DNA from: Candidatus Nomurabacteria bacterium
GTDB lineage: Bacteria; Patescibacteriota; Minisyncoccia; Phycocordibacterales; UBA5272
DNA: 64,000 nt
Assembly: GCA_040376695.1 (NCBI GenBank)
Contig: JBEIQD010000002.1
Span: 14,633-78,632, forward strand
Direction of reading: 5' to 3'
In this document: positions 1 through 64,000 of the stretch, piece after piece
Layout of the letters: the number at the start of each line of letters is the position of its first letter
How positions within the stretch are numbered: position 1 is the stretch's first letter
Notes under the pieces: model-generated
The model's input: the letters and a program-made list of their open reading frames with translations, nothing else
Told to the model about the DNA's origin: nothing
Database searches by the model: none
Translations under genes and position numbers: made by a program

Positions 1-367
1 GGTAGTCATAAATTTCTGTGATAGTTGCAACAGTAGAACGAGGATTTCGTCCAGCAGATTTCTGGTCGATTGAGATAGCTGGTGAGAGACCCACAATTTC
101 ATCAACGTCAGGTTTTTGCATCTGATTAAGAAACTGACGAGCGTATGCTGAAAGAGATTCAACATATCGTCGCTGTCCTTCAGCAAAAATAGTATCAAAC
201 GCAAGAGATGATTTTCCAGATCCAGAAAGACCCGTGAACACAATCATCTTGTGACGTGGCATTTCCACAGTAATATTCTTGAGATTATGCGTACGGGCAC
301 CGCGAACAATAATACTTTCCAAGTGCTGAACGTTTCCTTCTTTTTTTGTTGTTTTTTTAGGAGTCAT
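1..367 (-). CDS. uvrA: Excinuclease ABC subunit A, N-terminal part (runs off window start)
   Basis: Reverse-strand translation from the ATG at 367 gives [12 protein letters not shown]...[48 protein letters not shown], a typical UvrA N-terminus with Walker A. TGcTATAAT lies 20 nt upstream. Confidence 0.8.
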
Positions 368-444
368 AGGTGAGGACAATTTCCGCATTATAGCATATTT
401 GACAACCTTTTTCAAAAATTGCGAAGTGTTTACTTCCTAAACTA

Positions 445-469
445 AAACCGACCAGTTACGGTCGGTTTT
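445..469 (-). terminator. Hairpin plus U-run after the 482-1012 gene
   Basis: aaaaCCGACCagttacGGTCGGtttt. Confidence 0.4.
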
Positions 470-481
470 GTTACATCTTAA

Positions 482-1012
482 TTACTTTGTAGTAAGTGAA
501 TCGAGTGTTTCAACTACCTGGTCGTGATTAGCGCGTGCGCTTTCAACAACCATAAGCCATTGTCCGTCGCCCACCTGACCTACATGCCATTCAGTGTTTG
601 CTGACTGAGCAATTGTCCAAACACTTCCTGCGATAGTTGTTGTACCAACAACTGCGAGTGTAGATACACGAGGAGCGATTACATTATTAATGTAATCGAG
701 CGATGAATATCCACGACCTCCTTCATAACTCATGTACATTGAAATGTACGCTACTCCATTATCAGTAATTTTTACAAGCGCATCATTCATATCAAGTGTT
801 GATGTTGCCGTTTCTGGAATATCAAGACTGTATACAAGTTTATTCTCACCTTCAAATACACGAGTGACCTGACCTTCTAAGGTTTTCATAGTACTTGTCG
901 TAATAGGTGCTTGCGTAACAGGTTTATCCTTCATGTAAAAGTATGCTCCAGCTACCACAATCACAAGACCGAGAACTGCTAATAAAATGGCTTTGTATGT
1001 TTTCATGCCCAA
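482..1012 (-). CDS. Hypothetical protein with N-terminal signal anchor
   Basis: 176 aa ORF with an N-terminal TM helix (ILLAVLGLVIVVAGAYFY). No recognisable family. Confidence 0.5.
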   Translation of the reverse strand: MGMKTYKAILLAVLGLVIVVAGAYFYMKDKPVTQAPITTSTMKTLEGQVTRVFEGENKLVYSLDIPETATSTLDMNDALVKITDNGVAYISMYMSYEGGRGYSSLDYINNVIAPRVSTLAVVGTTTIAGSVWTIAQSANTEWHVGQVGDGQWLMVVESARANHDQVVETLDSLTTK

Positions 1013-1075
1013 AGTATACGCTTAGGAAAAAGAATGTGCAAAGCCACGAAAAACAAGCTTTGTCAGGGGTATTTC

Positions 1076-3118
1076 TTACTTGTTTTCCAAACGAATCTTT
1101 AACACCTTAATCTCATCACGAAGGATTGCGGCCGTCTCAAAATCAAGCGCTTTCACCGCTTCTTTCATTTGTTTCTCCTTGAGCTTGATAAGCTTATCAG
1201 GGTTTTTAGCAAACACTTTTGCGTCTATTTGAAGTTCTTCAGACACTGCCTTATCATGGCTACTCAACATACTTTCAGTGATATCTTGAATATTCTTTTT
1301 AATAGTCATTGGAGTAATACCGTGCTTTTTGTTGTAATCCTCCTGAATCGTACGACGACGATTTGTTTCAGCAATAGCTCGTTCAAGGGAACCTGTCATC
1401 ACATCAGCGTACAAAATAACGCGCCCGCGAACGTTACGAGCAGCACGACCAATTGTTTGGATAAGCGAAGTTTCTGAACGAAGAAAACCTTCTTTGTCGG
1501 CATCCAAGATTCCAATAAGTGTTACTTCTGGTAAGTCCAAACCTTCTCGAAGCAGGTTAACCCCAACAAGACAATCAAACTTTCCTTTACGGAACTCTGT
1601 AAGAATTTGAATTCTATCCATCGTCTTAATATCACTGTGAAGGTACTCCGCCTTCACTCCCTGCTCTTTCAAATACTCAGAAAGACTTTCCGCCATTTTC
1701 TTGGTTAGTGTTGTGGCAATAATGCGCCCTCCTAATTTAATATCAGCTACTGCTTCTTTAATGAAATGATGCACCTGTCCTTCGTATGAGCCTTTCGCTT
1801 CTACTGGTTTTACTTCAAGCACTGGATCAAGCAATCCTGTTGGGCGAATAATCTGTTCAATAATTGTCGCAGAATCTGCGCGCTCATATGCTCCAGGAGT
1901 AGCTGACACATAGATCACATCCGCAATCCTTTTTTCAAATTCTTCATATCGAAGTGGGCGGTTATCTTTCGCGCTCGGCAATCGAAAACCATATTCAACA
2001 AGTGTTTGCTTACGTGACTGATCTCCTGCATACATACCATGAAGCTGAGGTAATGTTACGTGAGATTCATCAATAATAGTAAGGAAATCTGGCTTTCCAT
2101 CCTTATCGTGTGGGAAATATTCCAAGAGTGTGTCCGGCGCCTCCCCTGGAAGTTTTCCTGAAAGATGACGAGAATAGTTTTCAACCCCCTGACAAAATCC
2201 AACTTCTTTAATCATGGCCACATCATAACGTGTACGACGCTTAAGACGTTCTGCTTCAAGGATTTTCCCTTCCTTATCAAATTCAGCCAAACGAGATTCC
2301 AATTCTTTTTGAATTGTTTCAACTGCGCGTTCGCGAGTTGGTACATCAGAAATAAAGTGCTTTGCAGGGAAAATATAATATTCGTCCACCACTGACAAAA
2401 GTTTCATTGATACTGGATCAACAGTTTGTAACCGAGAAATTTTTCCTCCCGCAATTTCTATTTGTAACATGAGTGTTTCAGAGATAGGCATGATATCAAT
2501 TCTGTTTCCTATCGCACGAAATGTTCCAGGTGAAAGATCAGCGTTGGTGCGTTCATAATAAATAGCCACGAACTTTTGCATGAGATCTACCTTTGAAGCA
2601 CTGTCTCCTACTGAGAGAATCATATTCTCTCGCTCATAATCTTTTGGAGATCCCAAACCGTAGATACAAGAAACTGACGCAACAATAATCACATCTTTTC
2701 GTGTAAGAAGCGCTTGTGTTGAAGCGTGGCGAAGTCTATCAATCTCCTCGTTAATTTGAGCATCCTTTTCAATATAGGTATCAGTCACTGGCATATACGC
2801 TTCTGGCTGATAGTAGTCGTAATAAGAAACGAAGTAGTGCACCGCAGCATCTGGAAAAAAAGTACGGAACTCTTGCGCAAGCTGAGCGGCGAGTGTTTTG
2901 TTATGAGCAATCACAAGCGTTGGTTTTTGGACCTGCTGAATAACGTTCGCAATCGTGAACGTCTTACCAGTTCCTGTGGCACCAAGGAGTGTCTGTTTTG
3001 CAGTCCCCTTTTTCAATCCCGCCACAAGTTCAGCAATTGCCTTAGGCTGATCCCCTGCTGGAGTAAAGCCTTTAATATCAAATACCCCCTTATCTCTGCG
3101 TGTATTCTTGCTTGACAT
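1076..3118 (-). CDS. uvrB: Excinuclease ABC subunit B
   Basis: 680 aa with Walker A GATGTGKTF, helicase motifs and a C-terminal UVR domain (ALDFETAAILRDEI). TGcTATAAT lies upstream. Confidence 0.95.
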   Translation of the reverse strand: MSSKNTRRDKGVFDIKGFTPAGDQPKAIAELVAGLKKGTAKQTLLGATGTGKTFTIANVIQQVQKPTLVIAHNKTLAAQLAQEFRTFFPDAAVHYFVSYYDYYQPEAYMPVTDTYIEKDAQINEEIDRLRHASTQALLTRKDVIIVASVSCIYGLGSPKDYERENMILSVGDSASKVDLMQKFVAIYYERTNADLSPGTFRAIGNRIDIMPISETLMLQIEIAGGKISRLQTVDPVSMKLLSVVDEYYIFPAKHFISDVPTRERAVETIQKELESRLAEFDKEGKILEAERLKRRTRYDVAMIKEVGFCQGVENYSRHLSGKLPGEAPDTLLEYFPHDKDGKPDFLTIIDESHVTLPQLHGMYAGDQSRKQTLVEYGFRLPSAKDNRPLRYEEFEKRIADVIYVSATPGAYERADSATIIEQIIRPTGLLDPVLEVKPVEAKGSYEGQVHHFIKEAVADIKLGGRIIATTLTKKMAESLSEYLKEQGVKAEYLHSDIKTMDRIQILTEFRKGKFDCLVGVNLLREGLDLPEVTLIGILDADKEGFLRSETSLIQTIGRAARNVRGRVILYADVMTGSLERAIAETNRRRTIQEDYNKKHGITPMTIKKNIQDITESMLSSHDKAVSEELQIDAKVFAKNPDKLIKLKEKQMKEAVKALDFETAAILRDEIKVLKIRLENK

Positions 3119-3189
3119 AGTTAAGATGTCATTATAGCATAAAATTGAAAGCTGTTTGAATAACCCCTTACAACACAGGAGACAAACCT

Positions 3190-3306
3190 ATGGAATCACA
3201 AGATGGGGACGGCGAAGGAGATTTCTTCGAATTCCTCAAGGCCCACAAACTGGCCGCACTGATGATAATCATCATCCTTGCCGCCATCCTGAAACCGTTG
3301 CTGTAA
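3190..3306 (+). CDS. Small tail-anchored membrane peptide (38 aa), GC-rich
   Basis: SD acAGGAGAcaaacctATG. Product MESQDGDGEGDFFEFLKAHKLAALMIIIILAAILKPLL. Local GC is about 50% against about 40% background. Immediately upstream of the 3326 gene, which has its own SD. Confidence 0.3.
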   Translation: MESQDGDGEGDFFEFLKAHKLAALMIIIILAAILKPLL

Positions 3307-3325
3307 AAAGCAGAAGGAGAGCTGT

Positions 3326-3739
3326 ATGCAGAAAATAATACGAAAAATCTTTTTCCTTGTATGTACGTTTGCGTGCATACTCTTCTCTGGGTGGCTGGCA
3401 TTTAAAAACTACCCTGAACTTGTATGGGGGTTGCCACTTCTGCCTGCGATTACTTTTTTCTTGTTTGCGTGCGTCGAAAAACAAAAACACACACCTCGAC
3501 AAAAGAGAGTTGAGCCAGAAATGTCTCCAGCAGAAGAAGTGAAAATGGCTGTTTTCAACTGTTTCCTTGGTTGTGTTGTGGTGGCAGTCATTATTTTGTG
3601 CACTACCCTTTGGTACTTTGGTTTCTTCTTTTGGGTTTGGAAAAACCTTCCACCGATTCTGCTTGCTTTGTTATTTTCTTGCGGGATTATTGGGGGAAGC
3701 CTTTCAGGTGGGTGGCGCTACAAGGAACCCCGACCCTAG
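3326..3739 (+). CDS. Hypothetical integral membrane protein (4 TM)
   Basis: 137 aa. SD aaggagag 7 nt upstream. Hydrophobic helices throughout. Confidence 0.5.
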   Translation: MQKIIRKIFFLVCTFACILFSGWLAFKNYPELVWGLPLLPAITFFLFACVEKQKHTPRQKRVEPEMSPAEEVKMAVFNCFLGCVVVAVIILCTTLWYFGFFFWVWKNLPPILLALLFSCGIIGGSLSGGWRYKEPRP

Positions 3740-3785
3740 ACAAGCCACAAAAAAAAGCCGCACATGTGCGGCTTTTTTCTTTACC

Positions 3786-5042
3786 TTATTTATAATACCG
3801 AGCAATAAAACTATTTTTAAATTCTATAAATCTTCCTTCTTGTAATGCTTTTCGTGCGTCATCAACAAGTGCTGTTAAGAATTTTAGATTATGAATTGAA
3901 GCTAATGTTGCAGCAAGCATTTCGTCTGCTCTGAATAAATGTGAGAGGTAACTTTTTGTATACCCGTGTGTGTACCACGTCGCATCCTCCGATACTGGAG
4001 ACATGTCATCTTTATACTTTGCGTTAGTAATATTAATACGTCCATCAAGGGTGTATAGTGTTCCATTTCTTCCGATACGAGTTGGTGCAACACAATCAAA
4101 TGTATCGATACCGTTTTCAATAGCGAGTAACATATCAAGCGGTTCCCCGATACCGAGAAGATGTCGAGGCTTTCCGACTGGCAATTCCTCACACACCCAT
4201 CGCACTGCCGTTGCCATGTCGTCTTTAGTAAAACTTCCACCGATACCGTATCCATCAAAATCCATGTCGCCAAGTATTTTTGCAGACTCACGACGAAGTT
4301 CTTCATACGCACCACCTTGCACGACTCCAAAAAGCGCCTGTATCTCGCCTGTTGCCGCTGATACACCTAATCGTTTATGTTCATCGAGACTACGCTTTGC
4401 CCATCTATGAGTTCTATCCATCGCCTCTTTCTGATACGCGATAGGAGCAAGCGGGCTAGTACATTCATCAAATGCGAAAAAAATATCTGCTCCAAGATTA
4501 TGTTGTATCTGCATACTACGTTCAGGAGTGAACCTATGTTTACTTCCATCAATGACTGATTTAAATGTCACCCCCTCTTCATCAATGTGTGCCATTTTTT
4601 CATGAATACTTTCTTGCGCGATTTCTTTTTCTTCACGCTTACTCAACGTAGATTCATACGCTGAAATTTCTTCACTTGTTGCGATCTTACTTACTCCGTG
4701 CCCAAGAGCTTGTCCTAATGAGAACACTTGGAATCCTCCTGAATCAGTTACAGAAGGGAGAACTTTGCCATCTTTTTTCCAGCCCATCATGTTTGGAAAA
4801 CCTCCATGCTTGGCAACTATTTCATCCCCTGGTTCAAGATAGAGATGATACGTATTTGCAAGAACAGCCTGAGCGCCGACAGCGTCACGAATCTGCTCAG
4901 CTGTGAGGGCTTTAACTGTGGCTTTTGTACCAACAGTAATAAAGGCAGGTGTTTGTATATCTCCGTGTGGAGTATGAATAACCCCCGACCGAGCAAGTGG
5001 AGCCTCTTTAGAAGAGTGCGTTATCTCGAAAGAAAATGACAT
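3786..5042 (-). CDS. tgt: Queuine tRNA-ribosyltransferase (tRNA-guanine transglycosylase)
   Basis: FITVGTKATVK, FQVFSLG and DCVAPTRIGRNGTLYT motifs. Start moved from the ORF-track 5087 to the ATG at 5042 (MSFSFEI...), which has TAGTAT 8 nt upstream (leaderless). About 60 aa C-terminal extension relative to typical Tgt. Confidence 0.8.
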   Translation of the reverse strand: MSFSFEITHSSKEAPLARSGVIHTPHGDIQTPAFITVGTKATVKALTAEQIRDAVGAQAVLANTYHLYLEPGDEIVAKHGGFPNMMGWKKDGKVLPSVTDSGGFQVFSLGQALGHGVSKIATSEEISAYESTLSKREEKEIAQESIHEKMAHIDEEGVTFKSVIDGSKHRFTPERSMQIQHNLGADIFFAFDECTSPLAPIAYQKEAMDRTHRWAKRSLDEHKRLGVSAATGEIQALFGVVQGGAYEELRRESAKILGDMDFDGYGIGGSFTKDDMATAVRWVCEELPVGKPRHLLGIGEPLDMLLAIENGIDTFDCVAPTRIGRNGTLYTLDGRINITNAKYKDDMSPVSEDATWYTHGYTKSYLSHLFRADEMLAATLASIHNLKFLTALVDDARKALQEGRFIEFKNSFIARYYK

Positions 5043-5223
5043 TAGTATGTATACTACCATATCTTGAAAATCGAACACTCTAAACAAGCAGAACCTGCAA
5101 AGGTGTTCCGTCGAAATGTGCTCATTTCGACGCGATTTTTACGTTTAAAAATCGCCTACAAAAGTAGACTTCTCCCACTAAAACAAGTAGTATGCGGGCA
5201 GTTGAACTTTAAAAGGAGCTAGC

Positions 5224-5406
5224 ATGCAACTACTAGAAAAGCTCTTCCACAGGGTTTTAATCTGCGGACAGTGGATATTTGCAATCGTGTTGTTTTGCAT
5301 CATGCTTGTAATTGCCTGCATCCCCGCAGGAATCTTCCTTGTTTGGTGTCTCACCAACAAAGAAAACCCGTTTCACTTTGTTACCAAATCAGAGTGGCAT
5401 CCTTAA
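5224..5406 (+). CDS. Small membrane protein (60 aa)
   Basis: SD aaaAGGAGctagcATG. Two predicted TM helices. Sits directly upstream of the HD hydrolase gene. Confidence 0.3.
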   Translation: MQLLEKLFHRVLICGQWIFAIVLFCIMLVIACIPAGIFLVWCLTNKENPFHFVTKSEWHP

Positions 5407-5431
5407 CCTTCCATCTCTAAGGAGAACTTCC

Positions 5432-6097
5432 ATGGATAAGCTCTGGGATATGCTGCAAGCGCATCTCCGTCCTATCTTTGGACGGAATGACATCTTGAAG
5501 ATGAAAGCTGTGTACATTTTTGCGGACAAAGCTCATTTGGGAGTATTCCGTGAAGATGGTTCGAAATATATCACGCACCCTGTGCAGTCGGTCATCATAG
5601 CCATAGAAGCAGGAGAACGAGACCTTGAAACATTAATGGCAATCTTACTTCATGATGTGTACGAAGAAACACAAGACAAGCGTTACCCAAAAAGGTTTGA
5701 GCATGTGCACAAACAATTTGGACAACTCGTTGCCTACCGCGTCCACATCATGACAAAGTATGACCATACTAAGGAGGGAAAGGTCATTTACTGGCGCGGG
5801 GTACGAACGTGTGCTGATCATGGTGTTAAAAAAGGAAAGCTAGCAGATCGCACTCACAACATCGAAACCTTGGAAGAAGTACCTGACCCTGGCCGAAGAA
5901 AAAGAAAACTCAAAGAAACCGTTAGTGAGTTCATTCCGATTCTCACGTGGCTTGCGAACGACATTGAAGTAAAATATTACAGTCTCGAGCTAGAGAGGCA
6001 AGCAGAGCGTGCGATCGTGCGAAATCTTTACCTGCGTCTTAAAAAGACAATGGAAGGTAAGTACCGCATACCGTTCGTGGTGCCTGAACTTGATTAG
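5432..6097 (+). CDS. HD-domain (p)ppGpp hydrolase-like protein (RelA/SpoT hydrolase domain only, small alarmone hydrolase type)
   Basis: YITHPVQSV...LMAILLHDVYEET and KLADRTHNIETL match the SpoT/Mesh1 HD hydrolase signature. Start taken at 5432 with SD taAGGAGaacttcc; the ORF-track N-extension from 5312 is rejected. Confidence 0.6.
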   Translation: MDKLWDMLQAHLRPIFGRNDILKMKAVYIFADKAHLGVFREDGSKYITHPVQSVIIAIEAGERDLETLMAILLHDVYEETQDKRYPKRFEHVHKQFGQLVAYRVHIMTKYDHTKEGKVIYWRGVRTCADHGVKKGKLADRTHNIETLEEVPDPGRRKRKLKETVSEFIPILTWLANDIEVKYYSLELERQAERAIVRNLYLRLKKTMEGKYRIPFVVPELD

Positions 6098-6126
6098 AGC
6101 AGTTTATGAAAATAAACTGCTCTTTT
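6098..6126. terminator. Bidirectional hairpin terminator between convergent genes
   Basis: GAGCAGTTTAtgaaaaTAAACTGCTCtttttt. Confidence 0.5.
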
Positions 6127-7272
6127 TTATTGTGTAACCGTCTTTGCAATTACATCCACTAACTCTTTATCAAACATACTTGGCAAAATTTCATCTCTAC
6201 TTGGATTCTTTACATGCTGCGCGAGAGCAAGCGCTGCGCGAGTAAACATCGTAATATCAAATTGCTTAACGTTGGCATCAAGTACTCCTTTAAATAATCC
6301 TGGGAAAATAAGTGAGTTGTTAAGTTGATTTGGGAAATCGCTTCGCCCTGTTGCAATCACTGCCACCCCTGCTTCCTTCGCAACTTCAGGCATAATTTCT
6401 GGAATTGGATTGGCGAGCGCAAACACGATTGGATCAGGCTTCATGGTGTGAATCATTTCCGTGGTTAGCACTCCTGCTTTTGATACTCCGATAAACACGT
6501 CAGCGTCTACTACCGCGTCCGCAAGTGTTCCTTCATGTCCACCCAACAAAGACCCTGTAAGTAATTCTTTTTTCTGATCGTTCAAATCCTGACGCGCAAC
6601 ATGAATAATCCCTTTACTGTCACAGAACAATATATTTTTAAATCCATACGAAAGAAGAATACGAGCTGTAGCTACTCCTGCTGAACCAACTCCATTGATT
6701 ACTATTTTTACATTTAAATCTTTCTCTCTACCTGTAACCATGAGCGCGTTGATAAGTCCGCCGAGAACAACCGTCGCCGTTCCCCATTGATCATCATGCA
6801 TAACAGGAATAGAAAGTTCTTTTCGCAGCCGCTCTTCAATTTCAAAACATTTTGGCGCGGCAATGTCTTCCAAATTAACTGCACCAAACACTGGAGCTAA
6901 TTGCTTCACTGCTTTAATAATTTCCTCGGTATCTTGTGTGTCTAAACAAATAGGAAATGCGTCTACCCCAGCAAAAGATTTTAGTATTGCAGCTTTTCCT
7001 TCCATAACAGGAATTGCAGCTAATGCACCCAAGTTACCAAGCCCAAGTATTGCAGAGCCGTCAGAAATAATAGCGACAGTATTTCGCTTTAACGTATATT
7101 CTCTCGCAAGAGAAGGATCCTTCCCTATCTCTCTTGAGATTTCAGCAATACCGGGAGTGTATGCCCGCGATAAATCATCTTTATCGTTCATTGGAACTTT
7201 AACCGCTAATTCAATTTTCCCGTGATGCTTCTTATGCAAATCAATAGATTCTTTGTTGTAATCGTGACTCAT
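6127..7272 (-). CDS. NAD(P)-dependent malic enzyme (short form, no PTA domain)
   Basis: DLSRAYTPGIAEISREI and GSAILGLGNLG motifs; 381 aa. Confidence 0.85.
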   Translation of the reverse strand: MSHDYNKESIDLHKKHHGKIELAVKVPMNDKDDLSRAYTPGIAEISREIGKDPSLAREYTLKRNTVAIISDGSAILGLGNLGALAAIPVMEGKAAILKSFAGVDAFPICLDTQDTEEIIKAVKQLAPVFGAVNLEDIAAPKCFEIEERLRKELSIPVMHDDQWGTATVVLGGLINALMVTGREKDLNVKIVINGVGSAGVATARILLSYGFKNILFCDSKGIIHVARQDLNDQKKELLTGSLLGGHEGTLADAVVDADVFIGVSKAGVLTTEMIHTMKPDPIVFALANPIPEIMPEVAKEAGVAVIATGRSDFPNQLNNSLIFPGLFKGVLDANVKQFDITMFTRAALALAQHVKNPSRDEILPSMFDKELVDVIAKTVTQ

Positions 7273-7286
7273 AAACTATTTCTTTA

Positions 7287-8177
7287 TTATTTAGCGTATA
7301 ACTCCATCTTCGCACGTACCACCTTCTTCATCTCTTCTTGTCCTTCCTTTCCAAACTTATATGGAGCAACTTCATTCGGGTGTTCTTCCAAGTAGTTCAT
7401 TTCTCCATCACGAAATGCTTTTCTAATTTCTGTATTGATATGAACAAGCGCAATTCCTGCATCAATCGCTGCACGTAAGTCCTCATCTGTATTTCCACTG
7501 GCTCCGTGAAGAACAAGCGGTATATCGATCGCTGCCGCAATTTCTTTAAGACGATCAATGTGAAGCTTTGGCTCTTCTGCATCAACTAGCATTCCGTGTA
7601 CATTTCCAATAGCTGGTGCAAACATATCTATTCCAGTTCGAATAACAAAATCCTTAGCCTGTTCTACTGTCGTAAGATTTACTTCACTCACCCCTTCTGG
7701 AAGAGACTGATTCAGAGATGATGACTGACCAATGTATCCAAGCTCCGCTTCAACCAAAACTCGCTTACCTGTTTTCTCTTCATACATACGTACAGCATCT
7801 GTACATGTTCTTACTAACGCCACGTTCTCTTCATACGGAAGTTTTGCGCCATCTACTATAACGCTATCGTACCCAGCCTCTACCGCTTCCATTACTTTTT
7901 CAAGCGTATAGGTGTGATCAGCATTCAAAAAAATTGGGACCGTATATTCTTCGTTAAGTTCTTCAATTACTTTACGTACCATCTTTACCCCAATGTATTC
8001 ACGCTCACCTTCACTTACTCCGATAATAACTGGTTGGTGTAATTCCTGTGCAACGTCTGCAATTGCGCGCGCTTGATCAAGATTTGAGATATTAAAATGT
8101 GCGATTGCTTTGCCTTCTTTTTTATATGCGAGAATCGTGTCTAAATAGTGGTTGGATTGGGGGCTTAGCTTCATCAT
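7287..8177 (-). CDS. fba: Fructose-bisphosphate aldolase class II
   Basis: HFNISNLDQ, LVLHGASGNTDEDLRAAIDAGIALVHINTE. TATACT 8 nt before the ATG. Confidence 0.85.
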   Translation of the reverse strand: MMKLSPQSNHYLDTILAYKKEGKAIAHFNISNLDQARAIADVAQELHQPVIIGVSEGEREYIGVKMVRKVIEELNEEYTVPIFLNADHTYTLEKVMEAVEAGYDSVIVDGAKLPYEENVALVRTCTDAVRMYEEKTGKRVLVEAELGYIGQSSSLNQSLPEGVSEVNLTTVEQAKDFVIRTGIDMFAPAIGNVHGMLVDAEEPKLHIDRLKEIAAAIDIPLVLHGASGNTDEDLRAAIDAGIALVHINTEIRKAFRDGEMNYLEEHPNEVAPYKFGKEGQEEMKKVVRAKMELYAK

Positions 8178-8218
8178 ATCAACACAGTATATACTACTTG
8201 CCGTGATACCATACGTTC

Positions 8219-9220
8219 ATGATAGATAACCAAAATACTCCAACAAATACAGGAACATTTCTCGCAGTTGGCGATACTGTTATTGAACCTTTCATCAAAC
8301 TTTCTGTCGGACACGTACAAGAAACAGCGAACGGTCCTGAACTTTGCATTCCATATGGAGCAAAAGTTCCTTATGAAAGCGCAACCCTTATTGCCGGCGT
8401 CGGAAACAGCGCAAACGCTGCGGTTTCAGCTGCTCGATTAGGTGTAAACTCTTCCCTTCTCACATGGTTAGGAGAAGATGCTTACGGAAACCTCTGTAGA
8501 GAAACTCTTGTTAAAGAAGGTGTGGCAAGCGATTTCATACAGCTACAGGCTGGTAAAAAAACAAACTATCACTACGTATTATGGTACGGTGATGATCGAA
8601 CCATTCTCGTAAAACATGAAGCTTTTGATTACTCACTTCCTGCAATTGGTACACCTACATGGTTATATATTTCTTCTCTAGGCGCTCATACTGAAAGTTT
8701 TCACGATGAGCTAACAGCGTATGCAAAAAACAACCCAGATATACGCGTCGCATTTCAACCGGGAACATTTCAACTTAAAATGGGAAAGAACATAGAACTC
8801 TACAAAGAGACTGATGTTGTCTGTGTTAACAAAGAAGAAGCTCAAACATTATTAGAAAGTGATGAGCATGATATAAAAAAATTACTTGATGGACTAGAAG
8901 CACTTGGCCCATCAACAGTTATCATTACCGACGGACATCTTGGTGCATATATGAAACATGATCATACCTATTTCAATATGCCGATTTATCCAGACATCGC
9001 ACCACCTCTGGAACGCACTGGCGCAGGAGACGCTTTCTTTTCAACATTTATCGCCTATCTCGTTAAGGGGTATGATGCTGTTTATGCAATCAAGCGCGCT
9101 CCTATTAATAGCATGAATGTTGTTCAACACATTGGAGCTCAAGAAGGACTTCTTTCAGAAAAGGCTGTTGAAGAATTTTTACAGAAAGCACCTGAAAGTT
9201 ACAAGTTAGTGATACTTTAA
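8219..9220 (+). CDS. PfkB-family carbohydrate kinase (ribokinase-like)
   Basis: C-terminal TGAGDAFFSTFIAYLVKG signature; 333 aa. Confidence 0.8.
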   Translation: MIDNQNTPTNTGTFLAVGDTVIEPFIKLSVGHVQETANGPELCIPYGAKVPYESATLIAGVGNSANAAVSAARLGVNSSLLTWLGEDAYGNLCRETLVKEGVASDFIQLQAGKKTNYHYVLWYGDDRTILVKHEAFDYSLPAIGTPTWLYISSLGAHTESFHDELTAYAKNNPDIRVAFQPGTFQLKMGKNIELYKETDVVCVNKEEAQTLLESDEHDIKKLLDGLEALGPSTVIITDGHLGAYMKHDHTYFNMPIYPDIAPPLERTGAGDAFFSTFIAYLVKGYDAVYAIKRAPINSMNVVQHIGAQEGLLSEKAVEEFLQKAPESYKLVIL

Positions 9221-9230
9221 AAATGCTGAG

Positions 9231-9258
9231 AAAAAGCGCGACCGTGGTCGCGCTTTTT
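9231..9258. terminator. Bidirectional terminator, member of the GCGCGACC stem family
   Basis: aaaaAGCGCGACCgtgGGTCGCGCTtttt. Confidence 0.5.
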
Positions 9259-10245
9259 CTATCTGATTACTAATCGCACCTTTTCAGCGATATGCTTCGC
9301 TGTCAGCCCATACTCCTCATATAATTCTTTCGGCTTTCCTGATTGACCAAATCTATCCTCTACACCAACACGAGCAATACGAATTGGGTGATGTTCACTC
9401 AAAAATTCTGAAACTGCGCCTCCTAACCCTCCTGCAATTTGAGCTTCTTCTACAGTAACAATAGCCTTCACATCTTTTGCAAAACGAAGGAGAAATGCAC
9501 CGTCGAGTGGTTTTACTTGTGGCATATTTACAACCGTTACCCCTATGTTTTCTTTTTCTAATTCCTTTGCAGCAAGAAGGGCTTCGTATATAACGGGGCC
9601 GCAAGCAATAATTCCTACTGAGTGCATAAAATCACCTCCGTGCTTATGTCGCGGAAATGACATGATATACGCCTTGCCACCATTCCATTCATATTCGTCA
9701 GAAAGAATGAGTGGAGTCTTTTCACGAGTAAGGCGGAGGTATGAAGGATTTGTTGTTTTTGCAACATGCTCCGTAACAGCTGCCGCTTCAATTGCATCAC
9801 ACGGAACGAATACTTCCATATTTGGAACCATGCGCATAAGAGCAATGTCTTCTAACGCTTGATGGGTTGCTCCGTCTGGCCCAACAGACAACCCAGTATG
9901 AGCTCCTACTATTTTTACTGGCACATTGTTATATGCAATAGTTGTACGAATTTGTTCCCAATTTCTTCCAGGAGAAAACATAGCGTAGGACGCCATAAAA
10001 GGAATATATCCCATCGCAGCCATACCACTCGCGACACCTGACATGGCTTGCTCTGTAATACCTACTTCGAAAAACCTATTCGGATACTTTGCGCGAAATG
10101 CTTCCATTCGAACACTCTCTGTTAAATCAGCACATAGAGCAACGACTTTTGAATTATCATCTGCTGCTTGTATAAGCCCATCACTAAAACCGTCTCGTGT
10201 AGCTCGCTCTTCTTCTTTAACTGTAAATAATGTTTTTCGTAACAT
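9259..10245 (-). CDS. Transketolase, C-terminal subunit
   Basis: Pyrimidine-binding and C-terminal transketolase domains. Paired with the N-terminal subunit gene 5 nt upstream (split tkt). Confidence 0.85.
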   Translation of the reverse strand: MLRKTLFTVKEEERATRDGFSDGLIQAADDNSKVVALCADLTESVRMEAFRAKYPNRFFEVGITEQAMSGVASGMAAMGYIPFMASYAMFSPGRNWEQIRTTIAYNNVPVKIVGAHTGLSVGPDGATHQALEDIALMRMVPNMEVFVPCDAIEAAAVTEHVAKTTNPSYLRLTREKTPLILSDEYEWNGGKAYIMSFPRHKHGGDFMHSVGIIACGPVIYEALLAAKELEKENIGVTVVNMPQVKPLDGAFLLRFAKDVKAIVTVEEAQIAGGLGGAVSEFLSEHHPIRIARVGVEDRFGQSGKPKELYEEYGLTAKHIAEKVRLVIR

Positions 10246-10250
10246 ACTGA

Positions 10251-11117
10251 TTAAGCTTCTCCATGAATTACCTTCCCTTTAAACGTGCGGAGCTCTTTCA
10301 AAGCCTTCTTCGCCTCTTCTTCATTCGGAGCTTTTCCGTGCCATCTAAAATCACCCTCAAATGCTGTAACACCTTTTCCGGGAATAGTGTGTGCAATAAT
10401 AACTGTTGGTTTATCCAATGAATTTTTTGCAGCTCCAACCGCTCGCATAATATCTCTAAAATCATGGCCATCAATTTCTATTACATGAAAATTAAAACTC
10501 TCTAGTTTATCCTTAAGAGATTCCAGCGGAAGAACATCTTCTGTGTATCCATCAATCTGAATAGTGTTACGGTCAATAATAGGAATTACTTTTGTTAATT
10601 TATATTTATTGAGAAGAAGCAAAGACTCCCATACTTGCCCTTCATTAATTTCACCATCTCCCATACAACAATAGAAATAGCGATTTGGTTTATGTCCTTC
10701 GAGGCGATCCATGAGCGCCATACCTATCGCCTGAGAAAGACCGCAACCAAGAGGTCCTGAAGTTGTTTCAAGTCCTGGTAGACTTTCACGATGTGGATGC
10801 CCTTGAAGTCGTGAACCGAACCTACGTAATGTTTTAAGTTCTGACACTGAGAAATATCCAGCATGAGCCATGGTTGCGTATAACACTGGAACAATGTGTC
10901 CATTTGAAAGGATTACCCTATCTCGTTGAACCCAATCTGGATGACGTGGATTATGGTTAAGTATTCTGAAATAAAGCGCAGTAAAAATATCTGCCATACC
11001 AAGCGGTCCTGCTGTGTGCCCCGAACCCGCTTCAACAAGCATCTTTACGATACTTTCACGTATATCCTCTGCACGAAGTGTGAGTGCTTGAACTTCAACA
11101 TCAGTAAGAGAATGCAT
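10251..11117 (-). CDS. Transketolase, N-terminal (TPP-binding) subunit
   Basis: GSGHTAGPLGMADIFTALYF, CMGDGEINEGQVWES. Confidence 0.85.
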   Translation of the reverse strand: MHSLTDVEVQALTLRAEDIRESIVKMLVEAGSGHTAGPLGMADIFTALYFRILNHNPRHPDWVQRDRVILSNGHIVPVLYATMAHAGYFSVSELKTLRRFGSRLQGHPHRESLPGLETTSGPLGCGLSQAIGMALMDRLEGHKPNRYFYCCMGDGEINEGQVWESLLLLNKYKLTKVIPIIDRNTIQIDGYTEDVLPLESLKDKLESFNFHVIEIDGHDFRDIMRAVGAAKNSLDKPTVIIAHTIPGKGVTAFEGDFRWHGKAPNEEEAKKALKELRTFKGKVIHGEA

Positions 11118-11172
11118 GCACTTAGTTTACAGGTAATAAGAAATACTTGATAGTGGAATACTACCTAAAAAC

Positions 11173-11841
11173 TTAACAAGCTGAATCAAGACTAATTTCC
11201 TCTAATCGTTTCATTGCCTCCCCAACATCTGCTCCACTAAAGATGTATGAACCTACAACCACCGTTTCTGCTCCAGCATCCACAACTGCTTTTACTGTTT
11301 CAAGTTTCATTCCGCCGTCTACTTGTATCTTCAAATCTCCGAATGTTTGCTTGAGCGTCTTTACACGCATCACACATTCTTCATCAAAAAATTGTCCTTG
11401 TTCTCCTATATGACGAATACCCATTACCTGAATAAAAATATCAGGGTAGAGAGCGCGTATTTTACGAATCATATCCGCATGAAATTCAAGTGATTTATCA
11501 TTAGACACCGAAACACCAAGGGTTGTAGAGCGAGGCCCAACAATAGAAATAAGTGTTTGTATATCTTCGTCGGTAAACAAATCAACATGAGCAACAACAC
11601 GCTTCGCGCCAATGGTAATTGCGTGCATAGTAGAAAGCTTCCAATCTTCCAACATAATGTCGAACTCATACGTAAACCCCGCAGGCAGTGTCTCTGTACC
11701 TTGTGGTAACCATGTTTTTTCTCGTCCAAAAATTCCGTCACACAAATCAATCTGTACGGATGTTGCTAGATTTTCAATACGAGAAAGTTTCTCAGTTACT
11801 TCTTCAAAACTATGTGGGAGAATTGCTGGGACGATATTCAT
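11173..11841 (-). CDS. rpe: Ribulose-phosphate 3-epimerase
   Basis: IVPAILPHSF...IQVDGGMKLETVKAVVDAGAETVVVGSYIF; TIM-barrel epimerase pattern. Confidence 0.75.
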   Translation of the reverse strand: MNIVPAILPHSFEEVTEKLSRIENLATSVQIDLCDGIFGREKTWLPQGTETLPAGFTYEFDIMLEDWKLSTMHAITIGAKRVVAHVDLFTDEDIQTLISIVGPRSTTLGVSVSNDKSLEFHADMIRKIRALYPDIFIQVMGIRHIGEQGQFFDEECVMRVKTLKQTFGDLKIQVDGGMKLETVKAVVDAGAETVVVGSYIFSGADVGEAMKRLEEISLDSAC

Positions 11842-11847
11842 ATAGAT

Positions 11848-12312
11848 TTACTTAGTTACCTCATCAATCTGAATTACTCGATCAGCGTGACGCTCATCGT
11901 GCGAGAAAAGTGTCGTGAGGAAAAGATCTACTGCTTGCTTAGCTTCATTCTCTGAAACAAAACGAGCACCGAGAGAAAGAACATTTGTATCATTATGTTC
12001 GCGTGACACTTTAATGACATCGAGCGGTCCTCCAGCATAGACAACAGCACGAACGTGAGCGTAGCGATTAGCGACGATTGCTTCCCCCACTCCAGACCCT
12101 CCGAAAATAACAGCGACCGAAGGGTCGTGCATTGAGTCATACTGAACTTTCTCGGCCGCTCGTGCCATATACTCTGGATAATTGTCCCCTGGTTCTAAAG
12201 TGAGCGCTCCGCAATCATATACTTCATAACTCTCATTAGTTTCAAGATATGCTTTAATTGCTTCCTTTAATTCATACCCTGCATGGTCTGTGGCCAAATA
12301 GATAGTTGTCAT
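11848..12312 (-). CDS. rpiB: Ribose-5-phosphate isomerase B
   Basis: MTTIYLATDHAGYELKEAI; 154 aa. Confidence 0.85.
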   Translation of the reverse strand: MTTIYLATDHAGYELKEAIKAYLETNESYEVYDCGALTLEPGDNYPEYMARAAEKVQYDSMHDPSVAVIFGGSGVGEAIVANRYAHVRAVVYAGGPLDVIKVSREHNDTNVLSLGARFVSENEAKQAVDLFLTTLFSHDERHADRVIQIDEVTK

Positions 12313-12333
12313 ATATGTACAGTGTACCCTCTT

Positions 12334-13395
12334 TTACTTAGGTGTGGAAATAGCCTTCCCCGCTTTACTCACATGCTCAACAAGTGTATGAGTGTACCCC
12401 ATTTCATTGTCATACCAAGCAAGAACCTTAACAAGGTTACCGCCGACCACACGAGTCATTTTAAGATCAGCGATGGAGGCGAACGGAAGACCGATAATAT
12501 CACTTGAAACGAGCTCTTCTTCTGTGGCTTGGAAAATAGAAGACCATCGTTCAGTTGCTGCAGCGTTTTGTAGAATCTTGTTAACTTCTTCAGTTGTTGT
12601 TGGTCGCTTTGAGATAAATGTAATATCTGCAATAGAACCAGCGGGAGTTGGTACACGAATTGAAATACCGTCAAAGAGTCCAACTAATGATGTGAAAGCT
12701 TTTGTTACTGCGATGGCAGCTCCGGTTGAAGACGGTACAATGTTCTGTGCCGCCGCTCGTCCTTCACGAAAATCTTTTTTGTTCGGTCCATCCACGATTG
12801 ATTGTGACGCAGTGTATGAGTGTACAGTATTTAAAATCGCTTTCTCGATACCAAGAGCCTCATCAAGAATTGCAATGATCGGAGAAGAAGCATTTGTTGT
12901 GCACGATGCATTTGAAGTAACAGAACATGTTCCGAATTTTTCTTCATTAACCCCAAGAAGAATTGTTTCTCCTTTAACACTTTCGTCTTCCCCTGCTTTT
13001 GCTGGAGCAGAGATAACAACTGCTTTTGCTCCACCTTTTAGATGAGCAGAAGCTTTATCGTATGCTGTAAATAGTCCAGTTGATTCAACCACAACATCTA
13101 CATCAAGCGTTCCCCACGGAATTGCGGCAGGATCTTTTTCCTGAAACACTCGCACACGTGATTCAAATGAGCCTCCAGTAGTCAGGTATTGTTCAGTATC
13201 ATGAATCTCTGCCTGCACATCATAAGGAGCAACTTTATACACCGTGTCGTATTGAAGAAGATATGCAAGATTATGAATGTCTCCTAAATCGTTTACCGCC
13301 ACAACCTCCATATCATCACGCAACGCTGCAACTTTAAAGAAAGCACGGCCAATACGCCCAAATCCATTAATACCAACACGAAGTTTTTTATCCAT
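12334..13395 (-). CDS. gap: Glyceraldehyde-3-phosphate dehydrogenase
   Basis: VGINGFGRIGR and SCTTNA active-site motif. TATACT 8 nt before the ATG (leaderless). Confidence 0.9.
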   Translation of the reverse strand: MDKKLRVGINGFGRIGRAFFKVAALRDDMEVVAVNDLGDIHNLAYLLQYDTVYKVAPYDVQAEIHDTEQYLTTGGSFESRVRVFQEKDPAAIPWGTLDVDVVVESTGLFTAYDKASAHLKGGAKAVVISAPAKAGEDESVKGETILLGVNEEKFGTCSVTSNASCTTNASSPIIAILDEALGIEKAILNTVHSYTASQSIVDGPNKKDFREGRAAAQNIVPSSTGAAIAVTKAFTSLVGLFDGISIRVPTPAGSIADITFISKRPTTTEEVNKILQNAAATERWSSIFQATEEELVSSDIIGLPFASIADLKMTRVVGGNLVKVLAWYDNEMGYTHTLVEHVSKAGKAISTPK

Positions 13396-13443
13396 GCTTT
13401 AAAGTATAACCTGTTTTAGAAAAATGCTCTGGGGAATACAAAT

Positions 13444-13474
13444 AAAAACACCGCACATTTGTACGGTGTTTTTA
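13444..13474 (-). terminator. Terminator downstream of tRNA-Trp
   Basis: aaaaACACCGcacatttgtaCGGTGTtttt. Confidence 0.5.
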
Positions 13475-13480
13475 TTTCAG

Positions 13481-13551
13481 CGGGCCCACAAGGAATCGAA
13501 CCTTGACCAATGGTTTTGGAGACCATTATTCTACCACTAAACTATAGGCCC
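13481..13551 (-). tRNA. tRNA-Trp (anticodon CCA)
   Basis: Reverse complement GGGCCTATAGTTTAGTGGTAGAATAATGGTCTCCAAAACCATTGGTCAAGGTTCGATTCCTTGTGGGCCCG. Cloverleaf with anticodon loop CTCCAAA. 3' CCA not encoded. Confidence 0.85.
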
Positions 13552-13712
13552 AAAGACACGCGAGTGGATCAGAACTACCCTCCTTTCCCCAGCTCGCGGC
13601 GCAGTTACGCAAGGGTCCTATTTCAACGTCGGCTCCATGCCACCCAGAAGCAACACTTCAAAGCCTCAGACCTATCCTACGCATGCCTAACCATCGCCAC
13701 GCCATAATAACA
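13552..13712 (-). other. GC-rich, hairpin-dense spacer between rpmG and tRNA-Trp (possible structured RNA)
   Basis: About 55% GC in an AT-rich genome with no credible ORF. Contains the CGCGAG...CTCGCG stem and other hairpins. Identity unresolved. Confidence 0.25.
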
Positions 13713-13741
13713 AAAAATCACTGTTTTGGACAGTGATTTTT
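13713..13741 (-). terminator. Hairpin terminator after rpmG
   Basis: aaaaaTCACTGttttggaCAGTGAtttt. Confidence 0.45.
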
Positions 13742-13749
13742 GAGAACTA

Positions 13750-13911
13750 CTACTTCTTTGTTTCCTTGAAAGTAATGTGCTTACGAAGTTTCTTTGAATA
13801 CTTCTTAAGTTCAATCTTTCGAGTAACAAGCTTCTTGTTCTTTGAAGTCCAGTAGACTTCGCCTGTTTCCTTGTTTTTTAATTGGATGAGATTATCCTGT
13901 CCTTTTGCCAT
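13750..13911 (-). CDS. rpmG: 50S ribosomal protein L33
   Basis: MAKGQDNLIQLKNKETGEVYWTSKNKKLVTRKIELKKYSKKLRKHITFKETKK, 53 aa. The longer ORF-track call 13750..14391 is an unsupported N-extension. Confidence 0.85.
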   Translation of the reverse strand: MAKGQDNLIQLKNKETGEVYWTSKNKKLVTRKIELKKYSKKLRKHITFKETKK

Positions 13912-14080
13912 AGTTTTGAAATAATACCTTATTTTAGCTAAATATGCAAGACATTTTATGGAAAAGGCTACCATATCTATATCATTGACAATATACAACA
14001 AAAGTTGTAGGATGCGAAACAGGTGTTGTTTAACAACAAACAAGTAAATAGGTCTCATAATTTTCAAGAAAGGAAGTGAT

Positions 14081-14959
14081 ATGGCGACAGAAACACGGTC
14101 TATAGGACCTGCAGCTAAAGACTTCATGCAAGCTGCACGAGCGCAAGCGGGAGGCCCTCCACCACCTGCCCCCAAAACACCACCTGCTTCATCTGGCAAC
14201 AGCGGAACAGGAGACGGTAACTCTGGCTCATCCGGAGGAACTGGTGGCGGGGGTGGAAAGAGTGGCGGGGGCGGTGAAAACCATCCTCCAAACCATGGAA
14301 AAAGTTCACAAGCCTCTGATGGCTTTAACCTGAAAATGGATGCTCGGCGATGGATTATTTTGCTCTTCATGGCCATTACCTCAGGCTGCATTGTGTACTA
14401 CACCATGTGGCGCACAACTCCTGCAGGGCAAAAAGTTCAAGCTCAAGAAAACAGCCTCGATGAACAGCGGATCAAACTTGCTCGAGACAAAGAACAAGTG
14501 AAGATGATGAGAATTGCAGCAAAAAGCGGTGCAAAGATGCCTGCGGTATCAAATGGGGCGTCAACATGTTTAACCCTCGCCGACTCTGCTGGAATTTCCC
14601 GCTCTACAGCCTTTGAGCTTTCCTTCGGACAGTGTGCCTCGTTTACAGCAACTGGAGCGCGGCAAACTTTTTGGGTTAACCTCAACAGCGCACCCAAAGA
14701 AATCAACGGCAAGGCGTCTTTCAACAACTTGCGCGAAGAACGAGCCGACGAGAAAATAGCCCGAAAGGAAAGGTGTCTCGCAAAAACCAATGACGCTGAA
14801 TTCTGTGAGAAGGAAATGCAAAGACAGCGAGGTGTACGCCTCGATGAAGGTTGTATTACCCAATCATCCCCTGACCTGTGTCTCGGTTACCTCAAAAACC
14901 GAACCAGCACCCCGCTCATCGTTCACACCGATGAGAGTATCAACATTGTCATGAACTGA
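14081..14959 (+). CDS. Hypothetical secreted or membrane protein with Gly/Pro-rich N-terminal region and Cys-rich C-terminal domain
   Basis: SD aaAGGAAGtgat. Low-complexity GGPPPPAPKTPP...GGTGGGGGKSGGGG, one TM helix, about 10 Cys in the C-terminal half. Local GC about 55%. Confidence 0.5.
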   Translation: MATETRSIGPAAKDFMQAARAQAGGPPPPAPKTPPASSGNSGTGDGNSGSSGGTGGGGGKSGGGGENHPPNHGKSSQASDGFNLKMDARRWIILLFMAITSGCIVYYTMWRTTPAGQKVQAQENSLDEQRIKLARDKEQVKMMRIAAKSGAKMPAVSNGASTCLTLADSAGISRSTAFELSFGQCASFTATGARQTFWVNLNSAPKEINGKASFNNLREERADEKIARKERCLAKTNDAEFCEKEMQRQRGVRLDEGCITQSSPDLCLGYLKNRTSTPLIVHTDESINIVMN

Positions 14960-14970
14960 AGGAGAAATCT

Positions 14971-15234
14971 ATGAGCGCACCCGAAGAAAAGAAAAAGATT
15001 ACTGCTGGCGAAATTTTTGGCTACGCTGTCCTAGGTGGACTCGGTGTCGGCCTCGGCTTTTACCTGTTGGCACTGTTCTTTGGTATGGGAGTCGAAGCGA
15101 TCGGTGTCGCCAAGCGCCGCTACCCTGAAATCATCATGGGGTTGATCATGCTTGTGTTGCTCGCAGCCTTTATGGGCGGCGGTGGCAAAAAAGCAGAAGG
15201 TGGTGGCGACAAAAAAGCAGACGCCAAGCACTGA
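14971..15234 (+). CDS. Small membrane protein (2 TM)
   Basis: SD GAAGGAGaaatct. 87 aa. GC-rich like the preceding gene. Confidence 0.45.
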   Translation: MSAPEEKKKITAGEIFGYAVLGGLGVGLGFYLLALFFGMGVEAIGVAKRRYPEIIMGLIMLVLLAAFMGGGGKKAEGGGDKKADAKH

Positions 15235-15271
15235 AAACTTGTTTCGAAATCGTGATTAACAATCACACACA

Positions 15272-15366
15272 CGAAGGTTATTCTAAATCTCGTGTACAAA
15301 ATGGTGTTTCGCAATCTGCGAAGCACTTTACTGTACACGCAGAGACGGAATAGCCTTCGTTTTTTT
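15272..15366 (+). terminator. Three-tier nested hairpin followed by T7 run
   Basis: Outer stem CGAAGGTTATTC/GAATAGCCTTCG, middle CGTGTACA/TGTACACG, inner TTCGCA/TGCGAA, then ttttttt. Confidence 0.4.
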
Positions 15367-15380
15367 ATACCCAATTGATA

Positions 15381-16772
15381 CTAAGAAAGCTTTGTTGAAA
15401 AGTAAGAAACTAAATCAGCTACTGGAATACGTACTTGTTCCATGGTGTCTCTATCGCGTACCGTTACAGCATTATCAGCAAGCGTTTCAAAATCAACAGT
15501 CACACAAAATGGTGTGCCAATTTCATCCTGACGACGATATCGCTTTCCAATTGACTGAGTTTCATCGTACGATACTCGTGCGATTTTTTTAAGATCTTTA
15601 GCAATTTTTTCTGCAGGAATTGAAAGCTCATCTTTTTTAGAAAGTGGAAGCACTGCAATCTGGATTGGAGCAACTGTTGGATTAAAACGAAGTACTGTTC
15701 TAATTTCCCCATCAATCTCCTCTTCACTATACGCAGATGAAAGAACGGCAAGAAAGGTTCTCTCGATTCCAATAGACGGCTCAATACAGTGTGGAATAAA
15801 TCGCTCTTTTGTTTCCTCATCAAAATAAGAAAGGTCAGTTTTACTGTATTCACTGTGCGCCTTCAAGTCAAAGTCTGTGCGGTAAGCTAATCCCGCAAGT
15901 TCTTTTTGCCCCATAGGAAAATCAAATTCAAAATCAATTGTGCGCTTGCTGTAGTGAGCCCTGTCTCCATCACCAATTTCCACTTCATGTATTTTTGATT
16001 CTGGTAACCCGATAGAAATCATCCACGCAAGGAACTCGGTACGAAGATGTTCAAATCTTTCTTCCCACCTAGAAGGGTGACAAAAATATTCAATCTCCAT
16101 CTGTCCAAGTTCTCGTAGACGGAAAATAAAATCTCGTGGGGCAATTTCATTGCGGAATGCTTTTCCTATCTGAGCGAGCCCAAACGGAAGTTTCGGATGG
16201 AAACTATCAACAACATTTTTAAAATTAACAAACATACCGCCTGCTGTTTCAGGACGTAAATAGGAAATTGATGTTGGGTCTTCAGTAGCTCCAACTTGGG
16301 TCTTGAACATCATATTAAACTGCCGCACTTCACCGATTTTCTTCAATATAGTCCCTTCTGAGTTTTTCAACATCCCAGCTAATGCCAATGTCTGAATTTT
16401 TGAATTAAGTTCCTCAAGATTCAAACCGAGAGTGCTGTGTCCACTTGCCTCAAGAAGATGGTCAGCTCGGTATCTTTTCTTTGTTTCAAGATCTTCAACC
16501 AATGGATCCGAAAACCCTCCAACGTGTCCACTTGCTTCCCATGCTCGTGGATTCATCAAAATGGCAGCGTCAATTCCGTACATATCATCTCGATTGGTGA
16601 CAAAATGATTCCACCAACTATTTTCAATATTCTTCTTGAGTAATACACCTAGTGGTCCATAATCAAATGTTCCAGCAAGTCCTCCGTAGATTTCAGATCC
16701 AGGAAAAATAAAACCTCTACGCTTACAAAGCGATACTATTTTCTCCATTGCATTCATGTCAGTTCCGTTCAT
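15381..16772 (-). CDS. glyQS: Glycine--tRNA ligase (dimeric class II type)
   Basis: 463 aa; MEKIVSLCKRRGFIFPGSEIYGGLAGTFDYGPLG. TGcTAGAAT 7 nt before the ATG. Confidence 0.9.
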   Translation of the reverse strand: MNGTDMNAMEKIVSLCKRRGFIFPGSEIYGGLAGTFDYGPLGVLLKKNIENSWWNHFVTNRDDMYGIDAAILMNPRAWEASGHVGGFSDPLVEDLETKKRYRADHLLEASGHSTLGLNLEELNSKIQTLALAGMLKNSEGTILKKIGEVRQFNMMFKTQVGATEDPTSISYLRPETAGGMFVNFKNVVDSFHPKLPFGLAQIGKAFRNEIAPRDFIFRLRELGQMEIEYFCHPSRWEERFEHLRTEFLAWMISIGLPESKIHEVEIGDGDRAHYSKRTIDFEFDFPMGQKELAGLAYRTDFDLKAHSEYSKTDLSYFDEETKERFIPHCIEPSIGIERTFLAVLSSAYSEEEIDGEIRTVLRFNPTVAPIQIAVLPLSKKDELSIPAEKIAKDLKKIARVSYDETQSIGKRYRRQDEIGTPFCVTVDFETLADNAVTVRDRDTMEQVRIPVADLVSYFSTKLS

Positions 16773-16800
16773 ATGTTGCTCATTCTAGCACACTGGCTTT

Positions 16801-17052
16801 TTATTTAAACATTCCACCAAGCGCGTTGTTTAAAGCACTCAATATCCCTCCAACTGAAAGAATAATAAATAGTCCAACCATTCCCCACAGAAGATGACTT
16901 CTTCCAAAGGTTTGTTTTTCTGGATTGTTAAGATCAAGAACGTATTTTGCTACACCGTAGAGAAAGTAGAGAATGGCGACACCAACAGCAGCTTGGTAGA
17001 GTGGGCTGAAGAGTTCTGTAACGACGTTTGATAAAATTTGTTCTCCAGACAT
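16801..17052 (-). CDS. Small two-helix membrane protein, TrbC/VirB2-like paralog 1
   Basis: Shares the TM1 - NPE loop - TM2 (W.....WGI / GG) architecture with the next three genes. Start uncertain; 17052, 17091 and 17106 are all possible. Confidence 0.35.
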   Translation of the reverse strand: MSGEQILSNVVTELFSPLYQAAVGVAILYFLYGVAKYVLDLNNPEKQTFGRSHLLWGMVGLFIILSVGGILSALNNALGGMFK

Positions 17053-17165
17053 AGATAATATGATTGTTTGTAATTGTATATAAGTATACATGAGTATATA
17101 TAACAAAACACCCTCTTTCGAGGATGTTTTGTTTGTACAAAGAAAATCTGTAAAAAGTTCTGAGA

Positions 17166-17564
17166 TTAATTAGGTCGCGGAACTCCTGGGATTGGAATAT
17201 TTCCACCTTGTCCAACTCCTACGATAGAACCGAGAAGTCCGATAATACCCCAGATAGAAACCATCACGAACAGTGCAAGAATAGAGTATCCCATGCCCTT
17301 CAAGTTTTGATTCTTGTTCTCTGGTGAAGGATTGAAGATAAACTTAATAAGGTAAAAGAAGAACGCGAGCACAGCAAGCGTAACTGCAAACGGCACAAGA
17401 CGACTCATGATTTCCTGAGCGAGTGCAAGCAATTGGAGGAGTGCTCCACCATTTACCTGACCCTGCTGTGTTCCGATTCCAATTGTAATTTGAGCAAATG
17501 CAAGTGAAACACTTGTTGCTGTAACACCCACCGCCACAGAAATTCTTTGTAAAGCTTTTTTCAT
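17166..17564 (-). CDS. TrbC/VirB2-like small membrane protein, paralog 2 (signal peptide plus two TM helices)
   Basis: MKKALQRISVAVGVTATSVSLAFA signal, then FFFYLIKFIFNPSPENKNQNLKGMGYSILALFVMVSIWGIIG. Confidence 0.45.
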   Translation of the reverse strand: MKKALQRISVAVGVTATSVSLAFAQITIGIGTQQGQVNGGALLQLLALAQEIMSRLVPFAVTLAVLAFFFYLIKFIFNPSPENKNQNLKGMGYSILALFVMVSIWGIIGLLGSIVGVGQGGNIPIPGVPRPN

Positions 17565-17631
17565 ATTATTTATTGTATATAGTAAAGTATAGCGCCCCCT
17601 AGCTCCTTTGCAAGGAGCGTATTAACACTGG

Positions 17632-18306
17632 TTAATACACAGCAGGTGCAAAACAGTTCCCGTTGGAATCCCTCACCTCATATTCGTTAGGACAAGGCTG
17701 TGGAGCACTACTATTTGCGTAGCACCCAAGTGTTCCCTCATCATTCCTAGAACAGGTTGCAGAACCACTCCATCCTGGAATGGTACATGCCTGATTTTCA
17801 ATACAAGCACCACTCCCACTCTGTGAAGGCGAAGTTGGAATAGGAGTTGAATTACCTCCTGTTGGCAATCCTTGAGAACCAGAATTAGTTGGCGCTTTGC
17901 CGTTACCTAACTCAATCTGAGGAATGATAATAGTATTTTGTCCCTGGATACCAAATATTCTTTGAGCGTAATTAACAATTCCCCATACTGAGAACATTAC
18001 AAACAATGAGACAAGTCCCCAAACCATGAAACTCTTACCTTTAGTCATTACCTCCGGCTTTCCGTCGCGTGACCCCCATATAAACTGTACGATACCGTAG
18101 AAGAATGCAACCATCGCCGCTGTTGCAAAGAGTGTTGCAAGTGAACGAACAATTGTTTGCGTAAACGTAGTAATGATTCCACTGAATGTCTTAAATCCGT
18201 TGTTTATCTGTGTGGCCCCATCCTGAGCAAATACGAGTGTAGGAATGGAAACAAAGCTAACAATACAAATAAAGAGAAGGATATGGAGATAAGGAATCTT
18301 TTTCAT
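17632..18306 (-). CDS. TrbC/VirB2-like membrane protein, paralog 3, with Cys-rich C-terminal tail
   Basis: Start at MKKIPYL (18306) with signal peptide. AFFYGIVQFIWGSRDGKPEVMTKGKSFMVWGLVSLFVMFSVWGIV. C-terminus Cys/Gly/Ser-rich. Confidence 0.45.
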   Translation of the reverse strand: MKKIPYLHILLFICIVSFVSIPTLVFAQDGATQINNGFKTFSGIITTFTQTIVRSLATLFATAAMVAFFYGIVQFIWGSRDGKPEVMTKGKSFMVWGLVSLFVMFSVWGIVNYAQRIFGIQGQNTIIIPQIELGNGKAPTNSGSQGLPTGGNSTPIPTSPSQSGSGACIENQACTIPGWSGSATCSRNDEGTLGCYANSSAPQPCPNEYEVRDSNGNCFAPAVY

Positions 18307-18365
18307 GGCTGCGTATAAGTTAATAGTGTGTATAGTGTATCTTACATATTTTCCACCCACAAGGA

Positions 18366-19259
18366 TTATCTGCTCCCTCCTACCTGACATTTTCCATCTG
18401 TTCCTATCATGCCGTAGAAACCGTTAAGCTCACAAGAGGAGCCATATGCTTTGGGCTCTGGCTGTCCACGACCGTCCACCGTTCCTGTTTGGGTGGTGGT
18501 TTGCTTCTGTACATTTGTAGTCTGATTACTATTTGTAGGAACAATCTTCTCTGCTGTCGCACGGAAAGCAAGGAGAAACGCTTGAAGTGAAAACGCAACA
18601 ACGGTAATAACAAATGACCAGAGTAACCAATTTCGTGCAGTTTTAAGACCCTCTGGATTACCTTGTGAATAAATAAATTTAAATCCTGATGCCACCCACA
18701 TTACTATAAGTGCTGGATAAATGAAGAACCTCATTGCAAGATTCATTGCAGCCAAGATAAGATCGTACGCACTATTTGATCCGAGCGGATTAGGTAAGAG
18801 TGTTTCCTGTGCGTACGCAGTCTCTACAAAAGCACTCGAAAACATTTGAAGTAATTGCCCTACCCACGGCTGTGCCCCTAAATATTTAAGCCCTAGCAAG
18901 AAAATACCTCCAGCAACTGCAAAAATAATAAAGAAACCAATCACTGCATTAAATGCGTACTCTCCTGCTTTTTTAATAGCCATTACATCTCCTCGAGTAT
19001 AAGCAAAGAAAGAAGTTACTAAACGTATGCCGATAATAACAACCAACATTCCACTTCCAAGGAGTGCAAACATCGTAAGTAACTTCTGCCCTATTTCTTT
19101 TAAGTCCTGAGGAGTGCACACGTCCGCAGCAGTTGCTCCACACACACCGTCCCCTGCAATTGAAGGCGTTTGAGCCTGCACACCAGAAACAGAAAGAGTA
19201 ATCAATGCAGTCGCGAGAAACATTGATAGGAAAACTGTCTTCATGGTAGAGAATTTCAT
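18366..19259 (-). CDS. Membrane protein containing two tandem TrbC/VirB2-like modules, paralog 4
   Basis: Signal peptide then two repeats of the TM-loop-TM module (..FAYTRGD..; ..FIYSQGNPEGLKTARNWLLWSFV..). Confidence 0.45.
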   Translation of the reverse strand: MKFSTMKTVFLSMFLATALITLSVSGVQAQTPSIAGDGVCGATAADVCTPQDLKEIGQKLLTMFALLGSGMLVVIIGIRLVTSFFAYTRGDVMAIKKAGEYAFNAVIGFFIIFAVAGGIFLLGLKYLGAQPWVGQLLQMFSSAFVETAYAQETLLPNPLGSNSAYDLILAAMNLAMRFFIYPALIVMWVASGFKFIYSQGNPEGLKTARNWLLWSFVITVVAFSLQAFLLAFRATAEKIVPTNSNQTTNVQKQTTTQTGTVDGRGQPEPKAYGSSCELNGFYGMIGTDGKCQVGGSR

Positions 19260-19268
19260 GGCTAAGTA

Positions 19269-20567
19269 TTAAAGTGGAGTATACAGGTCTTGCAAACGAG
19301 ATACAAAGATAGCCGCAGCATCAGACACCCCCACTCTTCCACTTATAATGTCCGCAAACATAGTGGAAACAAGTGTTACTGATTCAATTGGGAAACTGTC
19401 ATACCAAGGTTTTGCAACCAACATACTTCGAGCTACCACGTCGGACAACCCTTCCGTACTTGAATATGCACGAAGTGCAGGAACAGTTCCCATAAGAGAT
19501 GCAATCGCTGGAGAAACACCAGCACCAGCAAACTCACCTTCAATAGTAAGAGCTGTTACAAGATTCTTACTTGTCTTAAGCGTACCAATTGCATACATCT
19601 GCCCTGTTGTTGAAAATGTATTATACCCTCGTGTTTGAGGAAGATATGACATTTCTAAATCTGCCTTTGGATTACGTGCACGCAGTGTAGCAAGCTCACT
19701 TGCTCGTCCAATATACATAGCAACTTTTTCTGCCACGAACTGATCTTCAGCGTTTCCACCATACTGACTCCATGTGTATGTATTTTTTGTTGGGTCTGAA
19801 AACTGGGTAAAGAATCGTGCAGCTGTTGCAAGTGGAAACACTTCACCATCCTGCGTAACTGGAGTATTCGCAGTGACACTTAGATACGGCTGACCATCCT
19901 CTTGATACTGCTTAAGTACAGGAGTTTGTCCAAGCTGTTGTACTGTAGCCATGAGAATTTCTTTTGCGTATGGTGTATTTGGAGCACCGAGAGAAATAGC
20001 GGATTCTACAAATTGACCACGGCTATCAAGAATAGTAAGAAGTGGAACCATGTTTACTAACTCATCCCAATACTGCGGAGGATTCACGAGGCCGTGTTTA
20101 GAAAATAGTGTACGGTTATAGAAAAGAACCAATGGATCAATAGACACCGGAAGTGCAAGCGCTCCTGTTGGAGTAAACAATACTGAAGCACCATCTACAT
20201 AAAGATCTTTATACTTCTTCTCAGATAATGACCCGATTGGAAATGGGTACAAACGCGTCTGATTTGCCAAGATCAGCTGATGAGGAACAATAATCATGTC
20301 TGGCCCTGTTCCGTTAGCTAAAGCTTCAAGTAACTTCTGACTAAATTGCGTTGCTGGAATTTCCGTATATCGTACTTGATATGTTTTAGCCTGCGGATTA
20401 AATTCCTGTACTATCTTATTCATTTGTACCTCGTCCACCGTTCCCCACAAAACAACCTCTCCTACTGGTTTATCTTTTGCATTTCCTAGAGGTATTTTCC
20501 CAGAAAATATTAATATAGAAAGCAGTGCTGCAAAAATTCCAGCGCCGAGAAGTATTGTACGTAACAT
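19269..20567 (-). CDS. Extracellular solute-binding protein (ABC transporter, sugar SBP family 1), membrane-anchored, orphan
   Basis: N-terminal TM anchor; VVLWGTVDE...FNPQ...V.Y..IP...F..KL..ALA.GTGPDMI pattern. No permease or ATPase nearby. Confidence 0.55.
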   Translation of the reverse strand: MLRTILLGAGIFAALLSILIFSGKIPLGNAKDKPVGEVVLWGTVDEVQMNKIVQEFNPQAKTYQVRYTEIPATQFSQKLLEALANGTGPDMIIVPHQLILANQTRLYPFPIGSLSEKKYKDLYVDGASVLFTPTGALALPVSIDPLVLFYNRTLFSKHGLVNPPQYWDELVNMVPLLTILDSRGQFVESAISLGAPNTPYAKEILMATVQQLGQTPVLKQYQEDGQPYLSVTANTPVTQDGEVFPLATAARFFTQFSDPTKNTYTWSQYGGNAEDQFVAEKVAMYIGRASELATLRARNPKADLEMSYLPQTRGYNTFSTTGQMYAIGTLKTSKNLVTALTIEGEFAGAGVSPAIASLMGTVPALRAYSSTEGLSDVVARSMLVAKPWYDSFPIESVTLVSTMFADIISGRVGVSDAAAIFVSRLQDLYTPL

Positions 20568-20642
20568 GAGAACAGTATATAGCAGGTAATGAGTACTAGG
20601 TAGTGGACAAAAGTCTAAAACCTCTGTCTATAAAACCAAATA

Positions 20643-21164
20643 CTATGCAGACACTGAAATGAATGCGTAGTGATAATCCCCTGCAGGCAATCTTTTCTGC
20701 ATACGAAACCCATGTTTCAGGACAACTGTTTCTGCTTGTTCTTCCGTTACCACGTGATTACTGTGCGGTCCGATGCCAGCGTGCGATTGAGACCAATCCA
20801 CAACAAGCAGCATTCCTCCTGGTTTTACTATCTTTGCAACATAGGTAAGTGCCGCATCAATATCTTGTAGTTGAAAAAGTACATTAGAGAGCACAACAGC
20901 ATCTAAACTGTATGCGTCGATAGAAATTCCCTTTTCGATATCCGCCCAGAGAATTTCAACATTCAAAAGTTTCTGACGTTCAAGTGTACTTGCGAGTGTG
21001 TGCAACTGATCTTTGTGTACATCAACTGCATAGACCTGTCCCATATCTCCAACTTCTTTGGCGAGAGCGATAGTGTACGCTCCCGTTCCACAACCAATAT
21101 CAGCCACACGATCTCCTGGCTTCAAATATAATTCACGAACAAGATGGTCTGGGGTTAAAAACAT
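20643..21164 (-). CDS. Class I SAM-dependent methyltransferase
   Basis: VADIGCGTGAYTIALAK (motif I). TATACT 9 nt before the ATG. Confidence 0.75.
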   Translation of the reverse strand: MFLTPDHLVRELYLKPGDRVADIGCGTGAYTIALAKEVGDMGQVYAVDVHKDQLHTLASTLERQKLLNVEILWADIEKGISIDAYSLDAVVLSNVLFQLQDIDAALTYVAKIVKPGGMLLVVDWSQSHAGIGPHSNHVVTEEQAETVVLKHGFRMQKRLPAGDYHYAFISVSA

Positions 21165-21202
21165 ATACGATTAGTATACAGCAGTGAGTAGATGTTAAGA
21201 GT

Positions 21203-21241
21203 GGATATGAAAACGGCGCCTCAGGCGCCGTTTTCATATCC
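21203..21241 (-). terminator. Long hairpin terminator after gyrA
   Basis: GGATATGAAAACGGCGCCtcaGGCGCCGTTTTCATATCC. Confidence 0.5.
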
Positions 21242-21248
21242 ACATCTT

Positions 21249-23735
21249 CTAGAGTAAGTTAAATGTCGCAACCGAATCCCCTTCACGTAGCTTCATCACG
21301 CGCACACCTTGTGTATCGCGACCAAGTGTTGGGATAGAACTTACTTCAGTTCTAATCACTTGTGAATCTTTTGATACCGCAAGAAGTTCTTCATGTTCTG
21401 CAGTTACCACACGAGCCACAATGAGTGGACCAGTTTTTGTTGTTACTTTCACAGTCTTGATACCAGAACCTCCACGCTTCTGTGTCTTGTATTCAGAAAG
21501 CTTTGTTTTCTTTCCGTATCCATTTGCGGTTACTACAAGAAGTTCAGCTCCACGAGTTCCTTCTGGAATCTTATCTGCAGCAACAATGATGTCTCCATCA
21601 TCTAACTTCATACCAATCACCCCTCCTGCAGTGCGTCCCATTTCGCGAACATCTGTATGATTGAAACGAATTGACTGACCGTTCTGAGTTGTAAGCATTA
21701 CATTGTCTTCACCTGTTACAAAGAGAGCTGCAAGTAACTCATCCTTCTCTTCTAATCGAATCGCAATCAAACCATTTCTTCGTACATCCTTAAAGCTTTC
21801 AGCAGATGACTTCTTCACAGTTCCTTCTTTTGTAATCATCATAAGAGACTGGCCAACGAGCGCCTTCACGTCTTTTGACATTGGAAGAATAGACGTTACC
21901 TTCTCACCGTCAACCAGCTGCAAGAAGTTCATAATTGATTTTCCGCGAGTAGCACGCTTACCTTCTGGAAGATCATACATCTTAATCTGATATGCCTTTC
22001 CTTTATCAGTAAAGAAGAGGAGGTCACTATGAGTTGATGTAGTGAGAGACATCGTTACGAAATCTTCTTCCTTGGTATTCATATCAACAACTCCAACACC
22101 ACCACGCTTCTGTGTTCTAAATTCTGCAGGATCAGTACGCTTTACATACCCCCCTGATGTATACACAAGTACTTGTTCCTGATCCGCAATCAAATCTTCT
22201 GGATTAAATTCCTTTGCGCGATGTTTTACAATCTTTGTTCGACGTTCATCTCCATACTTATCTTTAATATCAGTAAGCTCACCTTTGATGATTGCGAGCA
22301 TCTTCTTTTCTGATGCAAGGATTGCCTTAAGTTCTGCAATAAGTGCTTGTACTGCTTTCAAGTCATCTTCAATCTTCTTTCGTTCAAGTCCAGCAAGTCG
22401 CTGAAGTTTCATTTCAAGAATCGCGGTTGCCTGAATATCTGAGAACTTAAACTTCTTCACCAATTGAGCATGAGCATCTGGCGTATCTTTTGAGGCACGA
22501 ATCGTTTTAATGATTTCATCAATATGATCAAGGGCCTTTTTAAGACCGAGCAAAATGTGTTCACGTTCAAGTGCGCGCTTAAGATCAAATTCAGTGCGAC
22601 GACGAACCACTTCCTTTCTGTGACCAATGAATGCTTCAAGCGCTCCTTTAAGAGCAAGTGTCTGCGGCACTCCATCAACGAGCGCAACAACGTTATAGTG
22701 GAATGTTGATTCTAGTTCTGTGTGTTTATATAAATAGTTAAGAACCTTCTGTGGCTGAGCGCCGCTCTTTAAATCAATTACTACACGAATATCTTTTGTT
22801 GATTCATCACGAAGTCCTTTGATGCCTTCAATTTTCTTTTCACGTACAAGATCTGCAATATTTTCAATAAGATTACTCTTAAGTACACGGTATGGAATAG
22901 ACGTAATAATAATCTGGAACATTCCATTCTTTGTTTCCATGATTTCTGCCTCCCCTCGAACAACTACTCCACCACGCCCTGTAGCGTACGCTGCACGAAT
23001 ATCAGATTGACCAAACGCAATTCCGCCAAGTGGAAAGTCAGGGCCCTTAACATAGTCACACAATTCTTCAGTTGTTGCGTGAGGGTTATCAATTAAATGT
23101 GTTGTCGCATCAATTACTTCTCCTAGATTGTGTGGAGGAATGTTTGTCGCCATACCAACAGCGATACCAAGCGTTCCATTAAGAAGAAGGTTTGGAACAG
23201 ATGTCGGAAGAACGTGTGGTTCACGCTTTGTGCCGTCATAGTTAGGAACCATCTTCACGGTATCCTTTTCGATATCGCGCATCATCTCCATAGAAAGCTT
23301 TGACATTTTTGCTTCGGTATAACGCATAGCGGCCGCTCCGTCACCGTCAATTGATCCGAAGTTTCCTTGTCCCATCACAAGTGGGTAACGATATGAAAAA
23401 TCCTGTGCTGTTTTTACCATCGCATCATACACTGATGCATCTCCATGAGGGTGATAGTTACCGAGCACTTCTCCAACCACTGTTGCAGACTTTCGGAACT
23501 TTGCTCCTGCAGTAAGACCCATATTATTCATGGCAAAAAGAATTCGACGGTGCACTGGTTTCATTCCGTCGCGGGCATCAGGGAGCGCGCGCGAAGTAAT
23601 AACTGACATTGCGTAATCCAAATACGCATCCTTCATTTCGCGAGAAATATTCACCTTAAGGTGGGCATTGTGAACTGCTACAGAAGCGCCTCCAGCATCA
23701 TTATTTTCTCCTTGCGGAACAGTCTTTTTTGCCAT
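21249..23735 (-). CDS. gyrA: DNA gyrase subunit A
   Basis: 828 aa; [23 protein letters not shown], catalytic Tyr region, C-terminal beta-pinwheel repeats. Confidence 0.95.
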
Positions 23736-23800
23736 AGATATAAGGGATAATTATCTCTTTAGTATACCATAAAGTGAACTCTTTTGCTATAGCTTTTATC

Positions 23801-24127
23801 CTACTTTTTATAGGTTTCCTTCCCTTCTAAGAAGCTCGCGCTTGTTGTTCCAATATTTGCAAAACGCTCTTTAGCTTCTGCAAAAAAACTTCCCCATGAG
23901 TAGCCAGAAGATTCATCGAGTGTGTTTGTATTAGTAACTACAAGCGCATCCTCTGCAACATATGTTTCGTGCCAAAATCCATACTCAGCGTATAAAATAA
24001 CTCCTGCGATAAGAGCTGTAATAATTCCAGCAAAGGCTATAGCATGCACATGTTGAATATGCTTATTTTGCTTTCGCACATGCCTCAAATAATAACGAAG
24101 CGTAAAATGTTTTAAAATAAATTTCAT
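23801..24127 (-). CDS. Hypothetical membrane protein
   Basis: 108 aa, one TM helix. Overlaps the upstream ORF by 1 nt (operon). Confidence 0.4.
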   Translation of the reverse strand: MKFILKHFTLRYYLRHVRKQNKHIQHVHAIAFAGIITALIAGVILYAEYGFWHETYVAEDALVVTNTNTLDESSGYSWGSFFAEAKERFANIGTTSASFLEGKETYKK

Positions 24128-24417
24128 TATAAATAGCCTGATGGAATTTCAGCATCTTCTCTATCTCTCTCATCTCGTTCCGCATGAATAGTGTCAATTT
24201 CTTCTGGCGAAAACCGTAACGCTAGCTGCGCTTCAGTCACATACCCCTTTCTATAGTCTTCAATTGCACTTTCTGCGCTTGGGTATTCTTTTTCCAATCG
24301 CTCTCGTATAGCATCAAGGTCGCGATTATGTCCCACAACGGTTTGTTCTGCTTGTTCCTTAATAACAGGATCACTGGTTACTCTGTTTTCCTTTCTCCAA
24401 AAAAATGGGAATTTCAT
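24127..24417 (-). CDS. Hypothetical acidic protein
   Basis: 96 aa, no recognisable domain. Confidence 0.35.
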   Translation of the reverse strand: MKFPFFWRKENRVTSDPVIKEQAEQTVVGHNRDLDAIRERLEKEYPSAESAIEDYRKGYVTEAQLALRFSPEEIDTIHAERDERDREDAEIPSGYL

Positions 24418-24434
24418 ATGTATAAGTATAACGC

Positions 24435-24460
24435 AAAAGCGCGACCAATGGTCGCGCTTT
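24435..24460. terminator. Bidirectional terminator, GCGCGACC stem family
   Basis: aaaAGCGCGACCaatGGTCGCGCTtt. Confidence 0.5.
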
Positions 24461-24462
24461 GT

Positions 24463-25098
24463 TTACATCTCGTGGAAGAGAACAACCTCACCCAACTTCC
24501 CATCAATATCTTTTCTCTTAATAGTGAGCTTTTCAACTGGTTCAACTTTTTCTGCTCCTGCTTCTTTTAGGAAGATTGGAATTGATTGCTCGTTGTAATC
24601 CATAGGAATGATAAGTTTTGGCTCAAGAGACACAGCAAGCTTATGTGCATCATATGCATTAAGAAGGAATCCATCTTCTCCAACTGGAATAAAGAGAACA
24701 TCTGTTTCATCAATAATTTCCTTATGCGCAGGTTCAAGCATATGCGAAAGCGCTCCGAGGAACGTCACCTTGATACCATCAAACGTAAAACAGTAACTTG
24801 TGTTCTGATACTTCTTTGCCGTCTTCCCTTCCTTTAATTCAACTTCTGTACCAAATCCTTTAATAAAGATATCAGCAACTTCATATTCCCCCGCTCCCAT
24901 AATCACGAAAGGAGTCTTACCTCCGTGTTCTGTTTGTTCACGACCGTTATAGTCTGGGTGGTTTGTTGTAATAAGACACACATCTGCGCCGTATTTAGCA
25001 ACTTTCCCTGTTCCGTCTTTAGAAACAGGATTAAGGGCAAAGGTTGTATCTCCAACCTGAAATTTGAAGTGTTGTCGTCCGAAATGAGTGATAATCAT
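24463..25098 (-). CDS. MBL-fold metal-dependent hydrolase (UPF0173-like)
   Basis: MIITHFGRQHFKFQVGDTTFALNP... typical of YtkL-like beta-lactamase-fold hydrolases. TGgTAGAAT 6 nt before the ATG. Confidence 0.7.
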   Translation of the reverse strand: MIITHFGRQHFKFQVGDTTFALNPVSKDGTGKVAKYGADVCLITTNHPDYNGREQTEHGGKTPFVIMGAGEYEVADIFIKGFGTEVELKEGKTAKKYQNTSYCFTFDGIKVTFLGALSHMLEPAHKEIIDETDVLFIPVGEDGFLLNAYDAHKLAVSLEPKLIIPMDYNEQSIPIFLKEAGAEKVEPVEKLTIKRKDIDGKLGEVVLFHEM

Positions 25099-25156
25099 GT
25101 GGAGTATTCTACCATAGCTTTTTTATTTAGACAGTATGTATAAGGGTTGTAGATAC

Positions 25157-25184
25157 TTGACAAATATAGTAAATAGTGTATAAT
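25157..25184 (+). promoter_or_regulatory. Near-consensus sigma70-type promoter driving the GC-rich islet
   Basis: TTGACA (25157-62), 16 nt spacer, TGTATAAT (25177-84). Palindrome GTATCTAGGATAC sits at the predicted TSS. Confidence 0.4.
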
Positions 25185-25244
25185 AGTATCTAGGATACCC
25201 GAGTTTCATTTTTGTACTTTAACAACAACCAAGGAGAAGACAGC

Positions 25245-25631
25245 ATGTGCACGCTCATGATTGATAACCAGTCCCGACTCATTGCCTGGACTGGCCAACA
25301 GGTCAACCTGAAAGCCGAAGACAAGAAAATGACGCGGACGCAAAAACGCCGTGCTCAACGCAAAAAAGCACAAACCAAAGCCGTCATGGCTGTCACACAG
25401 CACCCCAGCATCGCGCTGGACGAAGAAGTGACTTGCTTCACATCCTCGTCACGCGAGCCTTTCCGCTTCAATGGCCACCCCGCTTTTGAGCGCCAAGGAA
25501 CACGGGAGAAGTGCAGCGAACACAACCGCGGACGCAAGTCTGTCCACAAAGACCGCCGCTTCCGTGCGAACGGTTCTGGCAAAACACGCGCACCTCACAC
25601 CCACGTGTTGTCACACTCCGATGAGCTGTGA
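25245..25631 (+). CDS. Hypothetical basic protein in GC-rich islet
   Basis: SD cAAGGAGaagacagcATG. 128 aa, Lys/Arg-rich (TRTQKRRAQRKKAQTK). GC about 57%. Confidence 0.4.
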   Translation: MCTLMIDNQSRLIAWTGQQVNLKAEDKKMTRTQKRRAQRKKAQTKAVMAVTQHPSIALDEEVTCFTSSSREPFRFNGHPAFERQGTREKCSEHNRGRKSVHKDRRFRANGSGKTRAPHTHVLSHSDEL

Positions 25632-25830
25632 ATTCTGCCGTCGCGGACACGACGATCACGCAGAAGCCTGTCCAATCGCAAGCGGAAAAGTGGATCCGGT
25701 CAAAAGGGATGCGTTTAACGCAGGCTTCAATGATATCTTGCTAGACAAACTTAGAGCCCAAAACCCTGAAGATCCGACCTACATGCTCGGCTACCAGCAG
25801 GGAGAAACACTCCACACTGAGCACAGCTGA
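25621..25830 (+). CDS. Hypothetical small Cys/His-containing protein, start overlaps the upstream ORF stop (ATGAGCTGTGA)
   Basis: 69 aa, MSCEFCRRGHDDHAEACPIASGK..., -1 frame relative to the upstream ORF with an 11 nt overlap suggesting translational coupling. Confidence 0.3.
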   Translation: MSCEFCRRGHDDHAEACPIASGKVDPVKRDAFNAGFNDILLDKLRAQNPEDPTYMLGYQQGETLHTEHS

Positions 25831-25841
25831 TCAGCTCCCCC

Positions 25842-25880
25842 AAAATCCCGCCCACATCTTAGGATGCTGGGCGGTTTTTA
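25842..25880 (+). terminator. Rho-independent terminator closing the GC-rich islet
   Basis: aaaatCCCGCCCAcatcttaggatgcTGGGCGGtttttattt. Confidence 0.55.
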
Positions 25881-26018
25881 TTTATTCACGTCACCCATTG
25901 TTTGATTGCCTTTTACCCCCATTTGTTGTAGTATTACGAACATCTATTAATAGATAACGTTCTGGCGTAACCCCTACCCCTGCAGGCATTTGAGGAGTAG
26001 ACCACCAGACCGAAGGTT

Positions 26019-26047
26019 AACCGCCTTTTGTGGCGGTCATTTTTTTA
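26019..26047 (+). terminator. Terminator or attenuator hairpin 11 nt upstream of the rpsA start codon
   Basis: AACCGCCttttgtGGCGGTcattttttt. Confidence 0.45.
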
Positions 26048-26057
26048 CCCAATTTTT

Positions 26058-27137
26058 ATGACAGAAGAGACAACAATTACAAAAGCACCAATCCTTCCAG
26101 CAATTGAAGGGATTGAAGGCATGGTGAAGCAGGACGACATCGTTGAAGGTATTGTAGTGGCTATTGAAAAGGCTGCTCTCTACGTAGACCTTGGCGTTGC
26201 TGGAACAGGTATCATTTACGGAGTGGAATTCATGAACGCTCGTGATGTTATCAAGCGTATCAACATTAGCGACACTATTTCAGCTAAAGTTATCATGCGT
26301 GAAAACCACGATGGTTACGTAGAACTTTCTCTCAAGGAAGCTCGTCAGGCCCTCATGTGGAACGATGCAGAAGCTGCTATTAAGGAAAAGCGTGTACTTG
26401 ATCTCGTTATCAAGGATGCTAACAAAGGAGGACTTATCATCGACTGGCAAGGTATTTCTGGATTCCTTCCAGCTTCACAGCTTAAGGAAGAAAATTATCC
26501 TCGCGTTGAAGACGGAGATAAGGACAAGATCATGCGTGAACTCAAGAAGCTCATCGGCAAGCGTATTTCAGTTACTATTATCTCTGCTATTCCAAAGGAA
26601 GGAAAACTTATTTTCTCTGAGAAGGATGGTGGTGTAAAAGAAACGAAGGAAGTTGCAATGGGAAGTTACGTTGTAGGTGACGAAGTAGACGGAACTGTTA
26701 CAGGTGTCGTTGAATTCGGAATCTTCGTAAAGCTTGAGGACGGCGTTGAAGGACTCGTTCACAAGTCAGAAATTGATTGGGGTCTCGTTGAAGACACTAA
26801 GGCTCACGCTCGTGTTGGAGACAAGGTTAAAGCTAAGATTATTGAAGTGAAGGACGGAAAGATTTCTCTTTCACTTAAGGCTCTTAAGGAAAACCCTTGG
26901 AAGGAAGCTGCTCAGAAGTACAAGAAAGGTGATGAAGTAGAAGGTGTAGTTATCAAGTTCAACAAGCACGGCGCCCTCGTATCAGTTGAGGAAGGTGTTG
27001 CTGGACTTGTACACGTATCTGATTTCGGAGACGAAACAAAACTACGTTCAACACTTACTCTTGGAAAGAGTAGTAAGTTTACAATTACCCTCTTTGATGC
27101 AAACGAGGAACGTATGACACTTTCATACGCTAAGTAA
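26058..27137 (+). CDS. rpsA: 30S ribosomal protein S1 (short form, four S1 domains)
   Basis: Repeated S1 motifs (GVVEFGIFVKLEDGVEGLVHKSEI; GVVIKFNKHGALVSVEEGVAGLVHVSDF). Start at MTEETT (26058) rather than the ORF-track 26028. Confidence 0.85.
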   Translation: MTEETTITKAPILPAIEGIEGMVKQDDIVEGIVVAIEKAALYVDLGVAGTGIIYGVEFMNARDVIKRINISDTISAKVIMRENHDGYVELSLKEARQALMWNDAEAAIKEKRVLDLVIKDANKGGLIIDWQGISGFLPASQLKEENYPRVEDGDKDKIMRELKKLIGKRISVTIISAIPKEGKLIFSEKDGGVKETKEVAMGSYVVGDEVDGTVTGVVEFGIFVKLEDGVEGLVHKSEIDWGLVEDTKAHARVGDKVKAKIIEVKDGKISLSLKALKENPWKEAAQKYKKGDEVEGVVIKFNKHGALVSVEEGVAGLVHVSDFGDETKLRSTLTLGKSSKFTITLFDANEERMTLSYAK

Positions 27138-27148
27138 TTAGTTACAAT

Positions 27149-27184
27149 AAAAAGAGCGATGCCTACGGCATCGCTCTTTTTATT
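27149..27184. terminator. Bidirectional terminator between rpsA and the convergent kinase-like gene
   Basis: aaaaAGAGCGATGCCtacGGCATCGCTCTttttatt. Confidence 0.55.
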
Positions 27185-27185
27185 A

Positions 27186-28190
27186 CTAAATCGTGTAATC
27201 CTTTTTCTTTCTTCCAATGTAAAATATATCCTGCCCTTTCTGAATCTGTTTCACACTACGAACTTTTTCTTTGTCACGAGTAATTATCAAATCCTTTGAA
27301 GAGCCGAGGTCAATCGAAACATCTAAAGAAGGATCAAAGTTCTTGGCATTAATAATTGAAATAGCTTCCTCTAAAATTCTCTTAGAGTAATGAACAGTAA
27401 CCTTATCATCAAAGAAATATGTGTCTTGTGGGATAGGAATTTCCTCATACGACACTTTTTCTCTATGCCGTAAATTTTCTAATTGCAAAAAGATTTCATC
27501 AAACCTTTCCCAATCTTTTTCTGCATGAACCTGAGCGATTTCTTTTGAGTCTTTCTCAGTACTTCTTGATCTTCCAAAATCAATAACATATGGTAAACCA
27601 GTTTCAGTATCAACCATCACGTTTCTCGGATATAAATCTCCGTGTACAATTCTTTTCTCTGTATGCAACGCATCTATATATTCCTGTAGTGCTTCAGTAA
27701 AAACATCATAGTCAAAGCCTTCAGGTAAATCTACTTTACCATTAAAAATATGTTGAAGGTTTACAGCAGGAAGCTTCTCCATAACAATCATTGATGTATC
27801 ACCTGACTCCAAACACATTTCAGGAACTGGCGCACGACACCCAAGTCTTTCAAGTCCTCTTACTTTTTCCATAAAGAGAAATTCTTGAGAAGGTGCAGCG
27901 CCGAGGTCATACTTGGTAGCATTAACGTCTAAATGTCTGTTCTTCATCACCTTAAAACACGTACTCTGTTGGTTCGGAAAATTATAGACACGAGCAGCTC
28001 CACCGTTATCTATAAAGTTTTCTTCACTCCGCATTACCGTAGCAATGTATTTAGTGAAATCCACAGCTCTCCTTTCTTCTTCCTGTGCGTTTTCTCGATA
28101 TACAAGAGTCTCGAAATGAACGATTGCCGCTTTTGTATTGTTAGCTTCCCCTTTTTCTAAAGATGGAGCATTAATTTCTTTACTGATCAT
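27186..28190 (-). CDS. Protein kinase-like / phosphotransferase (APH/RIO-like) family protein
   Basis: Catalytic loop IVHGDLYPRNVMVD and metal-binding VIDFGRS (HGDxxxxN ... DFG). Starts 6 nt after the pth stop (operon). Confidence 0.5.
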   Translation of the reverse strand: MISKEINAPSLEKGEANNTKAAIVHFETLVYRENAQEEERRAVDFTKYIATVMRSEENFIDNGGAARVYNFPNQQSTCFKVMKNRHLDVNATKYDLGAAPSQEFLFMEKVRGLERLGCRAPVPEMCLESGDTSMIVMEKLPAVNLQHIFNGKVDLPEGFDYDVFTEALQEYIDALHTEKRIVHGDLYPRNVMVDTETGLPYVIDFGRSRSTEKDSKEIAQVHAEKDWERFDEIFLQLENLRHREKVSYEEIPIPQDTYFFDDKVTVHYSKRILEEAISIINAKNFDPSLDVSIDLGSSKDLIITRDKEKVRSVKQIQKGQDIFYIGRKKKDYTI

Positions 28191-28196
28191 ATCATT

Positions 28197-28727
28197 TTAA
28201 TTAAATCTCTCCATAGCTTTCTGATACCCGACTTCCACAATTGCAGTAAGCGCACCAACAACCTGTGGAGCAATCTCGCGCAAAACAGTTTCTTCATCTT
28301 CTCTAAACTTCCCCATCACAAAATCTTGCACTTCGGTACCGTGTGGAGGAATAATATCTTTACCATCCACATTCGCAGGCGCGATTCCGATACGAACACG
28401 AATAAACTCTTTTGTTCCAAGTGATTCTATAATACTTTTAACGCCATTGTGTCCTCCATCTCCCCTATCATGAGAGATACGAATCTTCCCGAGCGGAACA
28501 TCTTTATCGTCATACATAACAATAAGCTGTCGCCCTTCATGGTAACGCATAAAATTTGAAACGGCTTTACCACTTTCATTCATAAATGTATCAGGCACAA
28601 AAACTTCAACTGATTCTAATTTCTCTACATGACTTTCAATAAGTGTCAGCATGATTCTTGCAGCATTATGACGAGTGCGAACATATTTCTCACCAGGATT
28701 CCCGAGAGGAACGAGTGTGTATACCAT
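28197..28727 (-). CDS. pth: Peptidyl-tRNA hydrolase
   Basis: MVYTLVPLGNPGEKYVRTRHNAARIMLT... Start chosen at 28727; the ORF-track extension to 28814 adds a non-conserved 29 aa. Confidence 0.8.
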   Translation of the reverse strand: MVYTLVPLGNPGEKYVRTRHNAARIMLTLIESHVEKLESVEVFVPDTFMNESGKAVSNFMRYHEGRQLIVMYDDKDVPLGKIRISHDRGDGGHNGVKSIIESLGTKEFIRVRIGIAPANVDGKDIIPPHGTEVQDFVMGKFREDEETVLREIAPQVVGALTAIVEVGYQKAMERFN

Positions 28728-28813
28728 GCACACAGTATACATTTGTAGCGCATGAGTGACTAGATGCTCGAAAAGTTGCACACCACAATTCAACTCTATA
28801 TACTGAACACACA

Positions 28814-29542
28814 ATGTTCACATCCTTCACGAATCAGATGGTTGAATCACTCTTGGATGTATCACAAAATCCAGTAGCGCTCGGAATCTTTGGTATCATC
28901 GCAATACTCATTCTCTTACTCGTTCTTGCTATCATGTTTCCTTTCTGGAGAAAGACACTCGTCACAGTAAAAATCCTTGAGGAAGACGAAAAACCTTCTT
29001 CACTCCTTGCGTGGGTTATTGGAATCGTTATTATTGTAAAAGTTACCCAGATCTTTATCGTTCAACCTTTTATTGTAGACGGTGGATCAATGCTCCCAAC
29101 ATTTCACAATAAAGAATTCTTACTTGTAGACAAGTTTTCTTACTTCGTTGGAAAGCCTGACCGTGGAGACGTTGCTATCTTTAAACTCTACGAAGGTGGA
29201 ACAAATCCTTATACAGGCAAACATCTGATTAAGCGCGTTATTGGGCTTCCAGGTGAGCGAGTTGTTGTTAAAAACGGTGTAACATACATCTTTAATAAAG
29301 AAAATCCACAAGGATTTGAATTAGACGAAAGTTTCATTCTCTATAAAGATATGACTAAAAATGTAGATGTGACGCTTGATGAACACCATTACTTTGTAAT
29401 GGGAGATAACCGAACGCAGAGTTATGACAGTAGAGATTGGGGAGCTCTCGATGAAAAAAATCTCAAAGGACAGGTTCTCTTTCGGATGTTTCCACTTGAA
29501 GTTGCGTCCTATGAGCCAGGACAACATATCTATACTAAATAA
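28814..29542 (+). CDS. lepB: Signal peptidase I
   Basis: GGSMLPTF (catalytic Ser box) and GDNRTQSYDSRDWG. TATACT 10 nt before the ATG. Confidence 0.85.
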   Translation: MFTSFTNQMVESLLDVSQNPVALGIFGIIAILILLLVLAIMFPFWRKTLVTVKILEEDEKPSSLLAWVIGIVIIVKVTQIFIVQPFIVDGGSMLPTFHNKEFLLVDKFSYFVGKPDRGDVAIFKLYEGGTNPYTGKHLIKRVIGLPGERVVVKNGVTYIFNKENPQGFELDESFILYKDMTKNVDVTLDEHHYFVMGDNRTQSYDSRDWGALDEKNLKGQVLFRMFPLEVASYEPGQHIYTK

Positions 29543-29574
29543 TTGAAAGACTAATTACACAACCGCCACACGAT

Positions 29575-30897
29575 ATGAATGATGATACAAAAAAACAGAA
29601 AAGCGTAGAAGGAAAAAAGGAAGCCCCTACTTCACTTAAAGGTATGCATGACATCATGGGTGATCAGTATTATGCGTACCAAGGTCTTTTTGAAAAAGCA
29701 CAAGAAGTCGCTGTGTATTATGGATTCAAGCCCATCGAAACTCCAGTATTAGAAAAAGAAGAAGTGTTCACCTCAGCTCACGGCGAAGGAACCGACATTA
29801 TCGACAAGGAGATGTACACCTTCCGAGGTAAGGGAGCTGACAGATTAGCAGTACGCCCTGAATACACAGCAGCGGTTATGCGTGCGTATCTCGAGCATGG
29901 CATGGCAAATCTCCCTCAACCGGTCCTCCTTTATTCATACGGTCCAGTATTTCGTCATGAAAATCCTCAAAAAGGACGTCTTCGACAATTCAGACAGTTC
30001 AACCTAGAAATTCTTGGTACTGAGAAATCAATTGCTGATGCCCTCATCATTCGCACTCTCACAACCATCCTTGAAGAATTTGGGTTTAAGGATCTTATTG
30101 TTGATATTAACTCAATGGGAGACAAGGAGACTCGTCCAGCTTTTGTTAAGGAATTAACGAACTACTATAAAAAGCATCTTGAACAGCTTTGTAAAGATTG
30201 TCATGAACGTATTAAAACTAACCCTCTTCGTCTCTTGGATTGCAAAGTAGAGAGCTGCCAGCCGTTTAAAGAAAATGCCCCTTCTTCACTTTCGTTCCTC
30301 TCAAATGACGCACGCCACCACTTTAAGGAAGTGCTTCAATACTTGGAAGAAATGGGAATTCAATATCGTATTAACAACTCACTTGTTCGAGGACTTGATT
30401 ACTATTCACGTACCGTATTTGAAATCATCAAAATAGACGTAGACGAAAATGGAAAGGAAAAAGATATCACCATCACAGGAGGAGGTCGCTATGATTACCT
30501 AGGAAAAATGATGGGGTCTAAAAAAGATGTTCCTTCTGTTGGAACAGGACTTGGTATGGAACGTATTATGATGTTCCCAGAGTGTAAGCAACTTCCACCT
30601 CGTATCATGAAGCCTCCGAAGGTCTACTTTATTCAACTTGGATTTGAAGCAAAACTAAAGAGTCTCTGTGTCATGGAAGTATTGCGTAAAGCTCGTATCC
30701 CGGTACACCAGTCAGTAACAAAAGACTCTCTTGGTGCACAATTAGGACTTGCTGAGAAAATGGAAATTCCATACTGTATTATTTTTGGACAAAAAGAAGC
30801 CATGGATAATACCGTAATCGTACGCAACATGAGCACTCATTCTCAGGACACTGTGAAGATTGATGCGCTTTCAGATTACATCAAGCATTTAAAGTAA
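29575..30897 (+). CDS. hisS: Histidine--tRNA ligase
   Basis: Class II motifs; LRLLDCKVESCQ, GGGRYDYLG; 440 aa. Confidence 0.9.
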   Translation: MNDDTKKQKSVEGKKEAPTSLKGMHDIMGDQYYAYQGLFEKAQEVAVYYGFKPIETPVLEKEEVFTSAHGEGTDIIDKEMYTFRGKGADRLAVRPEYTAAVMRAYLEHGMANLPQPVLLYSYGPVFRHENPQKGRLRQFRQFNLEILGTEKSIADALIIRTLTTILEEFGFKDLIVDINSMGDKETRPAFVKELTNYYKKHLEQLCKDCHERIKTNPLRLLDCKVESCQPFKENAPSSLSFLSNDARHHFKEVLQYLEEMGIQYRINNSLVRGLDYYSRTVFEIIKIDVDENGKEKDITITGGGRYDYLGKMMGSKKDVPSVGTGLGMERIMMFPECKQLPPRIMKPPKVYFIQLGFEAKLKSLCVMEVLRKARIPVHQSVTKDSLGAQLGLAEKMEIPYCIIFGQKEAMDNTVIVRNMSTHSQDTVKIDALSDYIKHLK

Positions 30898-30898
30898 T

Positions 30899-31492
30899 AT
30901 GCCAAGGAAGGTAATCGGACTCGACTTTGACGATGTACTTCTACATTGTTTTAAACACCTGGTAGACTTCCACAATACTAAATACGGAACAGCACACAAA
31001 CTAGAAGAATATACATCGTATCAACCAACAAAACTTTGGAACTGTAACTATGAAGAAGTGATGCGTCGAGTTAAGGAATACCACGAATCAGAGTTTGCGA
31101 AGAATGTTGAACCTATTGCTGGAGCTATTGAAGCGGTACGAGAATTATCTAAAAACTTTGATCTAGTAATTGTCACCATGAGACCTCCGGAAACTGAGCC
31201 TGTTACTCGAATACTTCTTGAACAATTCCCTCCTGTATTTGAACGTGTTCATTTCATTGGATCATGGGATGGACTACCTGGGGCGAAAAATAAAGCGGAT
31301 ATCTGTAAAGAAATTGGCGCCTCCCTTTTTGTTGATGACAGTCTCCATAACGCGGAAATAATTAGTAACGCAGGAATCCCTGTTCTTCTCTTTGACGCAA
31401 ACTGGAATCAAGCAGAAATAACATCTCCTTTAGTAAAACGAGTCTTTTCTTGGGAAGAAATCCTAGAAGATATCAAAAATAGGTCGTTTTAA
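30899..31492 (+). CDS. HAD-superfamily hydrolase, 5'(3')-deoxyribonucleotidase-like
   Basis: N-terminal VIGLDFDDVL (DxD nucleophile motif) and later VDDS. 197 aa. Confidence 0.5.
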   Translation: MPRKVIGLDFDDVLLHCFKHLVDFHNTKYGTAHKLEEYTSYQPTKLWNCNYEEVMRRVKEYHESEFAKNVEPIAGAIEAVRELSKNFDLVIVTMRPPETEPVTRILLEQFPPVFERVHFIGSWDGLPGAKNKADICKEIGASLFVDDSLHNAEIISNAGIPVLLFDANWNQAEITSPLVKRVFSWEEILEDIKNRSF

Positions 31493-31551
31493 TCAGAATA
31501 CGCAGGTATATGTTGTCTTTTTAAGGCTTTTGTAGTAGAATAGACCCCACT

Positions 31552-31800
31552 ATGTCAAACGTAAATGTTGAAGTAAAGAAGAACGCAAACGAGAATGCAC
31601 TCTCACTTGTTCGCCGTTTCCAGAAGCGTGTTCAGGAGTCTGGCATTCTTCCACGCGTACGAGGTATTCGTTACAACGATCGCGAACTTTCTCCACTTAA
31701 AGTGAAGAAAGCAAAGCTAAAGAAACTTGCAGGTAAGGAAAAGTACGAACTTGCAAAGCGAATGGGAAAGATCATCGAGAAGAAGAAAGGTCGAAGATAA
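31552..31800 (+). CDS. rpsU: 30S ribosomal protein S21
   Basis: ALSLVRRFQKRVQESGILPRVRGIRYNDRELSPLKVKKAKLKK matches the S21 pattern. Promoter TTGTCT-17-TAGAAT upstream. Confidence 0.7.
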   Translation: MSNVNVEVKKNANENALSLVRRFQKRVQESGILPRVRGIRYNDRELSPLKVKKAKLKKLAGKEKYELAKRMGKIIEKKKGRR

Positions 31801-31805
31801 TCCCT

Positions 31806-32207
31806 ATGGCGATACTCGAGACAAAAAATCTCACAGTTATCCGTAAACAAGGCCCGTTACCAGACGTGCCTTTTTTGCTTATTAAAGAAAAGTTGATTGG
31901 TAAAAAATACGATCTCACTGTTATCTTTTGCACCCCAGAAGAATCAAGACTGCGAAACAAAACATACCGAGATAAAGATTACCCAACCAACATTCTCTCA
32001 TTTCCCCTCTCAGATACTGAAGGCGAAATCTATATATCACTCTCTACTGCACGAAAGGATGCAAAGAAGTTTGAAATGTCATACAGAAAATTTCTTCACC
32101 TTCTTTTTATCCATGGAGTTCTTCATTTGAAAGGACACGACCATGGTAGTACAATGGAAGAGTTAGAAGATACTAATCTACATACGTTTTATACAGAGCG
32201 TACGTAA
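31806..32207 (+). CDS. ybeY: rRNA maturation endoribonuclease YbeY
   Basis: HGVLHLKGHDHGSTMEELEDT (H..H.....H zinc motif). Confidence 0.85.
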   Translation: MAILETKNLTVIRKQGPLPDVPFLLIKEKLIGKKYDLTVIFCTPEESRLRNKTYRDKDYPTNILSFPLSDTEGEIYISLSTARKDAKKFEMSYRKFLHLLFIHGVLHLKGHDHGSTMEELEDTNLHTFYTERT

Positions 32208-32244
32208 TAACATACTATACCCAGTGGCACGTACACCTAGCGAC

Positions 32245-33393
32245 ATGATTGTGGGGATCGACATCGGAAGCGGAAGCTTGCGCGCTTTAGGCTGCGTCTA
32301 TGAAGATAACGCTCGTTTTCCGGTCGTTATCGCTACGTACAAAAAAGCTATCGAAGGAATTGACCGTGGAAACATCACCGATAGCGATGAAGCGGCAAAC
32401 GCCATCATGGATGCAATAACACACCTAGAAGAAGAGTCCGGTCACAACAGTCTCTACACACTTGTTTCGCTCGGTGCCACAGGACTCTCCTCAAGTCACT
32501 CAAACGGCCACACACAAGTGTCTCGTGGGGATGCATCAGTAACCGACCTTGATATTGAAAATGCCATTAAAGACGCAAATAAAGGTGTTCCTGATATTCG
32601 CAATAAATCAGTGGTACATACTATCCCGATGAAATATAAATTGGACGGTGTAGAAGTTCAAGGCGACATCATTGGCGTCCGCGGGAATAAACTTGAAGTA
32701 AAAACGCTCTTTGTTACCTACCCACTTCAATGCATGACAGTGCTCAAGAAAACTCTTGAAAAAGCACATGTGCGCGTAACAGACATTGTCGCTGGACCAG
32801 TAGCAGAAAGCATTCCCCTCCTTACCAAAAAACAAAAGGTTGCCGGGGTTGCTCTCGTTAATATTGGAGCAGCTGTCACCTCCCTTCTTGTCTACGAAAA
32901 CAATGTTCCGCTTCTTGTTTCTACAATCCCAGTTGGTGGAGACGATATAACAAAAGATATTGCACTAGGACTTAAGATAACTCTCGAAGAGGCTGAAGAA
33001 ATAAAAATAAAATCAACAACCATCCCTCATTCAAAACGCCGCGTTGAAGAAATTATTGAAGCGCGTCTTGAAGACATGTGTGTAAAATTAAATAAAGAAC
33101 TTGATCGTATTCATCGTCGCGAATTACTTCCAGCAGGAATTGTTGTATGTGGTTCATCTTCCCTTGTTCCACGGTTAGAGTATGTATTCCGAGCAGAACT
33201 TAAACTGCCAATTAAAGTTGCGACAAATGAACTAGTACGTTTAACCAACGACACACTACGAGATAGTGGCTGGGCACGTTGTTATGGGCTCACCTTCCTC
33301 GCACCAATTGATGGTGAAAAAGAAGCTTTTAAAGAACTTCTGACATCATTTATTGCACGTGTCAAGAAACTGATTGTTCAATTTCTGCCTTAA
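32245..33393 (+). CDS. ftsA: Cell division protein FtsA
   Basis: MIVGIDIGSGSLRA, actin-like ATPase. Immediately upstream of ftsZ. Start moved to 32245. Confidence 0.85.
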   Translation: MIVGIDIGSGSLRALGCVYEDNARFPVVIATYKKAIEGIDRGNITDSDEAANAIMDAITHLEEESGHNSLYTLVSLGATGLSSSHSNGHTQVSRGDASVTDLDIENAIKDANKGVPDIRNKSVVHTIPMKYKLDGVEVQGDIIGVRGNKLEVKTLFVTYPLQCMTVLKKTLEKAHVRVTDIVAGPVAESIPLLTKKQKVAGVALVNIGAAVTSLLVYENNVPLLVSTIPVGGDDITKDIALGLKITLEEAEEIKIKSTTIPHSKRRVEEIIEARLEDMCVKLNKELDRIHRRELLPAGIVVCGSSSLVPRLEYVFRAELKLPIKVATNELVRLTNDTLRDSGWARCYGLTFLAPIDGEKEAFKELLTSFIARVKKLIVQFLP

Positions 33394-33499
33394 TTTTCAA
33401 TGCTTTTTAGGAAAAGCGGGGAGAAAAAATGACTTTGCAAAACGTGGTACGAATTGGTATAGTTACTAGATAACCGATCTAATAACTATCACACCCACC

Positions 33500-34753
33500 A
33501 TGGCAAAAGTAAATCCAGAAATTGAAAGCTTCGCTCGTATCAAAGTCATTGGTATTGGAGGATCTGGAAAAGGTGCGCTCAATCATATGATTAACTCTAA
33601 ACTCCAAGGAGTAGAGTTCATCGCAATGAATACAGATACACAAGATCTTCACCACTCGCTCGCAGAAAAGAAAATTCATATTGGAAAAAATTTAACAAAG
33701 GGTCTTGGTGCTGGTATGGATCCAGAAATTGGAAAGCGTTCAGCAGAAGAAACTCGTGAAGAAGTGCAGGATGTTATCAAAGGAGCTGACATGGTATTCA
33801 TCGCAAGTGGAATGGGTGGAGGAACTGGAACTGGAGCTGCTCCTGTTATTGCATCCATTGCAAAGAACGAAGGCATTCTTACTGTTGGTGTAGTAACAAA
33901 ACCATTCTTCTTCGAAGGCGCATCTCGTATGAAACTCGCTGAACGAGGACTCGAGGAGCTAGAAAAAGAAGTGGATGCTCTTATTGTTATCCCTAACGAT
34001 CGCCTCCTTTCTGTTATTGATAAAAACACAACCGTTAAGCAAGCGTTTGAAATGTGTGACGAGGTATTGAAACAAGCAGTTGAAGGTATTTCAGACATCA
34101 TCCGAACGGCTGGAACTATCAACCTCGACTTCGCTGACATTAAGCGCATCTTGAAGGACTCTGGCACGGCGCTTATGGGTGTAGGTCGCGGTATGGGTGA
34201 AAACCGTGCGCGTGAAGCAGCAACAGCTGCAGTCAACTCTCCTCTATTGGACGTTTCAATTCATGGAGCTAAAGGTGTACTCTTTGCAATTTATGGCGCT
34301 GAAGATCTAGGAATGCTAGAAGTTCAAGAAGCCGCGAAAATTATCACTGAATCAGTTGATAAAGATGCAAAAATTATTTTCGGCATCGCTACTGATGCAA
34401 GTCTTAAAAAGGATGAGGTAAAAGTGACTGTTATCGCTACAGGATTCCCTACAGGATTCTCAACTCGTGGACACTCACCTTCTTCTCCATCTATTTCTGA
34501 AACAAGAAATGACTCAGAAACTATTCAACCAGAACCTCGCCTCGAAAAGAAAGAAACAATCAAAGAAGCGATTGAAGAATCAAAAGAAAATGGAGATACT
34601 TCAGAAAAGCGTATTGACTTGGACATGAAACCAGCAGAAGAAGAAAAGAAGCCTATTGCTGGAGATCGTCGAAAAACAGTTTTTAAATTTGATGATGACG
34701 AGGAAGAAGATGAATGGGAAGCATTGCCTCCATTCCTCCGTCGGAAGAAATAA
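33500..34753 (+). CDS. ftsZ: Cell division protein FtsZ
   Basis: GGGTGTGAAPVIA tubulin signature. Acidic, low-complexity C-terminal tail. Confidence 0.95.
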   Translation: MAKVNPEIESFARIKVIGIGGSGKGALNHMINSKLQGVEFIAMNTDTQDLHHSLAEKKIHIGKNLTKGLGAGMDPEIGKRSAEETREEVQDVIKGADMVFIASGMGGGTGTGAAPVIASIAKNEGILTVGVVTKPFFFEGASRMKLAERGLEELEKEVDALIVIPNDRLLSVIDKNTTVKQAFEMCDEVLKQAVEGISDIIRTAGTINLDFADIKRILKDSGTALMGVGRGMGENRAREAATAAVNSPLLDVSIHGAKGVLFAIYGAEDLGMLEVQEAAKIITESVDKDAKIIFGIATDASLKKDEVKVTVIATGFPTGFSTRGHSPSSPSISETRNDSETIQPEPRLEKKETIKEAIEESKENGDTSEKRIDLDMKPAEEEKKPIAGDRRKTVFKFDDDEEEDEWEALPPFLRRKK

Positions 34754-34756
34754 TAG

Positions 34757-34787
34757 TAAAAAACCGAGTCATGTGACTCGGTTTTTT
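34757..34787 (+). terminator. Terminator after ftsZ
   Basis: aaaaaCCGAGTCAtgTGACTCGGtttttt. Confidence 0.55.
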
Positions 34788-34831
34788 ACTGCTACGAAGC
34801 AAAAATAGTCACTATGATATACTCAAGTTCT

Positions 34832-35755
34832 ATGAATACTCTTTACGATCTTATCATTATTGGAGGAGGTCCTGCTGGCACCGCAGCGGCCGTATACGCC
34901 GCAAGAAAGCAACTTAAAACACTTTTGATACTTAAGGAGTGGGGCGGACAATCAATCGTCTCAGATGACGTACAGAACTGGATAGGAACACCTCATATCG
35001 CAGGAGCTAAGCTTGCTGATGCGTTGAAATCTCACGTTATGGAATACAAAGGAGATATCCTTACGATTGCAGAAAATGAGCTAGTCCAGAATATTTCTGG
35101 AGCGGACGGTGACTTCAGTATCACTACCGACAAAAATACCTTCAACGGAAAAACTGTTCTTATTGCTACAGGGTCTTCACGAAGGAAACTTGAAGTACCA
35201 GGCGCAACAGAATATGAAAACAAAGGTATTACCTACTGTGCGTCATGTGACGGACCTCTCTTTTCAGGAATGGATGTAGTTGTAGTTGGAGGTGGAAATG
35301 CAGGATTTGAGTCTGCAGCACAACTTCTCGCCTACTGTAAAAGTGTTACCCTTCTCTCAAGAAGTGAACCTCGAGCAGATGCAATCACTGTAGAAAAACT
35401 TAAAGCTCGTGAGCATTTCAAACTTGTCACTAACGCAATTCCAAAAAGCATCCAAGGTTCTGTATTTGTTGAATCAATCACCTACACCAAAACGGACACT
35501 GACGAAGACATCACTCTTCCTGTTTCTGCAGTATTTGTGGAAATTGGACCAATCCCTGCAACTTCATTTGCAGCAGGTGTTGTAGACATGACGGAAATAC
35601 ATACCATCAAAATTGACCCTCGAACACAAGAAACTTCAGTTAAAGGAATTTGGGCGGCTGGAGATTGTACCGATGTACTCTATCACCAGAACAACATAGC
35701 TGCAGGAGATGCAGTGAGAGCGCTCGAAGATATCTATCTTCACATTCACGCCTAA
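34832..35755 (+). CDS. trxB: Thioredoxin-disulfide reductase-like FAD/NAD(P) oxidoreductase
   Basis: LIIIGGGPAGTAAAVYAAR and redox-active TYCASCDG. Start at MNTLYDL with TATACT 9 nt upstream. Confidence 0.8.
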   Translation: MNTLYDLIIIGGGPAGTAAAVYAARKQLKTLLILKEWGGQSIVSDDVQNWIGTPHIAGAKLADALKSHVMEYKGDILTIAENELVQNISGADGDFSITTDKNTFNGKTVLIATGSSRRKLEVPGATEYENKGITYCASCDGPLFSGMDVVVVGGGNAGFESAAQLLAYCKSVTLLSRSEPRADAITVEKLKAREHFKLVTNAIPKSIQGSVFVESITYTKTDTDEDITLPVSAVFVEIGPIPATSFAAGVVDMTEIHTIKIDPRTQETSVKGIWAAGDCTDVLYHQNNIAAGDAVRALEDIYLHIHA

Positions 35756-36099
35756 GAACTTTGACTTTTCTTTTTTGGGATAGAAGCTACGGAAAGCGCT
35801 ATGTCTAACCATTCCTGCAGCTCACTTCTACTTTCTATTATTTCTTCTGGAACTAAAAAATAGTTCATTCCTTGTTCTTTCCCTTCTTTGGTATAGCTAA
35901 ATTTTCTTGACCCTCGAGACAGATACCATTCCGCTAATTCGTTTGACCCCTTAAACCAAAGTTGATCGTCCCCAACAATTGCAAATACTTTTCCATCAGC
36001 ATAGAGAGTGTAGCCACCCATCATGGCTCGAGACGTTACATGAAGTGACTCTTCAAAGACATCTCCCAACAAGTACTCAAGAAATGGTGTACTTTTCAT
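35752..36099 (-). CDS. TfoX N-terminal domain protein
   Basis: MMGGYTLYADGKVFAIVGDDQLWFK matches the TfoX_N (Sxy) core. Confidence 0.6.
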   Translation of the reverse strand: MKSTPFLEYLLGDVFEESLHVTSRAMMGGYTLYADGKVFAIVGDDQLWFKGSNELAEWYLSRGSRKFSYTKEGKEQGMNYFLVPEEIIESRSELQEWLDIALSVASIPKKKSQSS

Positions 36100-36111
36100 A
36101 CAGAGTACTAA

Positions 36112-36663
36112 TTACACTATGTTTGCAATCGCTGAAATGATAAGGTAACAGCCAATCGTATCCAATATATAGGTAAGCACAACAAGTTCCCAGAATTTTA
36201 TTTTTGACACACCCATGAACGTGAGTCCTATTTCATCAGGTAATGGAGATGCAATTATTATGCCCCCTAAAATACCAAGGCAAACCTTGGCAATTTTTGT
36301 TTTTGTTGCCCTTGCAATCATTTTCTTTGCGCGATCTCCCAGTTCATTTAAAATAACATCCTTAATAAACCTGAATATCAAAAGATCTGCCAAGAGTCCA
36401 CCGAGTGCAGCAATTAAAGATAGCGGCAGAACCATTTCTCTTGTGATGGAAAGCTCAGAAAAAAGCAACACAGAGAGCCCTGCGGTAAATGAAAATGAGT
36501 ACATAGCTCCTGACAAGAATACATAAATGATTTCATTTGTTTCTGCTGCCTTTGCGGCATACGTATCGATAATACCCAAACGCCCTACTGCCCACGCAAT
36601 CAAAAACGTGATAAATAGAATAATCGTATATTTATAGCGATGCATATATAGAAAGTATATCAT
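36112..36663 (-). CDS. Hypothetical integral membrane protein
   Basis: 183 aa, 5-6 TM helices. Confidence 0.45.
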   Translation of the reverse strand: MIYFLYMHRYKYTIILFITFLIAWAVGRLGIIDTYAAKAAETNEIIYVFLSGAMYSFSFTAGLSVLLFSELSITREMVLPLSLIAALGGLLADLLIFRFIKDVILNELGDRAKKMIARATKTKIAKVCLGILGGIIIASPLPDEIGLTFMGVSKIKFWELVVLTYILDTIGCYLIISAIANIV

Positions 36664-36735
36664 TAGAATACCTCTATTCTCTTGTGCTTCATACTATTTC
36701 ACATATGGATATAGCCTATATGCTATACTTTTTTC

Positions 36736-38256
36736 ATGAATGAAGCGTCTGAAATACAGAAAATTGCACAGTTTATTAAGCATATTCGTCAACAGCAAGG
36801 TATCACTCAAGAAGAATTTGCTAAAGCCTTAAAAACTACCCAAAGTGCAGTTGCTCGTATTGAAAGTGGTAACCAAAATATTACTATTGAACAACTCTCA
36901 AAAATCAGCGAAGTGCTTAAGCGGCCGATACTCTCGCTCAATGATACTATCGATTTTCAAGTAGAAGGAGAAAGGAAACTTTCTGGATCTATTGTCACCA
37001 ACACCTCAAAAAATGGTGCCATCAATATGATGGTCGCAGCTCTTGTAAACAACGGGACCACTGTTCTTCATGGTATCCCACATATTGAAGAGGTATATCG
37101 CTATAAAGAACTCTTGGAGAGTGTGGGTGTAAAGATCCGCTGGACCCACAATGATAGCGCTCTTGAAATTACTCCAGGTAAAAAACTATCCCTTACAAAA
37201 ATAGATAAAGAGGTTGCTGCACGCATTCGATCATTCACGTTTGCCGGAGCTTTTATTCACTATACCAATAGTTTTAACCTACCTCATTCCGGAGGATGCA
37301 AAATGGGAGAACGAACCGTTGCAAGCCACAAGTACGCCCTAGATTACTTAGGGGTAACCGTGGTTACGAAAGAAAACCATTACGTGGTTTCTCATAAGGA
37401 ACTTAAATCGGGGTCAACAATTCCCCTCTACGAAGCATCTGATACTGGCGCCATAACAGCCATTATTGCCGCTTCAAAAATTGAAGGAAAGACAACTATT
37501 AAATTTGCACCACCAAATTATCAAGTACAAGATGTTTGTTTTCTTCTAGAGCGATACGGAGTAAAAATAGATGGCATTGGGACTACGACACTTATTGTGC
37601 ATGGAAAAAAGAACATAGACGTGAATATCGAACATTACAATAGCGAGGACCCTATTGAGAGTATGTTCTTTATTGCTGCTGCGATTGTTACCAAATCAAC
37701 GCTCACTATTACACGTTGTCCAATCGATTTTCTTGAACTTGAGCTTGAAAAGTTAAAGCGAATGGGGCAAAAATATAAAATTTCCAAAGTGTACAAAGCA
37801 AAAAACGAAAGAACCTCTCTTGTAGATATTACTATCACTCCATCAAAGCTTATTGCCCCACATGAAAAGATAGCGGCCCAACCATACCCGGGAATTAATA
37901 ATGATAATTTACCTTTCTTTGTACCTATTTCACTCATGGCAGAAGGTCAAACCCTCATCCATGACTGGACATGGGAAAACAGAGCAATCTATTTTACAGA
38001 GCTTAACCGTCTTGGAGCTGACATTAAACTCCTAGACCCTCACCGAGCCCTTATAACAGGAAAGAATCGACTTCGAGGTGCACAGATTGTTTCACCTCCC
38101 GCACTTCGCCCGACAGCCATCATTCTTATTGCCATGCTTGCTGCCGAAGGAACATCCCTTCTTCGCAATGTGTATTCAATCAAACGAGGGTATGCTGATA
38201 TCGCTGAGCGCCTCAATTCTATTGGTGCAAAGATAACTGTTTTAAAAGGTATCTAA
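36736..38256 (+). CDS. murA: UDP-N-acetylglucosamine 1-carboxyvinyltransferase with N-terminal XRE-type HTH domain (fusion)
   Basis: Residues about 1-65 form an HTH_3 domain (QQGITQEEFAKALKTTQSAVARIESGNQNITIEQLSKISEVL). The remainder aligns along the full length of MurA (KNGAINMMVAALV...; PHSGGCKMGERTV with the catalytic Cys; C-terminal LRPTAIILIAMLAAEGTSLLRNVYSIKRGYADIAERLNSIGAKI). TATACT 8 nt before the ATG. Confidence 0.8.
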   Translation: MNEASEIQKIAQFIKHIRQQQGITQEEFAKALKTTQSAVARIESGNQNITIEQLSKISEVLKRPILSLNDTIDFQVEGERKLSGSIVTNTSKNGAINMMVAALVNNGTTVLHGIPHIEEVYRYKELLESVGVKIRWTHNDSALEITPGKKLSLTKIDKEVAARIRSFTFAGAFIHYTNSFNLPHSGGCKMGERTVASHKYALDYLGVTVVTKENHYVVSHKELKSGSTIPLYEASDTGAITAIIAASKIEGKTTIKFAPPNYQVQDVCFLLERYGVKIDGIGTTTLIVHGKKNIDVNIEHYNSEDPIESMFFIAAAIVTKSTLTITRCPIDFLELELEKLKRMGQKYKISKVYKAKNERTSLVDITITPSKLIAPHEKIAAQPYPGINNDNLPFFVPISLMAEGQTLIHDWTWENRAIYFTELNRLGADIKLLDPHRALITGKNRLRGAQIVSPPALRPTAIILIAMLAAEGTSLLRNVYSIKRGYADIAERLNSIGAKITVLKGI

Positions 38257-38257
38257 A

Positions 38258-38956
38258 TTAGAGCGCTACTTGTATAAGCACAAACTGAGCCGTTTCATTT
38301 GCGGTTATTACCAAAGAATCTTCACCTTCTATTCTCAGTTGATCACCTGCCTGACAAATTACATCATTTACGAGAAGCTCTCCGCTTGTTACATACATAA
38401 ACACTCCCTGATTCTCGCTCATAGAATACTTAACACTTTGGCTAATTTCCAAAAGGGAAGTGTAAATTGTAGCCGCAGACCGTATATGAAGAGTGCCATC
38501 TGAAGGAACATCAGATATAACAGGTAAGAGTATATTTTTATTTGAGATAGCTGAAAAATCTTTCTGTGCGTACAAAGGCTGTAACCCTTTTTCATTTGGG
38601 GCTATCCATATTTGATACAGATGAACTGATTCATCTTTTGCATTCATCTCAGCATGAGTAATCCCTGTGCCAGCAGACATATACTGCACCTCCCCCGCTT
38701 TAATAACTCCAACATTACCCATACTATCTTTATGAGTAAGTTCACCTTGAAGAACTACGGTTACAATTTCCATATCTCTATGCCCATGAGGACCAAAGCC
38801 TGAATTTCCATCTATCGTATCATCATTAAATACGCGCAATGGCCCAAAATTCATATTCTCGGGGTCGTAATAATCCGCAAAGGAAAAAAGATGATAGGTG
38901 GAGAGCCACTCATGTTGTGCATGAAAACGGGTATGTGCAAAAATCTTTTTTATCAT
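38258..38956 (-). CDS. Pirin-family cupin protein
   Basis: GFGPHGHRDMEIVTVVLQGELTHKDSMGN. Confidence 0.8.
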   Translation of the reverse strand: MIKKIFAHTRFHAQHEWLSTYHLFSFADYYDPENMNFGPLRVFNDDTIDGNSGFGPHGHRDMEIVTVVLQGELTHKDSMGNVGVIKAGEVQYMSAGTGITHAEMNAKDESVHLYQIWIAPNEKGLQPLYAQKDFSAISNKNILLPVISDVPSDGTLHIRSAATIYTSLLEISQSVKYSMSENQGVFMYVTSGELLVNDVICQAGDQLRIEGEDSLVITANETAQFVLIQVAL

Positions 38957-38993
38957 AATAACCTACTGTGAAGAATTTCTAGTAAACCCTAAT

Positions 38994-39068
38994 TGGTGAC
39001 CCCACGGAGAGTCGAACTCCGCTTACCGGCATGAAAAGCCGATGTCCTAACCGATAGACGATGGGGCC
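38994..39068 (-). tRNA. tRNA-Glu (anticodon TTC), CCA encoded
   Basis: Reverse complement GGCCCCATCGTCTATCGGTTAGGACATCGGCTTTTCATGCCGGTAAGCGGAGTTCGACTCTCCGTGGGGTCACCA. Anticodon loop TTTTCAT. Confidence 0.85.
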
Positions 39069-39186
39069 GTCAACATGTCCATACCATGTAGCACTAGTAC
39101 AGCCAAGTAAAAAATATACTACCACGAAATGACACTTCTTTCAACTTTGGGGAGGCATGTTCGGTGTGGTATAGTTTAGAGCATTC

Positions 39187-39262
39187 GGGCGGTTAGCTCA
39201 GTTGGTAGAGCGCCACATTGACGTTGTGGATGTCAGAGGTTCGACTCCTCTATCGCCCACCA
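39187..39262 (+). tRNA. tRNA-Val (anticodon GAC), CCA encoded
   Basis: GGGCGGTTAGCTCAGTTGGTAGAGCGCCACATTGACGTTGTGGATGTCAGAGGTTCGACTCCTCTATCGCCCACCA. Candidate promoter TTGGGG-17-TGgTATAGT upstream. Confidence 0.9.
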
Positions 39263-39319
39263 AAGTAACAAAAGTTGAAGACCCTAGACAGACTGAAGAA
39301 AACAGATAACAATAGAGGA

Positions 39320-40324
39320 ATGGCTCGTGCATTTATACGTAAAGGCTTTAGTTTTATACTTGTACTCTGTGTTATATATGCAGGGTATTTTGGAGTGCAA
39401 TCTTTTTTTAGAAACCCCTGCGCTTTACCAAAAACATTTAGTGTTGGACCTGTAGACCCTCAATTCAACATTTCAAAAGAGACGGTAAAAACCTACAGCA
39501 AAGAAGCTGCGGGGATTTGGAATGCTTCATACAAAGAAAATGAGCTACTGACCCACGTTGAAACCGGAGGAGATATCCAAATTACTTTTGTCTATGACGA
39601 ACGGCAAAGAACTACTATTAAAAATGAGCGCCTACAAAGAACCATAGACGCCGAAAAAGGAGAACTCAACACTATCAAAGAAACTATTGATTCTTTAAAA
39701 AAAGAATATGATACGCTTGAAAAAAGTATCACTACCCAAACAAAGAGCTACAACACGCGACTTACAAAACATAACGAGGAAATAGAATACTGGAATTCAC
39801 AAGGCGGAGCACCTCGTGAAGACTATCAACGTCTTGAACGCGAAGCTGCCTCTCTAGAAACAGAAAGGCTCTCCCTTAACGCAAATATTGCACGTTTTAA
39901 TGTGTTAGTGGAGCGTATTAAAAATTATGACAAAGACCACAATCAAGTCGTTAGTACACTTAATGAAAAAATTGAGACTCTCAATAAAAATACTCTGCGA
40001 GAATTCGAAGAAGGAACATACGACCCAAATACTCGCACAATTACTATTTATGAATACGGGAACACTGTAGCACTCAAGCGTGTACTTATTCATGAATTAG
40101 GACACGCACTAGCTCTTAATCACGTAGATGACAAAGAGGCTATTATGTACTCAGTTAATCAAGGGAAAAATCTAACATTAACAGCAGCAGACAAAGAGGA
40201 GCTTATGAACGTTTGTAGGGAAAGGAATTTCGATGATATTAAAAAGAACCTTACAACTATTCGTGATGATATTTTTCTCCTTTTAAAATGGTCATGGCAC
40301 GATAGAGTTGCTCCACAAGAATAA
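39320..40324 (+). CDS. Membrane-anchored coiled-coil protein with C-terminal matrixin-like zinc metallopeptidase domain
   Basis: HELGHALALNH...AIMY (HExxHxxGxxH-like plus Met-turn). N-terminal TM helix, long coiled-coil. Start at MARAF (SD agagga). 3' end overlaps rlmH by 68 nt (convergent). Confidence 0.5.
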   Translation: MARAFIRKGFSFILVLCVIYAGYFGVQSFFRNPCALPKTFSVGPVDPQFNISKETVKTYSKEAAGIWNASYKENELLTHVETGGDIQITFVYDERQRTTIKNERLQRTIDAEKGELNTIKETIDSLKKEYDTLEKSITTQTKSYNTRLTKHNEEIEYWNSQGGAPREDYQRLEREAASLETERLSLNANIARFNVLVERIKNYDKDHNQVVSTLNEKIETLNKNTLREFEEGTYDPNTRTITIYEYGNTVALKRVLIHELGHALALNHVDDKEAIMYSVNQGKNLTLTAADKEELMNVCRERNFDDIKKNLTTIRDDIFLLLKWSWHDRVAPQE

Positions 40325-40706
40325 CCCGCACAAGAAGATGAGGAAATACGAGTGAAGATAGTTTCCATGTATAGTTTGCACGTACGTGGATAGCGTCTGA
40401 CACACCATATGCGCCACCAATAACAAAGATCATTCTTTTAACAGAATCGAGCATGCGATTTTCAATAAGCTCTGCCACTGCTTCACTTTTCATATCTCTT
40501 CCTCTTTCATCAAGTAAAACCACATAATCCTCTTTTTTAATATGACTAAGAAGTTTCTCCCCTTCTTTTACCTTTGTGCTTTCATGCTCAAGATATACCC
40601 ACTCAATTGGTAGATAACGTAAAATGCGCGTTTCAAAATGCTTTATAAGATCATCCGTGAGGGTGTCTTTACCCTTGCCAATAGTTAAAATGAGAAGTTT
40701 CATCAT
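40257..40706 (-). CDS. rlmH: 23S rRNA (pseudouridine1915-N3)-methyltransferase
   Basis: SPOUT-fold RlmH; C-terminal VFPHLLVRVILVEQLYRAMTILKGEKYH. Confidence 0.8.
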   Translation of the reverse strand: MMKLLILTIGKGKDTLTDDLIKHFETRILRYLPIEWVYLEHESTKVKEGEKLLSHIKKEDYVVLLDERGRDMKSEAVAELIENRMLDSVKRMIFVIGGAYGVSDAIHVRANYTWKLSSLVFPHLLVRVILVEQLYRAMTILKGEKYHHE

Positions 40707-40744
40707 GATATACTCTAACCTATCAAGCCCTCCCCTACAACCCC

Positions 40745-41764
40745 ATGAAGCCCCGAATCACTCTTACTCTTACGTGGCACATCCTTCTCATTGGATTCAT
40801 TTTCTTTTTAGTTTCGATACTTGCTGTGAGTTATGGCGGGTACAAACTTTACCAAAAAGTACTAACTGCTGAAAAAATTCAAAAAGAATTAGTAGCTCTG
40901 CAAACAGAGGAACGTATCCGTAAGGAGGAAGAGGCAGGCAAGCTTATATCAGCTCAACAGGCAGAACTGACTGAGGCAAAAACTGAACTTGAAAAAACAA
41001 AAACTGAAGCAGAGAAAACAAATGCTCAAGTAAAATCTTTAACACAGACACTGAAAGATCAATCAAGCGTACAGAAAGAAATTGTTATTTCATCTGTTGA
41101 TCTTGCTCCGTATGTAACAGGAGTCGTTCAAATTGTCTGTTCTACTTCTCTGGGTATAACAAGTGGGTCAGGCTCTCTTTTCACCTTCAAAGAGCTACAA
41201 CGTGCAGTTCTTACTAATTATCATGTGGTAAAAGATGCTGATAAGTGTGTTGTTGTTATGACAAGTAATGCTAATACAGTGACTGGAGTATTTTCACTTA
41301 ACCCTTCGGTGTACACGTTTAATGTACACACTGATCAAGCAGTTCTAGCTATTGGAGAATCTCTTTCAACCACGAGTGTACCTATTGCTAACTATAACTA
41401 CTCACTATCCTCTGTGAGAAAATGTACATCCCCTACTCCAATCGGAACACCTGTTGTTATTATTGGATACCCAGCTTATGCAAAAAGAGATTCGACAGTA
41501 ACATTAGAAACAATAGGAACAATTCCTGCAGTATTTAGAACTGCCACGAACGGCATTATTTCTGGCTATGATACATCTCGGTCTGGAGAACCAAACTACT
41601 TCGTGTCTGCAAAAATTGATAACGGTAATTCTGGTGGTATTGCACTAGCTAAAGATGCTAAGGGAATTTGCTCTCTTGGTCTACCAACATGGCTGACCGT
41701 TGGCAATTACGAAACTCAAGGATTGGTACAGAACATAAGTAATGTACTTCCGGCAGACCACTAA
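40745..41764 (+). CDS. Membrane-anchored trypsin-like serine protease
   Basis: Catalytic triad context TNYHVV ... DQAVLAI ... GNSGGIAL. N-terminal TM plus coiled-coil. Confidence 0.55.
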   Translation: MKPRITLTLTWHILLIGFIFFLVSILAVSYGGYKLYQKVLTAEKIQKELVALQTEERIRKEEEAGKLISAQQAELTEAKTELEKTKTEAEKTNAQVKSLTQTLKDQSSVQKEIVISSVDLAPYVTGVVQIVCSTSLGITSGSGSLFTFKELQRAVLTNYHVVKDADKCVVVMTSNANTVTGVFSLNPSVYTFNVHTDQAVLAIGESLSTTSVPIANYNYSLSSVRKCTSPTPIGTPVVIIGYPAYAKRDSTVTLETIGTIPAVFRTATNGIISGYDTSRSGEPNYFVSAKIDNGNSGGIALAKDAKGICSLGLPTWLTVGNYETQGLVQNISNVLPADH

Positions 41765-41789
41765 TACAATCTGATATACTGCATACTCT

Positions 41790-42971
41790 ATGATTCTCCT
41801 TGCGATTGAAACAAGTTGTGACGAAACGGCAGTGTCGATCGTAAAACGACTGCGAGGTAAAAATGTACGCTTTGAAGTCCTTTCTCACAAGGTTCTTTCT
41901 CAAGTAGATCTCCATGCACAATATGGAGGCGTCTTCCCAGCTCTCGCAAAAAGAGAACACTCGAAAGCGTTGACTCAATTAATTGCTGAATGTTTGGATG
42001 AAGCAGACCTCCTCACTGAACGTACAAACACTCACCATATTCCAAATACAGAACGTAAGAAATTAGAAACACTTCTTGAGCGAGAACCTGAAATGTTAGC
42101 AGCAATGAAAATACTCTTTGAAGGAATACAGAAACCTGCTATTGATGCTATTGCTGTGACATCAGGACCAGGACTTGAGCCTGCGCTATGGGTAGGTGTG
42201 AGCGGGGCACTTGCTCTTCATATGGTGTGGGATATTCCTCTTTACCCTATCAATCACATGGAAGGACATGTTGTGGCAAGTGTACTTTCACATGTTGATG
42301 GGAAGTATGAAATCCCAGAACTAGACGTTCCAGCTGTTGCACTTCTCATTTCAGGAGGACACACAGAACTCGTTCGTATTCCTAAATGGAGATCTTACAA
42401 AGTAATTGGGAAGACACGAGATGATGCAGTTGGCGAGGCTTTTGATAAGGCAGCAAGAATGCTTGATCTCCCATATCCAGGCGGACCTCAGATTTCAAAA
42501 CTTGCAGAACACGCCCGCAAGGAAGGACTCGTTGTAGATGAAGACTTACGGCTTCCGCGCCCTATGATTAATAGTGGAGATCTAGCTTTCTCTTTTAGTG
42601 GTATAAAGACGGCAGTTCTTACTCGAGTTAACAAACGTAAACCTATCGATGACTCTACGAAAAAAATGCTGGCTCTTGAATTTGAAAATGCAGTAACTGA
42701 TGTATTGGTTTCCAAAGTAAAACAAGCCATGTATGAGACTCGCGCAAAGACACTCATTGTTGGCGGCGGAGTAAGCGCAAATACGCACATTAGACACGCA
42801 TTAAAGAATCTCGCTGAGAATGATGGATTTACTCTTTTTGTTCCCGATCATGCGCTATCAACCGATAACGGACTCATGATTGCTTCCACTGGATTACTTC
42901 ATATAGCTACAGACGTTAAACCTAAAGTAAAAATTGTTGCGAACGGATCTTGGTCAATCGAAGACTGTTAA
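41790..42971 (+). CDS. tsaD: tRNA N6-adenosine threonylcarbamoyltransferase
   Basis: MILLAIETSCDETAVSIV..., Kae1/YgjD family. About 50 aa of insertions relative to typical TsaD. Confidence 0.9.
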   Translation: MILLAIETSCDETAVSIVKRLRGKNVRFEVLSHKVLSQVDLHAQYGGVFPALAKREHSKALTQLIAECLDEADLLTERTNTHHIPNTERKKLETLLEREPEMLAAMKILFEGIQKPAIDAIAVTSGPGLEPALWVGVSGALALHMVWDIPLYPINHMEGHVVASVLSHVDGKYEIPELDVPAVALLISGGHTELVRIPKWRSYKVIGKTRDDAVGEAFDKAARMLDLPYPGGPQISKLAEHARKEGLVVDEDLRLPRPMINSGDLAFSFSGIKTAVLTRVNKRKPIDDSTKKMLALEFENAVTDVLVSKVKQAMYETRAKTLIVGGGVSANTHIRHALKNLAENDGFTLFVPDHALSTDNGLMIASTGLLHIATDVKPKVKIVANGSWSIEDC

Positions 42972-42975
42972 TCGA

Positions 42976-43019
42976 GGCAAAAGAAAAACGATATCTTACG
43001 ATATCGTTTTTCTTTTGCC
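42976..43019. repeat. 44 nt perfect AT-rich palindrome (copy A), bidirectional terminator-like
   Basis: GGCAAAAGAAAAACGATATCttacGATATCGTTTTTCTTTTGCC. A 36 nt core recurs at 56284-56319. Confidence 0.6.
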
Positions 43020-43251
43020 TCGCAAACCGTGGTGGTGAGCGTGGCATGCTCCAAAATAAGTGCCTTATGTGAGCGCGGTCGCTCACCGCAACGAATTGCG
43101 AATGAGCACCACCTCTCTAGTGTACAACCTCTGCTTTCTAGTTTCAAGGCTTAATTAAAAAACGTAAAGGGCCATCCGAAGATGACCCAATGCGCAGGCA
43201 TTCATTTATTTTGTGGGCACGCCAATTGGCGCTCACCCTATAATTGTACCC
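43020..43251 (-). other. GC-rich hairpin-dense 3' region downstream of the 43252 gene (structured RNA candidate, copy A)
   Basis: Contains a UUCG-tetraloop hairpin (GGGTCATCttcgGATGGCCC), GTGAGCG/CGCTCAC and GGTGGTG/CACCACC helices. Architecture parallels 56320-56542. Confidence 0.3.
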
Positions 43252-45465
43252 CTATTTTGCAGGACTCGCAAGAAGCTGCTTAATGTACGCATCCACTTGG
43301 GCTGTATACTCTGGGCTTGTTTGCTTAAGTTCATTCAAGAGCTGGATTGCAAGCGTTATCTGCTTGGTGCTCACTAAAGCACTCAGAATATCAGCATCAA
43401 ACGGCACAGTCTGTCCTTTTGCCGTAAGATATGCTCGTGCTTCACTCCATTTGTTTGCATACACTGAGGCAAGCAAATATATCTTTGCTGCATCCCCATA
43501 TGCTGGAGCACTATCGAACGTCTCTCGAGCAAGAGCATAAGCTTCATTTGTCTTCCCAGTAAGAAGATATGCTCTCACGAGATCAAATGACACTAGTTGC
43601 TTTTTAGGAGCAATCATATGTGCTTGAGTTAATACTTTTTCCGCAGAAACACCATCTCCAATACCGTTGTAAAACATTCCATAAATTGAAAGCATTCGTA
43701 CATCATTCTTGTGAGCCTCGTATGAATTTTCAATATCCTTACGAGCTCCTTCAATCATAGAATTAATTGCCTGCACTGACTTTAGCTTGTCTTCTTCTGG
43801 AACATCCTCTGGAATAGTAACCTGTGCAATTCTTACTGTTGTCTGAAGATATTGTTCACGAGCTTCTTCAGAACCTACTGTATGCAATGCAATTGCTTTC
43901 TCAAATGCCGCCTGTTGTACTTTTACAGCATCTGCAAATGACATTGTTTGAATAAGTCGATTAATATCTAAACCTTTAACAAGATTCTTATTCACCATGA
44001 GAGGTCTATACACAAGGACGTACATCGTAGCTATGAGAAGAATTCCAATCACGGGTAGATATAACATATTCATCTGATCATCACTCACCGCTTTACCTCC
44101 CTGAACTTCTCCACGAGCTCCCGTTTTAAATGCGATATACGCAAGCAAGAAGAAGAATAAGATATAGCTTATAAGGTTATCAAACACGAATATATTGTGA
44201 ACAAAATATCCAGCTAACGCGCCCGTGAGAATAGCTTTCTCTCTGAAAGGCATATCATTCTTTTTTCTCCACATAAGCCAAAGCGCTACAACGTAGAGTG
44301 AGAGATATGCAATCAAACCGAGAGCTCCCGCAGCAACCAACCAGTCGAAGAACACATTGTGTGATCGATCGTACCATGATTCAAGATTCCACATTTTCTC
44401 TGGAAGAAACTTACTTGCATAAATATAACTGAAATTATCCTGTCCATATCCAAGTATTGGTTTTTCCTTAAATGCTTCATAGCTAATTTTCCAGATAGAC
44501 AAACGACTCATCCCTGTTAAATCTGTTGGGGAAATACTTGCGAAACGAGCAAGTGTTGGTGATGATTGTATAAATGAAGAATCTTTAAATGCAAAGACAG
44601 AACCAACAATAACTACGGCGGCTATCATAGTTCCAACAAGAACTCTTCTAGCTTTCCCTTTTTCAGCTAATGCAATAAGCCCGAGTGTCATAAAACCACC
44701 AACCAGAAGTCCGATTTGTGTCCCTCGGGTTCCGGTGTAGAAAAGCGCAATGAGGTTAAGTACTATGAGTGTCGGATAGAGCCAAGTCTTCTTTCCACCT
44801 TTCTCTTCTGACCAACGCAAAGCAAGAATGAAAATAAACATCAAACAGTAGATAGCAAAGTACGCAGAGTTTCCAAGTGTCGCATCTAGTCGATTTTCAC
44901 TCATATGAATTGGGAACGCTGCTGAAAACTTTGCAGCAACTCCTGGAAGGAGCTGTGAGAATATATACCCACTTGCTCCAAGTAATTGTCCGTACCCGAA
45001 TACAAGCACTGCGATATTTGAGGCGATGAGAGCCTTAAACATTTTTCCGTATTCCGCAGTTGTGCGAAGCATGGCTGAAAGTACCACAAAGTAAGCAAAG
45101 AGATGAAGGTGCCCAACAAATCCTTCCATGCGCTCAAAGTTACTCCAGATACTCTTAAACGAATCAACTCCAAAGATATCTGCAAGGAGGAGAATTGCCA
45201 TAAAAACAGCGTACGCAATAAGAAGTGGTGACTTTCGAATATTCAAACGATAACTTGCATCTTTAAGAGCAAGGATTACCCACCCGAAGAATGCTATTTC
45301 AACCAAGAACCTAAACACCATATTCTTACCGGAAATAAATGGGAAATACATACCGGATGTTCCTCGATTAAGAAGATCCAATGAATGCCCACTGGCCACA
45401 TAGAGCGCGACAAACGGAATAATCAAAAGACACCCCCACACCACTTTCTTCAAAATACTTTGCAT
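43252..45465 (-). CDS. O-antigen ligase-like (Wzy_C) polytopic membrane protein with C-terminal TPR repeats
   Basis: 737 aa, more than 10 TM helices with a GTRGTQIGLLVG motif, followed by a soluble TPR-like helical repeat domain. Confidence 0.45.
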   Translation of the reverse strand: MQSILKKVVWGCLLIIPFVALYVASGHSLDLLNRGTSGMYFPFISGKNMVFRFLVEIAFFGWVILALKDASYRLNIRKSPLLIAYAVFMAILLLADIFGVDSFKSIWSNFERMEGFVGHLHLFAYFVVLSAMLRTTAEYGKMFKALIASNIAVLVFGYGQLLGASGYIFSQLLPGVAAKFSAAFPIHMSENRLDATLGNSAYFAIYCLMFIFILALRWSEEKGGKKTWLYPTLIVLNLIALFYTGTRGTQIGLLVGGFMTLGLIALAEKGKARRVLVGTMIAAVVIVGSVFAFKDSSFIQSSPTLARFASISPTDLTGMSRLSIWKISYEAFKEKPILGYGQDNFSYIYASKFLPEKMWNLESWYDRSHNVFFDWLVAAGALGLIAYLSLYVVALWLMWRKKNDMPFREKAILTGALAGYFVHNIFVFDNLISYILFFFLLAYIAFKTGARGEVQGGKAVSDDQMNMLYLPVIGILLIATMYVLVYRPLMVNKNLVKGLDINRLIQTMSFADAVKVQQAAFEKAIALHTVGSEEAREQYLQTTVRIAQVTIPEDVPEEDKLKSVQAINSMIEGARKDIENSYEAHKNDVRMLSIYGMFYNGIGDGVSAEKVLTQAHMIAPKKQLVSFDLVRAYLLTGKTNEAYALARETFDSAPAYGDAAKIYLLASVYANKWSEARAYLTAKGQTVPFDADILSALVSTKQITLAIQLLNELKQTSPEYTAQVDAYIKQLLASPAK

Positions 45466-45564
45466 ACTAAATAATTATTAACTCACCTACTATCTGAATA
45501 ATAGGTAAAGTGTAGCACGACAAAAGCCTTAGTATCGTTGTTGACAGAGGTTGTTTTATGTTGC

Positions 45565-46437
45565 TTACAAAGCTTTCTTTCCAATCAAAAGATGCATATC
45601 TCCAAGCTTATTTTTCCAAAGGTTATATGTTTCTTTATTGTAATTTCTCCTGTACAAAAGATAGTCTTCTTCTTCAACTGGAATAATGTTGTGCTCGGAA
45701 AGTTCGCTACGAATAGGGCCCCATTCTATATGATCATCCTTAAACACATGTATATCCCCTTCTCGTTGATACTTTGGATTACTAAACATTCTAATACCTC
45801 TATCTATGTAGTTTGTTAATACAAAATATTTTTTAAAATCTACAGTTGATGCACTCTTCATGTCTGACTGAAAATGTTCATACTCATTTCCTTTCCAAAT
45901 AAAACTTGAAGCCTCATGATCGATATATAAAACTCCTCCTGGTTTCAATACGCGTGCAAATTCTTTCATAAGACAAAGATAGTCGGGGACATGGTGGAGT
46001 ACAGAATACATGGCAACCACATCTACGCTTGCATCTTCTATATTCACTAAATCAGTCCCGTTTAGTTGAACAGTGATTACTTTCTGTTTATAGCTTCGAG
46101 AAGCGACCAAATCTAAAAACCCAGTTGAAACGTCCGCTGCAATTACCTCACAACCAAGTTCTGTTAAGTGGTGAGTAAGATTTCCTGCACCGCAACCAAA
46201 ATCAAGAGCTACGAGTGGAGAGCTTTTTGTTTCAACGTGTGATAAAGCTTTTTCCAGACCCTGCCTAAGACGAGTCTGTTCTACTTCATTATAAATCTCA
46301 CCGTGCAGTGCCTCGTATTTTTTGGCAATTTTGTTATGAACAGCGATATTATGCTCAAGTTGACTTTTCCCCATAGTAAAGGAAATTATACCACGGTGGT
46401 ATAATGGGTGCATAAACCCTATGATTCCAAAAATCAT
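45565..46437 (-). CDS. Class I SAM-dependent methyltransferase
   Basis: VALDFGCGAGNLTHHLTELGCEVIAADVS. Confidence 0.7.
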   Translation of the reverse strand: MIFGIIGFMHPLYHRGIISFTMGKSQLEHNIAVHNKIAKKYEALHGEIYNEVEQTRLRQGLEKALSHVETKSSPLVALDFGCGAGNLTHHLTELGCEVIAADVSTGFLDLVASRSYKQKVITVQLNGTDLVNIEDASVDVVAMYSVLHHVPDYLCLMKEFARVLKPGGVLYIDHEASSFIWKGNEYEHFQSDMKSASTVDFKKYFVLTNYIDRGIRMFSNPKYQREGDIHVFKDDHIEWGPIRSELSEHNIIPVEEEDYLLYRRNYNKETYNLWKNKLGDMHLLIGKKAL

Positions 46438-47119
46438 CCACTACTGCTGGTTTGGTAACAACGAAAAAAGTGATGAGATTATTGACTGCATTGAAAGTTG
46501 GAAAAAAACATGTCCCGACTTTGAAATAAAAGAATGGAATGAAATTAATTTTCCGTTTGAAAATTTCCCGTTTGCTGCTCGTATGTATAATGAAAAAAGA
46601 TGGGCTTTCGTTGCAGATTATGCCCGTCTTCATATTCTAGAATCAGAGGGTGGATTTTATTTAGATACCGACATGCTACTACTCCAATCCCTCTCCCCTC
46701 TTACTGAAAGCTCGTGCGTGCTTGGAGAAGAAGCTCCTGGCACCATTAGCGCAGGCATGATTGGCTCTGTTGCTCACCATCCTTTTATTACGCAATGTCG
46801 TGATTTTTATGACACCCATGTTGAAGAATCCATCACCATCCCCCGTGTTCTTTCTCAAATATACGAAAACTATGCAGACAAGAGTGCCCTCGTCGTGTAT
46901 CCTCAAAAAGTTTTCTACCCATTCGACAGTGAACATATCAATGAATACAAAGGACAAGATCTTGGACCTGAAGTTATCGGGGTTCACTTATGGCATTACT
47001 CTTGGGGCCATCCGCTTAATAAGTTTTTTAAAAAAATTGGAATTTATGGCTTTGGAAAACAAGTAGTTGAGTTCCTTGGTATCAAACCAATCCTTAAAAA
47101 ACTTTTAGGATTTATCTAG
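46421..47119 (+). CDS. Glycosyltransferase with DXD sugar-binding motif (GT32 / capsule-synthesis-like)
   Basis: IPKIIHYCWFGNNEKSDEI... YLDTDM. Confidence 0.55.
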   Translation: MIPKIIHYCWFGNNEKSDEIIDCIESWKKTCPDFEIKEWNEINFPFENFPFAARMYNEKRWAFVADYARLHILESEGGFYLDTDMLLLQSLSPLTESSCVLGEEAPGTISAGMIGSVAHHPFITQCRDFYDTHVEESITIPRVLSQIYENYADKSALVVYPQKVFYPFDSEHINEYKGQDLGPEVIGVHLWHYSWGHPLNKFFKKIGIYGFGKQVVEFLGIKPILKKLLGFI

Positions 47120-47124
47120 CTTCT

Positions 47125-47889
47125 ATGCGATTTAGTATTATAACTCCAACACACAAGCGCTCCGACAAACTTTTTCGAGCTGTACAATCAGTACTTACAC
47201 AAACATACCAGGACTGGGAGATGATTATTGTTAATGATTCACCGAACGATGAAACCTACAGAACTTTTGCTTCATCAATTAACGACCCGAGAATTCACTA
47301 CCACACAAACCGAACCAACAGCGGCGTAAATTTTACACGTAATACAGCCCTTGATAAGGTTTCATCAGAATCTGACTGGATTATCTTTTTAGATGATGAT
47401 GACTATTTCGCACCCGACACTCTTTTATCTTTACATGAGCTCATTCTTGATCACCCTCATAAAAATTGGTTCATTACAAACAGAGCCCATAAAAATGGCA
47501 CCTCACTCACACAGATTAAAAAATCCGACACTTCGTATTCATACATACGAGACTACCTTCTATTGAAACGATGTAAAGGAGACGTAACTCATACCATTAA
47601 CACTTCAGCTATTCATCTTGTTCGTTTTCCTATACACGTAAAGCAAGGAGAAGAGTGGCTCTTCTTCTATCAGTTAGGACTTACAGAGAAGATGTTTTAC
47701 CACATTCACAACAGCACTCTCACTGACGGATACGACGCACGCAATGGCTTAAATTTTAGAAAGCGAACTCGTGGAGAAAAGTTTGAAACAATCTCTATTC
47801 TATTCTACGAAGGAATACGTCTTGGGATTGCTTACCATCCAACATTCCTTCTCTATATTGCTATACGTCTTATAAGGATTGTTATTTAA
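47125..47889 (+). CDS. Glycosyltransferase family 2
   Basis: FSIITPTHKRSDKLFRAVQSVLTQTYQDWEMIIVNDSPND. Confidence 0.75.
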   Translation: MRFSIITPTHKRSDKLFRAVQSVLTQTYQDWEMIIVNDSPNDETYRTFASSINDPRIHYHTNRTNSGVNFTRNTALDKVSSESDWIIFLDDDDYFAPDTLLSLHELILDHPHKNWFITNRAHKNGTSLTQIKKSDTSYSYIRDYLLLKRCKGDVTHTINTSAIHLVRFPIHVKQGEEWLFFYQLGLTEKMFYHIHNSTLTDGYDARNGLNFRKRTRGEKFETISILFYEGIRLGIAYHPTFLLYIAIRLIRIVI

Positions 47890-49075
47890 AGGCCCGCAAC
47901 ATCCCAACTGAAGAAATTAGTCGAGCGGCAAGTAAACCAATAACCGCCCCCGTCACTCCATAATTAATACTTCCGACTGTTACTCCAACAAGGATAAGCG
48001 CCAGCAACACCACATTGTAAATAATAACGTGTCTTGTTTTCTTCTGTAATTGGTATTCATACATTGAAATAAAAACAACTGAAGAAAAGAAGCTTAGAGA
48101 ATACACAATAGAGAGAAAAACTACAGAAACATACTGAGGGAAAAATAGTTTATATAATAAAGGAGCAAAGATTGCATAGACAAGAAAAAGTCCGAACGAA
48201 TACAGAAACACTTTTCTGAAAGAAACTTTATCTCGATAATTGTTTTCTGATGAATCTATTAATATATATTTCCATATAAGAATGCGTAAAACTTCCCTTA
48301 TTTGATCAACAAAAAGAGTGGCAAAAATATAGAAAGAAAGACCGGCACCGCCAAGAAAATGAAAAACTATCATCTTGTCCAAAGACTGAGCCAAAGCCTC
48401 AAAGGAATTAGACAAAGTAAGTTTAAAAGAATACTTTTCCACATTCTCTGTTTCAGTAGCCTCTCTTGTTTGAGAGGCTACATACGCAACTCCTATAAGT
48501 CTAGGGATCCAAGTGCTGACGATATTGGCTAAGAAAGCAATAACGATACTCTGTGTGAAATATACAGCAAGTATGACACTCACACTTCCTAAGATGGCAG
48601 AAAATAAATCTATATAAAAGTTTAATCTAACCTTTTTCTTTCCATATAAAAACGCAACGTAAGAAGTTAAGGTTTCAGAAACTGCTACAAAAGGAGCGTA
48701 TAGAGCAAACAATAGTGAGAGTTGAGTATTTCCTTGTAGATAATAATATGCTGCAATCGATAAAAAAAACAAAACACCCAGAAAACCATATCTCATTCTC
48801 ATCTTTAAAACTGAAAAGAAGGTAGAGTCTTTACCCCCCTGAATAGCCTGCGTTAGTGGCAAATGAGATCCTGAAAGAGTGAAAAAGGAAGATAGTATGA
48901 TCCAAGCGAGAACATATCTATATACACCATACTCTTCGGGGGCAAATAACCTGCTCAACAAAACAGCATTCAAAAAAGAGAAGAAACTGGCGATGAACAT
49001 TGAAGCCACAGGCCAAAAACTACCATCTTCTTGGAAATGAGTTTTAGAAAATAGTAGTGCTAAAATTTTTTTCAT
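47882..49075 (-). CDS. Polysaccharide biosynthesis / oligosaccharide flippase (Wzx-like) membrane protein
   Basis: 397 aa, about 12 TM helices. Glycan-locus context. Confidence 0.45.
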   Translation of the reverse strand: MKKILALLFSKTHFQEDGSFWPVASMFIASFFSFLNAVLLSRLFAPEEYGVYRYVLAWIILSSFFTLSGSHLPLTQAIQGGKDSTFFSVLKMRMRYGFLGVLFFLSIAAYYYLQGNTQLSLLFALYAPFVAVSETLTSYVAFLYGKKKVRLNFYIDLFSAILGSVSVILAVYFTQSIVIAFLANIVSTWIPRLIGVAYVASQTREATETENVEKYSFKLTLSNSFEALAQSLDKMIVFHFLGGAGLSFYIFATLFVDQIREVLRILIWKYILIDSSENNYRDKVSFRKVFLYSFGLFLVYAIFAPLLYKLFFPQYVSVVFLSIVYSLSFFSSVVFISMYEYQLQKKTRHVIIYNVVLLALILVGVTVGSINYGVTGAVIGLLAARLISSVGMLRAFK

Positions 49076-49078
49076 AGT

Positions 49079-50110
49079 TTATTTCTTTGAAAGGTTCTTC
49101 ACTGCACCGTAAGCTTCCTGTGGAGTGATAAGGTACATAGACTCAAAAAATGTACCGTCTTCGTATTCTCTCTTTTTCTTAAAAAGACTAGCCCCACTTT
49201 CATCATACTCATGACAAAGACGAATTACTGTATCACCATATGGTTCTGGGTTCCATTCATAATCAGTAAAGATATCAAAACACACTGTTTCCTTTTGGAG
49301 AAAAAGAGCCATCCACAAGAGTCCTGTATCCATAGTGCAAAAAACGTCTGAACTTTTTATATACCCCATAAGTACGTCTGGTTTTAAGAACTGGCATATA
49401 ATCTGCACCCTAGGAATAGACGCAAGTTCCTCCATCTCCGAGCTAGAGAGATACCATTCCCTTTCTTTGGGTGTGTATGTTATCAATACATCTTGATTAA
49501 CCGTTAAGAGTTTGACAAGCTCTATCAATTTTTTTGGTGGATACGACCTTTCTCGTATTGAAGCAACAGGATGAATGTGTATATAGTTTTTCTTTAAGGG
49601 TGGCTTAACCTGAAAAGACAGTACGGGGAAATTTTTAGCCTCTACAGGTAGATTACTCGAGATGATTTGATTAGCTCGCACATTACGCTTCCATATCATT
49701 TCTTTTTCATCACGAGGAATATAATAAATATTCTTGGAAAGCAACCTCCTGTCTTTTGCGTAGAGTAAAACTCTACCCCCAAACAAAGCGAGGACATTGT
49801 AAAGTCCTAGACTCATTAAACGATAATGTTTTACATCAAAAGCATTCACAACCCAAACAGAGTTAAAAAATGCTCTGTAAACGATGCTGGTCCCCTTAAT
49901 ATAAAAATGTATTCCGGGAGCACTCACAAGCTTAGTTTCCTGTAAATTACTACCATGAATAAGTTCATTAAATAATGTATAATTCTTTCTAGTAACTAGG
50001 ATAATTTTAAAATCTCCAGATAACTCTAAGCGCTTAGCAAAATCAAGCTGAAATAAAAATTCACCTAATCCGCCGTAACTAAATATGTAACAGGTATCCT
50101 TTAATTTCAT
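49079..50110 (-). CDS. Glycosyltransferase family 9-like (heptosyltransferase fold)
   Basis: N-terminal FSYGGLGEFLFQLDFAKRL and C-terminal SDVFCTMDTGLLWMALFLQKETVCFD resemble GT9 signatures (GALGD..; GNDSGPMHLAAA). Confidence 0.4.
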   Translation of the reverse strand: MKLKDTCYIFSYGGLGEFLFQLDFAKRLELSGDFKIILVTRKNYTLFNELIHGSNLQETKLVSAPGIHFYIKGTSIVYRAFFNSVWVVNAFDVKHYRLMSLGLYNVLALFGGRVLLYAKDRRLLSKNIYYIPRDEKEMIWKRNVRANQIISSNLPVEAKNFPVLSFQVKPPLKKNYIHIHPVASIRERSYPPKKLIELVKLLTVNQDVLITYTPKEREWYLSSSEMEELASIPRVQIICQFLKPDVLMGYIKSSDVFCTMDTGLLWMALFLQKETVCFDIFTDYEWNPEPYGDTVIRLCHEYDESGASLFKKKREYEDGTFFESMYLITPQEAYGAVKNLSKK

Positions 50111-50996
50111 GAAAAAAGAAGTAAAAAAATATATATACGCCTACTTACCTGACTCCTTTGGAGCTTCCATTGTAGCATGTTATCGATTCTTTAGATTCGG
50201 CATAATTAAAGGAATTGAGAAGCTGTATATGAATTTTAGCTTTACATCACCAAAAATTATTCAGCTTAAAAATTCAACTCTTCAGCTCTATATAGACCCT
50301 AAAAATGGAGCAACTGATCAGACCGTTTTCCTTCATAGCTCAAGGGATGATGACGTAATAGAGCTAATGAAAGAGCATATTCACGAGGGTGATCATTTTG
50401 TAGACATAGGTGCAAATATTGGTTACGAAACTGTGTACGGAGCTTCGTTCGTAGGTAAATCAGGATTAGTAACTGCTTTTGAGCCTCTTGAACACCTAGC
50501 AAACCAGCTTCAGAAAAATGCATCGATCAATCAATTACGTAACGTAAGGCTTGTAAGAAAAGCTTTAGGAAATAGAGAAGGGCAACACACAATCTATTTA
50601 CACGCCCATGATGCTGGTTCATCTTCACTTATTAACGAAGAAAATAGTAGCTCAAGAATAACCATAGACGTAATTCGTTTAGATGATTTACCTATGCAGA
50701 AAATTGATTTTATTAAAATAGATGTTGAAGGTTTTGAACCTGAAGTATTCTTGGGAGCTCAGAAAACAATACTTAAAGATAAGCCAAAAATTGTGTTTGA
50801 ATTCCAGCCTCACCTCTATGATAAAAATAAAACCTTATCCGGTGAACAACTGTTAGAACTTTTACATACCACCTTTGGTTACTCCCTTTCCCAAATGTTA
50901 CCAACTGGCACAGAAACTTTTCCTGCCACATCATTTAAACGGGCAACAGAGATACTTCGAGCTGAAAAAACTCTTGTTAATATTTTTGCCCATTAA
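50109..50996 (+). CDS. FkbM-family methyltransferase
   Basis: FVDIGANIGYETVY ... FIKIDVEGFEPEVFLGAQ. Confidence 0.7.
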   Translation: MKKEVKKYIYAYLPDSFGASIVACYRFFRFGIIKGIEKLYMNFSFTSPKIIQLKNSTLQLYIDPKNGATDQTVFLHSSRDDDVIELMKEHIHEGDHFVDIGANIGYETVYGASFVGKSGLVTAFEPLEHLANQLQKNASINQLRNVRLVRKALGNREGQHTIYLHAHDAGSSSLINEENSSSRITIDVIRLDDLPMQKIDFIKIDVEGFEPEVFLGAQKTILKDKPKIVFEFQPHLYDKNKTLSGEQLLELLHTTFGYSLSQMLPTGTETFPATSFKRATEILRAEKTLVNIFAH

Positions 50997-52102
50997 GAAG
51001 TAGTGATTTGCTTTTGAACTGATTTAAGTATTTCTTCATCTGAAATATCATACATACACTTCATGTAATTTTTACCTTCTTCTTGGACATAGCAATCGAT
51101 AACTTCTTCTCCACATCCGCATCTAGTCTTATTAAATAAAACTATTGAATTTTCATTGAAGTGATACTGAAACATATAGTTACCTACCATGTTAATTACA
51201 ACTGATTTTACGTGTAACATATTAATAAGCATTGCATTACCAGTATGAACAGTTATACAGCACATCGCCTGTGCGTAGACTGTTAACAATTCTTGCATAT
51301 CTGTTTCTCCTGCCAAAATACAAAAAGCGTCTTGAGCAATTTGATCTGTTGCTTCCTTAATAAAATTAATATCTCCCTTGGCTCCTGTAAAAACAAGAGT
51401 CACCCCAGGGTGCTGATTAACTAAATCCTTTATAAGTAACCTCCACCGTCTTAGCGGTAAACTTCTGTCTGAAGATGAAGCAACTAGATGTAGCACTAGA
51501 TATCTTTTATCTAGAAGATTATGTTTTTTTAATATCTCATCTTTAATAAGATGCCTTAAATGAGGTTTTCTATTAACCTCTTCATAGCCAAGAAAAGATA
51601 GAAGCCTATTACCTTGTTCATAAAACAGTTCAGTGTGTGAATTAAGTGGAATAATATTTCCCTTCCCTAAAAAATAAAGACTACTTTCTTCGGAAAAATC
51701 CCCATACGGACTTTTTTTACTTACATCTAAACCAATGAATCTACTCCTTGTGCAAAAACGAACAAAATATGAGATCAATTTTATAGATAGCGGGTACTTA
51801 ATTGGTATCCACAACACATAACAACGCTTTACCCAAAAGCTAGAAAAAAATAATCTTAATAATTTAAACTTACCAGTCCCAGACTGGTAATTGATTTGCT
51901 TAAGGTGATCCAAGTATGGGATAGCCAAATCCTTTAAGAAGCCAAAATTATTCTTATAAATAATTACTGAGGACTTCCCTGTAGATTCAAAAAAACGATT
52001 GGCGTGATCAATCTCTATAGCATGGTCCCCAACCGGACCAGCGGAGAAAAAGACGAATTCCGAGTAGTTTGGGGCTTTGTGTATAGGCCCTTTTTCTTGC
52101 AT
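50993..52102 (-). CDS. Glycosyltransferase family 9-like (second paralog)
   Basis: FTGAKGD...LAGETDMQELLTVYAQAMCCITVHTGNAMLINMLHVKSVVI parallels the GT9 C-terminal motif. Confidence 0.45.
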   Translation of the reverse strand: MQEKGPIHKAPNYSEFVFFSAGPVGDHAIEIDHANRFFESTGKSSVIIYKNNFGFLKDLAIPYLDHLKQINYQSGTGKFKLLRLFFSSFWVKRCYVLWIPIKYPLSIKLISYFVRFCTRSRFIGLDVSKKSPYGDFSEESSLYFLGKGNIIPLNSHTELFYEQGNRLLSFLGYEEVNRKPHLRHLIKDEILKKHNLLDKRYLVLHLVASSSDRSLPLRRWRLLIKDLVNQHPGVTLVFTGAKGDINFIKEATDQIAQDAFCILAGETDMQELLTVYAQAMCCITVHTGNAMLINMLHVKSVVINMVGNYMFQYHFNENSIVLFNKTRCGCGEEVIDCYVQEEGKNYMKCMYDISDEEILKSVQKQITTS

Positions 52103-52141
52103 ATAACCATTGTAACATAAGGTATACTTAGACGAATACTC

Positions 52142-53173
52142 ATGAAATCCTATTTCCCCCTCTTAGATATTCTTAGATTTTTTGCAGCATTCTGGGTAAT
52201 GAGCTTTCATTATTTCTTAGGTTACTCTGGTGAACTCTCGTGGTATAGATATGGAAATCTTGGAGTCCCTCTTTTCTTTATTATTAGTGGATTTGTTATT
52301 TCTCAATCAGTAGCTAATGCTTCAACAAAAGCTTTTGCCCTTGGTAGATTCATTCGACTCTTTCCTCTCTTTTGGATTCTTTGCACATTTACCTACATAC
52401 TCACACTTGTAGTACCTGGTGCAAACCCCGTACAGTTTCCTGAATACCTTATTAGCATGACCATGCTTGGTGAAAATCTTGGAAATCTTTTTGGGTATGT
52501 ACGTTTGGTGGATGCAGCGTACTGGTCTCTTGTAATAGAACTTATTTTCTACGTAGCCATCGGATTGTTTGTGTATCTCTTTTCTTGGAAACAAGTACGG
52601 TGGTTCACGGCTCTTTGGTTCATAACAAGTATTACTGCATATTTCCTGAATATAGAAAACACCTTCATTGCAAAAACACTCCTTGTACGTCATGCTTCTT
52701 ATTTCCTTTTCGGTATGACGCTTATGCTTGTTATTACGACAACATATTCCTCACTTAAACTAAAACTCTATGACTATGGATTTCTAACTCTAGTCGGTAT
52801 CTATGGAGCTTTCATTTCATACCGGGCACTTCCTCCATATCTAACCCCTCACCCACTTGATACAGAAATTGTTACGGCGCTTCAAGTTGTATTCTTTATA
52901 GGTGTTGCATTCTTGGTCTATATTTCAAGATTTATTACTTCACAACGTTTCCTAAGCTGGGCAATTATTATGGGAGGACTTACCTATCCTTTATATCTTC
53001 TTCATCAAACAATTGGAAATACACTCATCAAGTACTTTGAAGGTTACAGCACACTTCTAGTTCGAGGGATCGTCACCATGATTTTTATGATTGGAGCTGC
53101 ATACATCGCATACCTATACGATAAAAAACTACGAAAGAAACTTACAGCAGTGCTACTGCCGTCTAAACATTGA
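52142..53173 (+). CDS. Acyltransferase family 3 membrane protein (O-acyltransferase)
   Basis: MKSYFPLLDILRFFAAFWVMSFHYF; 10 TM helices. Confidence 0.65.
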   Translation: MKSYFPLLDILRFFAAFWVMSFHYFLGYSGELSWYRYGNLGVPLFFIISGFVISQSVANASTKAFALGRFIRLFPLFWILCTFTYILTLVVPGANPVQFPEYLISMTMLGENLGNLFGYVRLVDAAYWSLVIELIFYVAIGLFVYLFSWKQVRWFTALWFITSITAYFLNIENTFIAKTLLVRHASYFLFGMTLMLVITTTYSSLKLKLYDYGFLTLVGIYGAFISYRALPPYLTPHPLDTEIVTALQVVFFIGVAFLVYISRFITSQRFLSWAIIMGGLTYPLYLLHQTIGNTLIKYFEGYSTLLVRGIVTMIFMIGAAYIAYLYDKKLRKKLTAVLLPSKH

Positions 53174-54481
53174 TTTAAACCAGCCAACTAATCGAGTATC
53201 TCTTGTGGAAGAAGTTCTTGTAGTAGATGTCGCAACCTTTAACGCAGACTGTGAAGTAGTTGCTGTTTGAGGGGTAGTTTTTGTATACATCTTTTGTTTA
53301 ACCAGAGCTGGAAGGCTTTTTGTTGTAGTTGCAACACTTAAGACTGTCCCCGTCTGAATAGAACTTTCAGCTGGAATAAACCGAGTTACTTCTTCTAAAT
53401 TTGGGAAAAGAATTTTGACCACCGTACTTGTTGAAACTGTTGTACTAGCAAATCCCATAGAAGCTCCAGCGAAACGCGTTGTCGCTCCTGATGAAATCAA
53501 TGTGTTTTTAGGAAAATGAAAAGCCGCTCCATCAAATGTTAACATCCATTGTGAGATATCCAGTTCATACATATTTGGGTTTGAAATATCAACATAGGTT
53601 CCATATTTACCGCTTGATACTTCTACAATTTCTATATCTGGTGGAACAACTCTCACAACCATGCGACCAGTTCCGGCAATGGTAGCACTCACCCCTTCAA
53701 CTTGAGTAACATATCTGCCACTATATACATATCTATGTTTTGTTGAACTCCCTGTTCCTTGTCCGCCATCGCCAAATGCCCAAGAAAAAGAAAGTCCATC
53801 AATTGCTTTACCGCTACGAGTCATCCCTGCAACATCAAAATAGGTATCAGCACCTGCAACAACAACTTTTTCAGAAGGCATATACAAAATAATATCGGGA
53901 GACGGTGGGGACATTTGCGGAAGTGTAATCTGATTTTCCGTAGTCGTAGACGTACCCGAGCTACCACTTCCACCCACCTGAGCTGCGGCATTTTCACTTC
54001 CTGGAGTTGGACTACCTGTAACGTAAGAACCTTGTATAAAAGAAAGTGTTGAACCTTCCTTAGCTGCTGTGTATGAAGGAATACTTGCAACGATACTTCC
54101 CTGTAACTTTATATCAATTGATGTTGCCCCTGTGTTAACAAGAGAAATAGAACTCTTAAAAAGTATCCCTGAGTAGGTAGCGTAATCTTGTAAAAACTTT
54201 GTTTGACCCGAAGAGACAGAAACGAGAGACCCTATGATTGCGTAGCCGTTTGGAGGAAGTATGAGCCCACCCTGAGGAGATGTTGCAACTACTGCTGTGC
54301 CGCCTTTTATAGACACGGCCATAGACGACAAATCAATATCTGTGTTTGTTTCATTATAAATTTCAATCCACTCACGACCTCCATCATCTCCCGTTGGATT
54401 AGACATCACTTCACTCACGATAAGCGCGTGAGTTTGTACTATCCCAAGAGCGAACATGAGAAGTGCCAGTGATATCTTCAT
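53153..54481 (-). CDS. Secreted lamin-tail-domain (LTD) protein
   Basis: Signal peptide; LIVSEVMSNPTGDDGGREWIEIYNETNTDIDLSSMAV matches the LTD consensus. A second beta-rich domain follows. Confidence 0.5.
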   Translation of the reverse strand: MKISLALLMFALGIVQTHALIVSEVMSNPTGDDGGREWIEIYNETNTDIDLSSMAVSIKGGTAVVATSPQGGLILPPNGYAIIGSLVSVSSGQTKFLQDYATYSGILFKSSISLVNTGATSIDIKLQGSIVASIPSYTAAKEGSTLSFIQGSYVTGSPTPGSENAAAQVGGSGSSGTSTTTENQITLPQMSPPSPDIILYMPSEKVVVAGADTYFDVAGMTRSGKAIDGLSFSWAFGDGGQGTGSSTKHRYVYSGRYVTQVEGVSATIAGTGRMVVRVVPPDIEIVEVSSGKYGTYVDISNPNMYELDISQWMLTFDGAAFHFPKNTLISSGATTRFAGASMGFASTTVSTSTVVKILFPNLEEVTRFIPAESSIQTGTVLSVATTTKSLPALVKQKMYTKTTPQTATTSQSALKVATSTTRTSSTRDTRLVGWFKSMFRRQ

Positions 54482-54484
54482 GAG

Positions 54485-56239
54485 TTATTCTTCTTGTAGA
54501 AGTTTCCGTAGAACACCCTCTTCAACCTCTCTTCTTTTCTGTTCAACTTCTTCTCTACGTGTTTCTATGTTTGCAGCGCTTGCTGGCGGGATTACTTCTC
54601 GTTCATTCATGGCCTTTGCAAGAGCGTCTTTAAGGGAAACTGCTGGCTTATCATCAAATGAAGCTGGTTGTCTCTCTTGTTGTGGTGCAGGATTTGGTCG
54701 TGTATCTCGCCTAGCATCATCACGTCTGTCACCTTGTCGCCTCTCGTCAGTTCTCCTTTCTGTTTTTCGGTTATCATTTTGTGAATAGCTTGGAGTTCTT
54801 GATTCCTGTCTATATTCAGTTCTTTGCTGAGGCTTATGCTCAGATCTTTGTTCATTTCTTGGAAGCGGAGTGTCATTGCGTATCTCTCGAACCTTCACGA
54901 CCGCCTGGTCTTGCTTTGCAGCTTGTGGAACTTCTTTTATTATCGGCTTATAAAACTCTGTTACTTCGTTAGTCACATCATCTACTGGTTTACCGTAGGT
55001 TGCCCGAGAATAGGCAATAATTGCCTGAGCATGAGAATGTGCAGGACGAACGATTGGATCAAGCGTGTGGGCAGAAAATGGCTTAGAACCCACCCCGTCA
55101 ATCATAAGACGAAGATAGATTTGATACGCCGAAAGATTCACGATGTCATCCATAATGAAATATGGCGCAAACTCCTTTTCAAAAGCTTCAGCGTCAGTTG
55201 CTCCCACTCGGAAGGTAATCATCGTACCCACGTTTCCAAAGACCGCAGCCTTCACTTCATCTTCCATTTGCTCAATATACTGATGGGCAACGGTGAGCGC
55301 AAGATTATACTTTCGTGACTCTGAAAGAATAGATGCAAACGATTCATTGGCGAAGTTCTGAAACTCATCCACATAGAAATAAAATGGAGGAAGTTTTTCA
55401 AGTTCGTACGGCCCAGCGTCTGCTCGAGACATTGCAGCTAAATATATTTTTGTAATCAAAAGAGAACCGATAAGGTTTGCATTTCCTTCTCCCACTTTTC
55501 CTTTTGAAAGATTCACAATAAGAATCTTTTTGTTATCCATGATGTCTCGGAGATCAAACGATGTCTTCTGTTGTCCGATGATGTTACGGATGAGAGGGTT
55601 TGAGATAAACTGCCCAATCTTATTTTGAATTCCAGGCGCTGCCTCTTGTTGATACTTATCTCCTGCTTTCGCATACTCCTCTTCCCAGAATGATTTTACG
55701 GAAGGGTCTTTAACATTACTCACAATAAATTTTCTGTACTCTTTATCGTTAAGCATTCTGTTTACGCCGAGCAATGACTGTCCTTCGTTTTCAAGAAGAG
55801 CAAGGATAATGTTATTTAAAATATATTGAATACGATCAGAGAATCGTTCTTCACCGAACACTTTCTTAAACGCTGCCATAAGACCGTTTGCAACCAAGTG
55901 ACGCTTAGATGTTTCAACTTTTTCAAGCACATTCAACCCCATTGGGTGTTCACTATCAAACGGTGCAAAATAAATAACGTCTTTAATACGAGACTCAGGA
56001 ATAAAGTCGAGCAACTTTTCTGCCATAGAGCCATGAGGGTCAATCACGCACAAACCTTCTCCGTTTTGAATATCCTGCACAGCAAGATTCTCAAGAAGAG
56101 TCGATTTACCCATACCTGTCTTTCCAATGATATAGGTATGACGAGTTCGATCACGCTCTTTAATCCCAAACGTGATTTGTTTGTTACGAAAATCAACCTT
56201 TCCTATATAAGTTACTTTTTCCTTGTGAGGATCTGACAT
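54485..56239 (-). CDS. Soluble VirD4/TraD-like (type IV coupling protein family) P-loop ATPase with charged low-complexity C-terminal tail
   Basis: HTYIIGKTGMGKSTLLENL..VIDPHGS; Walker B FYFYVDEFQNF; LTVAHQ. No N-terminal TM segment. C-terminal 130 aa rich in R/D/E/Q. Start at 56239 (MSDPHKEK) with TATACT 8 nt upstream. Confidence 0.5.
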   Translation of the reverse strand: MSDPHKEKVTYIGKVDFRNKQITFGIKERDRTRHTYIIGKTGMGKSTLLENLAVQDIQNGEGLCVIDPHGSMAEKLLDFIPESRIKDVIYFAPFDSEHPMGLNVLEKVETSKRHLVANGLMAAFKKVFGEERFSDRIQYILNNIILALLENEGQSLLGVNRMLNDKEYRKFIVSNVKDPSVKSFWEEEYAKAGDKYQQEAAPGIQNKIGQFISNPLIRNIIGQQKTSFDLRDIMDNKKILIVNLSKGKVGEGNANLIGSLLITKIYLAAMSRADAGPYELEKLPPFYFYVDEFQNFANESFASILSESRKYNLALTVAHQYIEQMEDEVKAAVFGNVGTMITFRVGATDAEAFEKEFAPYFIMDDIVNLSAYQIYLRLMIDGVGSKPFSAHTLDPIVRPAHSHAQAIIAYSRATYGKPVDDVTNEVTEFYKPIIKEVPQAAKQDQAVVKVREIRNDTPLPRNEQRSEHKPQQRTEYRQESRTPSYSQNDNRKTERRTDERRQGDRRDDARRDTRPNPAPQQERQPASFDDKPAVSLKDALAKAMNEREVIPPASAANIETRREEVEQKRREVEEGVLRKLLQEE

Positions 56240-56283
56240 AATAAATAGTATACAGGTAATACCATAGGGGTGACAGTGGATGT

Positions 56284-56319
56284 GCAAAAGAAAAACGCTA
56301 TCTTACGATAACGTTTTTG
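56284..56319. repeat. AT-rich palindrome copy B (one mismatch relative to copy A)
   Basis: GCAAAAGAAAAACGCTATCttacGATAACGTTTTTG. Confidence 0.6.
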
Positions 56320-56340
56320 TGGTGAGTGAGCCGCTGGAAC

Positions 56341-56457
56341 TTACTGAGCAGCGGCTGGAGGTGTGGCAACAGGTTTGGCTGGTGACAGTGGCGGGAGAGG
56401 GAAAGACGCACCACCTCCCTTGTGACTTGTCATACCCGCGAACATATTACATGGCAT
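56341..56457 (-). CDS. Small Pro/Ala-rich peptide (38 aa) embedded in structured region B
   Basis: Strong SD TAAGGAGaacacaATG. Product MPCNMFAGMTSHKGGGASFPLPPLSPAKPVATPPAAAQ. GC-rich. Confidence 0.3.
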   Translation of the reverse strand: MPCNMFAGMTSHKGGGASFPLPPLSPAKPVATPPAAAQ

Positions 56458-56542
56458 TGTGTTCTCCTTAGAACTAAAAGCAGACTGTCTGCTTCTTTCG
56501 TTTATTACACTACCATTTTTTACAGAAAAATCAAGCCCCACC

Positions 56543-57736
56543 CTACTGTGCCTTCAAAGCTGCTGGAGTATATTTATTTGAAGGGTCCCACAACATCCAT
56601 GAGTTAATACCTAACTTCTCCCCTGCGCTAATCTGCGCACGCACCATTTCAGCTGTATATGTCGCCCCCATATCAAAATCCTGATACCAGGGGCGAAGCT
56701 TCAAGATGAGCGAACTCGTTGATTGTCCTGTAGAAGAAGCTACTGCATAGGCAATGTCTCGAGCGCCACCCATAGAATACGTGATGATTGGGCCTGGATG
56801 AGCCGCTGGATTATCATATCCTGCTGTGCCTTTGTAGAAATGAGACGGGTACACCATTGGCGCTACATAATCAAAATATTTCAGTGCGTCCCCTAAGTCC
56901 TGTCCAAGCGTTTTAGTTTCGTTTGAATTAGTTGTGATAATTCCGAACACATCTCCTGAAATCGGAATACCGATTGGACTAAATGCATCATGAAGATACT
57001 TATAAAACTCCTGCACGATTCCTCTCTTATCTGTTAAACCTCGTTCACCTGAAACAGGGAATCGCATAGACTTTAAATCTCCATCTGTTGGGAATCTAAT
57101 ATAATCGTAATTAAGCTCATCAAATCCGCGACCGTGTGTCTCTTTACCAAGATCAACCAAATACTTCCACATATCTTTTGAACCAGTATCTACCCATGGT
57201 TCCCCTTTTCTGTCTCGCCAAATAGTGCCTGTAGTAATATTAGTTACCGCTCGCTCTGGATGAAGTTTTACATATGCAGGATCTTGGAATGCTGCAATAC
57301 GAGCAATTACATAAATATTTCTTGCATGTAAATCCTCTATCAACGTATCTAAATCTTTAATTCTTCCATCCCAGCTTAGAATTCCTGTATTATCTTTAAC
57401 GTCAATAATAACGGCATTGAGTTCTGTTTCATCAATAAGTTTAAAAAGTTTTTCACGGATTGAAGGAGTGCCCGCTACCCATGATGACACATATATCGCT
57501 TTAACTTCTTTTGGGGTTTTGATGTGAGTTACAGCAACCGGAGCTGATGATGCTTCTTTAGTTTCTTTTCCTGTTGGTTCAGAAAGAAAATCACCTACGG
57601 TTGATGTTCCACTTCCTTCCTTTGCATATGCTTCTGTACCAAGTTCCTTTGAAAAAGAGAAGTGTTTATAGCCGCTGTTAGCAACCCAAAGAAAACCAAA
57701 GACTATTACTGCTGCAATACCGAGCGACGCCCTCAT
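56543..57736 (-). CDS. Putative glycoside-hydrolase-like TIM-barrel protein (GHL/DUF4015-like), secreted
   Basis: Signal anchor; VKAIYVSSWVAGTPSIREKLFKLIDETELNAVIIDVKDNTG pattern. Confidence 0.35.
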   Translation of the reverse strand: MRASLGIAAVIVFGFLWVANSGYKHFSFSKELGTEAYAKEGSGTSTVGDFLSEPTGKETKEASSAPVAVTHIKTPKEVKAIYVSSWVAGTPSIREKLFKLIDETELNAVIIDVKDNTGILSWDGRIKDLDTLIEDLHARNIYVIARIAAFQDPAYVKLHPERAVTNITTGTIWRDRKGEPWVDTGSKDMWKYLVDLGKETHGRGFDELNYDYIRFPTDGDLKSMRFPVSGERGLTDKRGIVQEFYKYLHDAFSPIGIPISGDVFGIITTNSNETKTLGQDLGDALKYFDYVAPMVYPSHFYKGTAGYDNPAAHPGPIITYSMGGARDIAYAVASSTGQSTSSLILKLRPWYQDFDMGATYTAEMVRAQISAGEKLGINSWMLWDPSNKYTPAALKAQ

Positions 57737-57945
57737 GCAGTTACGGTGGTTTGCGCCATAGGCATACTTTCAGTTTCCTGATGATCACCTGCGCGAGGTA
57801 ATTTTCTACGGAGATCCAGTGTACTAATGAAAAGAAGAACTCCTAAAATAATAAAAATTGCGTCCTTAAAAAGTCCTGGGATAAATATCCACGGAGAGAG
57901 AACAAGGAGTGCGGCTACGAAACGTTTGATTCCAAGTGGTGACAT
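57733..57945 (-). CDS. Small membrane protein (2 TM)
   Basis: 70 aa; stop overlaps the downstream gene start (ATGA). Confidence 0.4.
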   Translation of the reverse strand: MSPLGIKRFVAALLVLSPWIFIPGLFKDAIFIILGVLLFISTLDLRRKLPRAGDHQETESMPMAQTTVTA

Positions 57946-57963
57946 ATGTGCCCCAGTATACCC

Positions 57964-58650
57964 CTACTTTTTCCCTTCGACAATAACCACGAATTCCCCC
58001 CTCAAATGATCTCCATTATCCATAAAATACTTCTGAACTTCCACCGCTGTCCCACGTATGACTTCCTCATGCATTTTAGTAATTTCACGAGCAATCACAA
58101 CAAGACGCTTCTCATCCAGCGAAAGAGCTAATGACTCCAAGGTTTTCTCTATCCTGTGTACTGATTCATAAAAGACGCTTGTATGTTCACTTTCCGTGAT
58201 TGTTCTAAACAGTGTCTCTCTTCCTTTTTTGTGTGGAAGAAAACCGTAGAAGGTAAACACTGCTGAAGAAATCCCAGAAGCTGAAAGGGCGGTTGCGATA
58301 GCAGTGGCTCCAGGAAGCGCGACAATGGCGACCTCTGGTAATTCATTTCTCACCCTATCAACTAATAGTACCCCTGGGTCAGAAATAGTTGGTGTTCCCG
58401 CATCTGACACAAGAGCAATGGATGAACCACCTTCTAGTTGTTCTAGGGTGCGCTCAATATTTTTAATACCTGTTTGAGCATAAAACACGCTCGTCTTTGT
58501 CTCAATTCCATATTCCTTGAATAAGCGCTGAGTAACTGAAGTATCTTCACACAGCACAAGATCTACTTCCTTAAGAATACGAATAGCCCGAAGTGTCATG
58601 TCTTCGAGATTGCCTATCGGGGTTGGTACGATATAAAGAGTTCCTGCCAT
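57964..58650 (-). CDS. rsmI: 16S rRNA (cytidine1402-2'-O)-methyltransferase
   Basis: MAGTLYIVPTPIGNLEDMTLRAIRILKEVDLVLCEDT. TAGGAT 6 nt before the ATG. Confidence 0.85.
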   Translation of the reverse strand: MAGTLYIVPTPIGNLEDMTLRAIRILKEVDLVLCEDTSVTQRLFKEYGIETKTSVFYAQTGIKNIERTLEQLEGGSSIALVSDAGTPTISDPGVLLVDRVRNELPEVAIVALPGATAIATALSASGISSAVFTFYGFLPHKKGRETLFRTITESEHTSVFYESVHRIEKTLESLALSLDEKRLVVIAREITKMHEEVIRGTAVEVQKYFMDNGDHLRGEFVVIVEGKK

Positions 58651-58680
58651 CTGCGTATCCTAACAGATAGCAGACAAAAC

Positions 58681-58705
58681 AAAAAGCGTCGCTATGCGAC
58701 GCTTT
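58681..58705 (-). terminator. Terminator
   Basis: aaaaGCGTCGCtatGCGACGCttt. Confidence 0.5.
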
Positions 58706-58707
58706 GA

Positions 58708-59175
58708 TTAATGAACAATTCTTCCAGGGCTCCCTCTTTTGAGTTTTACAGGATTTGCAAAACGATTGAGAACGTACCCAGGTAAAAGAAAACCCCTTCT
58801 GTTTCCTTCACAAACCACAAGCCAGTGCAGTTTGCCATTTTCATTGAAAACTTTGAGGACTGAAAATCTCAACCCTGTCTTGTTAATAAGGAAAATGAAG
58901 CTTTGTTTTGGGACAGTGAAATCAATAACCTTCCTGTCCCTTTCTCGGTAGCAATGAATGGGTGTCACATCAAGAAGATTGGTGTGTGTGGCGAGCGTCA
59001 AAAACTTTGGACACTCACTGAAGTGAATAATCGCCAAAGCTTCCAGTCTCTTAAGCCTCGCTTCGCCTTTCTTAACACCAATTACATGGTTTTTGAATTC
59101 ATACATAAGGATTCCTTTATAGTTGTATGGAAAGAAAATTCGCACAAGAAAATTTCGAGTGCGATACCATATCAT
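58708..59175 (-). CDS. Hypothetical protein
   Basis: 155 aa ORF. Start uncertain (59175 or MYEFKN at 59106). Confidence 0.35.
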   Translation of the reverse strand: MIWYRTRNFLVRIFFPYNYKGILMYEFKNHVIGVKKGEARLKRLEALAIIHFSECPKFLTLATHTNLLDVTPIHCYRERDRKVIDFTVPKQSFIFLINKTGLRFSVLKVFNENGKLHWLVVCEGNRRGFLLPGYVLNRFANPVKLKRGSPGRIVH

Positions 59176-59229
59176 TATACCATAAAAATAGATTTTTGCA
59201 AGTCTATGTATCTTCTACTCCTAATAAAA

Positions 59230-59268
59230 AGCACTCTCAATCTTTTTGATTGAGAGTGCTTTTTAGTA
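59230..59268 (-). terminator. Terminator after the DUF1761-like gene
   Basis: aaaAGCACTCTCAATCtttttGATTGAGAGTGCTtttt. Confidence 0.5.
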
Positions 59269-59286
59269 AACTGAAGTAAATTTTTT

Positions 59287-59688
59287 CTATACCAAAGTAA
59301 ATACCCATCCAAGTGCCATAAGCACCACTAGATAGTATCCTGAGATAACGAGAAACTTCTTAACTGCATATTTTGGTTCTGTATCCCACATAGCCCCTGC
59401 TGCCTGAGGCATCGCAAAACCGAGCCATATCCAGAACGCAACGTGCATACCAATAAGCTGCACGAAATAATAGAGAACAAAACTTGTGACAAGCGAGAAA
59501 ACAAACTGAAAAAAATAATATGGCATCATTTCTTTCTGAGCTTTTGCTAGTTCCTCCTTGGTCATAACTGGAGCACCTGTGATCTTCATCCATACTTTTC
59601 CGAAGAGTGGTCCATACCAGAGCGTTCCAACTACCACTAAAAATATTCCACCGCCAAGCACCGCCCAATAATTTATTATTATATCCAT
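59287..59688 (-). CDS. DUF1761-like integral membrane protein
   Basis: WYGPLFGKVWMKITG...; 4 TM helices. Confidence 0.35.
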   Translation of the reverse strand: MDIIINYWAVLGGGIFLVVVGTLWYGPLFGKVWMKITGAPVMTKEELAKAQKEMMPYYFFQFVFSLVTSFVLYYFVQLIGMHVAFWIWLGFAMPQAAGAMWDTEPKYAVKKFLVISGYYLVVLMALGWVFTLV

Positions 59689-59722
59689 ATATGTTAAGTG
59701 TATGCCTAATACGAGAAATATA

Positions 59723-59752
59723 AAATCCCCAGTTTTTAAAACTGGGGATTTT
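59723..59752 (-). terminator. Terminator downstream of tRNA-Ile
   Basis: aaaaTCCCCAGTTTttaAAACTGGGGAtttt. Confidence 0.55.
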
Positions 59753-59760
59753 ATATTTTG

Positions 59761-59835
59761 TGCGCGATCCTGGGATCGAACCAGGGACCTTTCGAGTATC
59801 AGTCGAATGCTCTAAACCAGCTGAGCTAATCGCGC
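59761..59835 (-). tRNA. tRNA-Ile (anticodon GAT)
   Basis: Reverse complement GCGCGATTAGCTCAGCTGGTTTAGAGCATTCGACTGATACTCGAAAGGTCCCTGGTTCGATCCCAGGATCGCGCA. CCA not encoded. TGtTAGTAT extended -10 lies 13 nt upstream. Confidence 0.9.
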
Positions 59836-59873
59836 ATATGTTACGAAATACTAACACAAATTTTGGAATATTT

Positions 59874-59906
59874 AAAGCCCGAGTCGCTTACGCGATCTCG
59901 GGCTTT
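59874..59906 (-). terminator. GC hairpin plus U-run terminator ending the small minus-strand ORF, about 40 nt upstream of tRNA-Ile
   Basis: aaaGCCCGAGtcgcttacgcgatCTCGGGCttt. Confidence 0.45.
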
Positions 59907-59912
59907 GGACCT

Positions 59913-60131
59913 TCATTTGAAGGTGATACCTGTGCCGTACTTGGCATCATGTGCATCCATTTTGGCACGCTGGTGAGCTTGGCCGAGGATCATGACGATC
60001 GCAACAGTAACAGCAATCAAGGCGGTGCCGACTTTTGACTTGGCAAAGGCTTTCGCTTTTTCCTTTGCTTTCTGAGCAAAGGCGTGAACCATTACACGGC
60101 GGTAATAGCGGGTTTGTTCGGCTGTTGGCAT
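59913..60131 (-). CDS. Small tail-anchored membrane protein in the GC-rich 16S/tRNA-Ile spacer islet
   Basis: MPTAEQTRYYRRVMVHAFAQKAKEKAKAFAKSKVGTALIAVTVAIVMILGQ... About 52% GC. Possible longer form starting at 60215. Confidence 0.35.
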   Translation of the reverse strand: MPTAEQTRYYRRVMVHAFAQKAKEKAKAFAKSKVGTALIAVTVAIVMILGQAHQRAKMDAHDAKYGTGITFK

Positions 60132-60302
60132 TGCCTCAACAGTACTTTGCAAAATGTGCAGTTTCAATTTGTCCAAGGATTTCTCCTGTAGTTGAATATG
60201 TATATAATATAACATATTTATTAATAAAAGTCAATAGCCTTGCCAAATCCCCTATTTTACTGTAGAAATAGACCATTGTTCATTACTATAAGGAATACTC
60301 AC

Positions 60303-60668
60303 ATGAGTACAACATGGTTTCTCTTCTGCGCTGATGCGCATTCAAATGAGGTCGTTGCAGGGACGCTTAACGGCCTTCAGGCCAGCCCTGAAATCGCCAA
60401 AGAACATGAATGTTCTGATGGGAAAAAGCGGTACCTCTACGAAGTGCCCGACTATGCTTTTGCTTCTCGTTTGCACAAGTCACAGAAACAGCTCAAAGCC
60501 ACCCTCACCATCTTCCGCAGCCAAGACGGCGGCAAACCTGCCGAGTGGAAGTTCTCCCAAAAGAAAAAGGTTTCCTTGGGGAGCATTCAGAAAAAAAGCG
60601 ACCAGCTGAAAGCAAAACCAGCTACAGCAATACACCAACGAAAACCATCTCAAAAACTTCCGTTTTAG
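60303..60668 (+). CDS. Hypothetical basic protein, divergent from the 59913 ORF, in the GC-rich spacer islet
   Basis: SD ataAGGAAtactcacATG. 121 aa, MSTTWFLFCADAHSNEV...; terminator follows. Confidence 0.4.
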   Translation: MSTTWFLFCADAHSNEVVAGTLNGLQASPEIAKEHECSDGKKRYLYEVPDYAFASRLHKSQKQLKATLTIFRSQDGGKPAEWKFSQKKKVSLGSIQKKSDQLKAKPATAIHQRKPSQKLPF

Positions 60669-60684
60669 AACTCTCTGGAACGGA

Positions 60685-60718
60685 GAAAGCCCGGTCGCAA
60701 TATGCGCCGGGCTTTTTT
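60685..60718 (+). terminator. Rho-independent terminator
   Basis: aaAGCCCGGtcgcaatatgcgCCGGGCTttttttt. Confidence 0.55.
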
Positions 60719-60876
60719 TCATTCAAAATGAAAAGCGTAGATGAATCCCCCTTTACAGAGAGACTCGCTACACTTTCCATTTTTACATTACAGAATGAAG
60801 AGCTTAATGATTCCAATTACCCGAAAGTAACTGAAATCATTAAACTATCCATTACACACATTGTGATTTTTATCTT

Positions 60877-60892
60877 TCTTTTGTCACACTCT
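60877..60892. repeat. 3' arm of the 16S processing stem (perfect 16 nt complement of 62667-62682)
   Basis: CTTTTGTCACACTCTA here versus TAGAGTGTGACAAAAG at 62667-62682. Flanks extend the complementarity to about 25 nt. Confidence 0.6.
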
Positions 60893-61019
60893 AGCGCTTG
60901 CGCGACTTTTGCATACGTTTCGCTGTAGCGCGAACAGTGTTAAAGGATCACTGTTAAGTCCTTATCTAAAACTTAAATAACCGACAAGATTCGTACACCC
61001 TAATAAATTAGGTATGTAG

Positions 61020-62660
<1,641 letters not shown>

Positions 62661-62666
62661 ATTTAA

Positions 62667-62682
62667 TAGAGTGTGACAAAAG
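62667..62682. repeat. 5' arm of the 16S processing stem
   Basis: TAGAGTGTGACAAAAG, 6 nt upstream of the mature 16S 5' end. Confidence 0.6.
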
Positions 62683-62848
62683 AAAAACAAAAAAATGCAC
62701 AATGTGTGTAATGTATGAAGCGTCACCAGAAAACGTTGTTATGTCATTGAGACCTTATCAGACTCTCCGACCGTTTCCTGTAGCTTCTATTTCATTTTCA
62801 AATGACTACGATAACCACTCACATATTTCTACCTGAGAAGTGACCCCC

Positions 62849-62877
62849 ATTCTATACAAAAAATAATTGAAAGTCAA
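62849..62877 (-). promoter_or_regulatory. Candidate rRNA promoter
   Basis: Minus strand TTGACT-17 nt-TAGAAT (plus coordinates 62877-62872 and 62854-62849), about 180 nt upstream of the 16S 5' end. Confidence 0.35.
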
Positions 62878-62965
62878 GGACTTTATCAGAAAACAGGGTT
62901 ACTGGATCTGGGCCATCTTAAAACCTTGTAAAAGTGGCTTCTAGGAGGGTATACTGAAACCTAAT

Positions 62966-63640
62966 ATGACGTCCGTTTTGATACCCATCATTGCTATCGA
63001 CGGAACCTCTGCCTCTGGAAAAGGCACCATTGCCTACAAGCTCGCACAGCATTTCGGATTCAATTATTTAAACTCTGGAGCTCTTTACAGACTAGTTGCG
63101 TACGAAGCCCTCACTCAAGGTGTAGCCTTTGACGACAAAGATGCGTTAGTACAGATTGCGAAAGAATTAGAACCTGTTTTTGAAGATAAAAAAGTACTGT
63201 TGCATGGAAATGACATCTGGCCAATTATTGGAACACAGACATTTGGAAACCCAGCAAGTATTGTGAGTCGTATTCCAGAAGTTCGTTACGCACTTCTTGA
63301 GCGTCAGCGCGCTATGGTCAAATCCCCCGGCCTTGTAGCTGAAGGAAGAGATATGTGTACCAATGTTTTTAAAGATGCACACGTAAAAATTTACTTCGAT
63401 GCGGACCCGAAGATTCGAGCGGAGAGAAGATTTAAAGATGAAGAAACAGCTAAAAGCGGAAAGACATTCGAGCAGATATTAGAAGAGATTCTTGCGCGGG
63501 ATGAGCGTGATAAAAATAAAGATGTTGGAAGGTTGTATCCAGCAGAAGATGCTCTCATCTTAGATTCAACAACCATGTCTCGAGAAGAAGTTTTAGAAAG
63601 ATGTATTGCCTGGTGTACAGAGAAAGGACTAGTAAAATAA
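62966..63640 (+). CDS. cmk: Cytidylate kinase
   Basis: IAIDGTSASGKGTIAYKLA P-loop. TATACT 10 nt before the ATG. Confidence 0.9.
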   Translation: MTSVLIPIIAIDGTSASGKGTIAYKLAQHFGFNYLNSGALYRLVAYEALTQGVAFDDKDALVQIAKELEPVFEDKKVLLHGNDIWPIIGTQTFGNPASIVSRIPEVRYALLERQRAMVKSPGLVAEGRDMCTNVFKDAHVKIYFDADPKIRAERRFKDEETAKSGKTFEQILEEILARDERDKNKDVGRLYPAEDALILDSTTMSREEVLERCIAWCTEKGLVK

Positions 63641-63642
63641 AC

Positions 63643-63667
63643 AAGCGCGACCTTACGGTCGCGCTTT
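63643..63667. terminator. Bidirectional terminator, GCGCGACC stem family
   Basis: aAGCGCGACCttacGGTCGCGCTtt. Confidence 0.5.
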
Positions 63668-63672
63668 GAACT

Positions 63673-63969
63673 TTAAAAAATTTTCTTCCAGAGAATAAGA
63701 ACTGTGAGATACACGCCTATGTGCCACGGAATCGTGTTTAACGGTTTAATGATTTCAAGCGTAGGCAACCCTCGCTCATCCTTCTTATCAAAAAACATAT
63801 TTGCAATGAACCGCTCCCCCGCAAGGAGACGAGGAAGAAACACCTGATCCCCCTTCATCATTTCATGGTAAGGGATTTCGTTCTGAGCGAAAAAGACAGG
63901 CGACCCCATTTCCTCTCCCTCCTTAATGGCGCCCTTCCACTTACTCAGGAAATAGATATACACGTGCAT
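63673..63969 (-). CDS. Hypothetical protein
   Basis: 98 aa ORF near the window edge. No recognisable domain. Confidence 0.3.
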   Translation of the reverse strand: MHVYIYFLSKWKGAIKEGEEMGSPVFFAQNEIPYHEMMKGDQVFLPRLLAGERFIANMFFDKKDERGLPTLEIIKPLNTIPWHIGVYLTVLILWKKIF

Positions 63970-64000
63970 GATGCGAGCATTTCCGCGAGCATCTTCTGGC

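Follow-up and report, generated by a model that had tools for sequence, protein, structure and literature searches.

The locus examined here raises the question of whether a tandem array of small membrane-protein genes in Candidatus Nomurabacteria encodes T4SS pilins, and what such pilins would build at a site apart from any recognisable T4SS. We analysed a 64-kb stretch of DNA (the window) in which four consecutive, co-directional minus-strand ORFs are listed at 16801-17106, 17166-17564, 17632-18390 and 18366-19259, referred to here as p1 to p4. The sequence suggests that the true start of p1 is likely the ATG at 17052 and not that of the longer TTG ORF, an assignment supported by a TATACT -10-like box located at -36/-46 inside the longer frame; this places p1, the last gene of the array, at 16801..17052 on the minus strand, encoding 83 aa. 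The start of p3 is likely the ATG at 18306 (MKKIPYL), giving a 224-aa product from 17632..18306 on the minus strand. A scan for consensus promoters and terminators returned chance-level results, and the genome-specific TATACT motif was more informative than that scan.

The architecture of the four products was evaluated by hydropathy analysis. Two TM-length segments were found per module, and p4 contains four such segments, so that the array comprises four genes and five modules. The sequence-only reading had described four neighbouring minus-strand genes of common architecture, with a signal peptide in all but p1, and both points hold: hydropathy and the family matches described below place a two-helix membrane hairpin in each product, and N-terminal signal-like segments end in AFA (p2), VFA (p3) and VQA (p4), each followed by Q, in contrast to p1, which has only two hydrophobic segments and lacks a signal-like segment. 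The 132-aa p2 (17166..17564, minus strand) begins with a signal peptide ending SLAFA before Q; an amphipathic helix and two TM helices follow, and the short C-terminus is rich in Pro and Gly. In p3 a disordered Ser/Pro/Gly linker connects the pilin hairpin to a six-Cys, beta-rich C-terminal mini-domain, and the 297-aa p4 (18366..19259, minus strand) is a double-module pilin. Identity between paralogues is 23-28%. The motifs quoted in the earlier reading were roughly right but are not uniform among the paralogues: NPE or PE is present in p1, p2 (SPE), p3 (GKPE) and module B of p4 (NPE), and WGI is confined to p2 and p3.

Pfam profile searches matched all four proteins to PF18895 (T4SS_pilin). 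The scores of p1 (31.4 bits, E = 2e-7) and p3 (30.6 bits, E = 3.7e-7) exceed the gathering score of 26.6 bits, and those of p4 (24.3 bits, E = 3.4e-5, with the match falling on module A) and p2 (23.8 bits, E = 4.9e-5) lie just below it. Given that the same profile is matched by four adjacent genes, the array matches exceed chance; PF18895 was also matched by 19 of 19 aligned relatives (best E = 1.4e-14). Proteins of this family are small and carry a signal peptide ahead of two TM helices joined by a short loop, a layout seen throughout the array except that p1 has no signal peptide. Profile searching, which had been suggested as a check, placed the genes in no unrelated family. The array genes are members of the Patescibacteria 'T4SS pilin' family PF18895. 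An exact-sequence look-up of p4 gave no match; a shorter form (P0110), 100% identical to p4, is found on a 3.8-kb contig only.

A second profile, NF045849, describes the 'pilin-like conjugal transfer protein' of Mycoplasma ICEs in NCBIfam. It was matched by 16 of 19 relatives (best E = 2.9e-10) and by p1, p2 and p4 at E ~3e-4 each (p2, E = 3e-4), the window proteins scoring about 20 bits, under the 40-bit equivalog cut-off. This match provides a sequence-level tie to a monoderm conjugation system that is independent of the name given by Pfam. Members of this family (Mbov_0395 / MMCAP2_0565) are also small two-TM proteins, of an MPF_FATA-type conjugation system, but are encoded by single genes beside a VirB4-like ATPase on a mobile element, not in chromosomal arrays.

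The proteins had previously been termed TrbC/VirB2 pilin-like, as reported for CPR T4SS-like systems. Their architecture, their family name and the published arrays support this description, but homology to PF04956 (TrbC/VirB2) does not: none of the four array proteins matches that profile at E<=1, and one of 19 relatives does (E = 0.005). Comparison of alignment A4 with six VirB2/TrbC proteins from plasmid records by hhalign gave a collinear alignment with probabilities of 20% (global) and 36% (local). PDB profile searches with alignments A1 and A4 returned chance-level matches alone (ATP synthase subunit c, FliL, immunity protein), and VirB2 and TraA were absent from the results. The TrbC/VirB2 T-pilins (A. 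tumefaciens VirB2, RP4 TrbC) are collinear with the array proteins, a long signal peptide ending A-x-A before Q leading into an amphipathic helix and then a pair of TM helices with a short cytoplasmic loop, and in both groups the two ends are expected outside the cell; the array proteins nevertheless show no significant sequence or profile similarity to them. Furthermore, VirB2 normally has one gene, after which come virB3 and virB4. A homologous relationship with proteobacterial VirB2/TrbC is not demonstrable, in contrast to similarity to the Mycoplasma ICE pilin-like family, which is apparent at the level of sequence. The pilin of the archaeal Ced conjugation/DNA-import system (Aeropyrum pernix, PDB 8dfu) is also among the closest known systems.

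Divergent VirB2-like pilin arrays have already been described for Patescibacteria (Wang 2023; Quinonero-Coronel 2025), with 2-11 genes per array and a mean identity of about 25% (PMC12102498, PMC10633639, PMC12857230), and 441 arrays were catalogued by Quinonero-Coronel et al. 2025. The present array, with its four genes and its range of identities, fits this published type, so that the core finding is a known phenomenon and the locus alone is another example of it; the SBP lead gene and the two-pilin fusion, described below, are less familiar. CPR/Patescibacteria rely on host cells, and in Southlakia epibionticum, the single genetically tractable species, the T4SS is essential, including a pilin array located inside the T4SS cluster. 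The six-pilin array of S. epibionticum ML1 (SEML1_0006-0019) is likewise tandem, co-directional and composed of PF18895 members of ~25% identity; here as in such Patescibacteria arrays, the products are small and combine a signal peptide with two TM helices, and the genes are chromosomal with no relaxase nearby. Unlike the S. epibionticum array, the one described here lies outside a T4SS cluster and is SBP-led beside gyrA, and it differs from the published arrays in its fused double pilin and in the missing signal peptide of its terminal member. An SBP-led array beside gyrA without nearby virB4, a fused double pilin and a last member lacking a signal peptide were not found in the literature searched. 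In Paceibacterales cultures, T4SS pilins show some of the highest expression of all unknown genes, and a pilus has not yet been seen experimentally for any Patescibacteria T4SS (PMC12857230).

No match to VirB4, VirB6, TrsD or PrgI-type proteins was obtained among the annotated ORFs of the window, which extends about 17 genes beyond one end of the array and about 40 beyond the other; these searches agree with the earlier statement that VirB4 and VirB6 are absent from it. Within the window the array therefore falls outside the published criterion of lying within ~20 CDS of virB4 or other T4SS genes. Inspection of about 40 related loci, to 10 kb from the array, likewise revealed no VirB4, VirB6 or other T4SS core gene. 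ORFs of at least 550 aa bearing a Walker A motif were sought in the retrieved loci as possible VirB4 homologues; none that was VirB4-like was found, and the few that were checked are housekeeping proteins. The assemblies of these relatives are absent from the published T4SS table. In the literature, 1135 of 1948 assemblies have pilin genes close to virB4, and 2417 of 3035 Patescibacteria genomes (assemblies) contain VirB4. Given that core T4SS genes were found neither in the window nor within 10 kb of the ~40 related arrays, T4SS dependence would here rest on analogy. Unannotated polytopic proteins encoded convergently downstream of some arrays were examined as VirB6 candidates and gave no Pfam match.

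The window does encode a P-loop ATPase of the VirD4/TraD/TrwB superfamily (54485..56239, minus strand), and its description as a cytoplasmic T4 coupling-protein-like ATPase proved accurate. It passes the Pfam cut-offs for TrwB_AAD_bind (45.4 bits against 20.5), T4SS-DNA_transf (28.1 against 20.1) and TraG-D_C (25.2 against 22), carries the motifs GKTGMGKS, VDEFQNF and LTVAHQ (residues 55, 306 and 331 of the longest ORF), and lacks a TM segment, since no 19-residue window exceeds a Kyte-Doolittle value of 1.13. It thus shares Walker A/B, the TrwB all-alpha/nucleotide-binding domain and the TraG-D_C region with the T4CPs VirD4, TraD and TrwB but, unlike these, has no N-terminal TM anchor and ends in a highly charged C-terminal tail of ~150 aa. 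We considered whether this enzyme and the array pilins belong to one secretion system, the ATPase acting as coupling protein and delivering substrates to a pilin-containing channel. Soluble T4CPs are known in some Gram-positive systems, and the closest solved relatives of the ATPase are TrwB and DotL. Weighed against this, the gene lies 35 kb from the array, next to a gene for a secreted LTD/PKD protein and adjacent to neither virB4, a relaxase nor pilins, and none of 80 related array loci contains a homologue. The protein scores 56 bits against NF045973 (CD1115 VirD4-like), far under the cut-off of 250, and 42-52 bits against NCBIfam TraD models with cut-offs of 366-647, so it belongs to no T4CP equivalog. 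According to the literature, Patescibacteria carry about two T4CP-like genes per genome, of which only 148 of 5713 lie near virB4; in S. epibionticum the homologue is dispensable, in contrast to the essential T4SS genes. We consider a role as the array's coupling protein unlikely; the ATPase is not linked to the array and matches the picture of dispersed, possibly exapted T4CP homologues reported for the phylum.

A closer association was observed with the gene at 19269..20567 (minus strand), which encodes a membrane-anchored family-1 (sugar-type) solute-binding protein (SBP). The product matches SBP_bac_1 (62.3 bits) and SBP_bac_8 (59.4 bits) in Pfam, its closest PDB relatives are sugar SBPs (E = 2e-6), and its membrane anchoring, proposed previously, is consistent with an N-terminal TM segment at residues 1-29; a lipobox Cys is absent. 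The gene had been described as an orphan located immediately downstream of the array. On the contrary, having higher coordinates on the minus strand, it is transcriptionally upstream, separated from p4 by a 9-nt gap, and its place at the head of the locus is conserved: an SBP gene lies directly upstream of the array, on the same strand, in 38 of 40 metagenome loci related to this one, and in 38 of 40 the gene after it is pilin-like. The gaps in these loci are mostly -4 to +26 nt, with a 4-nt overlap frequent. No BPD_transp or ABC_tran gene for a cognate ABC permease/ATPase was found within the 64-kb window. The region from gyrA to the SBP gene is syntenic throughout, and the SBP adjacency could partly reflect this general synteny.

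The related loci further revealed a fixed arrangement within the array. These 80 loci were picked by similarity to p2 using a narrower alignment (A5) and represent orthologous loci, not an unbiased sample of the family; they hold 3-7 pilin genes per array, in the order p4a-like, p4b-like, p3-like, p2-like and finally p1-like, this last type having no signal peptide. Of 45 arrays, 27 end in a gene whose best match is p1 and 32 have a p2-like gene in the penultimate position; the terminal p1 orthologues lacking a signal peptide are 73-143 aa long (median 89). The same gene order is found in L001, L002, L081-L089 and L176. Between gyrA and the SBP gene, the window contains a small class-I SAM methyltransferase gene (20643..21164, minus strand) that matches Pfam methyltransferase families and has a counterpart ahead of the SBP gene in about 28-30 related loci; it shares the synteny of the array locus, and a functional link is unproven. 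The locus, consisting of gyrA, the methyltransferase, the SBP and 3-7 divergent pilin-like genes in fixed order, is conserved over a broad Paceibacteria clade.

One gene had been noted to carry the module twice. This is p4, in which the four TM-length segments correspond to two helical hairpins (50-126 and 164-239) modelled by AlphaFold with pLDDT above 90. Alignment shows that p4 joins a p4a-like gene, with an N-terminal Cys pair, to a p4b-like gene, with an NPLG motif, which are separate in more distant relatives, and its orthologue in L166 gives two domain matches to a profile built without p4. On this sequence evidence, p4 arose through fusion of the first two genes of the array. Residues 148-150 form an internal A-Y-A motif (18810..18818, minus strand), followed by Q, within a linker modelled with pLDDT below 50. 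The motif is near-invariant among homologues (A148 in 51 of 52, Y149 in 48 of 52, A150 in 52 of 52) and aligns with the signal-peptide ends of unfused p4b-like genes. It is therefore a candidate signal-peptidase I site, a remnant of the signal peptide that the second gene carried before the fusion, and its retention in the fusion suggests a polyprotein. Single polypeptides with up to 10 concatenated modules occur in the wider family and are awkward for a simple pilus-subunit model. The inter-module linkers of its 3-10-module members were rejected as signal-peptidase sites because they show no consistent A-x-A motif.

The Cys-rich C-terminal tail recognised previously belongs to p3 and contains six Cys (168-218); p4 carries two further pairs that had been missed, near the N-terminus (40, 48) and in the tail (276, 291). 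In the AlphaFold model of p3, helices at 41-81 and 84-117 precede a linker (131-163, pLDDT below 50) and a tail with beta strands (~170-224, pLDDT 80-88). Tails of the p3 family have an even Cys count in 78 of 79 homologues, and an array member in relative L152 bears two PG_binding_1 domains. The even counts fit extracellular display of the C-terminus and, together with the PG_binding_1 domains, point to its location outside the cell.

These data allow us to propose, with a probability of roughly 55% for the explanation as a whole, that this conserved SBP-led locus encodes PF18895 pilins whose hairpins are built into a heteromeric pilus-like fibre by a T4SS encoded elsewhere. Each product would form a small helical hairpin in which an amphipathic helix at the N-terminus precedes two TM helices, with a short basic loop in the cytoplasm and both ends of the protein on the exterior. 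We anticipate that p2, p3 and p4 use cleavable signal peptides, that the short acidic N-tail of p1 is presumably translocated regardless, and that p4 is probably cut at the retained A-Y-A site, before Q, to give two hairpins. The p3 tail and the peptidoglycan-binding variant of the relative would expose disulfide-rich or binding domains on the cell exterior. By analogy with the essential S. epibionticum array, the hairpins would most likely be drawn from a membrane pool and assembled by a VirB4-type T4SS into a surface fibre, with the SBP and the pilin tails supplying binding modules for host contact or the capture of host-derived glycans. What the sequences themselves establish is membership of the family, features consistent with the topology, the conserved order, the linkage to the SBP gene and the fusion; cleavage, polymerisation, dependence on a T4SS and a role of the SBP are inferred.

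The same locus could instead encode an SBP-associated envelope device that is independent of a T4SS, in which the hairpins form a membrane oligomer or short scaffold with the anchored SBP and VirB4 polymerisation plays no part. Such a device could be a 'bindosome'-like arrangement or an unconventional uptake channel replacing the missing ABC permease. In the Sulfolobus bindosome, SBPs are assembled with small pilin-like Bas proteins. The position of the SBP gene directly before the array, often overlapping it, is consistent with this reading, as are the absence of an ABC permease/ATPase and of VirB4 in the window and near related arrays, the fixed order of distinct paralogue types, which suggests a defined hetero-oligomer, and the occurrence of multi-module fusions of 2-10 hairpins in the family. 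However, elsewhere in the phylum PF18895 proteins are encoded inside T4SS clusters and near virB4, the sequences resemble a conjugation-associated family of Mycoplasma ICEs, and transporters built from such hairpins are not known. Since VirB4 occurs in ~80% of Patescibacteria genomes, this bacterium probably encodes a T4SS at another site, and we regard a T4SS-independent device as possible but doubtful.

Less probable still is that the paralogues are interchangeable variants of one major pilin serving antigenic or host-range variation, as proposed for the Bartonella or Anaplasma VirB2 arrays, a view suggested for Patescibacteria in the literature. The low identity between paralogues and the change in array size among lineages, from 3 to 7 genes, would fit this, and p4 is just 82% identical between close strains, its variable stretches being the mature N-terminus of module A and the C-terminal tail. 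In contrast, p1, p2 and p3 are 94-99% identical between close strains, like their housekeeping neighbours, and each type keeps its position and its special features (Cys pair, NPLG motif, tail, signal-peptide absence) while GyrA falls to ~60% identity. This pattern fits distinct, non-redundant subunits, and the fixed order, together with a fused pilin bearing an internal signal-peptidase motif, argues for a defined heteromer rather than antigenic variants. It is highly improbable that the pilin label is a database artefact and that the four products are unrelated small membrane proteins of, for instance, a holin-like or immunity type. The fold is generic, and weak matches to Phage_holin_3_6, FixQ and Yip1 in Pfam, and to ATP synthase subunit c and an immunity protein in the PDB, were obtained, but all are sub-threshold and differ for each paralogue, in contrast to the consistency of PF18895 and NF045849 over the relatives. 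Signal peptides and extracellular disulfide or PG-binding tails also do not fit holins.

The conserved pairing of the array with a sugar-type SBP and no ABC permease nearby points to host-glycan binding or uptake as a possible function. We tentatively suggest, though we think it doubtful, that the pilins and their dedicated SBP form a distinct surface apparatus of fixed composition across a large Paceibacteria clade, encoded separately from any T4SS genes and made in part from a polyprotein processed by signal peptidase, for capture or uptake of host-derived glycans; candidates for such an apparatus are a specialised T4SS pilus partnered by a binding protein and, independent of a T4SS, a scaffold of the 'bindosome' type. 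In either case the CPR pilin arrays, enigmatic and essential, would be connected with nutrient acquisition, and Paceibacterales enrichment cultures already exist.

The window also encodes a LepB-type signal peptidase I (28814..29542, plus strand; Peptidase_S26, 131 bits), a homologue of which (cluster c12) is found in the same extended syntenic block of related loci. This enzyme is a candidate for processing both the pilin signal peptides and the proposed internal site of p4.

The four consecutive minus-strand open reading frames that we call p1 to p4 (16801-17106, 17166-17564, 17632-18390 and 18366-19259, respectively) encode pilin-like proteins built from a common membrane hairpin, and the ORF listing, hydropathy and structural models agree with the four-gene array described by the sequence-only reading. 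Hydropathy analysis gave two TM-length segments per module, with two modules in p4, and signal-peptide-like N-termini ending in AFA (p2), VFA (p3) and VQA (p4), each followed by Q; none was detected in p1, leaving three leaders among the four genes as originally noted. The five modules share 23-28% mutual identity. The Cys-rich tail is that of p3 and contains six cysteines, and p4, the gene carrying the module twice, has one Cys pair close to the mature N-terminus and a second in its tail. In AlphaFold models, p3 has two helices (residues 41-81 and 84-117) followed by a disordered linker and a beta-rich Cys domain modelled with confidence, and p4 has two hairpins with pLDDT >90, a linker with pLDDT <50 and a small C-terminal beta element. 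Both models are consistent with the picture drawn from hydropathy and cysteine placement.

Profile comparison assigned all four proteins to Pfam PF18895 (T4SS_pilin), with scores of 31.4 (p1), 23.8 (p2), 30.6 (p3) and 24.3 bits (p4) against a gathering score of 26.6 bits, and the same profile matched 19/19 aligned relatives (best E = 1.4e-14). NCBIfam NF045849, a pilin-like conjugal-transfer protein of Mycoplasma ICEs, matched 16 of the 19 relatives (best E = 2.9e-10) and p1, p2 and p4 at E ~3e-4, under its trusted cut-off, which ties the family to monoderm conjugation systems independently of the Pfam name. Searching 1.84 billion proteins with a profile of the five modules gave 8,859 cluster representatives at E<=1e-3. 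None of the four array proteins matched PF04956 (TrbC/VirB2) at E<=1, one of the 19 relatives did so at E = 0.005, VirB2 and TraA were absent from the PDB profile-search results, and Foldseek returned no significant structural match. Alignment with hhalign to six authentic VirB2/TrbC proteins from plasmid records was collinear, with a probability of 20-36%. Homology to proteobacterial TrbC/VirB2 is therefore not demonstrable, and the original description as TrbC/VirB2-like stands for architecture and family label, with descent unproven.

Scanning metagenomes with p2-like pilins as the seed yielded 80 loci, which, being picked by p2 similarity, represent orthologous loci. Array order is conserved among them: a p4a-like gene (counterpart of the first p4 module) carrying the Cys pair, a p4b-like gene (counterpart of the second) whose signal peptide is followed by an NPLG motif, at least one p3-like gene, a p2-like gene that is penultimate in 32/45 arrays, and a small p1-like gene of 73-143 aa without signal peptide, last in 27/45. 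In more distant loci the p4a-like and p4b-like genes are separate and both encode a signal peptide; p4 is their fusion in the sub-clade of the window, where glyS also lies downstream. The p4 linker aligns to the signal peptide that the second gene encodes, and the hydrophobic core of the linker is weakened to a Kyte-Doolittle mean of ~0.9-1.4 vs 2.1 in the N-terminal signal peptide. The motif A-Y-A followed by Q or A is near-invariant (51, 48 and 52 of 52 homologues, down to 37% identity), and in p4 it sits in a low-confidence, presumably exposed segment. We infer from these sequences that p4 is probably a polyprotein processed by signal peptidase I, and a homologue of LepB is encoded at 28814-29542. 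Closely related strains share 94-99% identity in p1, p2 and p3, as they do in the housekeeping neighbours, and variation in p4 is found in the mature N-terminus and tail; together with positional orthology, this pattern argues for distinct subunits and not interchangeable antigenic variants.

The gene for a membrane-anchored solute-binding protein (SBP; 19269-20567, minus strand) had been placed downstream of the array, and in fact lies upstream on the minus strand, 9 nt before p4. Its product is a divergent family-1 SBP of the sugar type, anchored by an N-terminal TM segment. An SBP gene was found directly upstream on the same strand in 38 of the 40 loci with >=1.5 kb before the first pilin gene, mostly at gaps of -4 to +26 nt, with the caveat that the region upstream of the array is syntenic as a whole. 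GlyRS-based loci assign the window to the class Paceibacteria (Parcubacteria), the best match being 78% identical. The succession of gyrA, methyltransferase, SBP, pilin array and glyS is kept in L001, L002, L081-L089 and L176, and across the metagenome loci identity drops to ~57-70% for GyrA and 27-35% for SBP. Genes downstream of related arrays vary, glyS, IF-2, RbfA and an aminotransferase being among them, and include no T4SS genes. In several loci the last pilin gene is directly followed by a convergent gene for a polytopic, uncharacterised membrane protein of 326-593 aa with 5-6 TM segments; those on the minus strand at L115:2815-3864, L120:10605-11750, L147:10647-11627 and L157:7877-9658 had no Pfam match and no mutual BLAST similarity. 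None of the papers searched mentioned SBPs in association with pilins.

Inter-helix loops contain two to four basic residues, and 78 of 79 p3 homologues have an even number of tail cysteines. One array member (L152:7034-8074) combines a pilin hairpin with two C-terminal PG_binding_1 (peptidoglycan-binding) domains, which shows that binding domains outside the cell can be anchored or scaffolded by the hairpin. Loop charge, even cysteine counts and these domains fit a predicted topology with both termini extracellular and the tails displayed.

The protein encoded at 54485-56239 (minus strand) passed the Pfam T4CP thresholds and has no TM segment, in agreement with its earlier description as a soluble coupling-protein-like ATPase; its closest solved relatives are TrwB and DotL, and it scored far under the NCBIfam equivalog cut-offs. 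Its long charged tail of ~150 aa is rich in Arg, Glu, Gln and Asp, and a gap of 3 nt separates its gene from the next one, which encodes a secreted protein with Lamin-tail and PKD domains (53153-54481, minus strand). No homologue of the ATPase occurs in the related array loci. According to the literature, T4CP homologues are abundant at about two per genome and seldom near virB4, and the one in S. epibionticum is non-essential. As previously stated, VirB4 and VirB6 are not encoded in the 64-kb window, nor are an ABC permease or ABC ATPase.

These observations allow us to propose that Sec or YidC would insert the hairpins and signal peptidase would trim them, that a VirB4-type T4SS encoded elsewhere would assemble them into a heteromeric pilus-like fibre, and that pilin tails and SBP would mediate host or glycan binding. 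We assign this proposal as a whole a probability of about 0.55. The main rival, which we regard as rather unlikely, is a T4SS-independent, SBP-associated envelope complex. The absence of T4SS genes nearby speaks for such a complex, as do family members in which one polypeptide strings together 3 to 10 PF18895 modules (database proteins P0163, P0174, P0178, P0183, P0194 and P0225). These reach up to 1147 aa and ~20 TM helices, show no obvious cleavage motif in their short linkers and are hard to square with a simple pilus-subunit role.

On the side of the T4SS-driven fibre, the literature gives a prior of ~80% for the presence of VirB4 in this genome. A survey using PF18895 and related profiles found VirB2-like pilins in 1,948 VirB4-containing assemblies, near virB4 in 1,135, and 441 arrays of 2-11 pilin genes averaging 25% identity (Quinonero-Coronel et al. 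2025, PMC12102498). In S. epibionticum a pilin series inside the T4SS cluster is essential (Wang et al. 2023, PMC10633639), and a 2025 review points out that, among Gram-positive-type T4SSs, only this one has putative pili. In Paceibacterales, T4SS pilins are among the top-expressed unknown genes (Kuroda et al. 2024). Given the published Patescibacteria pilin arrays, both the array and its interpretation fit a known phenomenon, and the locus represents a kind of CPR feature that is ordinary and has been described before. Modest, testable additions at the locus level are the leading SBP gene, the conserved order, and the fusion pilin that retains a cleavage motif.

A -10-like box specific to this genome, TATA[CA]T, occurs no more than 60 nt 5' of 20 of the 58 genes in the window (~1.8 expected). 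The boxes, mostly G/C-TATACT, stand 12-46 nt 5' of the start codon, which implies very short 5' leaders. They precede p1, p2, p4 and the SBP, methyltransferase, gyrA and T4CP-like genes, examples being 17586-17591, 19283-19288, 21178-21183 and 56252-56257, and that of p1 lies inside the longer p1 ORF. The most likely start of p1 is ATG 17052 (83 aa), and that of p3 is ATG 18306 (MKKIPYL; 224 aa). A strong G+C-rich hairpin (GGATATGAAAACGGCGCC…GGCGCCGTTTTCATATCC; 21165-21248) follows gyrA, ahead of the methyltransferase promoter box. Similar hairpins occur 3' of p3 and p2, which suggests that the array genes could be transcribed separately.

The other window genes are housekeeping in character (glyS, gyrA, gapA, pentose-phosphate genes, ftsA, ftsZ, signal peptidase I), together with a surface-polysaccharide synthesis cluster at ~43250-53170 encoding a TPR-containing protein resembling Wzy_C/O-antigen ligase, glycosyltransferases, a flippase, an FkbM methyltransferase and an acyltransferase. 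G+C falls to 0.34-0.35 at 48-52 kb vs ~0.41 elsewhere in the window, and this part of the cluster may have been acquired horizontally. The 506-aa product of 36736-38256 (plus strand) is an unusual regulator-enzyme fusion of an N-terminal XRE-type HTH_3 domain and an EPSP-synthase-fold (MurA/AroA family) domain. Between rpmG and glyS (14081-15234, plus strand) lie genes for two small membrane or low-complexity proteins of 292 and 87 aa, matching no Pfam or NCBIfam family. They are 46% and 35.5% identical to those of a sister strain, with flanking genes at 97-99%, and mark a strain-level hypervariable spot.

Follow-up and report, generated by a model that had tools for sequence, protein, structure and literature searches.

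A GC-rich two-gene unit beside rpsA

The window analysed here, a stretch of DNA taken at its full length of 64 kb, comes from a member of a clade of Paceibacteria ('Nomurabacteria'-like Patescibacteria/CPR). Beside its rpsA gene lies a GC-rich islet that is a real bicistronic operon encoding two tiny uncharacterised proteins. The unit consists of a consensus promoter, a leader of ~60 nt, ORF1, an overlapping ORF2 and an intrinsic terminator, in this order, with a single promoter and a single terminator serving both ORFs. Its features, and the adjacent border of the slot in which it lies, are as follows:

25150-25880: the islet, a GC-rich two-gene unit, with the interval as given in the initial annotation
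25157-25184, + strand: sigma-70 consensus promoter (TTGACA at 25157-25162, 16-nt spacer, TATAAT at 25179-25184)
25186-25198, + strand: palindrome GTATC-TAG-GATAC (GTATCTAGGATAC), at the predicted transcript start
25191-25244, + strand: 5' leader of ~55-60 nt, containing UUUAACAACAAC and AAGGAG
25245-25631, + strand: ORF1, 128 aa
25621-25830, + strand: ORF2, 69 aa, with 3 Cys and 4 His
25848-25886, + strand: intrinsic terminator, with a hairpin CCGCCCACATC / TTAG / GATG(C)TGGGCGG at 25848-25874, then TTTTTATTTATT
25929-26046, + strand: right border of the slot, outside the cassette, with conservation seen by blastn

We found no tRNA or tmRNA inside the islet, no paralogs of its genes elsewhere in the 64-kb window, and no published account of this locus in literature searches. 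Patescibacteria (CPR) represent a large share of bacterial diversity, yet a function has been assigned to only a minority of their small genes, many of which are not even annotated; in three related assemblies ORF1 is not annotated as a gene.

The initial annotation had put the islet at about 57% GC. By sequence count the interval 25150-25880 has 51.7% GC, its core (25246-25830) 54.9% and ORF1 56.2%, so that figure is slightly high, but the GC-richness itself stands: the richest 600-nt stretch of the whole window falls in the islet (0.555; z = 4.3 against a window background with a mean of 0.411 and an sd of 0.032), and this maximum exceeds the GC content of the 16S gene. GC3 is 0.64 in ORF1 and 0.54 in ORF2, compared with a mean of 0.33 in 54 long ORFs of the window, the highest of which reaches 0.60. 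By both measures, the z-score and the GC3 of ORF1, the islet lies outside the normal range of the window, and its reading as a compositionally atypical, self-contained accessory unit is supported.

The promoter, previously described as near-consensus, scores 12/12 against the sigma-70 consensus (TTGACA-N16-TATAAT), and the 64 kb contain no second perfect match, with 0.07 expected. It is kept in relatives L001, L004, L010, L012 and L013, and ORF1-family genes of distant genera are also preceded by similar promoters; the operon is probably strongly transcribed. The palindrome at the transcript start, which we placed 7 nt past the -10 box, had been taken for an operator. It is certainly present, but perfect 5-N3-5 palindromes occur 89 times in the window (~1 per 720 nt), which puts it at chance level, and its left arm differs in L001, L004, L010 and L013, while its right half, TAGGATACCC, is retained together with the leader. 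Thus, it is probably not an operator.

The leader is 85-98% identical in six relatives despite their differing coding interiors. It contains AAGGAG at 25231-25236, separated by 8 nt from the ATG at 25245, and a similar motif is found 7-12 nt upstream of the start in 17/19 slot units, across genera. This had been called a strong SD, and motif and spacing bear the description out, whereas pairing with the host 16S does not: the 16S 3' end reads GGAUUAAUUCAAUG, as opposed to GGAUCACCUCCUUA in E. coli, and the CCUCC anti-SD is absent from this end and from the following 100 nt. Since the host 16S has no such anti-SD, whose loss has been reported in Parcubacteria lineages (PMC10783764), AAGGAG cannot act here as a classical SD. 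Among 44 long host ORFs just five have an SD-like 4-mer before the start, and many long host ORFs have a TATACT -10 box 7-12 nt upstream of the ATG, which suggests that many host genes have leaderless transcripts; the contrast in layout with leaderless host genes was therefore drawn correctly in the initial annotation. Within one genome there is a sharp split between housekeeping genes, which are leaderless and AT-rich, and accessory genes, which are leadered, GC-rich, strongly structured and preceded by AAGGAG, despite the missing anti-SD.

Coding capacity and transcript structure

ORF1 is Lys/Arg-rich as described (15 Arg and 11 Lys, net charge +13), and its dN/dS values confirm that it is coding. 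It comprises an N-terminal MCTLMIDNQSRLIAWTG hairpin, a basic helix (KRRAQRKKAQ) and a disordered tail with a GRKSVHKDRRFR motif, and the family alignment is marked by the MC-hairpin N-terminus and a GRKxxYKDRRFR motif, the latter being limited to slot ORFs over ~90 loci, except for two short spurious matches. In its AF2 model residues 2-6 and 9-13 form strands and residues 31-51 a helix, with the remainder at pLDDT <50; the models of ORF1 and ORF2 are of low confidence overall (pLDDT 53-54), and a Foldseek search with them against PDB found nothing. ORF1 has no match in Pfam, PHROGs or PADLOC, and its family profile retrieved nothing from the solved structures in PDB at E up to 10.

ORF2 starts within the end of ORF1, the 11-nt overlap of its start with the ORF1 stop being ATGAGCTGTGA, which confirms the overlapping Cys/His-containing ORF of 69 aa noted before. 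Its sequence follows the pattern C3-x2-C6...H13-x3-C17-P18 (a CCHC zinc-knuckle pattern), and FNAGFND and NPEDPTYMLGYQQGE motifs come next. Close homologs, at 83-94% identity, are present in L004, L010 and L012, distant full-length homologs are P0011 and P0014-17, and C3, C6, H13, C17, P18, G35, Y54 and G57 are invariant throughout. A longer version starting at ATG 25471 (119 aa) was rejected, as the upstream frame is closed in L004 and L096 and conservation starts at M-x-C-E-F-C. A collection of 15 billion proteins does not contain the ORF2 of the window, which, searched alone, has no family match in Pfam or NCBIfam.

In frame, dN/dS is 0.21-0.50 for ORF1 and 0.07-0.84, mostly ~0.2, for ORF2, as against 0.8-2.5 in shifted frames, and indels between relatives are in frame. 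Because of these low in-frame ratios and in-frame indels we take both ORFs to be real genes, and the substitution patterns show them to be under relaxed purifying selection. The initial annotation had itself raised the possibility that the ORFs have neither homologs nor coding signal; homologs are found in relatives and the dN/dS values are purifying.

One may also consider that the islet serves mainly as a structured RNA, either non-coding or dual-function, and that its ORFs play an incidental or secondary part. In AT-rich genomes, GC-rich islands often turn out to be RNA genes, and the transcript has a folding z-score of -4.3 in the window, with values of -3.0 to -5.1 for three relatives; for the CDS alone, z is -0.7 to -7.6 compared with +0.2 to +0.9 in host CDS controls. 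In addition, a stop-free run of this length arises in ~5% of shuffles, and silent-site divergence of the cassette is below that of the neighbouring gene: in one genome pair dS is 0.18 for ORF1 and 0.72 for the adjacent MBL gene, a difference that could reflect either exchange or constraint. However, purifying selection is confined to the two reading frames, indels keep the frame, and protein motifs outlast alignable DNA between relatives. Nor did the window or any of 11 related loci reach the gathering score of an Rfam family, the covariance models yielding only chance-level matches there (E up to 10). Conserved helices cannot be defined, since the interiors are non-homologous between cassette types. 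Overall, we consider a primarily RNA-based locus to be quite unlikely, and favour two protein-coding genes.

As to what ORF2 may be, RMF was the sole family recovered in four independent searches with the ORF2 family, for which the RMF/CrpP family models were Pfam PF04957 and NCBIfam NF011162, NF041886 and NF033696. RMF (2jrm) was the sole match in PDB, and a weak one (E = 0.08). Pfam RMF matched two ORF2 homologs at E = 0.0064 and 0.04, and P0015 and P0016 scored 14.4 and 17 bits against it, with a curated cut-off of 27.9. Among NCBIfam models, RMF was best (2.7e-4, in two members only), followed by Rmf_CrpP_fam (0.037) and CrpP_fam (0.042), and hhalign against the RMF alignment gave E = 3e-4 and a probability of 40% over an aligned stretch of just ~29 columns. 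Every one of these RMF-type scores falls under the curated family threshold. The proteins resemble RMF/CrpP in length (68-88 aa for ORF2 and its homologs), and the ORF2-family stretch C-P ... R..[FW]..G[FW].D[AG] aligns to CPY...R..WLGGWR.A of RMF. Unlike RMF, ORF2 has an extra N-terminal CxxC...H...C zinc-knuckle pattern and a C-terminal [DN]PxYxLG[YW]xxG repeat, whereas it does not have the N-terminal KRQKRDR...RGYQAG segment of RMF. Furthermore, RMF works close to the 16S rRNA anti-SD, which is missing from the host 16S here. We regard the similarity of ORF2 to RMF/CrpP as weak.

Cassettes in the slot of related genomes

The slot is bounded by a divergent MBL-fold hydrolase gene (- strand) and by the conserved promoter/leader RNA of rpsA (S1, + strand). 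This MBL(-)...S1(+) synteny is seen in nearly all of 80 relatives, in which the gap between the two ranges from 60 to 3958 nt and its core is often GC-rich. Presence or absence in close relatives had been proposed as a check, and it varies: the sites in L028 (164 nt), L027 (207 nt) and L014 (311 nt) are empty, without any cassette, and L013 carries a different one. Close relatives have the same promoter, leader and terminator, with the coding interior swapped. In L001 the ORF1 tail is retained and the second gene is a 2-TM gene; in L004 ORF2 is retained and the C-terminus of ORF1 is different; in L013 one finds a 60-aa basic ORF and a 2-TM gene. Small 2-TM partners are also present in L016 and L021, and one alternative 2-TM second gene lies near the threshold for T4SS_pilin.

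The terminator is a bulged hairpin of 11 bp followed by a T-run, as seen in the sequence and in the MFE fold, and compensatory changes preserve it in relatives (CCAACATC..GATGTTGG in L001, CCCGACATCG..GATATCGGG in L013), which confirms the strong terminator described earlier. Further members of the ORF1 family occupy the slot in L015, L019, L020, L032, L035, L040, L042, L043 and L044, and in L096 an ORF1-like gene is followed by a 40%-identical ORF2 homolog, both lying between the MBL gene and S1. Related groundwater Patescibacteria thus have different small-gene cassettes in the slot beside rpsA, and the comparisons show both gene families to be small, unnamed and lineage-restricted, with diverged members in the same slot of other genera. 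A scan of genome contigs with a leader 25-mer gave no match, the GTDB representative L013 differing at that site, and metagenome matches to a leader 20-mer (L005-L009) were dismissed as chance, having no cassette downstream.

The initial annotation favoured a regulatory or addiction-type module. A horizontally acquired type II toxin-antitoxin module, in which toxin and antitoxin are autoregulated at the palindrome, would agree with two small overlapping genes co-transcribed in one operon from a strong promoter, with the atypical composition, with the patchy distribution and the variety of alleles at this locus, and with one partner being strongly basic and the other acidic or neutral. In contrast to such operons, neither ORF nor any of the variants has a toxin, antitoxin or defence match in Pfam, PHROGs, NCBIfam or PADLOC, no RHH, HTH or AbrB domain was found in the products, and the palindrome does not qualify as a conserved operator (see above). 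Moreover, the partners are not cognate pairs, as ORF1a is paired either with ORF2a or with a 2-TM gene, and ORF2a with two different ORF1 C-termini; such independent shuffling argues against cognate pairing. The locus is also syntenic across genera and unlinked to mobile DNA: mobility genes and flanking repeats are lacking, and plasmids and phages gave no relatives. The addiction-type part of the claim is therefore not borne out, and we give a toxin-antitoxin module little chance, although a regulatory role is still compatible with a basic, mostly disordered ORF1 and with the zinc-knuckle pattern and weak Rmf/CrpP-like signal of ORF2.

The variability of the cassettes might also point to antagonism and immunity, with the ORF1 family supplying cationic effector peptides, either bacteriocin-like or directed at a host, the second gene (ORF2 or 2-TM) supplying an immunity or accessory factor, and diversifying pressure driving cassette turnover. 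The ORF1 proteins are indeed hypervariable, small and cationic, with a conserved N-terminus and variable C-termini, and several have the small 2-TM partners listed above. Alleles swapped within conserved flanks are typical of bacteriocin-immunity regions, and CPR bacteria are believed to rely on other cells. Yet no signal peptide, double-glycine leader, or nearby transporter or modification enzyme was found, ORF2 is soluble and zinc-knuckle-like rather than membrane-bound, no pair reaches a dN/dS of 1, and there is no family match. We consider this scenario improbable, if less so than a toxin-antitoxin module.

Horizontal acquisition, as proposed in the initial annotation, is supported in so far as the GC content is atypical, some sites are empty and the interiors are exchanged, but signs of mobility and of a one-off import are missing. 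Diverged members of both families share a syntenic slot across many genera, which argues against a one-off import, and all homologs stem from the same bacterial clade. The only repeats seen around the cassette are short and chance-like, the neighbours are syntenic housekeeping genes with no mobility genes nearby, and no relatives were found in viral, phage or plasmid sequences. The autonomous promoter-to-terminator unit, the foreign composition and the SD-led layout in a host without an anti-SD might nevertheless suggest a remnant of a prophage or mobile element, i.e. a moron (foreign promoter, gene and terminator) recently inserted beside rpsA. Given that the IMG/VR viral contigs, phage genomes and plasmids hold no relatives, that no integrase, att-like repeats or target duplication is seen, and that many genera carry these families at this very site, we regard a recent insertion of this kind as highly improbable.

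Possible origin and function

On balance, we lean towards explaining the locus as a whole as an accessory, fast-evolving operon of small nucleic-acid- or ribosome-binding proteins that is exchanged among relatives. The anatomical and evolutionary part of this explanation we hold with considerable confidence; the functional part, i.e. that these are small nucleic-acid-binding, most likely RNA- or ribosome-binding, proteins, is tentative and rather doubtful. The conserved promoter-leader and terminator ends would act as homology arms, and cassettes would be exchanged among related genomes by recombination and not by a dedicated mobile element; it is the mosaicism and the low dS that point to recombination. 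Translation of ORF2 would be coupled to that of ORF1 via the 11-nt overlap. ORF1 would be a basic, largely disordered nucleic-acid-binding protein, anchored by its N-terminal hairpin and GRKxxYKDRRFR motif, and ORF2 a zinc-knuckle protein with an Rmf/CrpP-like element. Nucleic-acid binding is suggested by the +13 charge, basic helix and disordered tail of ORF1 and by the invariant CxxC...H...CP of ORF2, and the two proteins may jointly modulate translation or RNA metabolism, as an accessory and fast-evolving function. The 2-TM second genes of other cassettes, however, fit poorly with a purely ribosome-directed module.

At its fixed position next to rpsA, the locus can be seen as a conserved expression chassis whose small genes are exchanged for others. 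It resembles allelic cassette-replacement loci and phage morons in that a conserved promoter-leader and terminator enclose non-homologous coding interiors, and in consisting of autonomous promoter-gene-terminator units of atypical composition. It differs from them in that the arms are the expression signals themselves, each ~40-110 nt long, that the contents are ORFan small proteins, and that recombinase, attC-like site and phage context are all lacking. A more specific, and rather far-fetched, possibility is that the slot supplies hypervariable ribosome-directed small proteins, ORF1 and ORF2 among them, from a special class of leadered, highly structured, GC-rich mRNAs on which the conserved AAGGAG is read non-canonically, given that the 16S has lost its anti-SD and the other genes are leaderless. 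If true, this would mean that Patescibacteria start translation of accessory genes by a second regime dedicated to them. If the Rmf-like signal is real, the locus might offer a first handle on ribosome regulation in these reduced, slow-growing organisms. Even without the link to Rmf, the slot would be a handy marker for strain-level gene flow in groundwater Paceibacteria.

The right border of the slot holds a conserved promoter-like TAGTAT and a palindrome, ATCTATTAATAGAT (25942-25955), together with a structured RNA element (25934-26015) and a terminator-like hairpin (26020-26037) with a T-run that stops just short of the S1 start (26058). The RNA element corresponds to no Rfam family. A covariance model built for it matches 33 loci, each time 5' of S1, and its closing helix is 99% paired, with 3 covarying pairs.

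Anatomy and coding content of the GC-rich islet

The islet reads as a compact operon with the following parts.

Features of the islet (window coordinates)
25157-25184, +, promoter TTGACA-N16-TATAAT, scoring 12/12 against the consensus
25231-25236, +, SD-like AAGGAG, 8 nt ahead of the ORF1 ATG at 25245
25245-25631, +, ORF1, 128 aa, with 15 Arg and 11 Lys
25621-25830, +, ORF2, 69 aa, starting inside ATGAGCTGTGA and overlapping the ORF1 stop
25848-25874, +, terminator hairpin of 11 bp, bulged, then a T-run

On re-reading the sequence, all physical features listed in the initial annotation (promoter, AAGGAG, two ORFs, overlap and terminator) are present, and the promoter is the sole perfect consensus promoter within 64 kb (0.07 expected by chance). 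The palindrome GTATCTAGGATAC was previously taken for an operator. Palindromes of this kind number 89 in the window, however, and relatives do not keep the left arm of this one; it is probably not an operator. The islet was also described as about 57% GC; it does contain the most GC-rich 600-nt stretch of the window (z = 4.3), exceeding even the 16S gene, but the measured values are 51.7% (25150-25880), 54.9% (core) and 56.2% (ORF1). GC3 is 0.64 in ORF1 and 0.54 in ORF2, compared with a host mean of 0.33.

In an AT-rich genome, a unit this GC-rich that runs from promoter to terminator might encode an RNA. Stop-free runs as long as this one also turn up in about 5% of shuffles. An Rfam search gave no family matching the islet. 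However, comparison with relatives revealed the coding signal on which the initial annotation had made its reading depend: dN/dS is below 1 in frame (ORF1 0.21-0.50, ORF2 mostly about 0.2) as opposed to 0.8-2.5 in shifted frames, and indels keep the frame in both ORFs. This settles the question: ORF1 and ORF2 are both genuine genes, and they change far more rapidly than their neighbors (S1 0.02, MBL-fold 0.01). Their transcripts are unusually structured. The window unit has a folding z of -4.3 and three relatives range from -3.0 to -5.1; cassette coding regions by themselves score -0.7 to -7.6 versus +0.2 to +0.9 in host coding controls, and every cassette mRNA folds better than shuffled sequence.

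Gene turnover in a slot beside rpsA

The host belongs to groundwater Patescibacteria of the Paceibacteria/'Nomurabacteria' type, and its islet is flanked by an MBL-fold gene (minus strand) on one side and by rpsA (S1) on the other. Across 80 reference genomes these two genes are almost always neighbors, separated by a gap of 60 nt to about 4 kb whose core is often GC-rich (up to 0.69 over 300 nt; hosts 36-48% GC). Presence and absence in relatives, proposed earlier as a check, could be established: at the empty sites of L027 and L028, the MBL-fold promoter region runs straight into the rpsA promoter/leader. Neither a target duplication nor terminal repeats nor mobility genes were found. Promoter, leader (85-98% identity) and terminator are common to six related contigs, and the interiors differ.

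Cassette interiors in the window and in loci of related genomes (locus: first gene; second gene)
Window, L010, L011, L012: ORF1; ORF2
L001-L003: ORF1; 2-TM protein
L004: ORF1 N-terminus with a different C-terminal half; ORF2
L013 (GTDB representative, flanks about 90% identical): 60-aa basic ORF; 2-TM protein

Synonymous divergence of ORF1 (25245-25631) is 2-4 times below that of the MBL-fold gene (24463-25098) in the same genome pairs (dS 0.18 vs 0.72 for window/L010 and 0.12 vs 0.23 for window/L012), which would fit cassettes passing laterally between relatives or, alternatively, silent sites under constraint. ORF1 escaped the gene callers in L010 (9625-10011), L011 (4682-5068) and L012 (1986-2372); the exact ORF2 of the window has likewise never been annotated as a gene and is absent from a collection of 15 billion proteins; small overlapping GC-rich genes of this kind are systematically under-annotated.

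In more distant genera the same slot holds highly diverged ORF1-family genes, whose N-terminus reads MC-x-[LV]-[IMV]-I...IAWTG and whose C-terminal motif is GR[KN]xxYKDRR(FR). Across six frames of about 90 loci the C-terminal motif is confined to plus-strand slot ORFs, barring short, probably spurious matches in L061 and L084. One locus (L096) reads MBL(-), promoter, 67-aa ORF, ORF2 homolog (40% identical), S1, and its 67-aa ORF has an ORF1-like N-terminus and a C-terminus like that of the L013 ORF. All these units are built alike, from TTGACA...TATAAT or TATACT, a leader of 55-65 nt and, 7-12 nt ahead of the start codon, an AAGGAG-like motif, and all are GC-rich (GC3 0.53-0.83). Thus, the cassette is not a one-off import, and its genes belong to an old class that resides in the slot and turns over fast.

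The islet had been interpreted as a horizontally acquired regulatory or addiction-type module. Its accessory nature, atypical composition and exchangeability stand. A single horizontal import is not supported given same-slot family members across genera, nor is an addiction module: no defence or toxin-antitoxin family matched in Pfam, PHROGs, NCBIfam or PADLOC, and cassette partners are not maintained as cognate pairs, which argues against strict toxin-antitoxin or effector-immunity pairing. Searches of IMG/VR, phage genomes and plasmids yielded no relatives. The initial observation is largely confirmed and its interpretation partly supported.

Further independent small-ORF units occur in the slot (L043 2029-2245, L020 about 3924-4073, L001 230-454, L032 4690-4878), so it can carry two or three of them arranged in tandem. 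Their products are acidic and measure 49-74 aa; one (MNEALF...DDIVRAIELAE) is common to L043 and L020, and a consensus promoter lies just 5' of the unit in L043 and L032. In slots of more distant relatives (L050 4911-5992, L075 4970-5926), 300-500 nt reach 0.67-0.72 GC, in L050 behind a consensus promoter; these stretches lack a convincing ORF, match nothing in Rfam, and may represent undescribed RNA or very short ORFs.

Products and translation signals

Public records hold no name for either protein. ORF1 had no match in Pfam, PHROG, PADLOC or PDB; in its low-confidence AlphaFold model, a beta-hairpin at the N-terminus precedes a basic helix spanning residues 31-51, and the tail is disordered. 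An exhaustive HMM search gave ORF2 five distant homologs of similar size, with C3, C6, H13, C17, P18, G35, Y54 and G57 invariant, giving a CCHC knuckle pattern followed by two [FWY]xxG-type motifs. Four independent weak signals agree on a resemblance to ribosome modulation factor (RMF)/CrpP: Pfam RMF against two homologs (E = 0.0064 and 0.04), RMF 2jrm as the only PDB match (E = 0.08), NCBIfam (RMF 2.7e-4, Rmf_CrpP_fam 0.037, CrpP_fam 0.042) and hhalign against an RMF alignment (E = 3e-4, probability 40%, 29 columns). All fall below family thresholds, so the similarity is a lead rather than membership. The alternative 2-TM second gene comes near threshold for T4SS_pilin.

The islet was said to carry a strong SD among leaderless host genes. 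The contrast is borne out: an SD-like 4-mer precedes only 5/44 long host ORFs, and in many the ATG follows a TATACT box at a distance of 7-12 nt. Most host genes combine such a TATACT-type -10 with the lack of an SD, implying mostly leaderless mRNAs; examples are the starts at 36736, 28814, 41790 and 62966 and, on the minus strand, 56239, 21164, 20567 and 8177. The strong SD is not upheld; AAGGAG is there, but the 16S 3' end (61030-61080, minus strand) reads GGAUUAAUUCAAUG where GGAUCACCUCCUUA is expected, and without the canonical anti-SD CCUCC the motif cannot work as a classical SD. Parcubacteria lineages are among the organisms lacking CCUCC (PMC10783764), with which the window's 16S is consistent. 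AAGGAG is nonetheless conserved, and the cassette genes stay GC-rich and highly structured in AT-rich hosts. The 16S gene itself (61030-62667, minus strand) measures 1638 nt against a 1533-position model, with an insertion of ~55 nt in place of 18 nt around model positions 80-99, an expansion of a sort typical of CPR rRNA.

The islet is, very probably, a bicistronic accessory operon occupying a recombination-prone slot beside rpsA; that its products would be small, probably RNA- or ribosome-binding proteins is a tentative suggestion.

An RNA element before rpsA and a second GC-rich unit

The islet terminator is followed, immediately 5' of rpsA (S1), by a conserved non-coding element that is not present in Rfam.

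Features of the element (25929-26046)
Within 25929-26046: promoter-like TAGTAT (-10-like box)
25942-25955: perfect palindrome ATCTATTAATAGAT
25934-26015: covarying helix CG.UCUGG/CCAGA.CG enclosing a variable hairpin
26020-26037: terminator-like hairpin and T-run, ending about 12 nt before the S1 ATG

Its covariance model matched 33 loci, always just 5' of S1. Pairing in the closing helix reaches 99%, three of its pairs covary, and the covariation score (0.201 vs 0.111 in shuffles) was reached by 0/500 shuffles. Candidate roles for the element are an autoregulatory leader or attenuator of S1, or a small RNA. The related locus L043 carries two tandem copies (3773-3871 and 3924-4008).

Elsewhere in the window, a second GC-rich unit of islet-like design spans 13985-15234.

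Features of the second unit
13985-13990: TTGACA of the promoter TTGACA-N17-TAGGAT
Leader, ~70 nt: contains UUUAACAACAAACAAG (compare UUUAACAACAACCAAG of the islet) and AAAGGAAG
14081-14959: first ORF, 292 aa, Gly/Pro-rich
14971-15234: second ORF, 87-aa membrane ORF, SD-led (GAAGGAG)

Follow-up and report, generated by a model that had tools for sequence, protein, structure and literature searches.

The 64-kb stretch of DNA analysed here (the window) contains, at 36736–38256 on the forward strand, a complete open reading frame that begins with ATG, encodes 506 amino acids plus a stop and, from its Pfam, NCBIfam and PDB matches, specifies a fusion of a helix-turn-helix (HTH) domain with MurA. 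The HTH, of the XRE or Cro/C1 type, takes up residues 1–65 (36736–36930, forward strand, as are all coding features below). Pfam HTH_3 matches residues 14–65 (E=2.1e-14), scoring 53.7 bits where the cutoff is 23, and in the AlphaFold2 model the domain is a bundle of helices at residues 6–20, 25–31, 36–43 and 51–61, a recognition helix among them. The recognition helix reads T35-Q-S-A-V-A-R-I-E43 (36838–36864). A short linker of approximately residues 62–72 (36919–36951) is bounded by the end of the HTH_3 match at residue 65 and the beginning of the MurA match at residues 73–77, and its predicted pLDDT falls below 50 at residues 66–69. Profiles and Foldseek place a full-length MurA (UDP-GlcNAc 1-carboxyvinyltransferase) domain at residues 73–506 (36952–38253); the EPSP_synthase profile (PF00275) matches residues 77–493 over profile positions 2–417 of 417 (E=1.2e-37). 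The AlphaFold2 model of the whole fusion has a mean pLDDT of 89.5 and a pTM of 0.82, with low pLDDT at residues 188–191 of the catalytic Cys loop; the same loop is mobile in solved MurA structures. The first-pass annotation had read the first 65 residues as a Cro/C1-type HTH directly followed by a complete MurA, and these searches bear out both parts of that reading.

Judged from its reading frame and from alignments, the fusion of HTH and MurA is genuine and not an artefact. In 78 related loci the ATG aligns a few codons or less from position 1, often with an in-frame stop directly upstream of it. None of the possible start codons ATG, GTG and TTG occurs in frame in the window sequence from codon 62 to codon 97 of the ORF, so a product lacking the HTH could not retain the catalytic residues K92 and N93. 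Since the start codon is secure and there is no internal start, the HTH is part of the same protein, and the alternative raised in the first-pass annotation, a downstream start with the HTH as a separate upstream ORF, came out negative. A split gene was also considered and rejected, as no separate ORF for an HTH lies upstream of the gene in close relatives that are unfused.

The best solved relatives of the protein are MurA structures (5ujs, E=5e-52 over residues 73–503), with Foldseek target TM-scores of 0.86–0.93. With the canonical MurA of E. coli (PDB 1UAE, identical over 419/419 residues to the reference used for numbering) the protein shares the two-lobed EPSP-synthase fold at a target TM-score of about 0.9 and a structure-based identity of approximately 25%; the N-terminal HTH is found in none of the solved MurAs matched. 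At the profile level the assignment is less clear-cut: the protein scores barely above the cutoff of the MurA subfamily model PRK09369 (303.2 bits versus 297, residues 74–502), below that of the TIGR01072 murA equivalog (288.6 versus 392.7 bits) and below that of PRK12830 (207 versus 552 bits). All nine core catalytic and substrate residues of canonical MurA are nevertheless present, K92, N93, R165, C188, R193, D390, R416, R458 and R484 corresponding to K22, N23, R91, C115, R120, D305, R331, R371 and R397 of E. coli, and they are invariant in 78/78 relatives and in 116/128 members of a broader fused set. The catalytic loop GGCKMGERTV (residues 186–195, 37291–37320, by alignment to E. coli MurA) and the C-terminal RGY motif (R484-G485-Y486, equivalent to R397-G-Y) are present, as the earlier reading had it. 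That reading had also taken Asp123 to be replaced and catalytic competence to be in question on that account. The replacement is real (Ala196), but it does not bear on competence: D123, K160, G164 and R232 vary in ordinary unfused MurAs as well and the core residues are invariant, and the loss of Asp123 was rejected as a sign of inactivity.

A further difference concerns the Asp369/Leu370 pair, which is conserved in the MurAs that have been studied. The Asp369 half is missing in the window protein and Leu370 is retained; the replacement (in the 'PPALRP' region) extends throughout the subfamily, fused and unfused, in which V163D and E188N are also fixed. As E. coli MurA carrying Asp369Asn supports growth, with lowered fosfomycin susceptibility (PMC4790336), the absence of Asp369 is not disqualifying for a MurA. 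These subfamily-wide changes suggest that kinetics or substrate details may differ from those of canonical MurA. No second MurA turned up when the 64-kb window and the sequence flanking 80 loci were searched, and the best reading of the window protein is that it is a catalytically competent MurA, as its residues predict.

The first-pass annotation regarded the fusion as an exception, MurA normally having no DNA-binding domain. Among the relatives of this protein the opposite holds. The best 120 matches to the window protein are all fused, as are the best 120 matches to a distant member of the family (from Liptonbacteria, Taylorbacteria, Colwellbacteria, Doudnabacteria and Parcubacteria), so that in Paceibacteria-type Patescibacteria the relatives of this MurA seem as a rule to be fused. 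It occurs at more than 200 independent genome and metagenome loci, nearly all from Patescibacteria, plus the cultured genus Nonomuraea, whose version is 48% identical. At least 124 species-representative genomes encode it, all labelled as Patescibacteria lineages. A metagenome scan found a MurA-domain relative encoded in 545 of 600 matched stretches, and 80 loci were kept, of which approximately 68 are fused and 11–12 unfused. The named fusion entries are all annotated as plain MurA or as "HTH domain-containing protein", and the annotation gap is systematic, with thousands of database entries bearing just the name "MurA". No description of an HTH–MurA fusion was found in the full-text literature searched, an absence that is no proof, and the design, which recurs across the uncultured Patescibacteria examined, seems not to have been described before.

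The first-pass annotation had suggested that an inverted-repeat operator might be present at 36664–36735, and one was found there. The 18-bp palindrome TATAGC-CTATAT-GCTATA at 36710–36727, contained in the sequence TATAGCCTATATGCTATA, is the predicted operator and putative binding site of the protein's own HTH. Its TATAGC-N6-GCTATA arrangement ends 8 nt before the ATG and overlaps an extended -10 box, the right arm overlapping the element TG-c-TATACT read from the sequence at 36721–36729 (forward strand). It is the single exact match to TATAKC-N6-GMTATA in the window, for which the chance expectation with up to one mismatch is approximately 0.45 matches per 64 kb. The palindrome is found upstream of 70/76 fused genome loci, where its median distance to the ATG is 10 nt, and upstream of 58/67 fused metagenome loci versus 0/11 unfused relatives (p=2e-8). 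A clear site is absent upstream of the other 9/67 fused metagenome loci. No operator site was found at the unfused relative P0121, no operator-like palindrome near the gene at the Nonomuraea locus (L085), and none on the short contig of L088; three loci that are Kaiserbacteria-labelled or closely similar (L075, L077 and L080) lack the palindrome and have a different recognition helix.

The operator positions 15–20 read TATACT in 32/70 loci and TATAAT in 14/70. It can be observed that the right arm of the operator is itself the extended -10 element, such that part of the conservation of this arm is promoter conservation. We infer that the murA promoter lies at this extended -10 and that transcription starts at or next to the ATG, giving a leaderless or near-leaderless mRNA. 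The murA promoter went undetected in a consensus promoter scan, as such a scan depends on a -35 box. Eleven TGnTATA[AC]T sites occur in the window and only that of murA has a left half mirrored at 6/6 positions, which argues that the operator is no generic promoter feature.

The two half-sites of the operator change together. In the genome set, 51 loci carry T/A at positions 5 and 14, as in TATATC...GATATA, and 13 carry G/C, and these states follow residue 35 of the recognition helix: Thr35 accompanies 13/13 G/C-type operators, and Ser35 or Ala35 accompanies 49/49 T/A-type operators. Out of sample, in the metagenome set, 9/9 G/C operators occur with Thr35 and G/C occurs with Ser35 in 0/45. Overall the G/C variant is found only with Thr35 (22/22), and the exceptions are three loci in which Thr35 is paired with T/A or A/T operators. 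The co-variation is seen in several separated clades; the counts are not phylogenetically independent, however, and support at least two to three separate switches rather than 22. No G/T wobble intermediates were found at positions 5/14 among the loci, and a hairpin formed by the palindrome would be weak (-3 to -4 kcal/mol), both of which argue that DNA rather than RNA is recognized. The joint switching of the half-sites and the restriction of G/C to Thr35 support direct recognition of the operator by the HTH, and with it autorepression. The HTH is accordingly predicted, very probably correctly, to bind the palindrome at its own promoter, and the predicted specificity rule pairs Ser35 with T and Thr35 with G.

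The reading that best explains the whole of these computational observations (both domains, a conserved architecture, intact catalytic residues, an operator at the promoter and at fused genes only, and its co-variation with the HTH) is that an active MurA represses its own promoter through binding of its HTH to the operator. We assign this reading a probability of about 0.7. The N-terminal XRE HTH would bind the palindrome at 36710–36727, presumably as a dimer, and occupancy of the operator at the extended -10 would block RNA polymerase, so that HTH–MurA would repress its own synthesis from a promoter that appears to drive a leaderless transcript. Peptidoglycan precursor synthesis would then be under feedback control at its first committed step, with a single protein closing the loop. 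Both the dimeric mode of binding and the sign of the effect, repression rather than activation, are what we infer from this arrangement.

Some fused relatives suggest a further role for the MurA domain. Twelve distant fused proteins of the 128 in the broader set lack some of the catalytic residues. At the eight such loci that were examined, the operator is kept in 7/8 (it is present, for example, at L086 and L087) and 5/8 lie in mur clusters beside a separate MurA. The latter form the P0129-type subclade, in which all five contexts (L081, L089, L091, L092 and L093) show the fused gene divergent from an operon for a separate, unfused MurA together with MurB or Mur ligases; the operator lies in the intergenic region that the divergent mur operons share. 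The retention of the operator and the position in mur clusters suggest that HTH–MurA can give rise, in evolution, to a protein devoted to cell-wall regulation whose sensor domain derives from MurA.

The persistence of the MurA fold in these catalytically dead relatives is the basis for proposing that DNA binding is switched by ligand. It is quite possible, at somewhat less than even odds, that the MurA ligands UDP-GlcNAc, PEP and UDP-MurNAc modulate DNA binding through the open/closed transition of the enzyme. In such a ligand-gated protein the open or closed state of MurA, set by UDP-GlcNAc, PEP or the feedback ligand UDP-MurNAc, would control HTH dimerisation on the operator, and flux through the first peptidoglycan step would directly set transcription. 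The fuller proposal, that the fusion is a ligand-gated trigger enzyme and that, where a separate MurA was acquired, the same protein became a non-catalytic repressor of divergent mur operons, is more tentative still. The foremost alternative is that the HTH merely controls MurA dosage, with a fixed gain and no influence of ligand or conformation on DNA binding. All of the operator evidence would be accounted for just as well by a protein that lacks allostery, the short linker is predicted to be flexible, and small XRE autoregulators such as the controller proteins of restriction-modification systems work without ligands, these controller-type autoregulators being among the closest HTH sequence matches. 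Such dosage control leaves unexplained, however, why the fusion of HTH and MurA fold persists after catalysis has been lost, which implies that the MurA-like domain must contribute something, for example ligand sensing or dimerisation; in addition, the domains of MurA close extensively when ligand binds, a movement that could be passed on to the HTH. We consider dosage control without allostery rather unlikely.

It could also be proposed that the protein is a regulator only, its MurA domain serving as a ligand sensor without catalysis in vivo while a housekeeping MurA is encoded elsewhere in the genome. The TIGR01072 score below cutoff, the missing Asp369 and the fixed V163D and E188N would fit this proposal, as would the existence of sensor-only relatives, five of which adjoin a separate MurA. 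Nonomuraea genomes, at 10–13 Mb, very probably carry a separate housekeeping MurA as well, which would make the fusion a paralog there. Against this, the nine core residues are invariant in the 78 species and in 116/128 of the broader set, and it is exactly these nine that decay in lineages with a separate MurA next door. Patescibacteria have small genomes in which redundant enzymes are rarely kept, and neither the window nor the sequence flanking 80 loci showed a second MurA. The Asp369Asn enzyme of E. coli, moreover, supports growth (PMC4790336). A purely regulatory role for the window protein is therefore improbable, and the reading as an active, self-repressing MurA is retained.

Far less probable is an adaptor role, in which the HTH would not bind DNA and would instead tether MurA to a partner in the wall-synthesis or division machinery. 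An XRE-like HTH used for protein binding in a cell-wall protein has a precedent in RodZ, whose HTH binds MreB, and FtsA and FtsZ are encoded 2–4 kb upstream of the fusion gene in the window. The ftsA/ftsZ synteny is not conserved, however, the upstream sequence and neighbours varying by locus, and the promoter palindrome missing from unfused genes, the co-variation of residue 35 with base pair 5 and the strong conservation of the recognition helix (T-[ST]-Q-S-A-V-A-R-x-E) across the broader fused set point to sequence-specific DNA recognition. The palindrome is equally improbable as a mere promoter or RNA hairpin with no regulatory link to the fusion: although its right arm is an extended -10 of the TGnTATA(C/A)T type found at other genes in the window too, the mirrored left arm is unique to the murA site, the co-variation falls on the 'n' of TGn, which is unconstrained, the symmetry is kept in variants that damage the -10 (such as TATCTC...GAGATA), unfused relatives lack the palindrome, positions 5/14 change without G/T wobble intermediates in what would be a weak hairpin, and the palindrome lies upstream of the predicted transcript start in most loci.

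The self-repressing MurA proposed here resembles BirA, PutA and NadR, bifunctional enzyme-repressors sometimes called trigger enzymes, in which an N-terminal DNA-binding domain lets a metabolic enzyme act at an operator in a promoter of its own pathway. At the level of sequence the likeness lies in the enzyme and DNA-binding domain being joined in one polypeptide and in a predicted operator that overlaps the -10 box of the fusion's own gene. There is no homology, BirA having a winged HTH and PutA a ribbon-helix-helix, in contrast to the XRE HTH seen here; ligand control has been shown experimentally in those proteins and is proposed on indirect grounds in the fusion, whose predicted target is the enzyme's own promoter. 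In its HTH the protein is closer to small XRE-type regulators, among them the controller protein C.BclI (PDB 2b5a, E=2.7e-4), which is one of the closest PDB matches. The C proteins of restriction-modification systems bind palindromes overlapping their own promoters, often with leaderless transcripts, but unlike the fusion they are stand-alone proteins of about 80 amino acids that have a dimer interface of their own and lack an enzyme domain. A weak match to PRK08154, limited to the HTH (E=6.9e-6), points to the BzdR type, in which an XRE HTH is joined to a shikimate-kinase-like sensor. The BzdR type is the best analogue for the catalytically degenerate HTH–MurA-like proteins. It has a different sensor fold, and the window protein, unlike BzdR, keeps its catalytic residues and would not be merely a sensor.

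MurA carries out the committed step of peptidoglycan synthesis and is the target of fosfomycin. Its known controls include UDP-MurNAc feedback and, in Firmicutes, proteolysis that depends on ClpCP/ReoM; to our knowledge, all are post-translational. They adjust flux through the first committed peptidoglycan step, as the fusion would, but act after translation via partners or small molecules, whereas the control proposed for the fusion is transcriptional and built in. A MurA that represses its own promoter would, if confirmed, be a regulatory device that is both new and highly compact. If the ligand-gated reading were also true, much of the Patescibacteria would owe its control of wall precursor synthesis to an unrecognised family of MurA-derived transcription factors. 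We know of almost no experimentally characterised pair of transcription factor and operator in Paceibacteria-type Patescibacteria. The analysis provides a precise candidate operator, a predicted specificity rule and a natural series in mur clusters that leads from enzyme-regulator to pseudoenzyme-regulator, and the cultured Nonomuraea version, for example the protein WP_214634277.1, offers an experimental entry point that does not require culturing Patescibacteria.

Several other sites resembling the operator were considered and set aside. A site with one mismatch at 36633–36650, within the 5' end of the divergent gene, loses its symmetry in the 98%-identical locus L001 and was treated as chance, as were the T/A-type sites with one mismatch at 13978 and 20366. 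Three loci (L016, L025 and L030) have in common an exact operator-type site approximately 1.5 kb upstream; that of L016 is probably a coding coincidence, since it falls within a TfoX_N-like coding sequence and is translated there as E-Y-I-M-Y-D-I. The two AAAAACGATATC...GATATCGTTTTT palindromes at 42984–43011 and 56291–56318, which the first-pass annotation had offered as possible operators, were rejected because their geometry and sequence are unlike the 6-N6-6 arrangement. Each forms the central part of a long hairpin of the terminator or repeat class, with a TTAC loop and a stem that reaches up to 22 bp, and one of them lies directly beyond the 3' end of tsaD.

The first-pass annotation described a helix-turn-helix (HTH) domain N-terminal to a complete MurA, and profile searches bear this out. 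The ORF at 36736..38256 (+) opens with ATG and encodes 506 aa in one continuous frame, in which Pfam places HTH_3 at aa 14-65 (E=2.1e-14, 53.7 bits vs a cutoff of 23) and EPSP_synthase, with its full profile covered, at aa 77-493. NCBIfam assigns aa 74-502 to the MurA subfamily PRK09369 (303.2 bits vs a cutoff of 297); the TIGR01072 equivalog score, 288.6, is below its cutoff of 392.7. The closest solved structures are MurAs (5ujs, E=5e-52). An AlphaFold2 model built with 65 diverse homologues was confident (mean pLDDT 89.5, pTM 0.82), with predicted helices at 6-20, 25-31, 36-43 and 51-61, a low-confidence linker at aa 66-69 leading into a MurA fold; the modelled fold gave target TM-scores of 0.86-0.93 against solved MurAs. 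The possibility had been raised that the HTH was a separate upstream ORF. It lies inside the same ORF, the ATG at position 1 is aligned in 78 related loci, many of which have an in-frame stop a few codons 5' of it, and codons 62-97 contain no in-frame start giving an HTH-less enzyme with K92/N93. From these alignments we consider the start codon secure and the fusion genuine.

Of 8000 homologues scored, the best 120 (77-100% identity) all contain both domains; those with names are called "UDP-N-acetylglucosamine 1-carboxyvinyltransferase" and belong to Candidatus Paceibacterota. With each species represented by a single genome, a genome scan recovered full-length relatives in at least 124 genomes, at 56-98% identity, the nearest being the New Zealand groundwater bin JAHFMX01 (98%). 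All of these carry Patescibacteria labels (Paceibacterota, Nomurabacteria, Kaiserbacteria, Parcubacteria, Minisyncoccia), those of bulk-submitted bins being partly generic ("Saccharibacteria", one "Gracilibacteria"). A distant member used as query recovered 1881 proteins at E<=1e-20, and the best 120 of the 1881, from Liptonbacteria, Taylorbacteria, Colwellbacteria, Doudnabacteria and others, were all fused. Among 600 matching stretches listed by a metagenome scan, 545 encoded a MurA-domain relative, and 80 loci were kept, ~68 fused and 11-12 unfused. Fused proteins extend down to ~30% identity, interleaved in 50% clustering with close unfused ones. One metagenome bin holds two fused genes, on CAYWEW010000002.1 (L005) and CAYWEW010000013.1 (L031), which share 80% and 76% identity with the window protein and each have their own operator of the T/A type (see below); either the gene is truly duplicated or the bin is mixed. 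A fused protein is also present in cultured Nonomuraea at 48% identity (cluster of 246, e.g. WP_214634277.1), with RefSeq names of MurA or "helix-turn-helix domain-containing protein". At the locus from Nonomuraea sp. NEAU-A123 (L085; JAHFZZ010000002.1, 383304-396833) the catalytic residues are intact, a formyltransferase/enoyl-CoA hydratase-like gene comes before, and genes for a phage-type integrase and a small XRE HTH protein come after; this copy may be a horizontally acquired paralog. A full-text literature search found no description of an HTH-MurA fusion, and the architecture is present in databases under the plain MurA name.

When upstream DNA from related loci was aligned on the start codon, an 18-bp palindrome conserved across loci, TATAGC-CTATAT-GCTATA, was found at 36710-36727, 8 nt 5' of the ATG; a test for an inverted-repeat operator near the gene's own promoter (36664-36735) had been proposed. 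It is kept in 70 of 76 genome loci (median 10 nt from the ATG), and 36710-36727 is the sole exact match to TATAKC-N6-GMTATA in the window. The right arm enters a TATACT hexamer (36724-36729, +) preceded by TG (36721-36722, +). We infer that these form an extended -10 element, with transcription starting at or beside the ATG to give a leaderless transcript. At operator positions 15-20, 32 loci have the hexamer TATACT and 14 have TATAAT. Because the right arm is thus a promoter element too, other TGnTATA[AC]T sites were used as a control: among 11 in the window, only the one at murA has a left arm mirrored at 6/6 positions, the others reaching 0-3/6. In an independent metagenome sample the palindrome lay upstream of 58/67 fused vs 0/11 unfused genes of the same subfamily (Fisher p=2e-8). 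No split HTH ORF was seen upstream of the unfused genes at these 11 loci, and the unfused P0121 has a tRNA upstream and no palindrome. A clear palindrome was absent at 9/67 fused metagenome loci, and there was none at the Nonomuraea locus or at L088, a short contig. Three loci of 56-57% identity (L075, L077 and L080, the latter two labelled Kaiserbacteria) lack TATATC-N6-GATATA; their recognition helix differs (S-S-I-S-E-V-T-K-I-E or T-S-V-S-V-V-N-K-M-E), only TATAGCAACATAAT is found upstream of L075 and L080, and the proteins probably recognise a different operator. Exact matches to the operator pattern also occur ~1.5 kb upstream of murA at three loci (L016:2411-2428, L025:343-360, L030:2447-2464). 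The first falls within the coding sequence of a TfoX_N-domain gene homologous to window 35752-36099 and is translated there as E-Y-I-M-Y-D-I; these distant matches are probably a coding coincidence, and a second binding site is less likely.

Catalytic residues were aligned to E. coli MurA, the reference being identical to PDB 1UAE over 419/419 residues. K22, N23, R91, C115, R120, D305, E329, N330, R331, R371 and R397 are unchanged in 78/78 fused relatives, and the complete signature is present in 116 of 128 aligned sequences of a broader set. The first-pass annotation noted that Asp123 appeared to be replaced and left competence open on that account. The replacement is real (Ala196 in the window protein), but it is uninformative on competence, since D123, K160, G164 and R232 vary in ordinary unfused MurAs too. 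Three features set the subfamily apart, in both its fused and its unfused members: V163D, E188N and a missing Asp369. The Asp369Asn form of E. coli MurA supports growth, with lower fosfomycin susceptibility (PMC4790336), so we read the substitutions as altered chemistry at the PEP/fosfomycin site rather than as a dead enzyme. Neither the 64-kb window nor the sequence flanking 80 related loci contained a second MurA-like gene.

In twelve distant fused proteins the HTH and its recognition helix are retained, but R91 and the Cys115 loop are lost; R120 and R371 are mostly gone as well, and R397 often. Genomic context covers eight of the twelve, five of which belong to the P0129-type subclade (P0129, P0271, P0274, P0130, P0136). 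All five of these genes are divergent from an operon with a separate unfused MurA (437-452 aa) and MurB and/or Mur ligases, and the operator is in the shared intergenic region in each case, adjoining a TTGACA -35 box in one of them, L081. A Mur ligase also lies downstream of all five, with Ddl intervening in L081. P0137 is downstream of NUDIX and sugar-nucleotidyltransferase genes, with an exact operator site at the promoter of that operon, and P0170 is preceded by murB and relA/spoT and has a site with 1 mismatch 19 nt 5' of its start. On the 2.8-kb contig of P0140 there was no operator site and no informative neighbour. The HTH-operator pair persists to ~30% identity and remains linked to cell-wall precursor genes. 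Decay of the residues where a separate MurA adjoins is indirect evidence that they would be needed in the window protein. The separate MurA of L081 (3624-4940, (-), 438 aa) keeps K22, N23, R91, C115, R120, D305 and R397, whereas in the alignment Gly stands in place of R331 and Gln in place of R371, so that neither copy in this organism looks fully canonical. In three of the five loci (L089, L091, L093) hisS is directly 3' of the HTH-MurA-like/Mur-ligase pair; the window hisS (29575-30897) is ~6 kb upstream of the fused murA, and this proximity may be left over from a gene order once shared.

The best reading, to which we assign a probability of about 0.7, is that HTH-MurA would be an active MurA that uses its HTH to repress its own promoter. 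Modulation of operator binding by MurA ligands is a tentative addition, suggested by the survival of the MurA fold in relatives that are catalytically dead and by the domain closure known for MurA; autorepression independent of ligand, a sub-case of the same reading, is somewhat less likely still. That the protein is a regulator only, with another MurA elsewhere in the genome, is improbable. A RodZ-like HTH that binds protein is very unlikely. Autorepression by an active enzyme would give HTH-MurA a functional likeness to the enzyme-repressors BirA, PutA and NadR, with homology to none of them. In its HTH it is similar to small XRE autoregulators, among them the controller proteins of restriction-modification systems (2b5a match), and the degenerate relatives are reminiscent of BzdR-type regulators, in which an XRE HTH is joined to an enzyme-derived sensor.

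Protein and DNA also co-vary. Operator positions 5 and 14 switch jointly (T/A in 51 loci, G/C in 13, few mixed). At residue 35, the first of the recognition helix K-T-[S/T]-Q-S-A-V-A-R-I-E, all 13 loci of the G/C type have Thr and all 49 of the T/A type have Ser or Ala. In an out-of-sample metagenome set, Thr35 accompanied 9/9 fully G/C operators and 0/45 Ser35 loci had a G/C operator; the exceptions were three loci with Thr35 and T/A or A/T sites. The Thr35-G/C state appears in several separated groups of a tree made from the MurA domain alone, and at three identity tiers (76-98%, ~65% and 50-56%), which supports at least two to three independent coordinated switches, not 22. A palindrome that is only a promoter or RNA element has a very low probability, as remote as the RodZ-like case: the base that co-varies falls at the unconstrained "n" in TGn, symmetric variants with a weaker -10 exist (e.g. 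TATCTC...GAGATA), no G/T wobble intermediates at positions 5 and 14 occurred among the loci compared, and the hairpin would be weak (-3 to -4 kcal/mol). These features favour a dimeric DNA-binding protein.

Elsewhere in the window, extended -10-like TGnTATA(C/A)T elements at 36654-36662 (-), 41772 (+), 3139 (-) and 46393/46397 lie 9-20 nt 5' of start codons with no evident Shine-Dalgarno, which suggests that leaderless or very short-leader transcripts may be common in this organism. The true start of the divergent membrane-protein gene may be its second ATG (Met7, ~36645). The core AAAAGAAAAACG(A/C)TATC-TTAC-GATA(T/A)CGTTTTT is common to two long, near-perfect hairpins, which resemble repeat copies of a terminator or of a REP-like element; one, at 42974-43021 with a 22-bp stem, is just beyond the convergent 3' end of tsaD, and the other, at ~56288-56320, is directly upstream of the start of the gene at 54485-56287 (-). 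The 16S rRNA gene at 61030-62667 (-) measures 1638 nt vs a 1533-position model and therefore carries ~100 nt of insertions, which are common in Patescibacteria.

Follow-up and report, generated by a model that had tools for sequence, protein, structure and literature searches.

Two predicted tandem small RNA genes with covarying complementarity, and a duplicated terminator, beside tsaD in Candidatus Nomurabacteria

The stretch of Candidatus Nomurabacteria DNA analysed here (64,000 nt of contig JBEIQD010000002.1, referred to as the window) contains two intergenic regions, copy A and copy B, that share a short repeat. Copy A, 280 nt long, lies 3' of a minus-strand Wzy_C/TPR gene and also 3' of the plus-strand tsaD gene, and is therefore located between convergent genes. 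Copy B, 303 nt long, is located between two minus-strand genes, with the DUF4015 gene on its 5' side and a TrwB/VirD4-like ATPase gene on the other. The initial annotation had correctly placed both copies 3' of minus-strand genes. It had also described a repeat of 36 nt with 2 mismatches, GCAAAAGAAAAACG[A/C]TATCTTACGATA[T/A]CGTTTTT; the repeat is real and non-random, with no match in 100 dinucleotide-preserving shuffles, and its length is 35 nt. The further sequences listed with it are all present, namely GTGAGCG/CGCTCAC in copy A, GCCGCTG/CAGCGGC in copy B and GCACCACCTC in both (43107-43116 and 56408-56417). The coordinates of the features are collected in Table 1.

Table 1. Genes and predicted features of copy A and copy B (window coordinates)
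Feature	Coordinates	Strand	Remarks
tsaD gene	41790-42971	+	stop codon ends at 42971
35-mer repeat	42977-43011; 56284-56318		2 mismatches
Copy A palindrome, putative D-RNA terminator	42973-43022; arms 42973-42995 / 43000-43022		arms of 23 nt each, 100% complementary; 4-nt loop
D-RNA gene	42977-43112	-	136 nt with terminator; R1 153.3 bits
D-RNA 5' tail	43103-43112	-	
D-RNA P1	43089-43102 with 43019-43031	-	
D-RNA P2	43080-43087 with 43034-43041	-	GGUGAGCG with CGCUCACC
D-RNA P3	43071-43074 with 43048-43051	-	GCUC with GAGC
D-RNA apical hairpin	43056-43068	-	AUAAG-GCA-CUUAU
D-RNA apex, site complementary to U-RNA linker	43053-43065	-	AGGCACUUAUUUU
D-RNA sigma-70-type promoter	43119-43147	-	TTGAAA-17-TACACT; putative start G at 43112
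U-RNA gene	43159-43239	-	~81 nt; R2 81.7 bits
U-RNA long hairpin, UUCG loop, then U-run	43163-43194	-	
U-RNA single-stranded linker	43196-43212	-	AAAAUAAAUGAAUGCCU
U-RNA 5' hairpin	43213-43238	-	
U-RNA sigma-70-type promoter	43243-43271	-	TTGCGA-17-TACAAT; overlaps last Wzy_C/TPR codons
Wzy_C/TPR gene	43252-45465	-	
TrwB/VirD4-like ATPase gene	54485-56239	-	
Copy B terminator hairpin and U-tail	56284-56318	-	preceded by GCUCACUCACCAC (56319-56331)
Copy B interior	56341-56469	-	RBS AAGGAG 56464-56469 and 38-aa ORF 56341-56457
DUF4015 gene	56543-57736	-	

On the minus strand, the 35-mer reads AAAAACGnUAUC-GUAA-GAUAnCGUUUUUCUUUUGC, a stem-loop followed by a U-run, and both copies thus have the sequence form of an intrinsic terminator at a 3' end. 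In copy A, the 35-mer is the inner part of a palindrome that starts 2 nt past the tsaD stop codon. This palindrome is perfect, as had been claimed, but it extends over 50 nt rather than 44 nt. Read on the minus strand it gives a 23-bp stem, a GUAA loop and a UUUUUCUUUU tail, and an upstream A-tract mirrors the U-tract, completing the full palindrome. Because the A-tract and T-tract are symmetric, the palindrome probably also terminates transcription of tsaD on the plus strand. An earlier proposal of a two-way terminator with a GUAA loop on the minus strand is therefore consistent with copy A, whereas copy B has the form of a terminator in one direction only: its stem comprises 12 bp, its tail is the same as that of copy A, and one U.G pair is valid on the minus strand only. 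The motif GTGGTGAG, said to follow the palindrome in both copies, does so directly in copy B (56319-56326) but stands 10 nt beyond the palindrome in copy A (43033-43040). Bidirectional Rho-independent terminators between convergent genes likewise have symmetric A-tract, hairpin and U-tract on both strands; copy A differs from them in its unusually long (23 bp), AT-rich stem and in that its inner 35 nt are copied to locus B, where they are one-directional. A consensus terminator scan skipped the palindrome, owing to the few G-C pairs in its stem, and flagged only the U-RNA hairpin (43188-43169).

The palindrome had also been considered as a symmetric protein-binding site. Among relatives, however, the hairpin sequence varies while the pairing and the A-tract and U-tract are retained, including G.U pairs that are possible on the minus strand only, and all 9 terminator pairs in the D-RNA model show compensatory changes. 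Varying sequence with kept pairing favours an RNA terminator over a fixed protein-binding site, and we read the palindrome as the intrinsic terminator of a minus-strand RNA, termed D-RNA. The working strand is thus the minus strand and not the plus strand assumed before. In one relative (L002, 11230-11290, minus strand), a second long inverted repeat, AACAAGGGGTACCCTTGTA...TACAAGGGTACCCCTTGTT, is found between the D-RNA terminator and tsaD, and the convergent genes may use separate terminators there. By its sequence, the 35-mer repeat is ordinary, a duplicated terminator. It was this duplication that had drawn attention to the locus; the main signal adjoins it in copy A, on the opposite strand.

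Regions encoding TsaD homologs were retrieved from collections of genomes, metagenomes and assemblies. Together with the window, this gave sixteen Nomurabacteria/Paceibacteria-like loci with a D element that adjoins tsaD or, in L015, is at most 1.1 kb away; two of them, L013 and L010, are nearly the same. The covariance model of D-RNA, R1, matched 13 homologs at E <= 3e-6, plus 3 more. In L001, the flanks are about 85% identical to the window, and the segment corresponding to 42977-43103 is nearly identical. A MAFFT alignment of the D-RNA sequences gave one long hairpin followed by the terminator, with compensatory changes at 16 of 39 pairs. When the alignment of 13 sequences was fitted to the model, 24 of 39 pairs were compensatory and 95.6% of the cells were paired, a result reached by 0 of 500 shuffles; in controls with the pairing partners slid by 1-3 columns, pairing was 34-50%. 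Helices P2 and P3 were 100% paired, with three compensatory pairs. The hairpin measures about 90-95 nt from P1 to P4 without the terminator, with hardly any variation in its internal loops and apex. At four positions, G.U occurs more often than any other pair, and since it would be an A.C mismatch on the opposite strand, this places D-RNA on the minus strand. In 11 of 14 comparisons, conservation of the D core exceeded that of the tsaD coding DNA (e.g., 96.8 versus 86.3% and 89.5 versus 71.9%).

Two helices proposed earlier for copy A did not survive this comparison. The local hairpin GTGAGCG/CGCTCAC lacks compensatory changes, and its pairing is disrupted in 8 cells; its bases take part in the covarying long-range helices P2 and P3. 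The closing helix GGTGGTG...CACCACC is not kept in L001, although that locus is 85% identical. Upstream of D-RNA, a script placed a -10 box of the form TAnAnT no more than about 7 nt from the model start in 14 of 16 loci; in L007 and L094, where it picked a more distant box, one is visible by eye at the expected place. The -35 box is located 16-18 nt upstream in most loci.

We also considered whether the copy A sequence is coding. The ORFs 42968-43147 and 42922-43086 extend across the palindrome, and relatives conserve none of the reading frames, so this reading was rejected. Nor is D-RNA a riboswitch or other cis-acting leader, because in 15 of 16 loci it is followed by its terminator and the convergent tsaD, and not by a gene on the same strand. 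The remaining locus is L015, from a more distant relative, where D-RNA (5272-5407, minus strand) does not adjoin tsaD, lacks a clear terminator and lies directly upstream of murB (4292-5320, minus strand), the start codon of which is overlapped by the 3' strand of P1. In this relative D-RNA may be cis-regulatory rather than trans-acting. A search of viral contigs with the D core pattern gave no match. In L094, from a Candidatus Nomurabacteria MAG, a gene of the 23S_rRNA_IVP / bAvd family, which accompanies diversity-generating retroelements, lies just upstream of tsaD (2619-2975, plus strand).

A second conserved block, termed U-RNA, was found on the same strand within the 330 nt upstream of D-RNA. 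It begins with a 5' hairpin, continues through a single-stranded linker, CAAAAUAAAUGAAUGCCUG, to a long hairpin whose loop is GNRA or UUCG, and ends in a U-run. The linker is A/U-rich and 17-19 nt long. Both hairpins were supported by RNAalifold, with 13 of 22 pairs compensatory. The covariance model of U-RNA, R2, finds it in 16 of 16 D-RNA loci, always upstream of D-RNA and on the same strand; the presence in the region of discrete structured RNAs conserved in relatives, which the initial annotation had anticipated, is thus borne out for both U and D. In the window, the -10 box of the U-RNA promoter follows directly after the Wzy_C stop codon, and the -35 box is inside the final codons. The same promoter arrangement was found in 13 of 16 loci by script and in L001, L006 and L009 by eye. 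In L015, the gene upstream of U-RNA is queA instead of Wzy_C, and the U-RNA promoter is near consensus (TTGACT-17-TATACT). The 5' hairpin and linker of U-RNA (GGUGAGCG...CCCAC-AAAAUAA) resemble the 5' half of D-RNA (43069-43087, minus strand), which in its local fold reads GGUGAGCG-ACCG-CGCUCAC-AUAA; U-RNA may have arisen as a copy of the D-RNA 5' strand.

U and D could also be separate domains of a single longer transcript, if transcription from the U promoter read through a leaky U hairpin. The U-run after this hairpin is weak in L002, L014 and L015, so a U-D co-transcript is possible where the spacer is short, and five loci have a spacer of just 29-51 nt. Large folded RNAs also typically have GNRA or UUCG loops such as that of the second U hairpin. 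However, D-RNA has its own conserved -35 and -10 boxes, and the spacer is unconserved, ranging from 29 to 239 nt in most loci and reaching 427 nt in L008, 570 nt in L001 and 1554 nt in L005. The gap in L001 holds an ORF for a predicted membrane protein of 117 aa (2794-3147, plus strand), and the D promoter overlaps its 3' end. A gene or long gap between U and D in these three loci points to separate transcription units, and we consider a single RNA, in which the complementarity described below would be an intramolecular helix, quite improbable. The L008 gap (~1730-2156) reads at its end like the L001 membrane-protein gene.

The U-RNA linker is complementary to the D-RNA apex over 13 bp in two helices, with a bulge of 4-6 nt in U; U UGCCU faces D AGGCA, and U AAAAUAAA faces D YUUAUUUU. 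In a concatenated alignment of 13 distinct rows, hand-built to fit the pairing, 95.9% of the cells at the 13 pairs were paired and 5 pairs were compensatory; 0 of 500 shuffles reached this result, and slid controls had 0-1 compensatory pairs. An A-U pair is changed to G-C in L002, L005, L006 and L007, a U-A pair to C-G in L014, L015, L093 and L095, and an A-U pair to U-A in L093, and two further compensatory pairs are found in L015. The independent changes are few, and some of the compensatory states may go back to one inherited change each. The complementarity is thus kept by compensatory change, as in pairs of RNAs that act by base pairing, and U.G wobbles in five rows suggest pairing at the RNA level rather than a DNA inverted repeat. 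Cognate U:D duplexes were predicted at -8 to -14 kcal/mol compared with -4 to -6 kcal/mol for shuffled linkers; the duplex is A/U-rich and its energy is modest, and that of L011 is weak (-7.9 kcal/mol, equalled by 6% of shuffles). Apart from the complement of U itself, the D apex is the only fitting site for the U linker in the 64-kb window, and no further targets were found there. The dimer predicted by RNAcofold includes the linker/apex helix for the window, L010 and L014. Extended complementarity between the U 5' hairpin and the 3' strand of D P2, which RNAcofold predicts in the window, is lost in L015 and was not retained as a candidate.

The complementarity might instead be a leftover of common descent, with U and D acting independently as structured small RNAs on protein or mRNA targets of their own. 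A U derived from the D 5' strand would be complementary to the D 3' strand even if no duplex formed in the cell. This would fit the likeness, seen by eye, between the U 5' hairpin and linker and the D 5' half, and also the finding that U and D from close relatives pair about as well in non-cognate as in cognate combinations. However, five linker/apex pairs have changed on both RNAs in different lineages and are still paired, which descent alone does not predict. Moreover, L015 loses the wider complementarity and keeps the linker/apex pairing through its two extra compensatory changes. We therefore regard independent action as unlikely.

We propose, as the probable reading of copy A, that it carries two tandem minus-strand small RNA genes, each transcribed independently, whose products form a dedicated RNA-RNA pair. 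The comparison shows the conservation, both folds, the strand, the promoter and terminator motifs, the co-occurrence of U and D and their covariation; we infer transcription of the two RNAs from the sequence signals, and likewise infer their pairing in the cell and its effect. In the proposed mechanism, U-RNA would start at the promoter overlapping the end of the Wzy_C/TPR gene. D-RNA would start from its own promoter, 46 nt downstream of the U-RNA end, and would end at the 50-nt palindrome, which would also serve the convergent tsaD. Pairing of the U linker with the D apex would open the 5-bp apical hairpin of D-RNA and cover its conserved loop. Either U would then mask the surface through which D acts, or D would sequester the seed of U.

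Among described systems, the closest functional parallel would be a small RNA and its sponge or anti-sRNA; examples are RosA, the partner of RoxS/FsrA in Bacillus subtilis, and SroC, the partner of GcvB in enterobacteria. As in those pairs, a single-stranded seed on one RNA would face an RNA that is not an mRNA, through a short imperfect duplex. In contrast to them, the U and D genes are tandem neighbours that have been conserved together across divergence at the family or order level, and D, the RNA that U would bind, is a structured RNA with high conservation of its own. Type I toxin-antitoxin loci whose genes do not overlap (e.g., tisB/istR-1 and zor/orz) similarly comprise neighbouring, separately transcribed RNAs with limited complementarity. 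However, the U and D genes are in tandem and not divergent, L010, L011 and L014 have lost the AUG of D, and U has different reading frames in different relatives. As judged by eye, no ORF is conserved across the U or D alignments, and the locus is therefore not of the type I toxin-antitoxin kind.

An Rfam scan had been suggested as a check, and no Rfam 15 family fits U or D. With the 4227 models of Rfam 15 at the gathering threshold, only the 16S rRNA and 4 tRNAs were found in the window. Permissive scans of 42900-43300 and 56200-56600 gave far-sub-threshold matches to the terminator hairpins (miRNA precursors and ctRNA_p42d) and one weak, sub-threshold match to Ysr49 over the U-RNA region (E 0.064), which is at chance level; permissive scans of four relatives gave nothing on U or D. 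ARAGORN found the four tRNAs elsewhere in the window and no tRNA or tmRNA in either copy region. We noticed that CAUAAGGCA and GGAGCAUGCC in D and AUAAAUGAAUGCCUG in U recall what we take to be motifs of E. coli M1 RNA. The likeness to RNase P was put down to coincidence: the order of the motifs differs, that of U is in a variable bulge, no P4-like sequence is found, and there is no Rfam match.

D-RNA might nevertheless have diverged strongly from one of the universal housekeeping RNAs, of which only SRP 4.5S RNA resembles it in size and hairpin shape. At about 95 nt, D forms a long irregular hairpin whose internal loops close to the apex hardly vary; each relative examined has one per locus, and D is mostly more conserved than the tsaD coding DNA. 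Both SRP 4.5S RNA and 6S RNA are, like D, long imperfect hairpins with invariant internal loops. However, the models of SRP, 6S, RNase P and tmRNA gave no match at E up to 10 (in a search space of 401 nt), and ARAGORN found no tmRNA. The SRP consensus has a GNRA tetraloop flanked by a symmetric loop in domain IV, which also carries a conserved asymmetric loop. D lacks the defining SRP loops and the tetraloop; its apex is a GCA triloop on an A-U stem. Compared with 6S RNA, D lacks the central bubble and, at about 95 nt without the terminator, is too small and too regular. A divergent housekeeping RNA of this universal kind thus seems highly improbable.

In the literature searched, no description was found of small RNAs of the U or D type, or of small RNAs in these lineages. 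Judged from their sequences, U and D would each represent a new small RNA family; covariation supports both well, and there is evidence that their complementarity coevolves. Tentatively, we raise the further possibility that together they form an obligate two-part module specific to Nomurabacteria/Paceibacteria-like CPR bacteria. D might be a lineage-specific housekeeping RNA held in an RNA-protein complex through its invariant apical loops, and U a dedicated antisense partner that switches this surface. If so, the module would represent an RNA-on-RNA control that is undescribed for any conserved structured bacterial RNA. These lineages have tiny genomes and consist of uncultured organisms; confirmation of the pairing would provide a defined and experimentally tractable RNA-RNA module among them. 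The covariance models R1 and R2 can be used for annotating their genomes.

Copy B was initially taken to form one structured element with copy A, with the same helix order. However, R1 scores 23.9 bits on copy B, where it matches the terminator only, compared with 153.3 bits on copy A, and the interiors of the two copies do not align (z = -0.9). From its sequence, copy B seems to duplicate the 3' end of the D-RNA gene, less 17 nt, and the preceding GCUCAC(U)CACCAC was probably copied from the same 3' end. The interior of copy B contains an RBS and a 38-aa ORF, which has no Pfam match. In the closest relative (L088, the DUF4015 protein of which is 90% identical), the same RBS and terminator surround a 74-aa ORF. 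The 125-nt interior in the window aligns with this ORF in a patchy manner (z = 2.8, reached by 6 of 500 shuffles). The interior is probably the remnant of a small gene, corresponding to the 74-aa ORF of L088, that has decayed by deletion. We did not retain the 38-aa ORF as a genuine small protein: its RBS is good, but L088 has a different ORF at this position and the interiors align only in patches. The interior also holds GGAGGTGGTGC (56408-56418), which resembles the D-RNA 5' end and, on the remnant reading, would have arisen within the remnant. Copy B would then be a copy of the D terminator that now ends a decaying small ORF upstream of the TrwB/VirD4-like gene.

The alternative, that A and B are copies of one repeated element, structured or mobile, in which the helix architecture is conserved, or that the palindrome is a symmetric protein site, draws on the 35-mer and the GCTCAC(T)CACCAC common to both copies, and on a motif, CAC[T/A]AG[A/G]GAGGTGGTGC, which is identical at 15 of 17 nt and is found at distances of 96 and 90 nt in A and B, respectively. 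This motif is missing from the L001 ortholog of A and from the L088 ortholog of B, R1 finds only the terminator of B, and the two interiors are unrelated. Unlike an interspersed repeat or MITE, the element is present in 2 copies in 64 kb that share only 35 nt plus about 13 nt. A search for the hairpin core in 185,579 species-representative genomes returned one locus (L001, MAG nzgw467) in single copy, and among relatives it is the pairing of the hairpin that is conserved and not its sequence. The A-type hairpin is present in the more distant L001, L007 and L002, and B is present only in the window and L088; it was not found in L084, L089 and L091, where the DUF4015 and TrwB-like genes are 60-100 nt apart. 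Taken with these findings, a shared element or protein site has very little probability, and we retain the duplicated terminator as the explanation of the repeat.

The slot between the DUF4015 and TrwB/VirD4-like genes is hypervariable (window 56240-56542; L084 5219-5305; L086 3571-4581; L088 1941-2338; L089 4230-4290; L091 4261-4357). In L086, it holds a GC-rich ORF of 270 aa; the slot ORFs of L088 and L086 have no Pfam match.

The closest protein relatives of the window are found in MAGs of Candidatus Paceibacterota, Nomurabacteria or Parcubacteria. Its 16S rRNA gene (61030-62667, minus strand) is bacterial and carries inserts: it has a length of 1638 nt compared with 1533 nt for the model, with 55 nt inserted close to the 5' end, and contains an inverted repeat whose arms, 61421-61453 / 61458-61490, are 33 nt long. 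Long inverted repeats that look like a processing stem flank the gene (60847-60893 and 62667-62716). Elsewhere in the window, at 21201-21243, there is another perfect palindrome, with 21-nt arms separated by 1 nt (GTGGATATGAAAACGGCGCCT / AGGCGCCGTTTTCATATCCAC).
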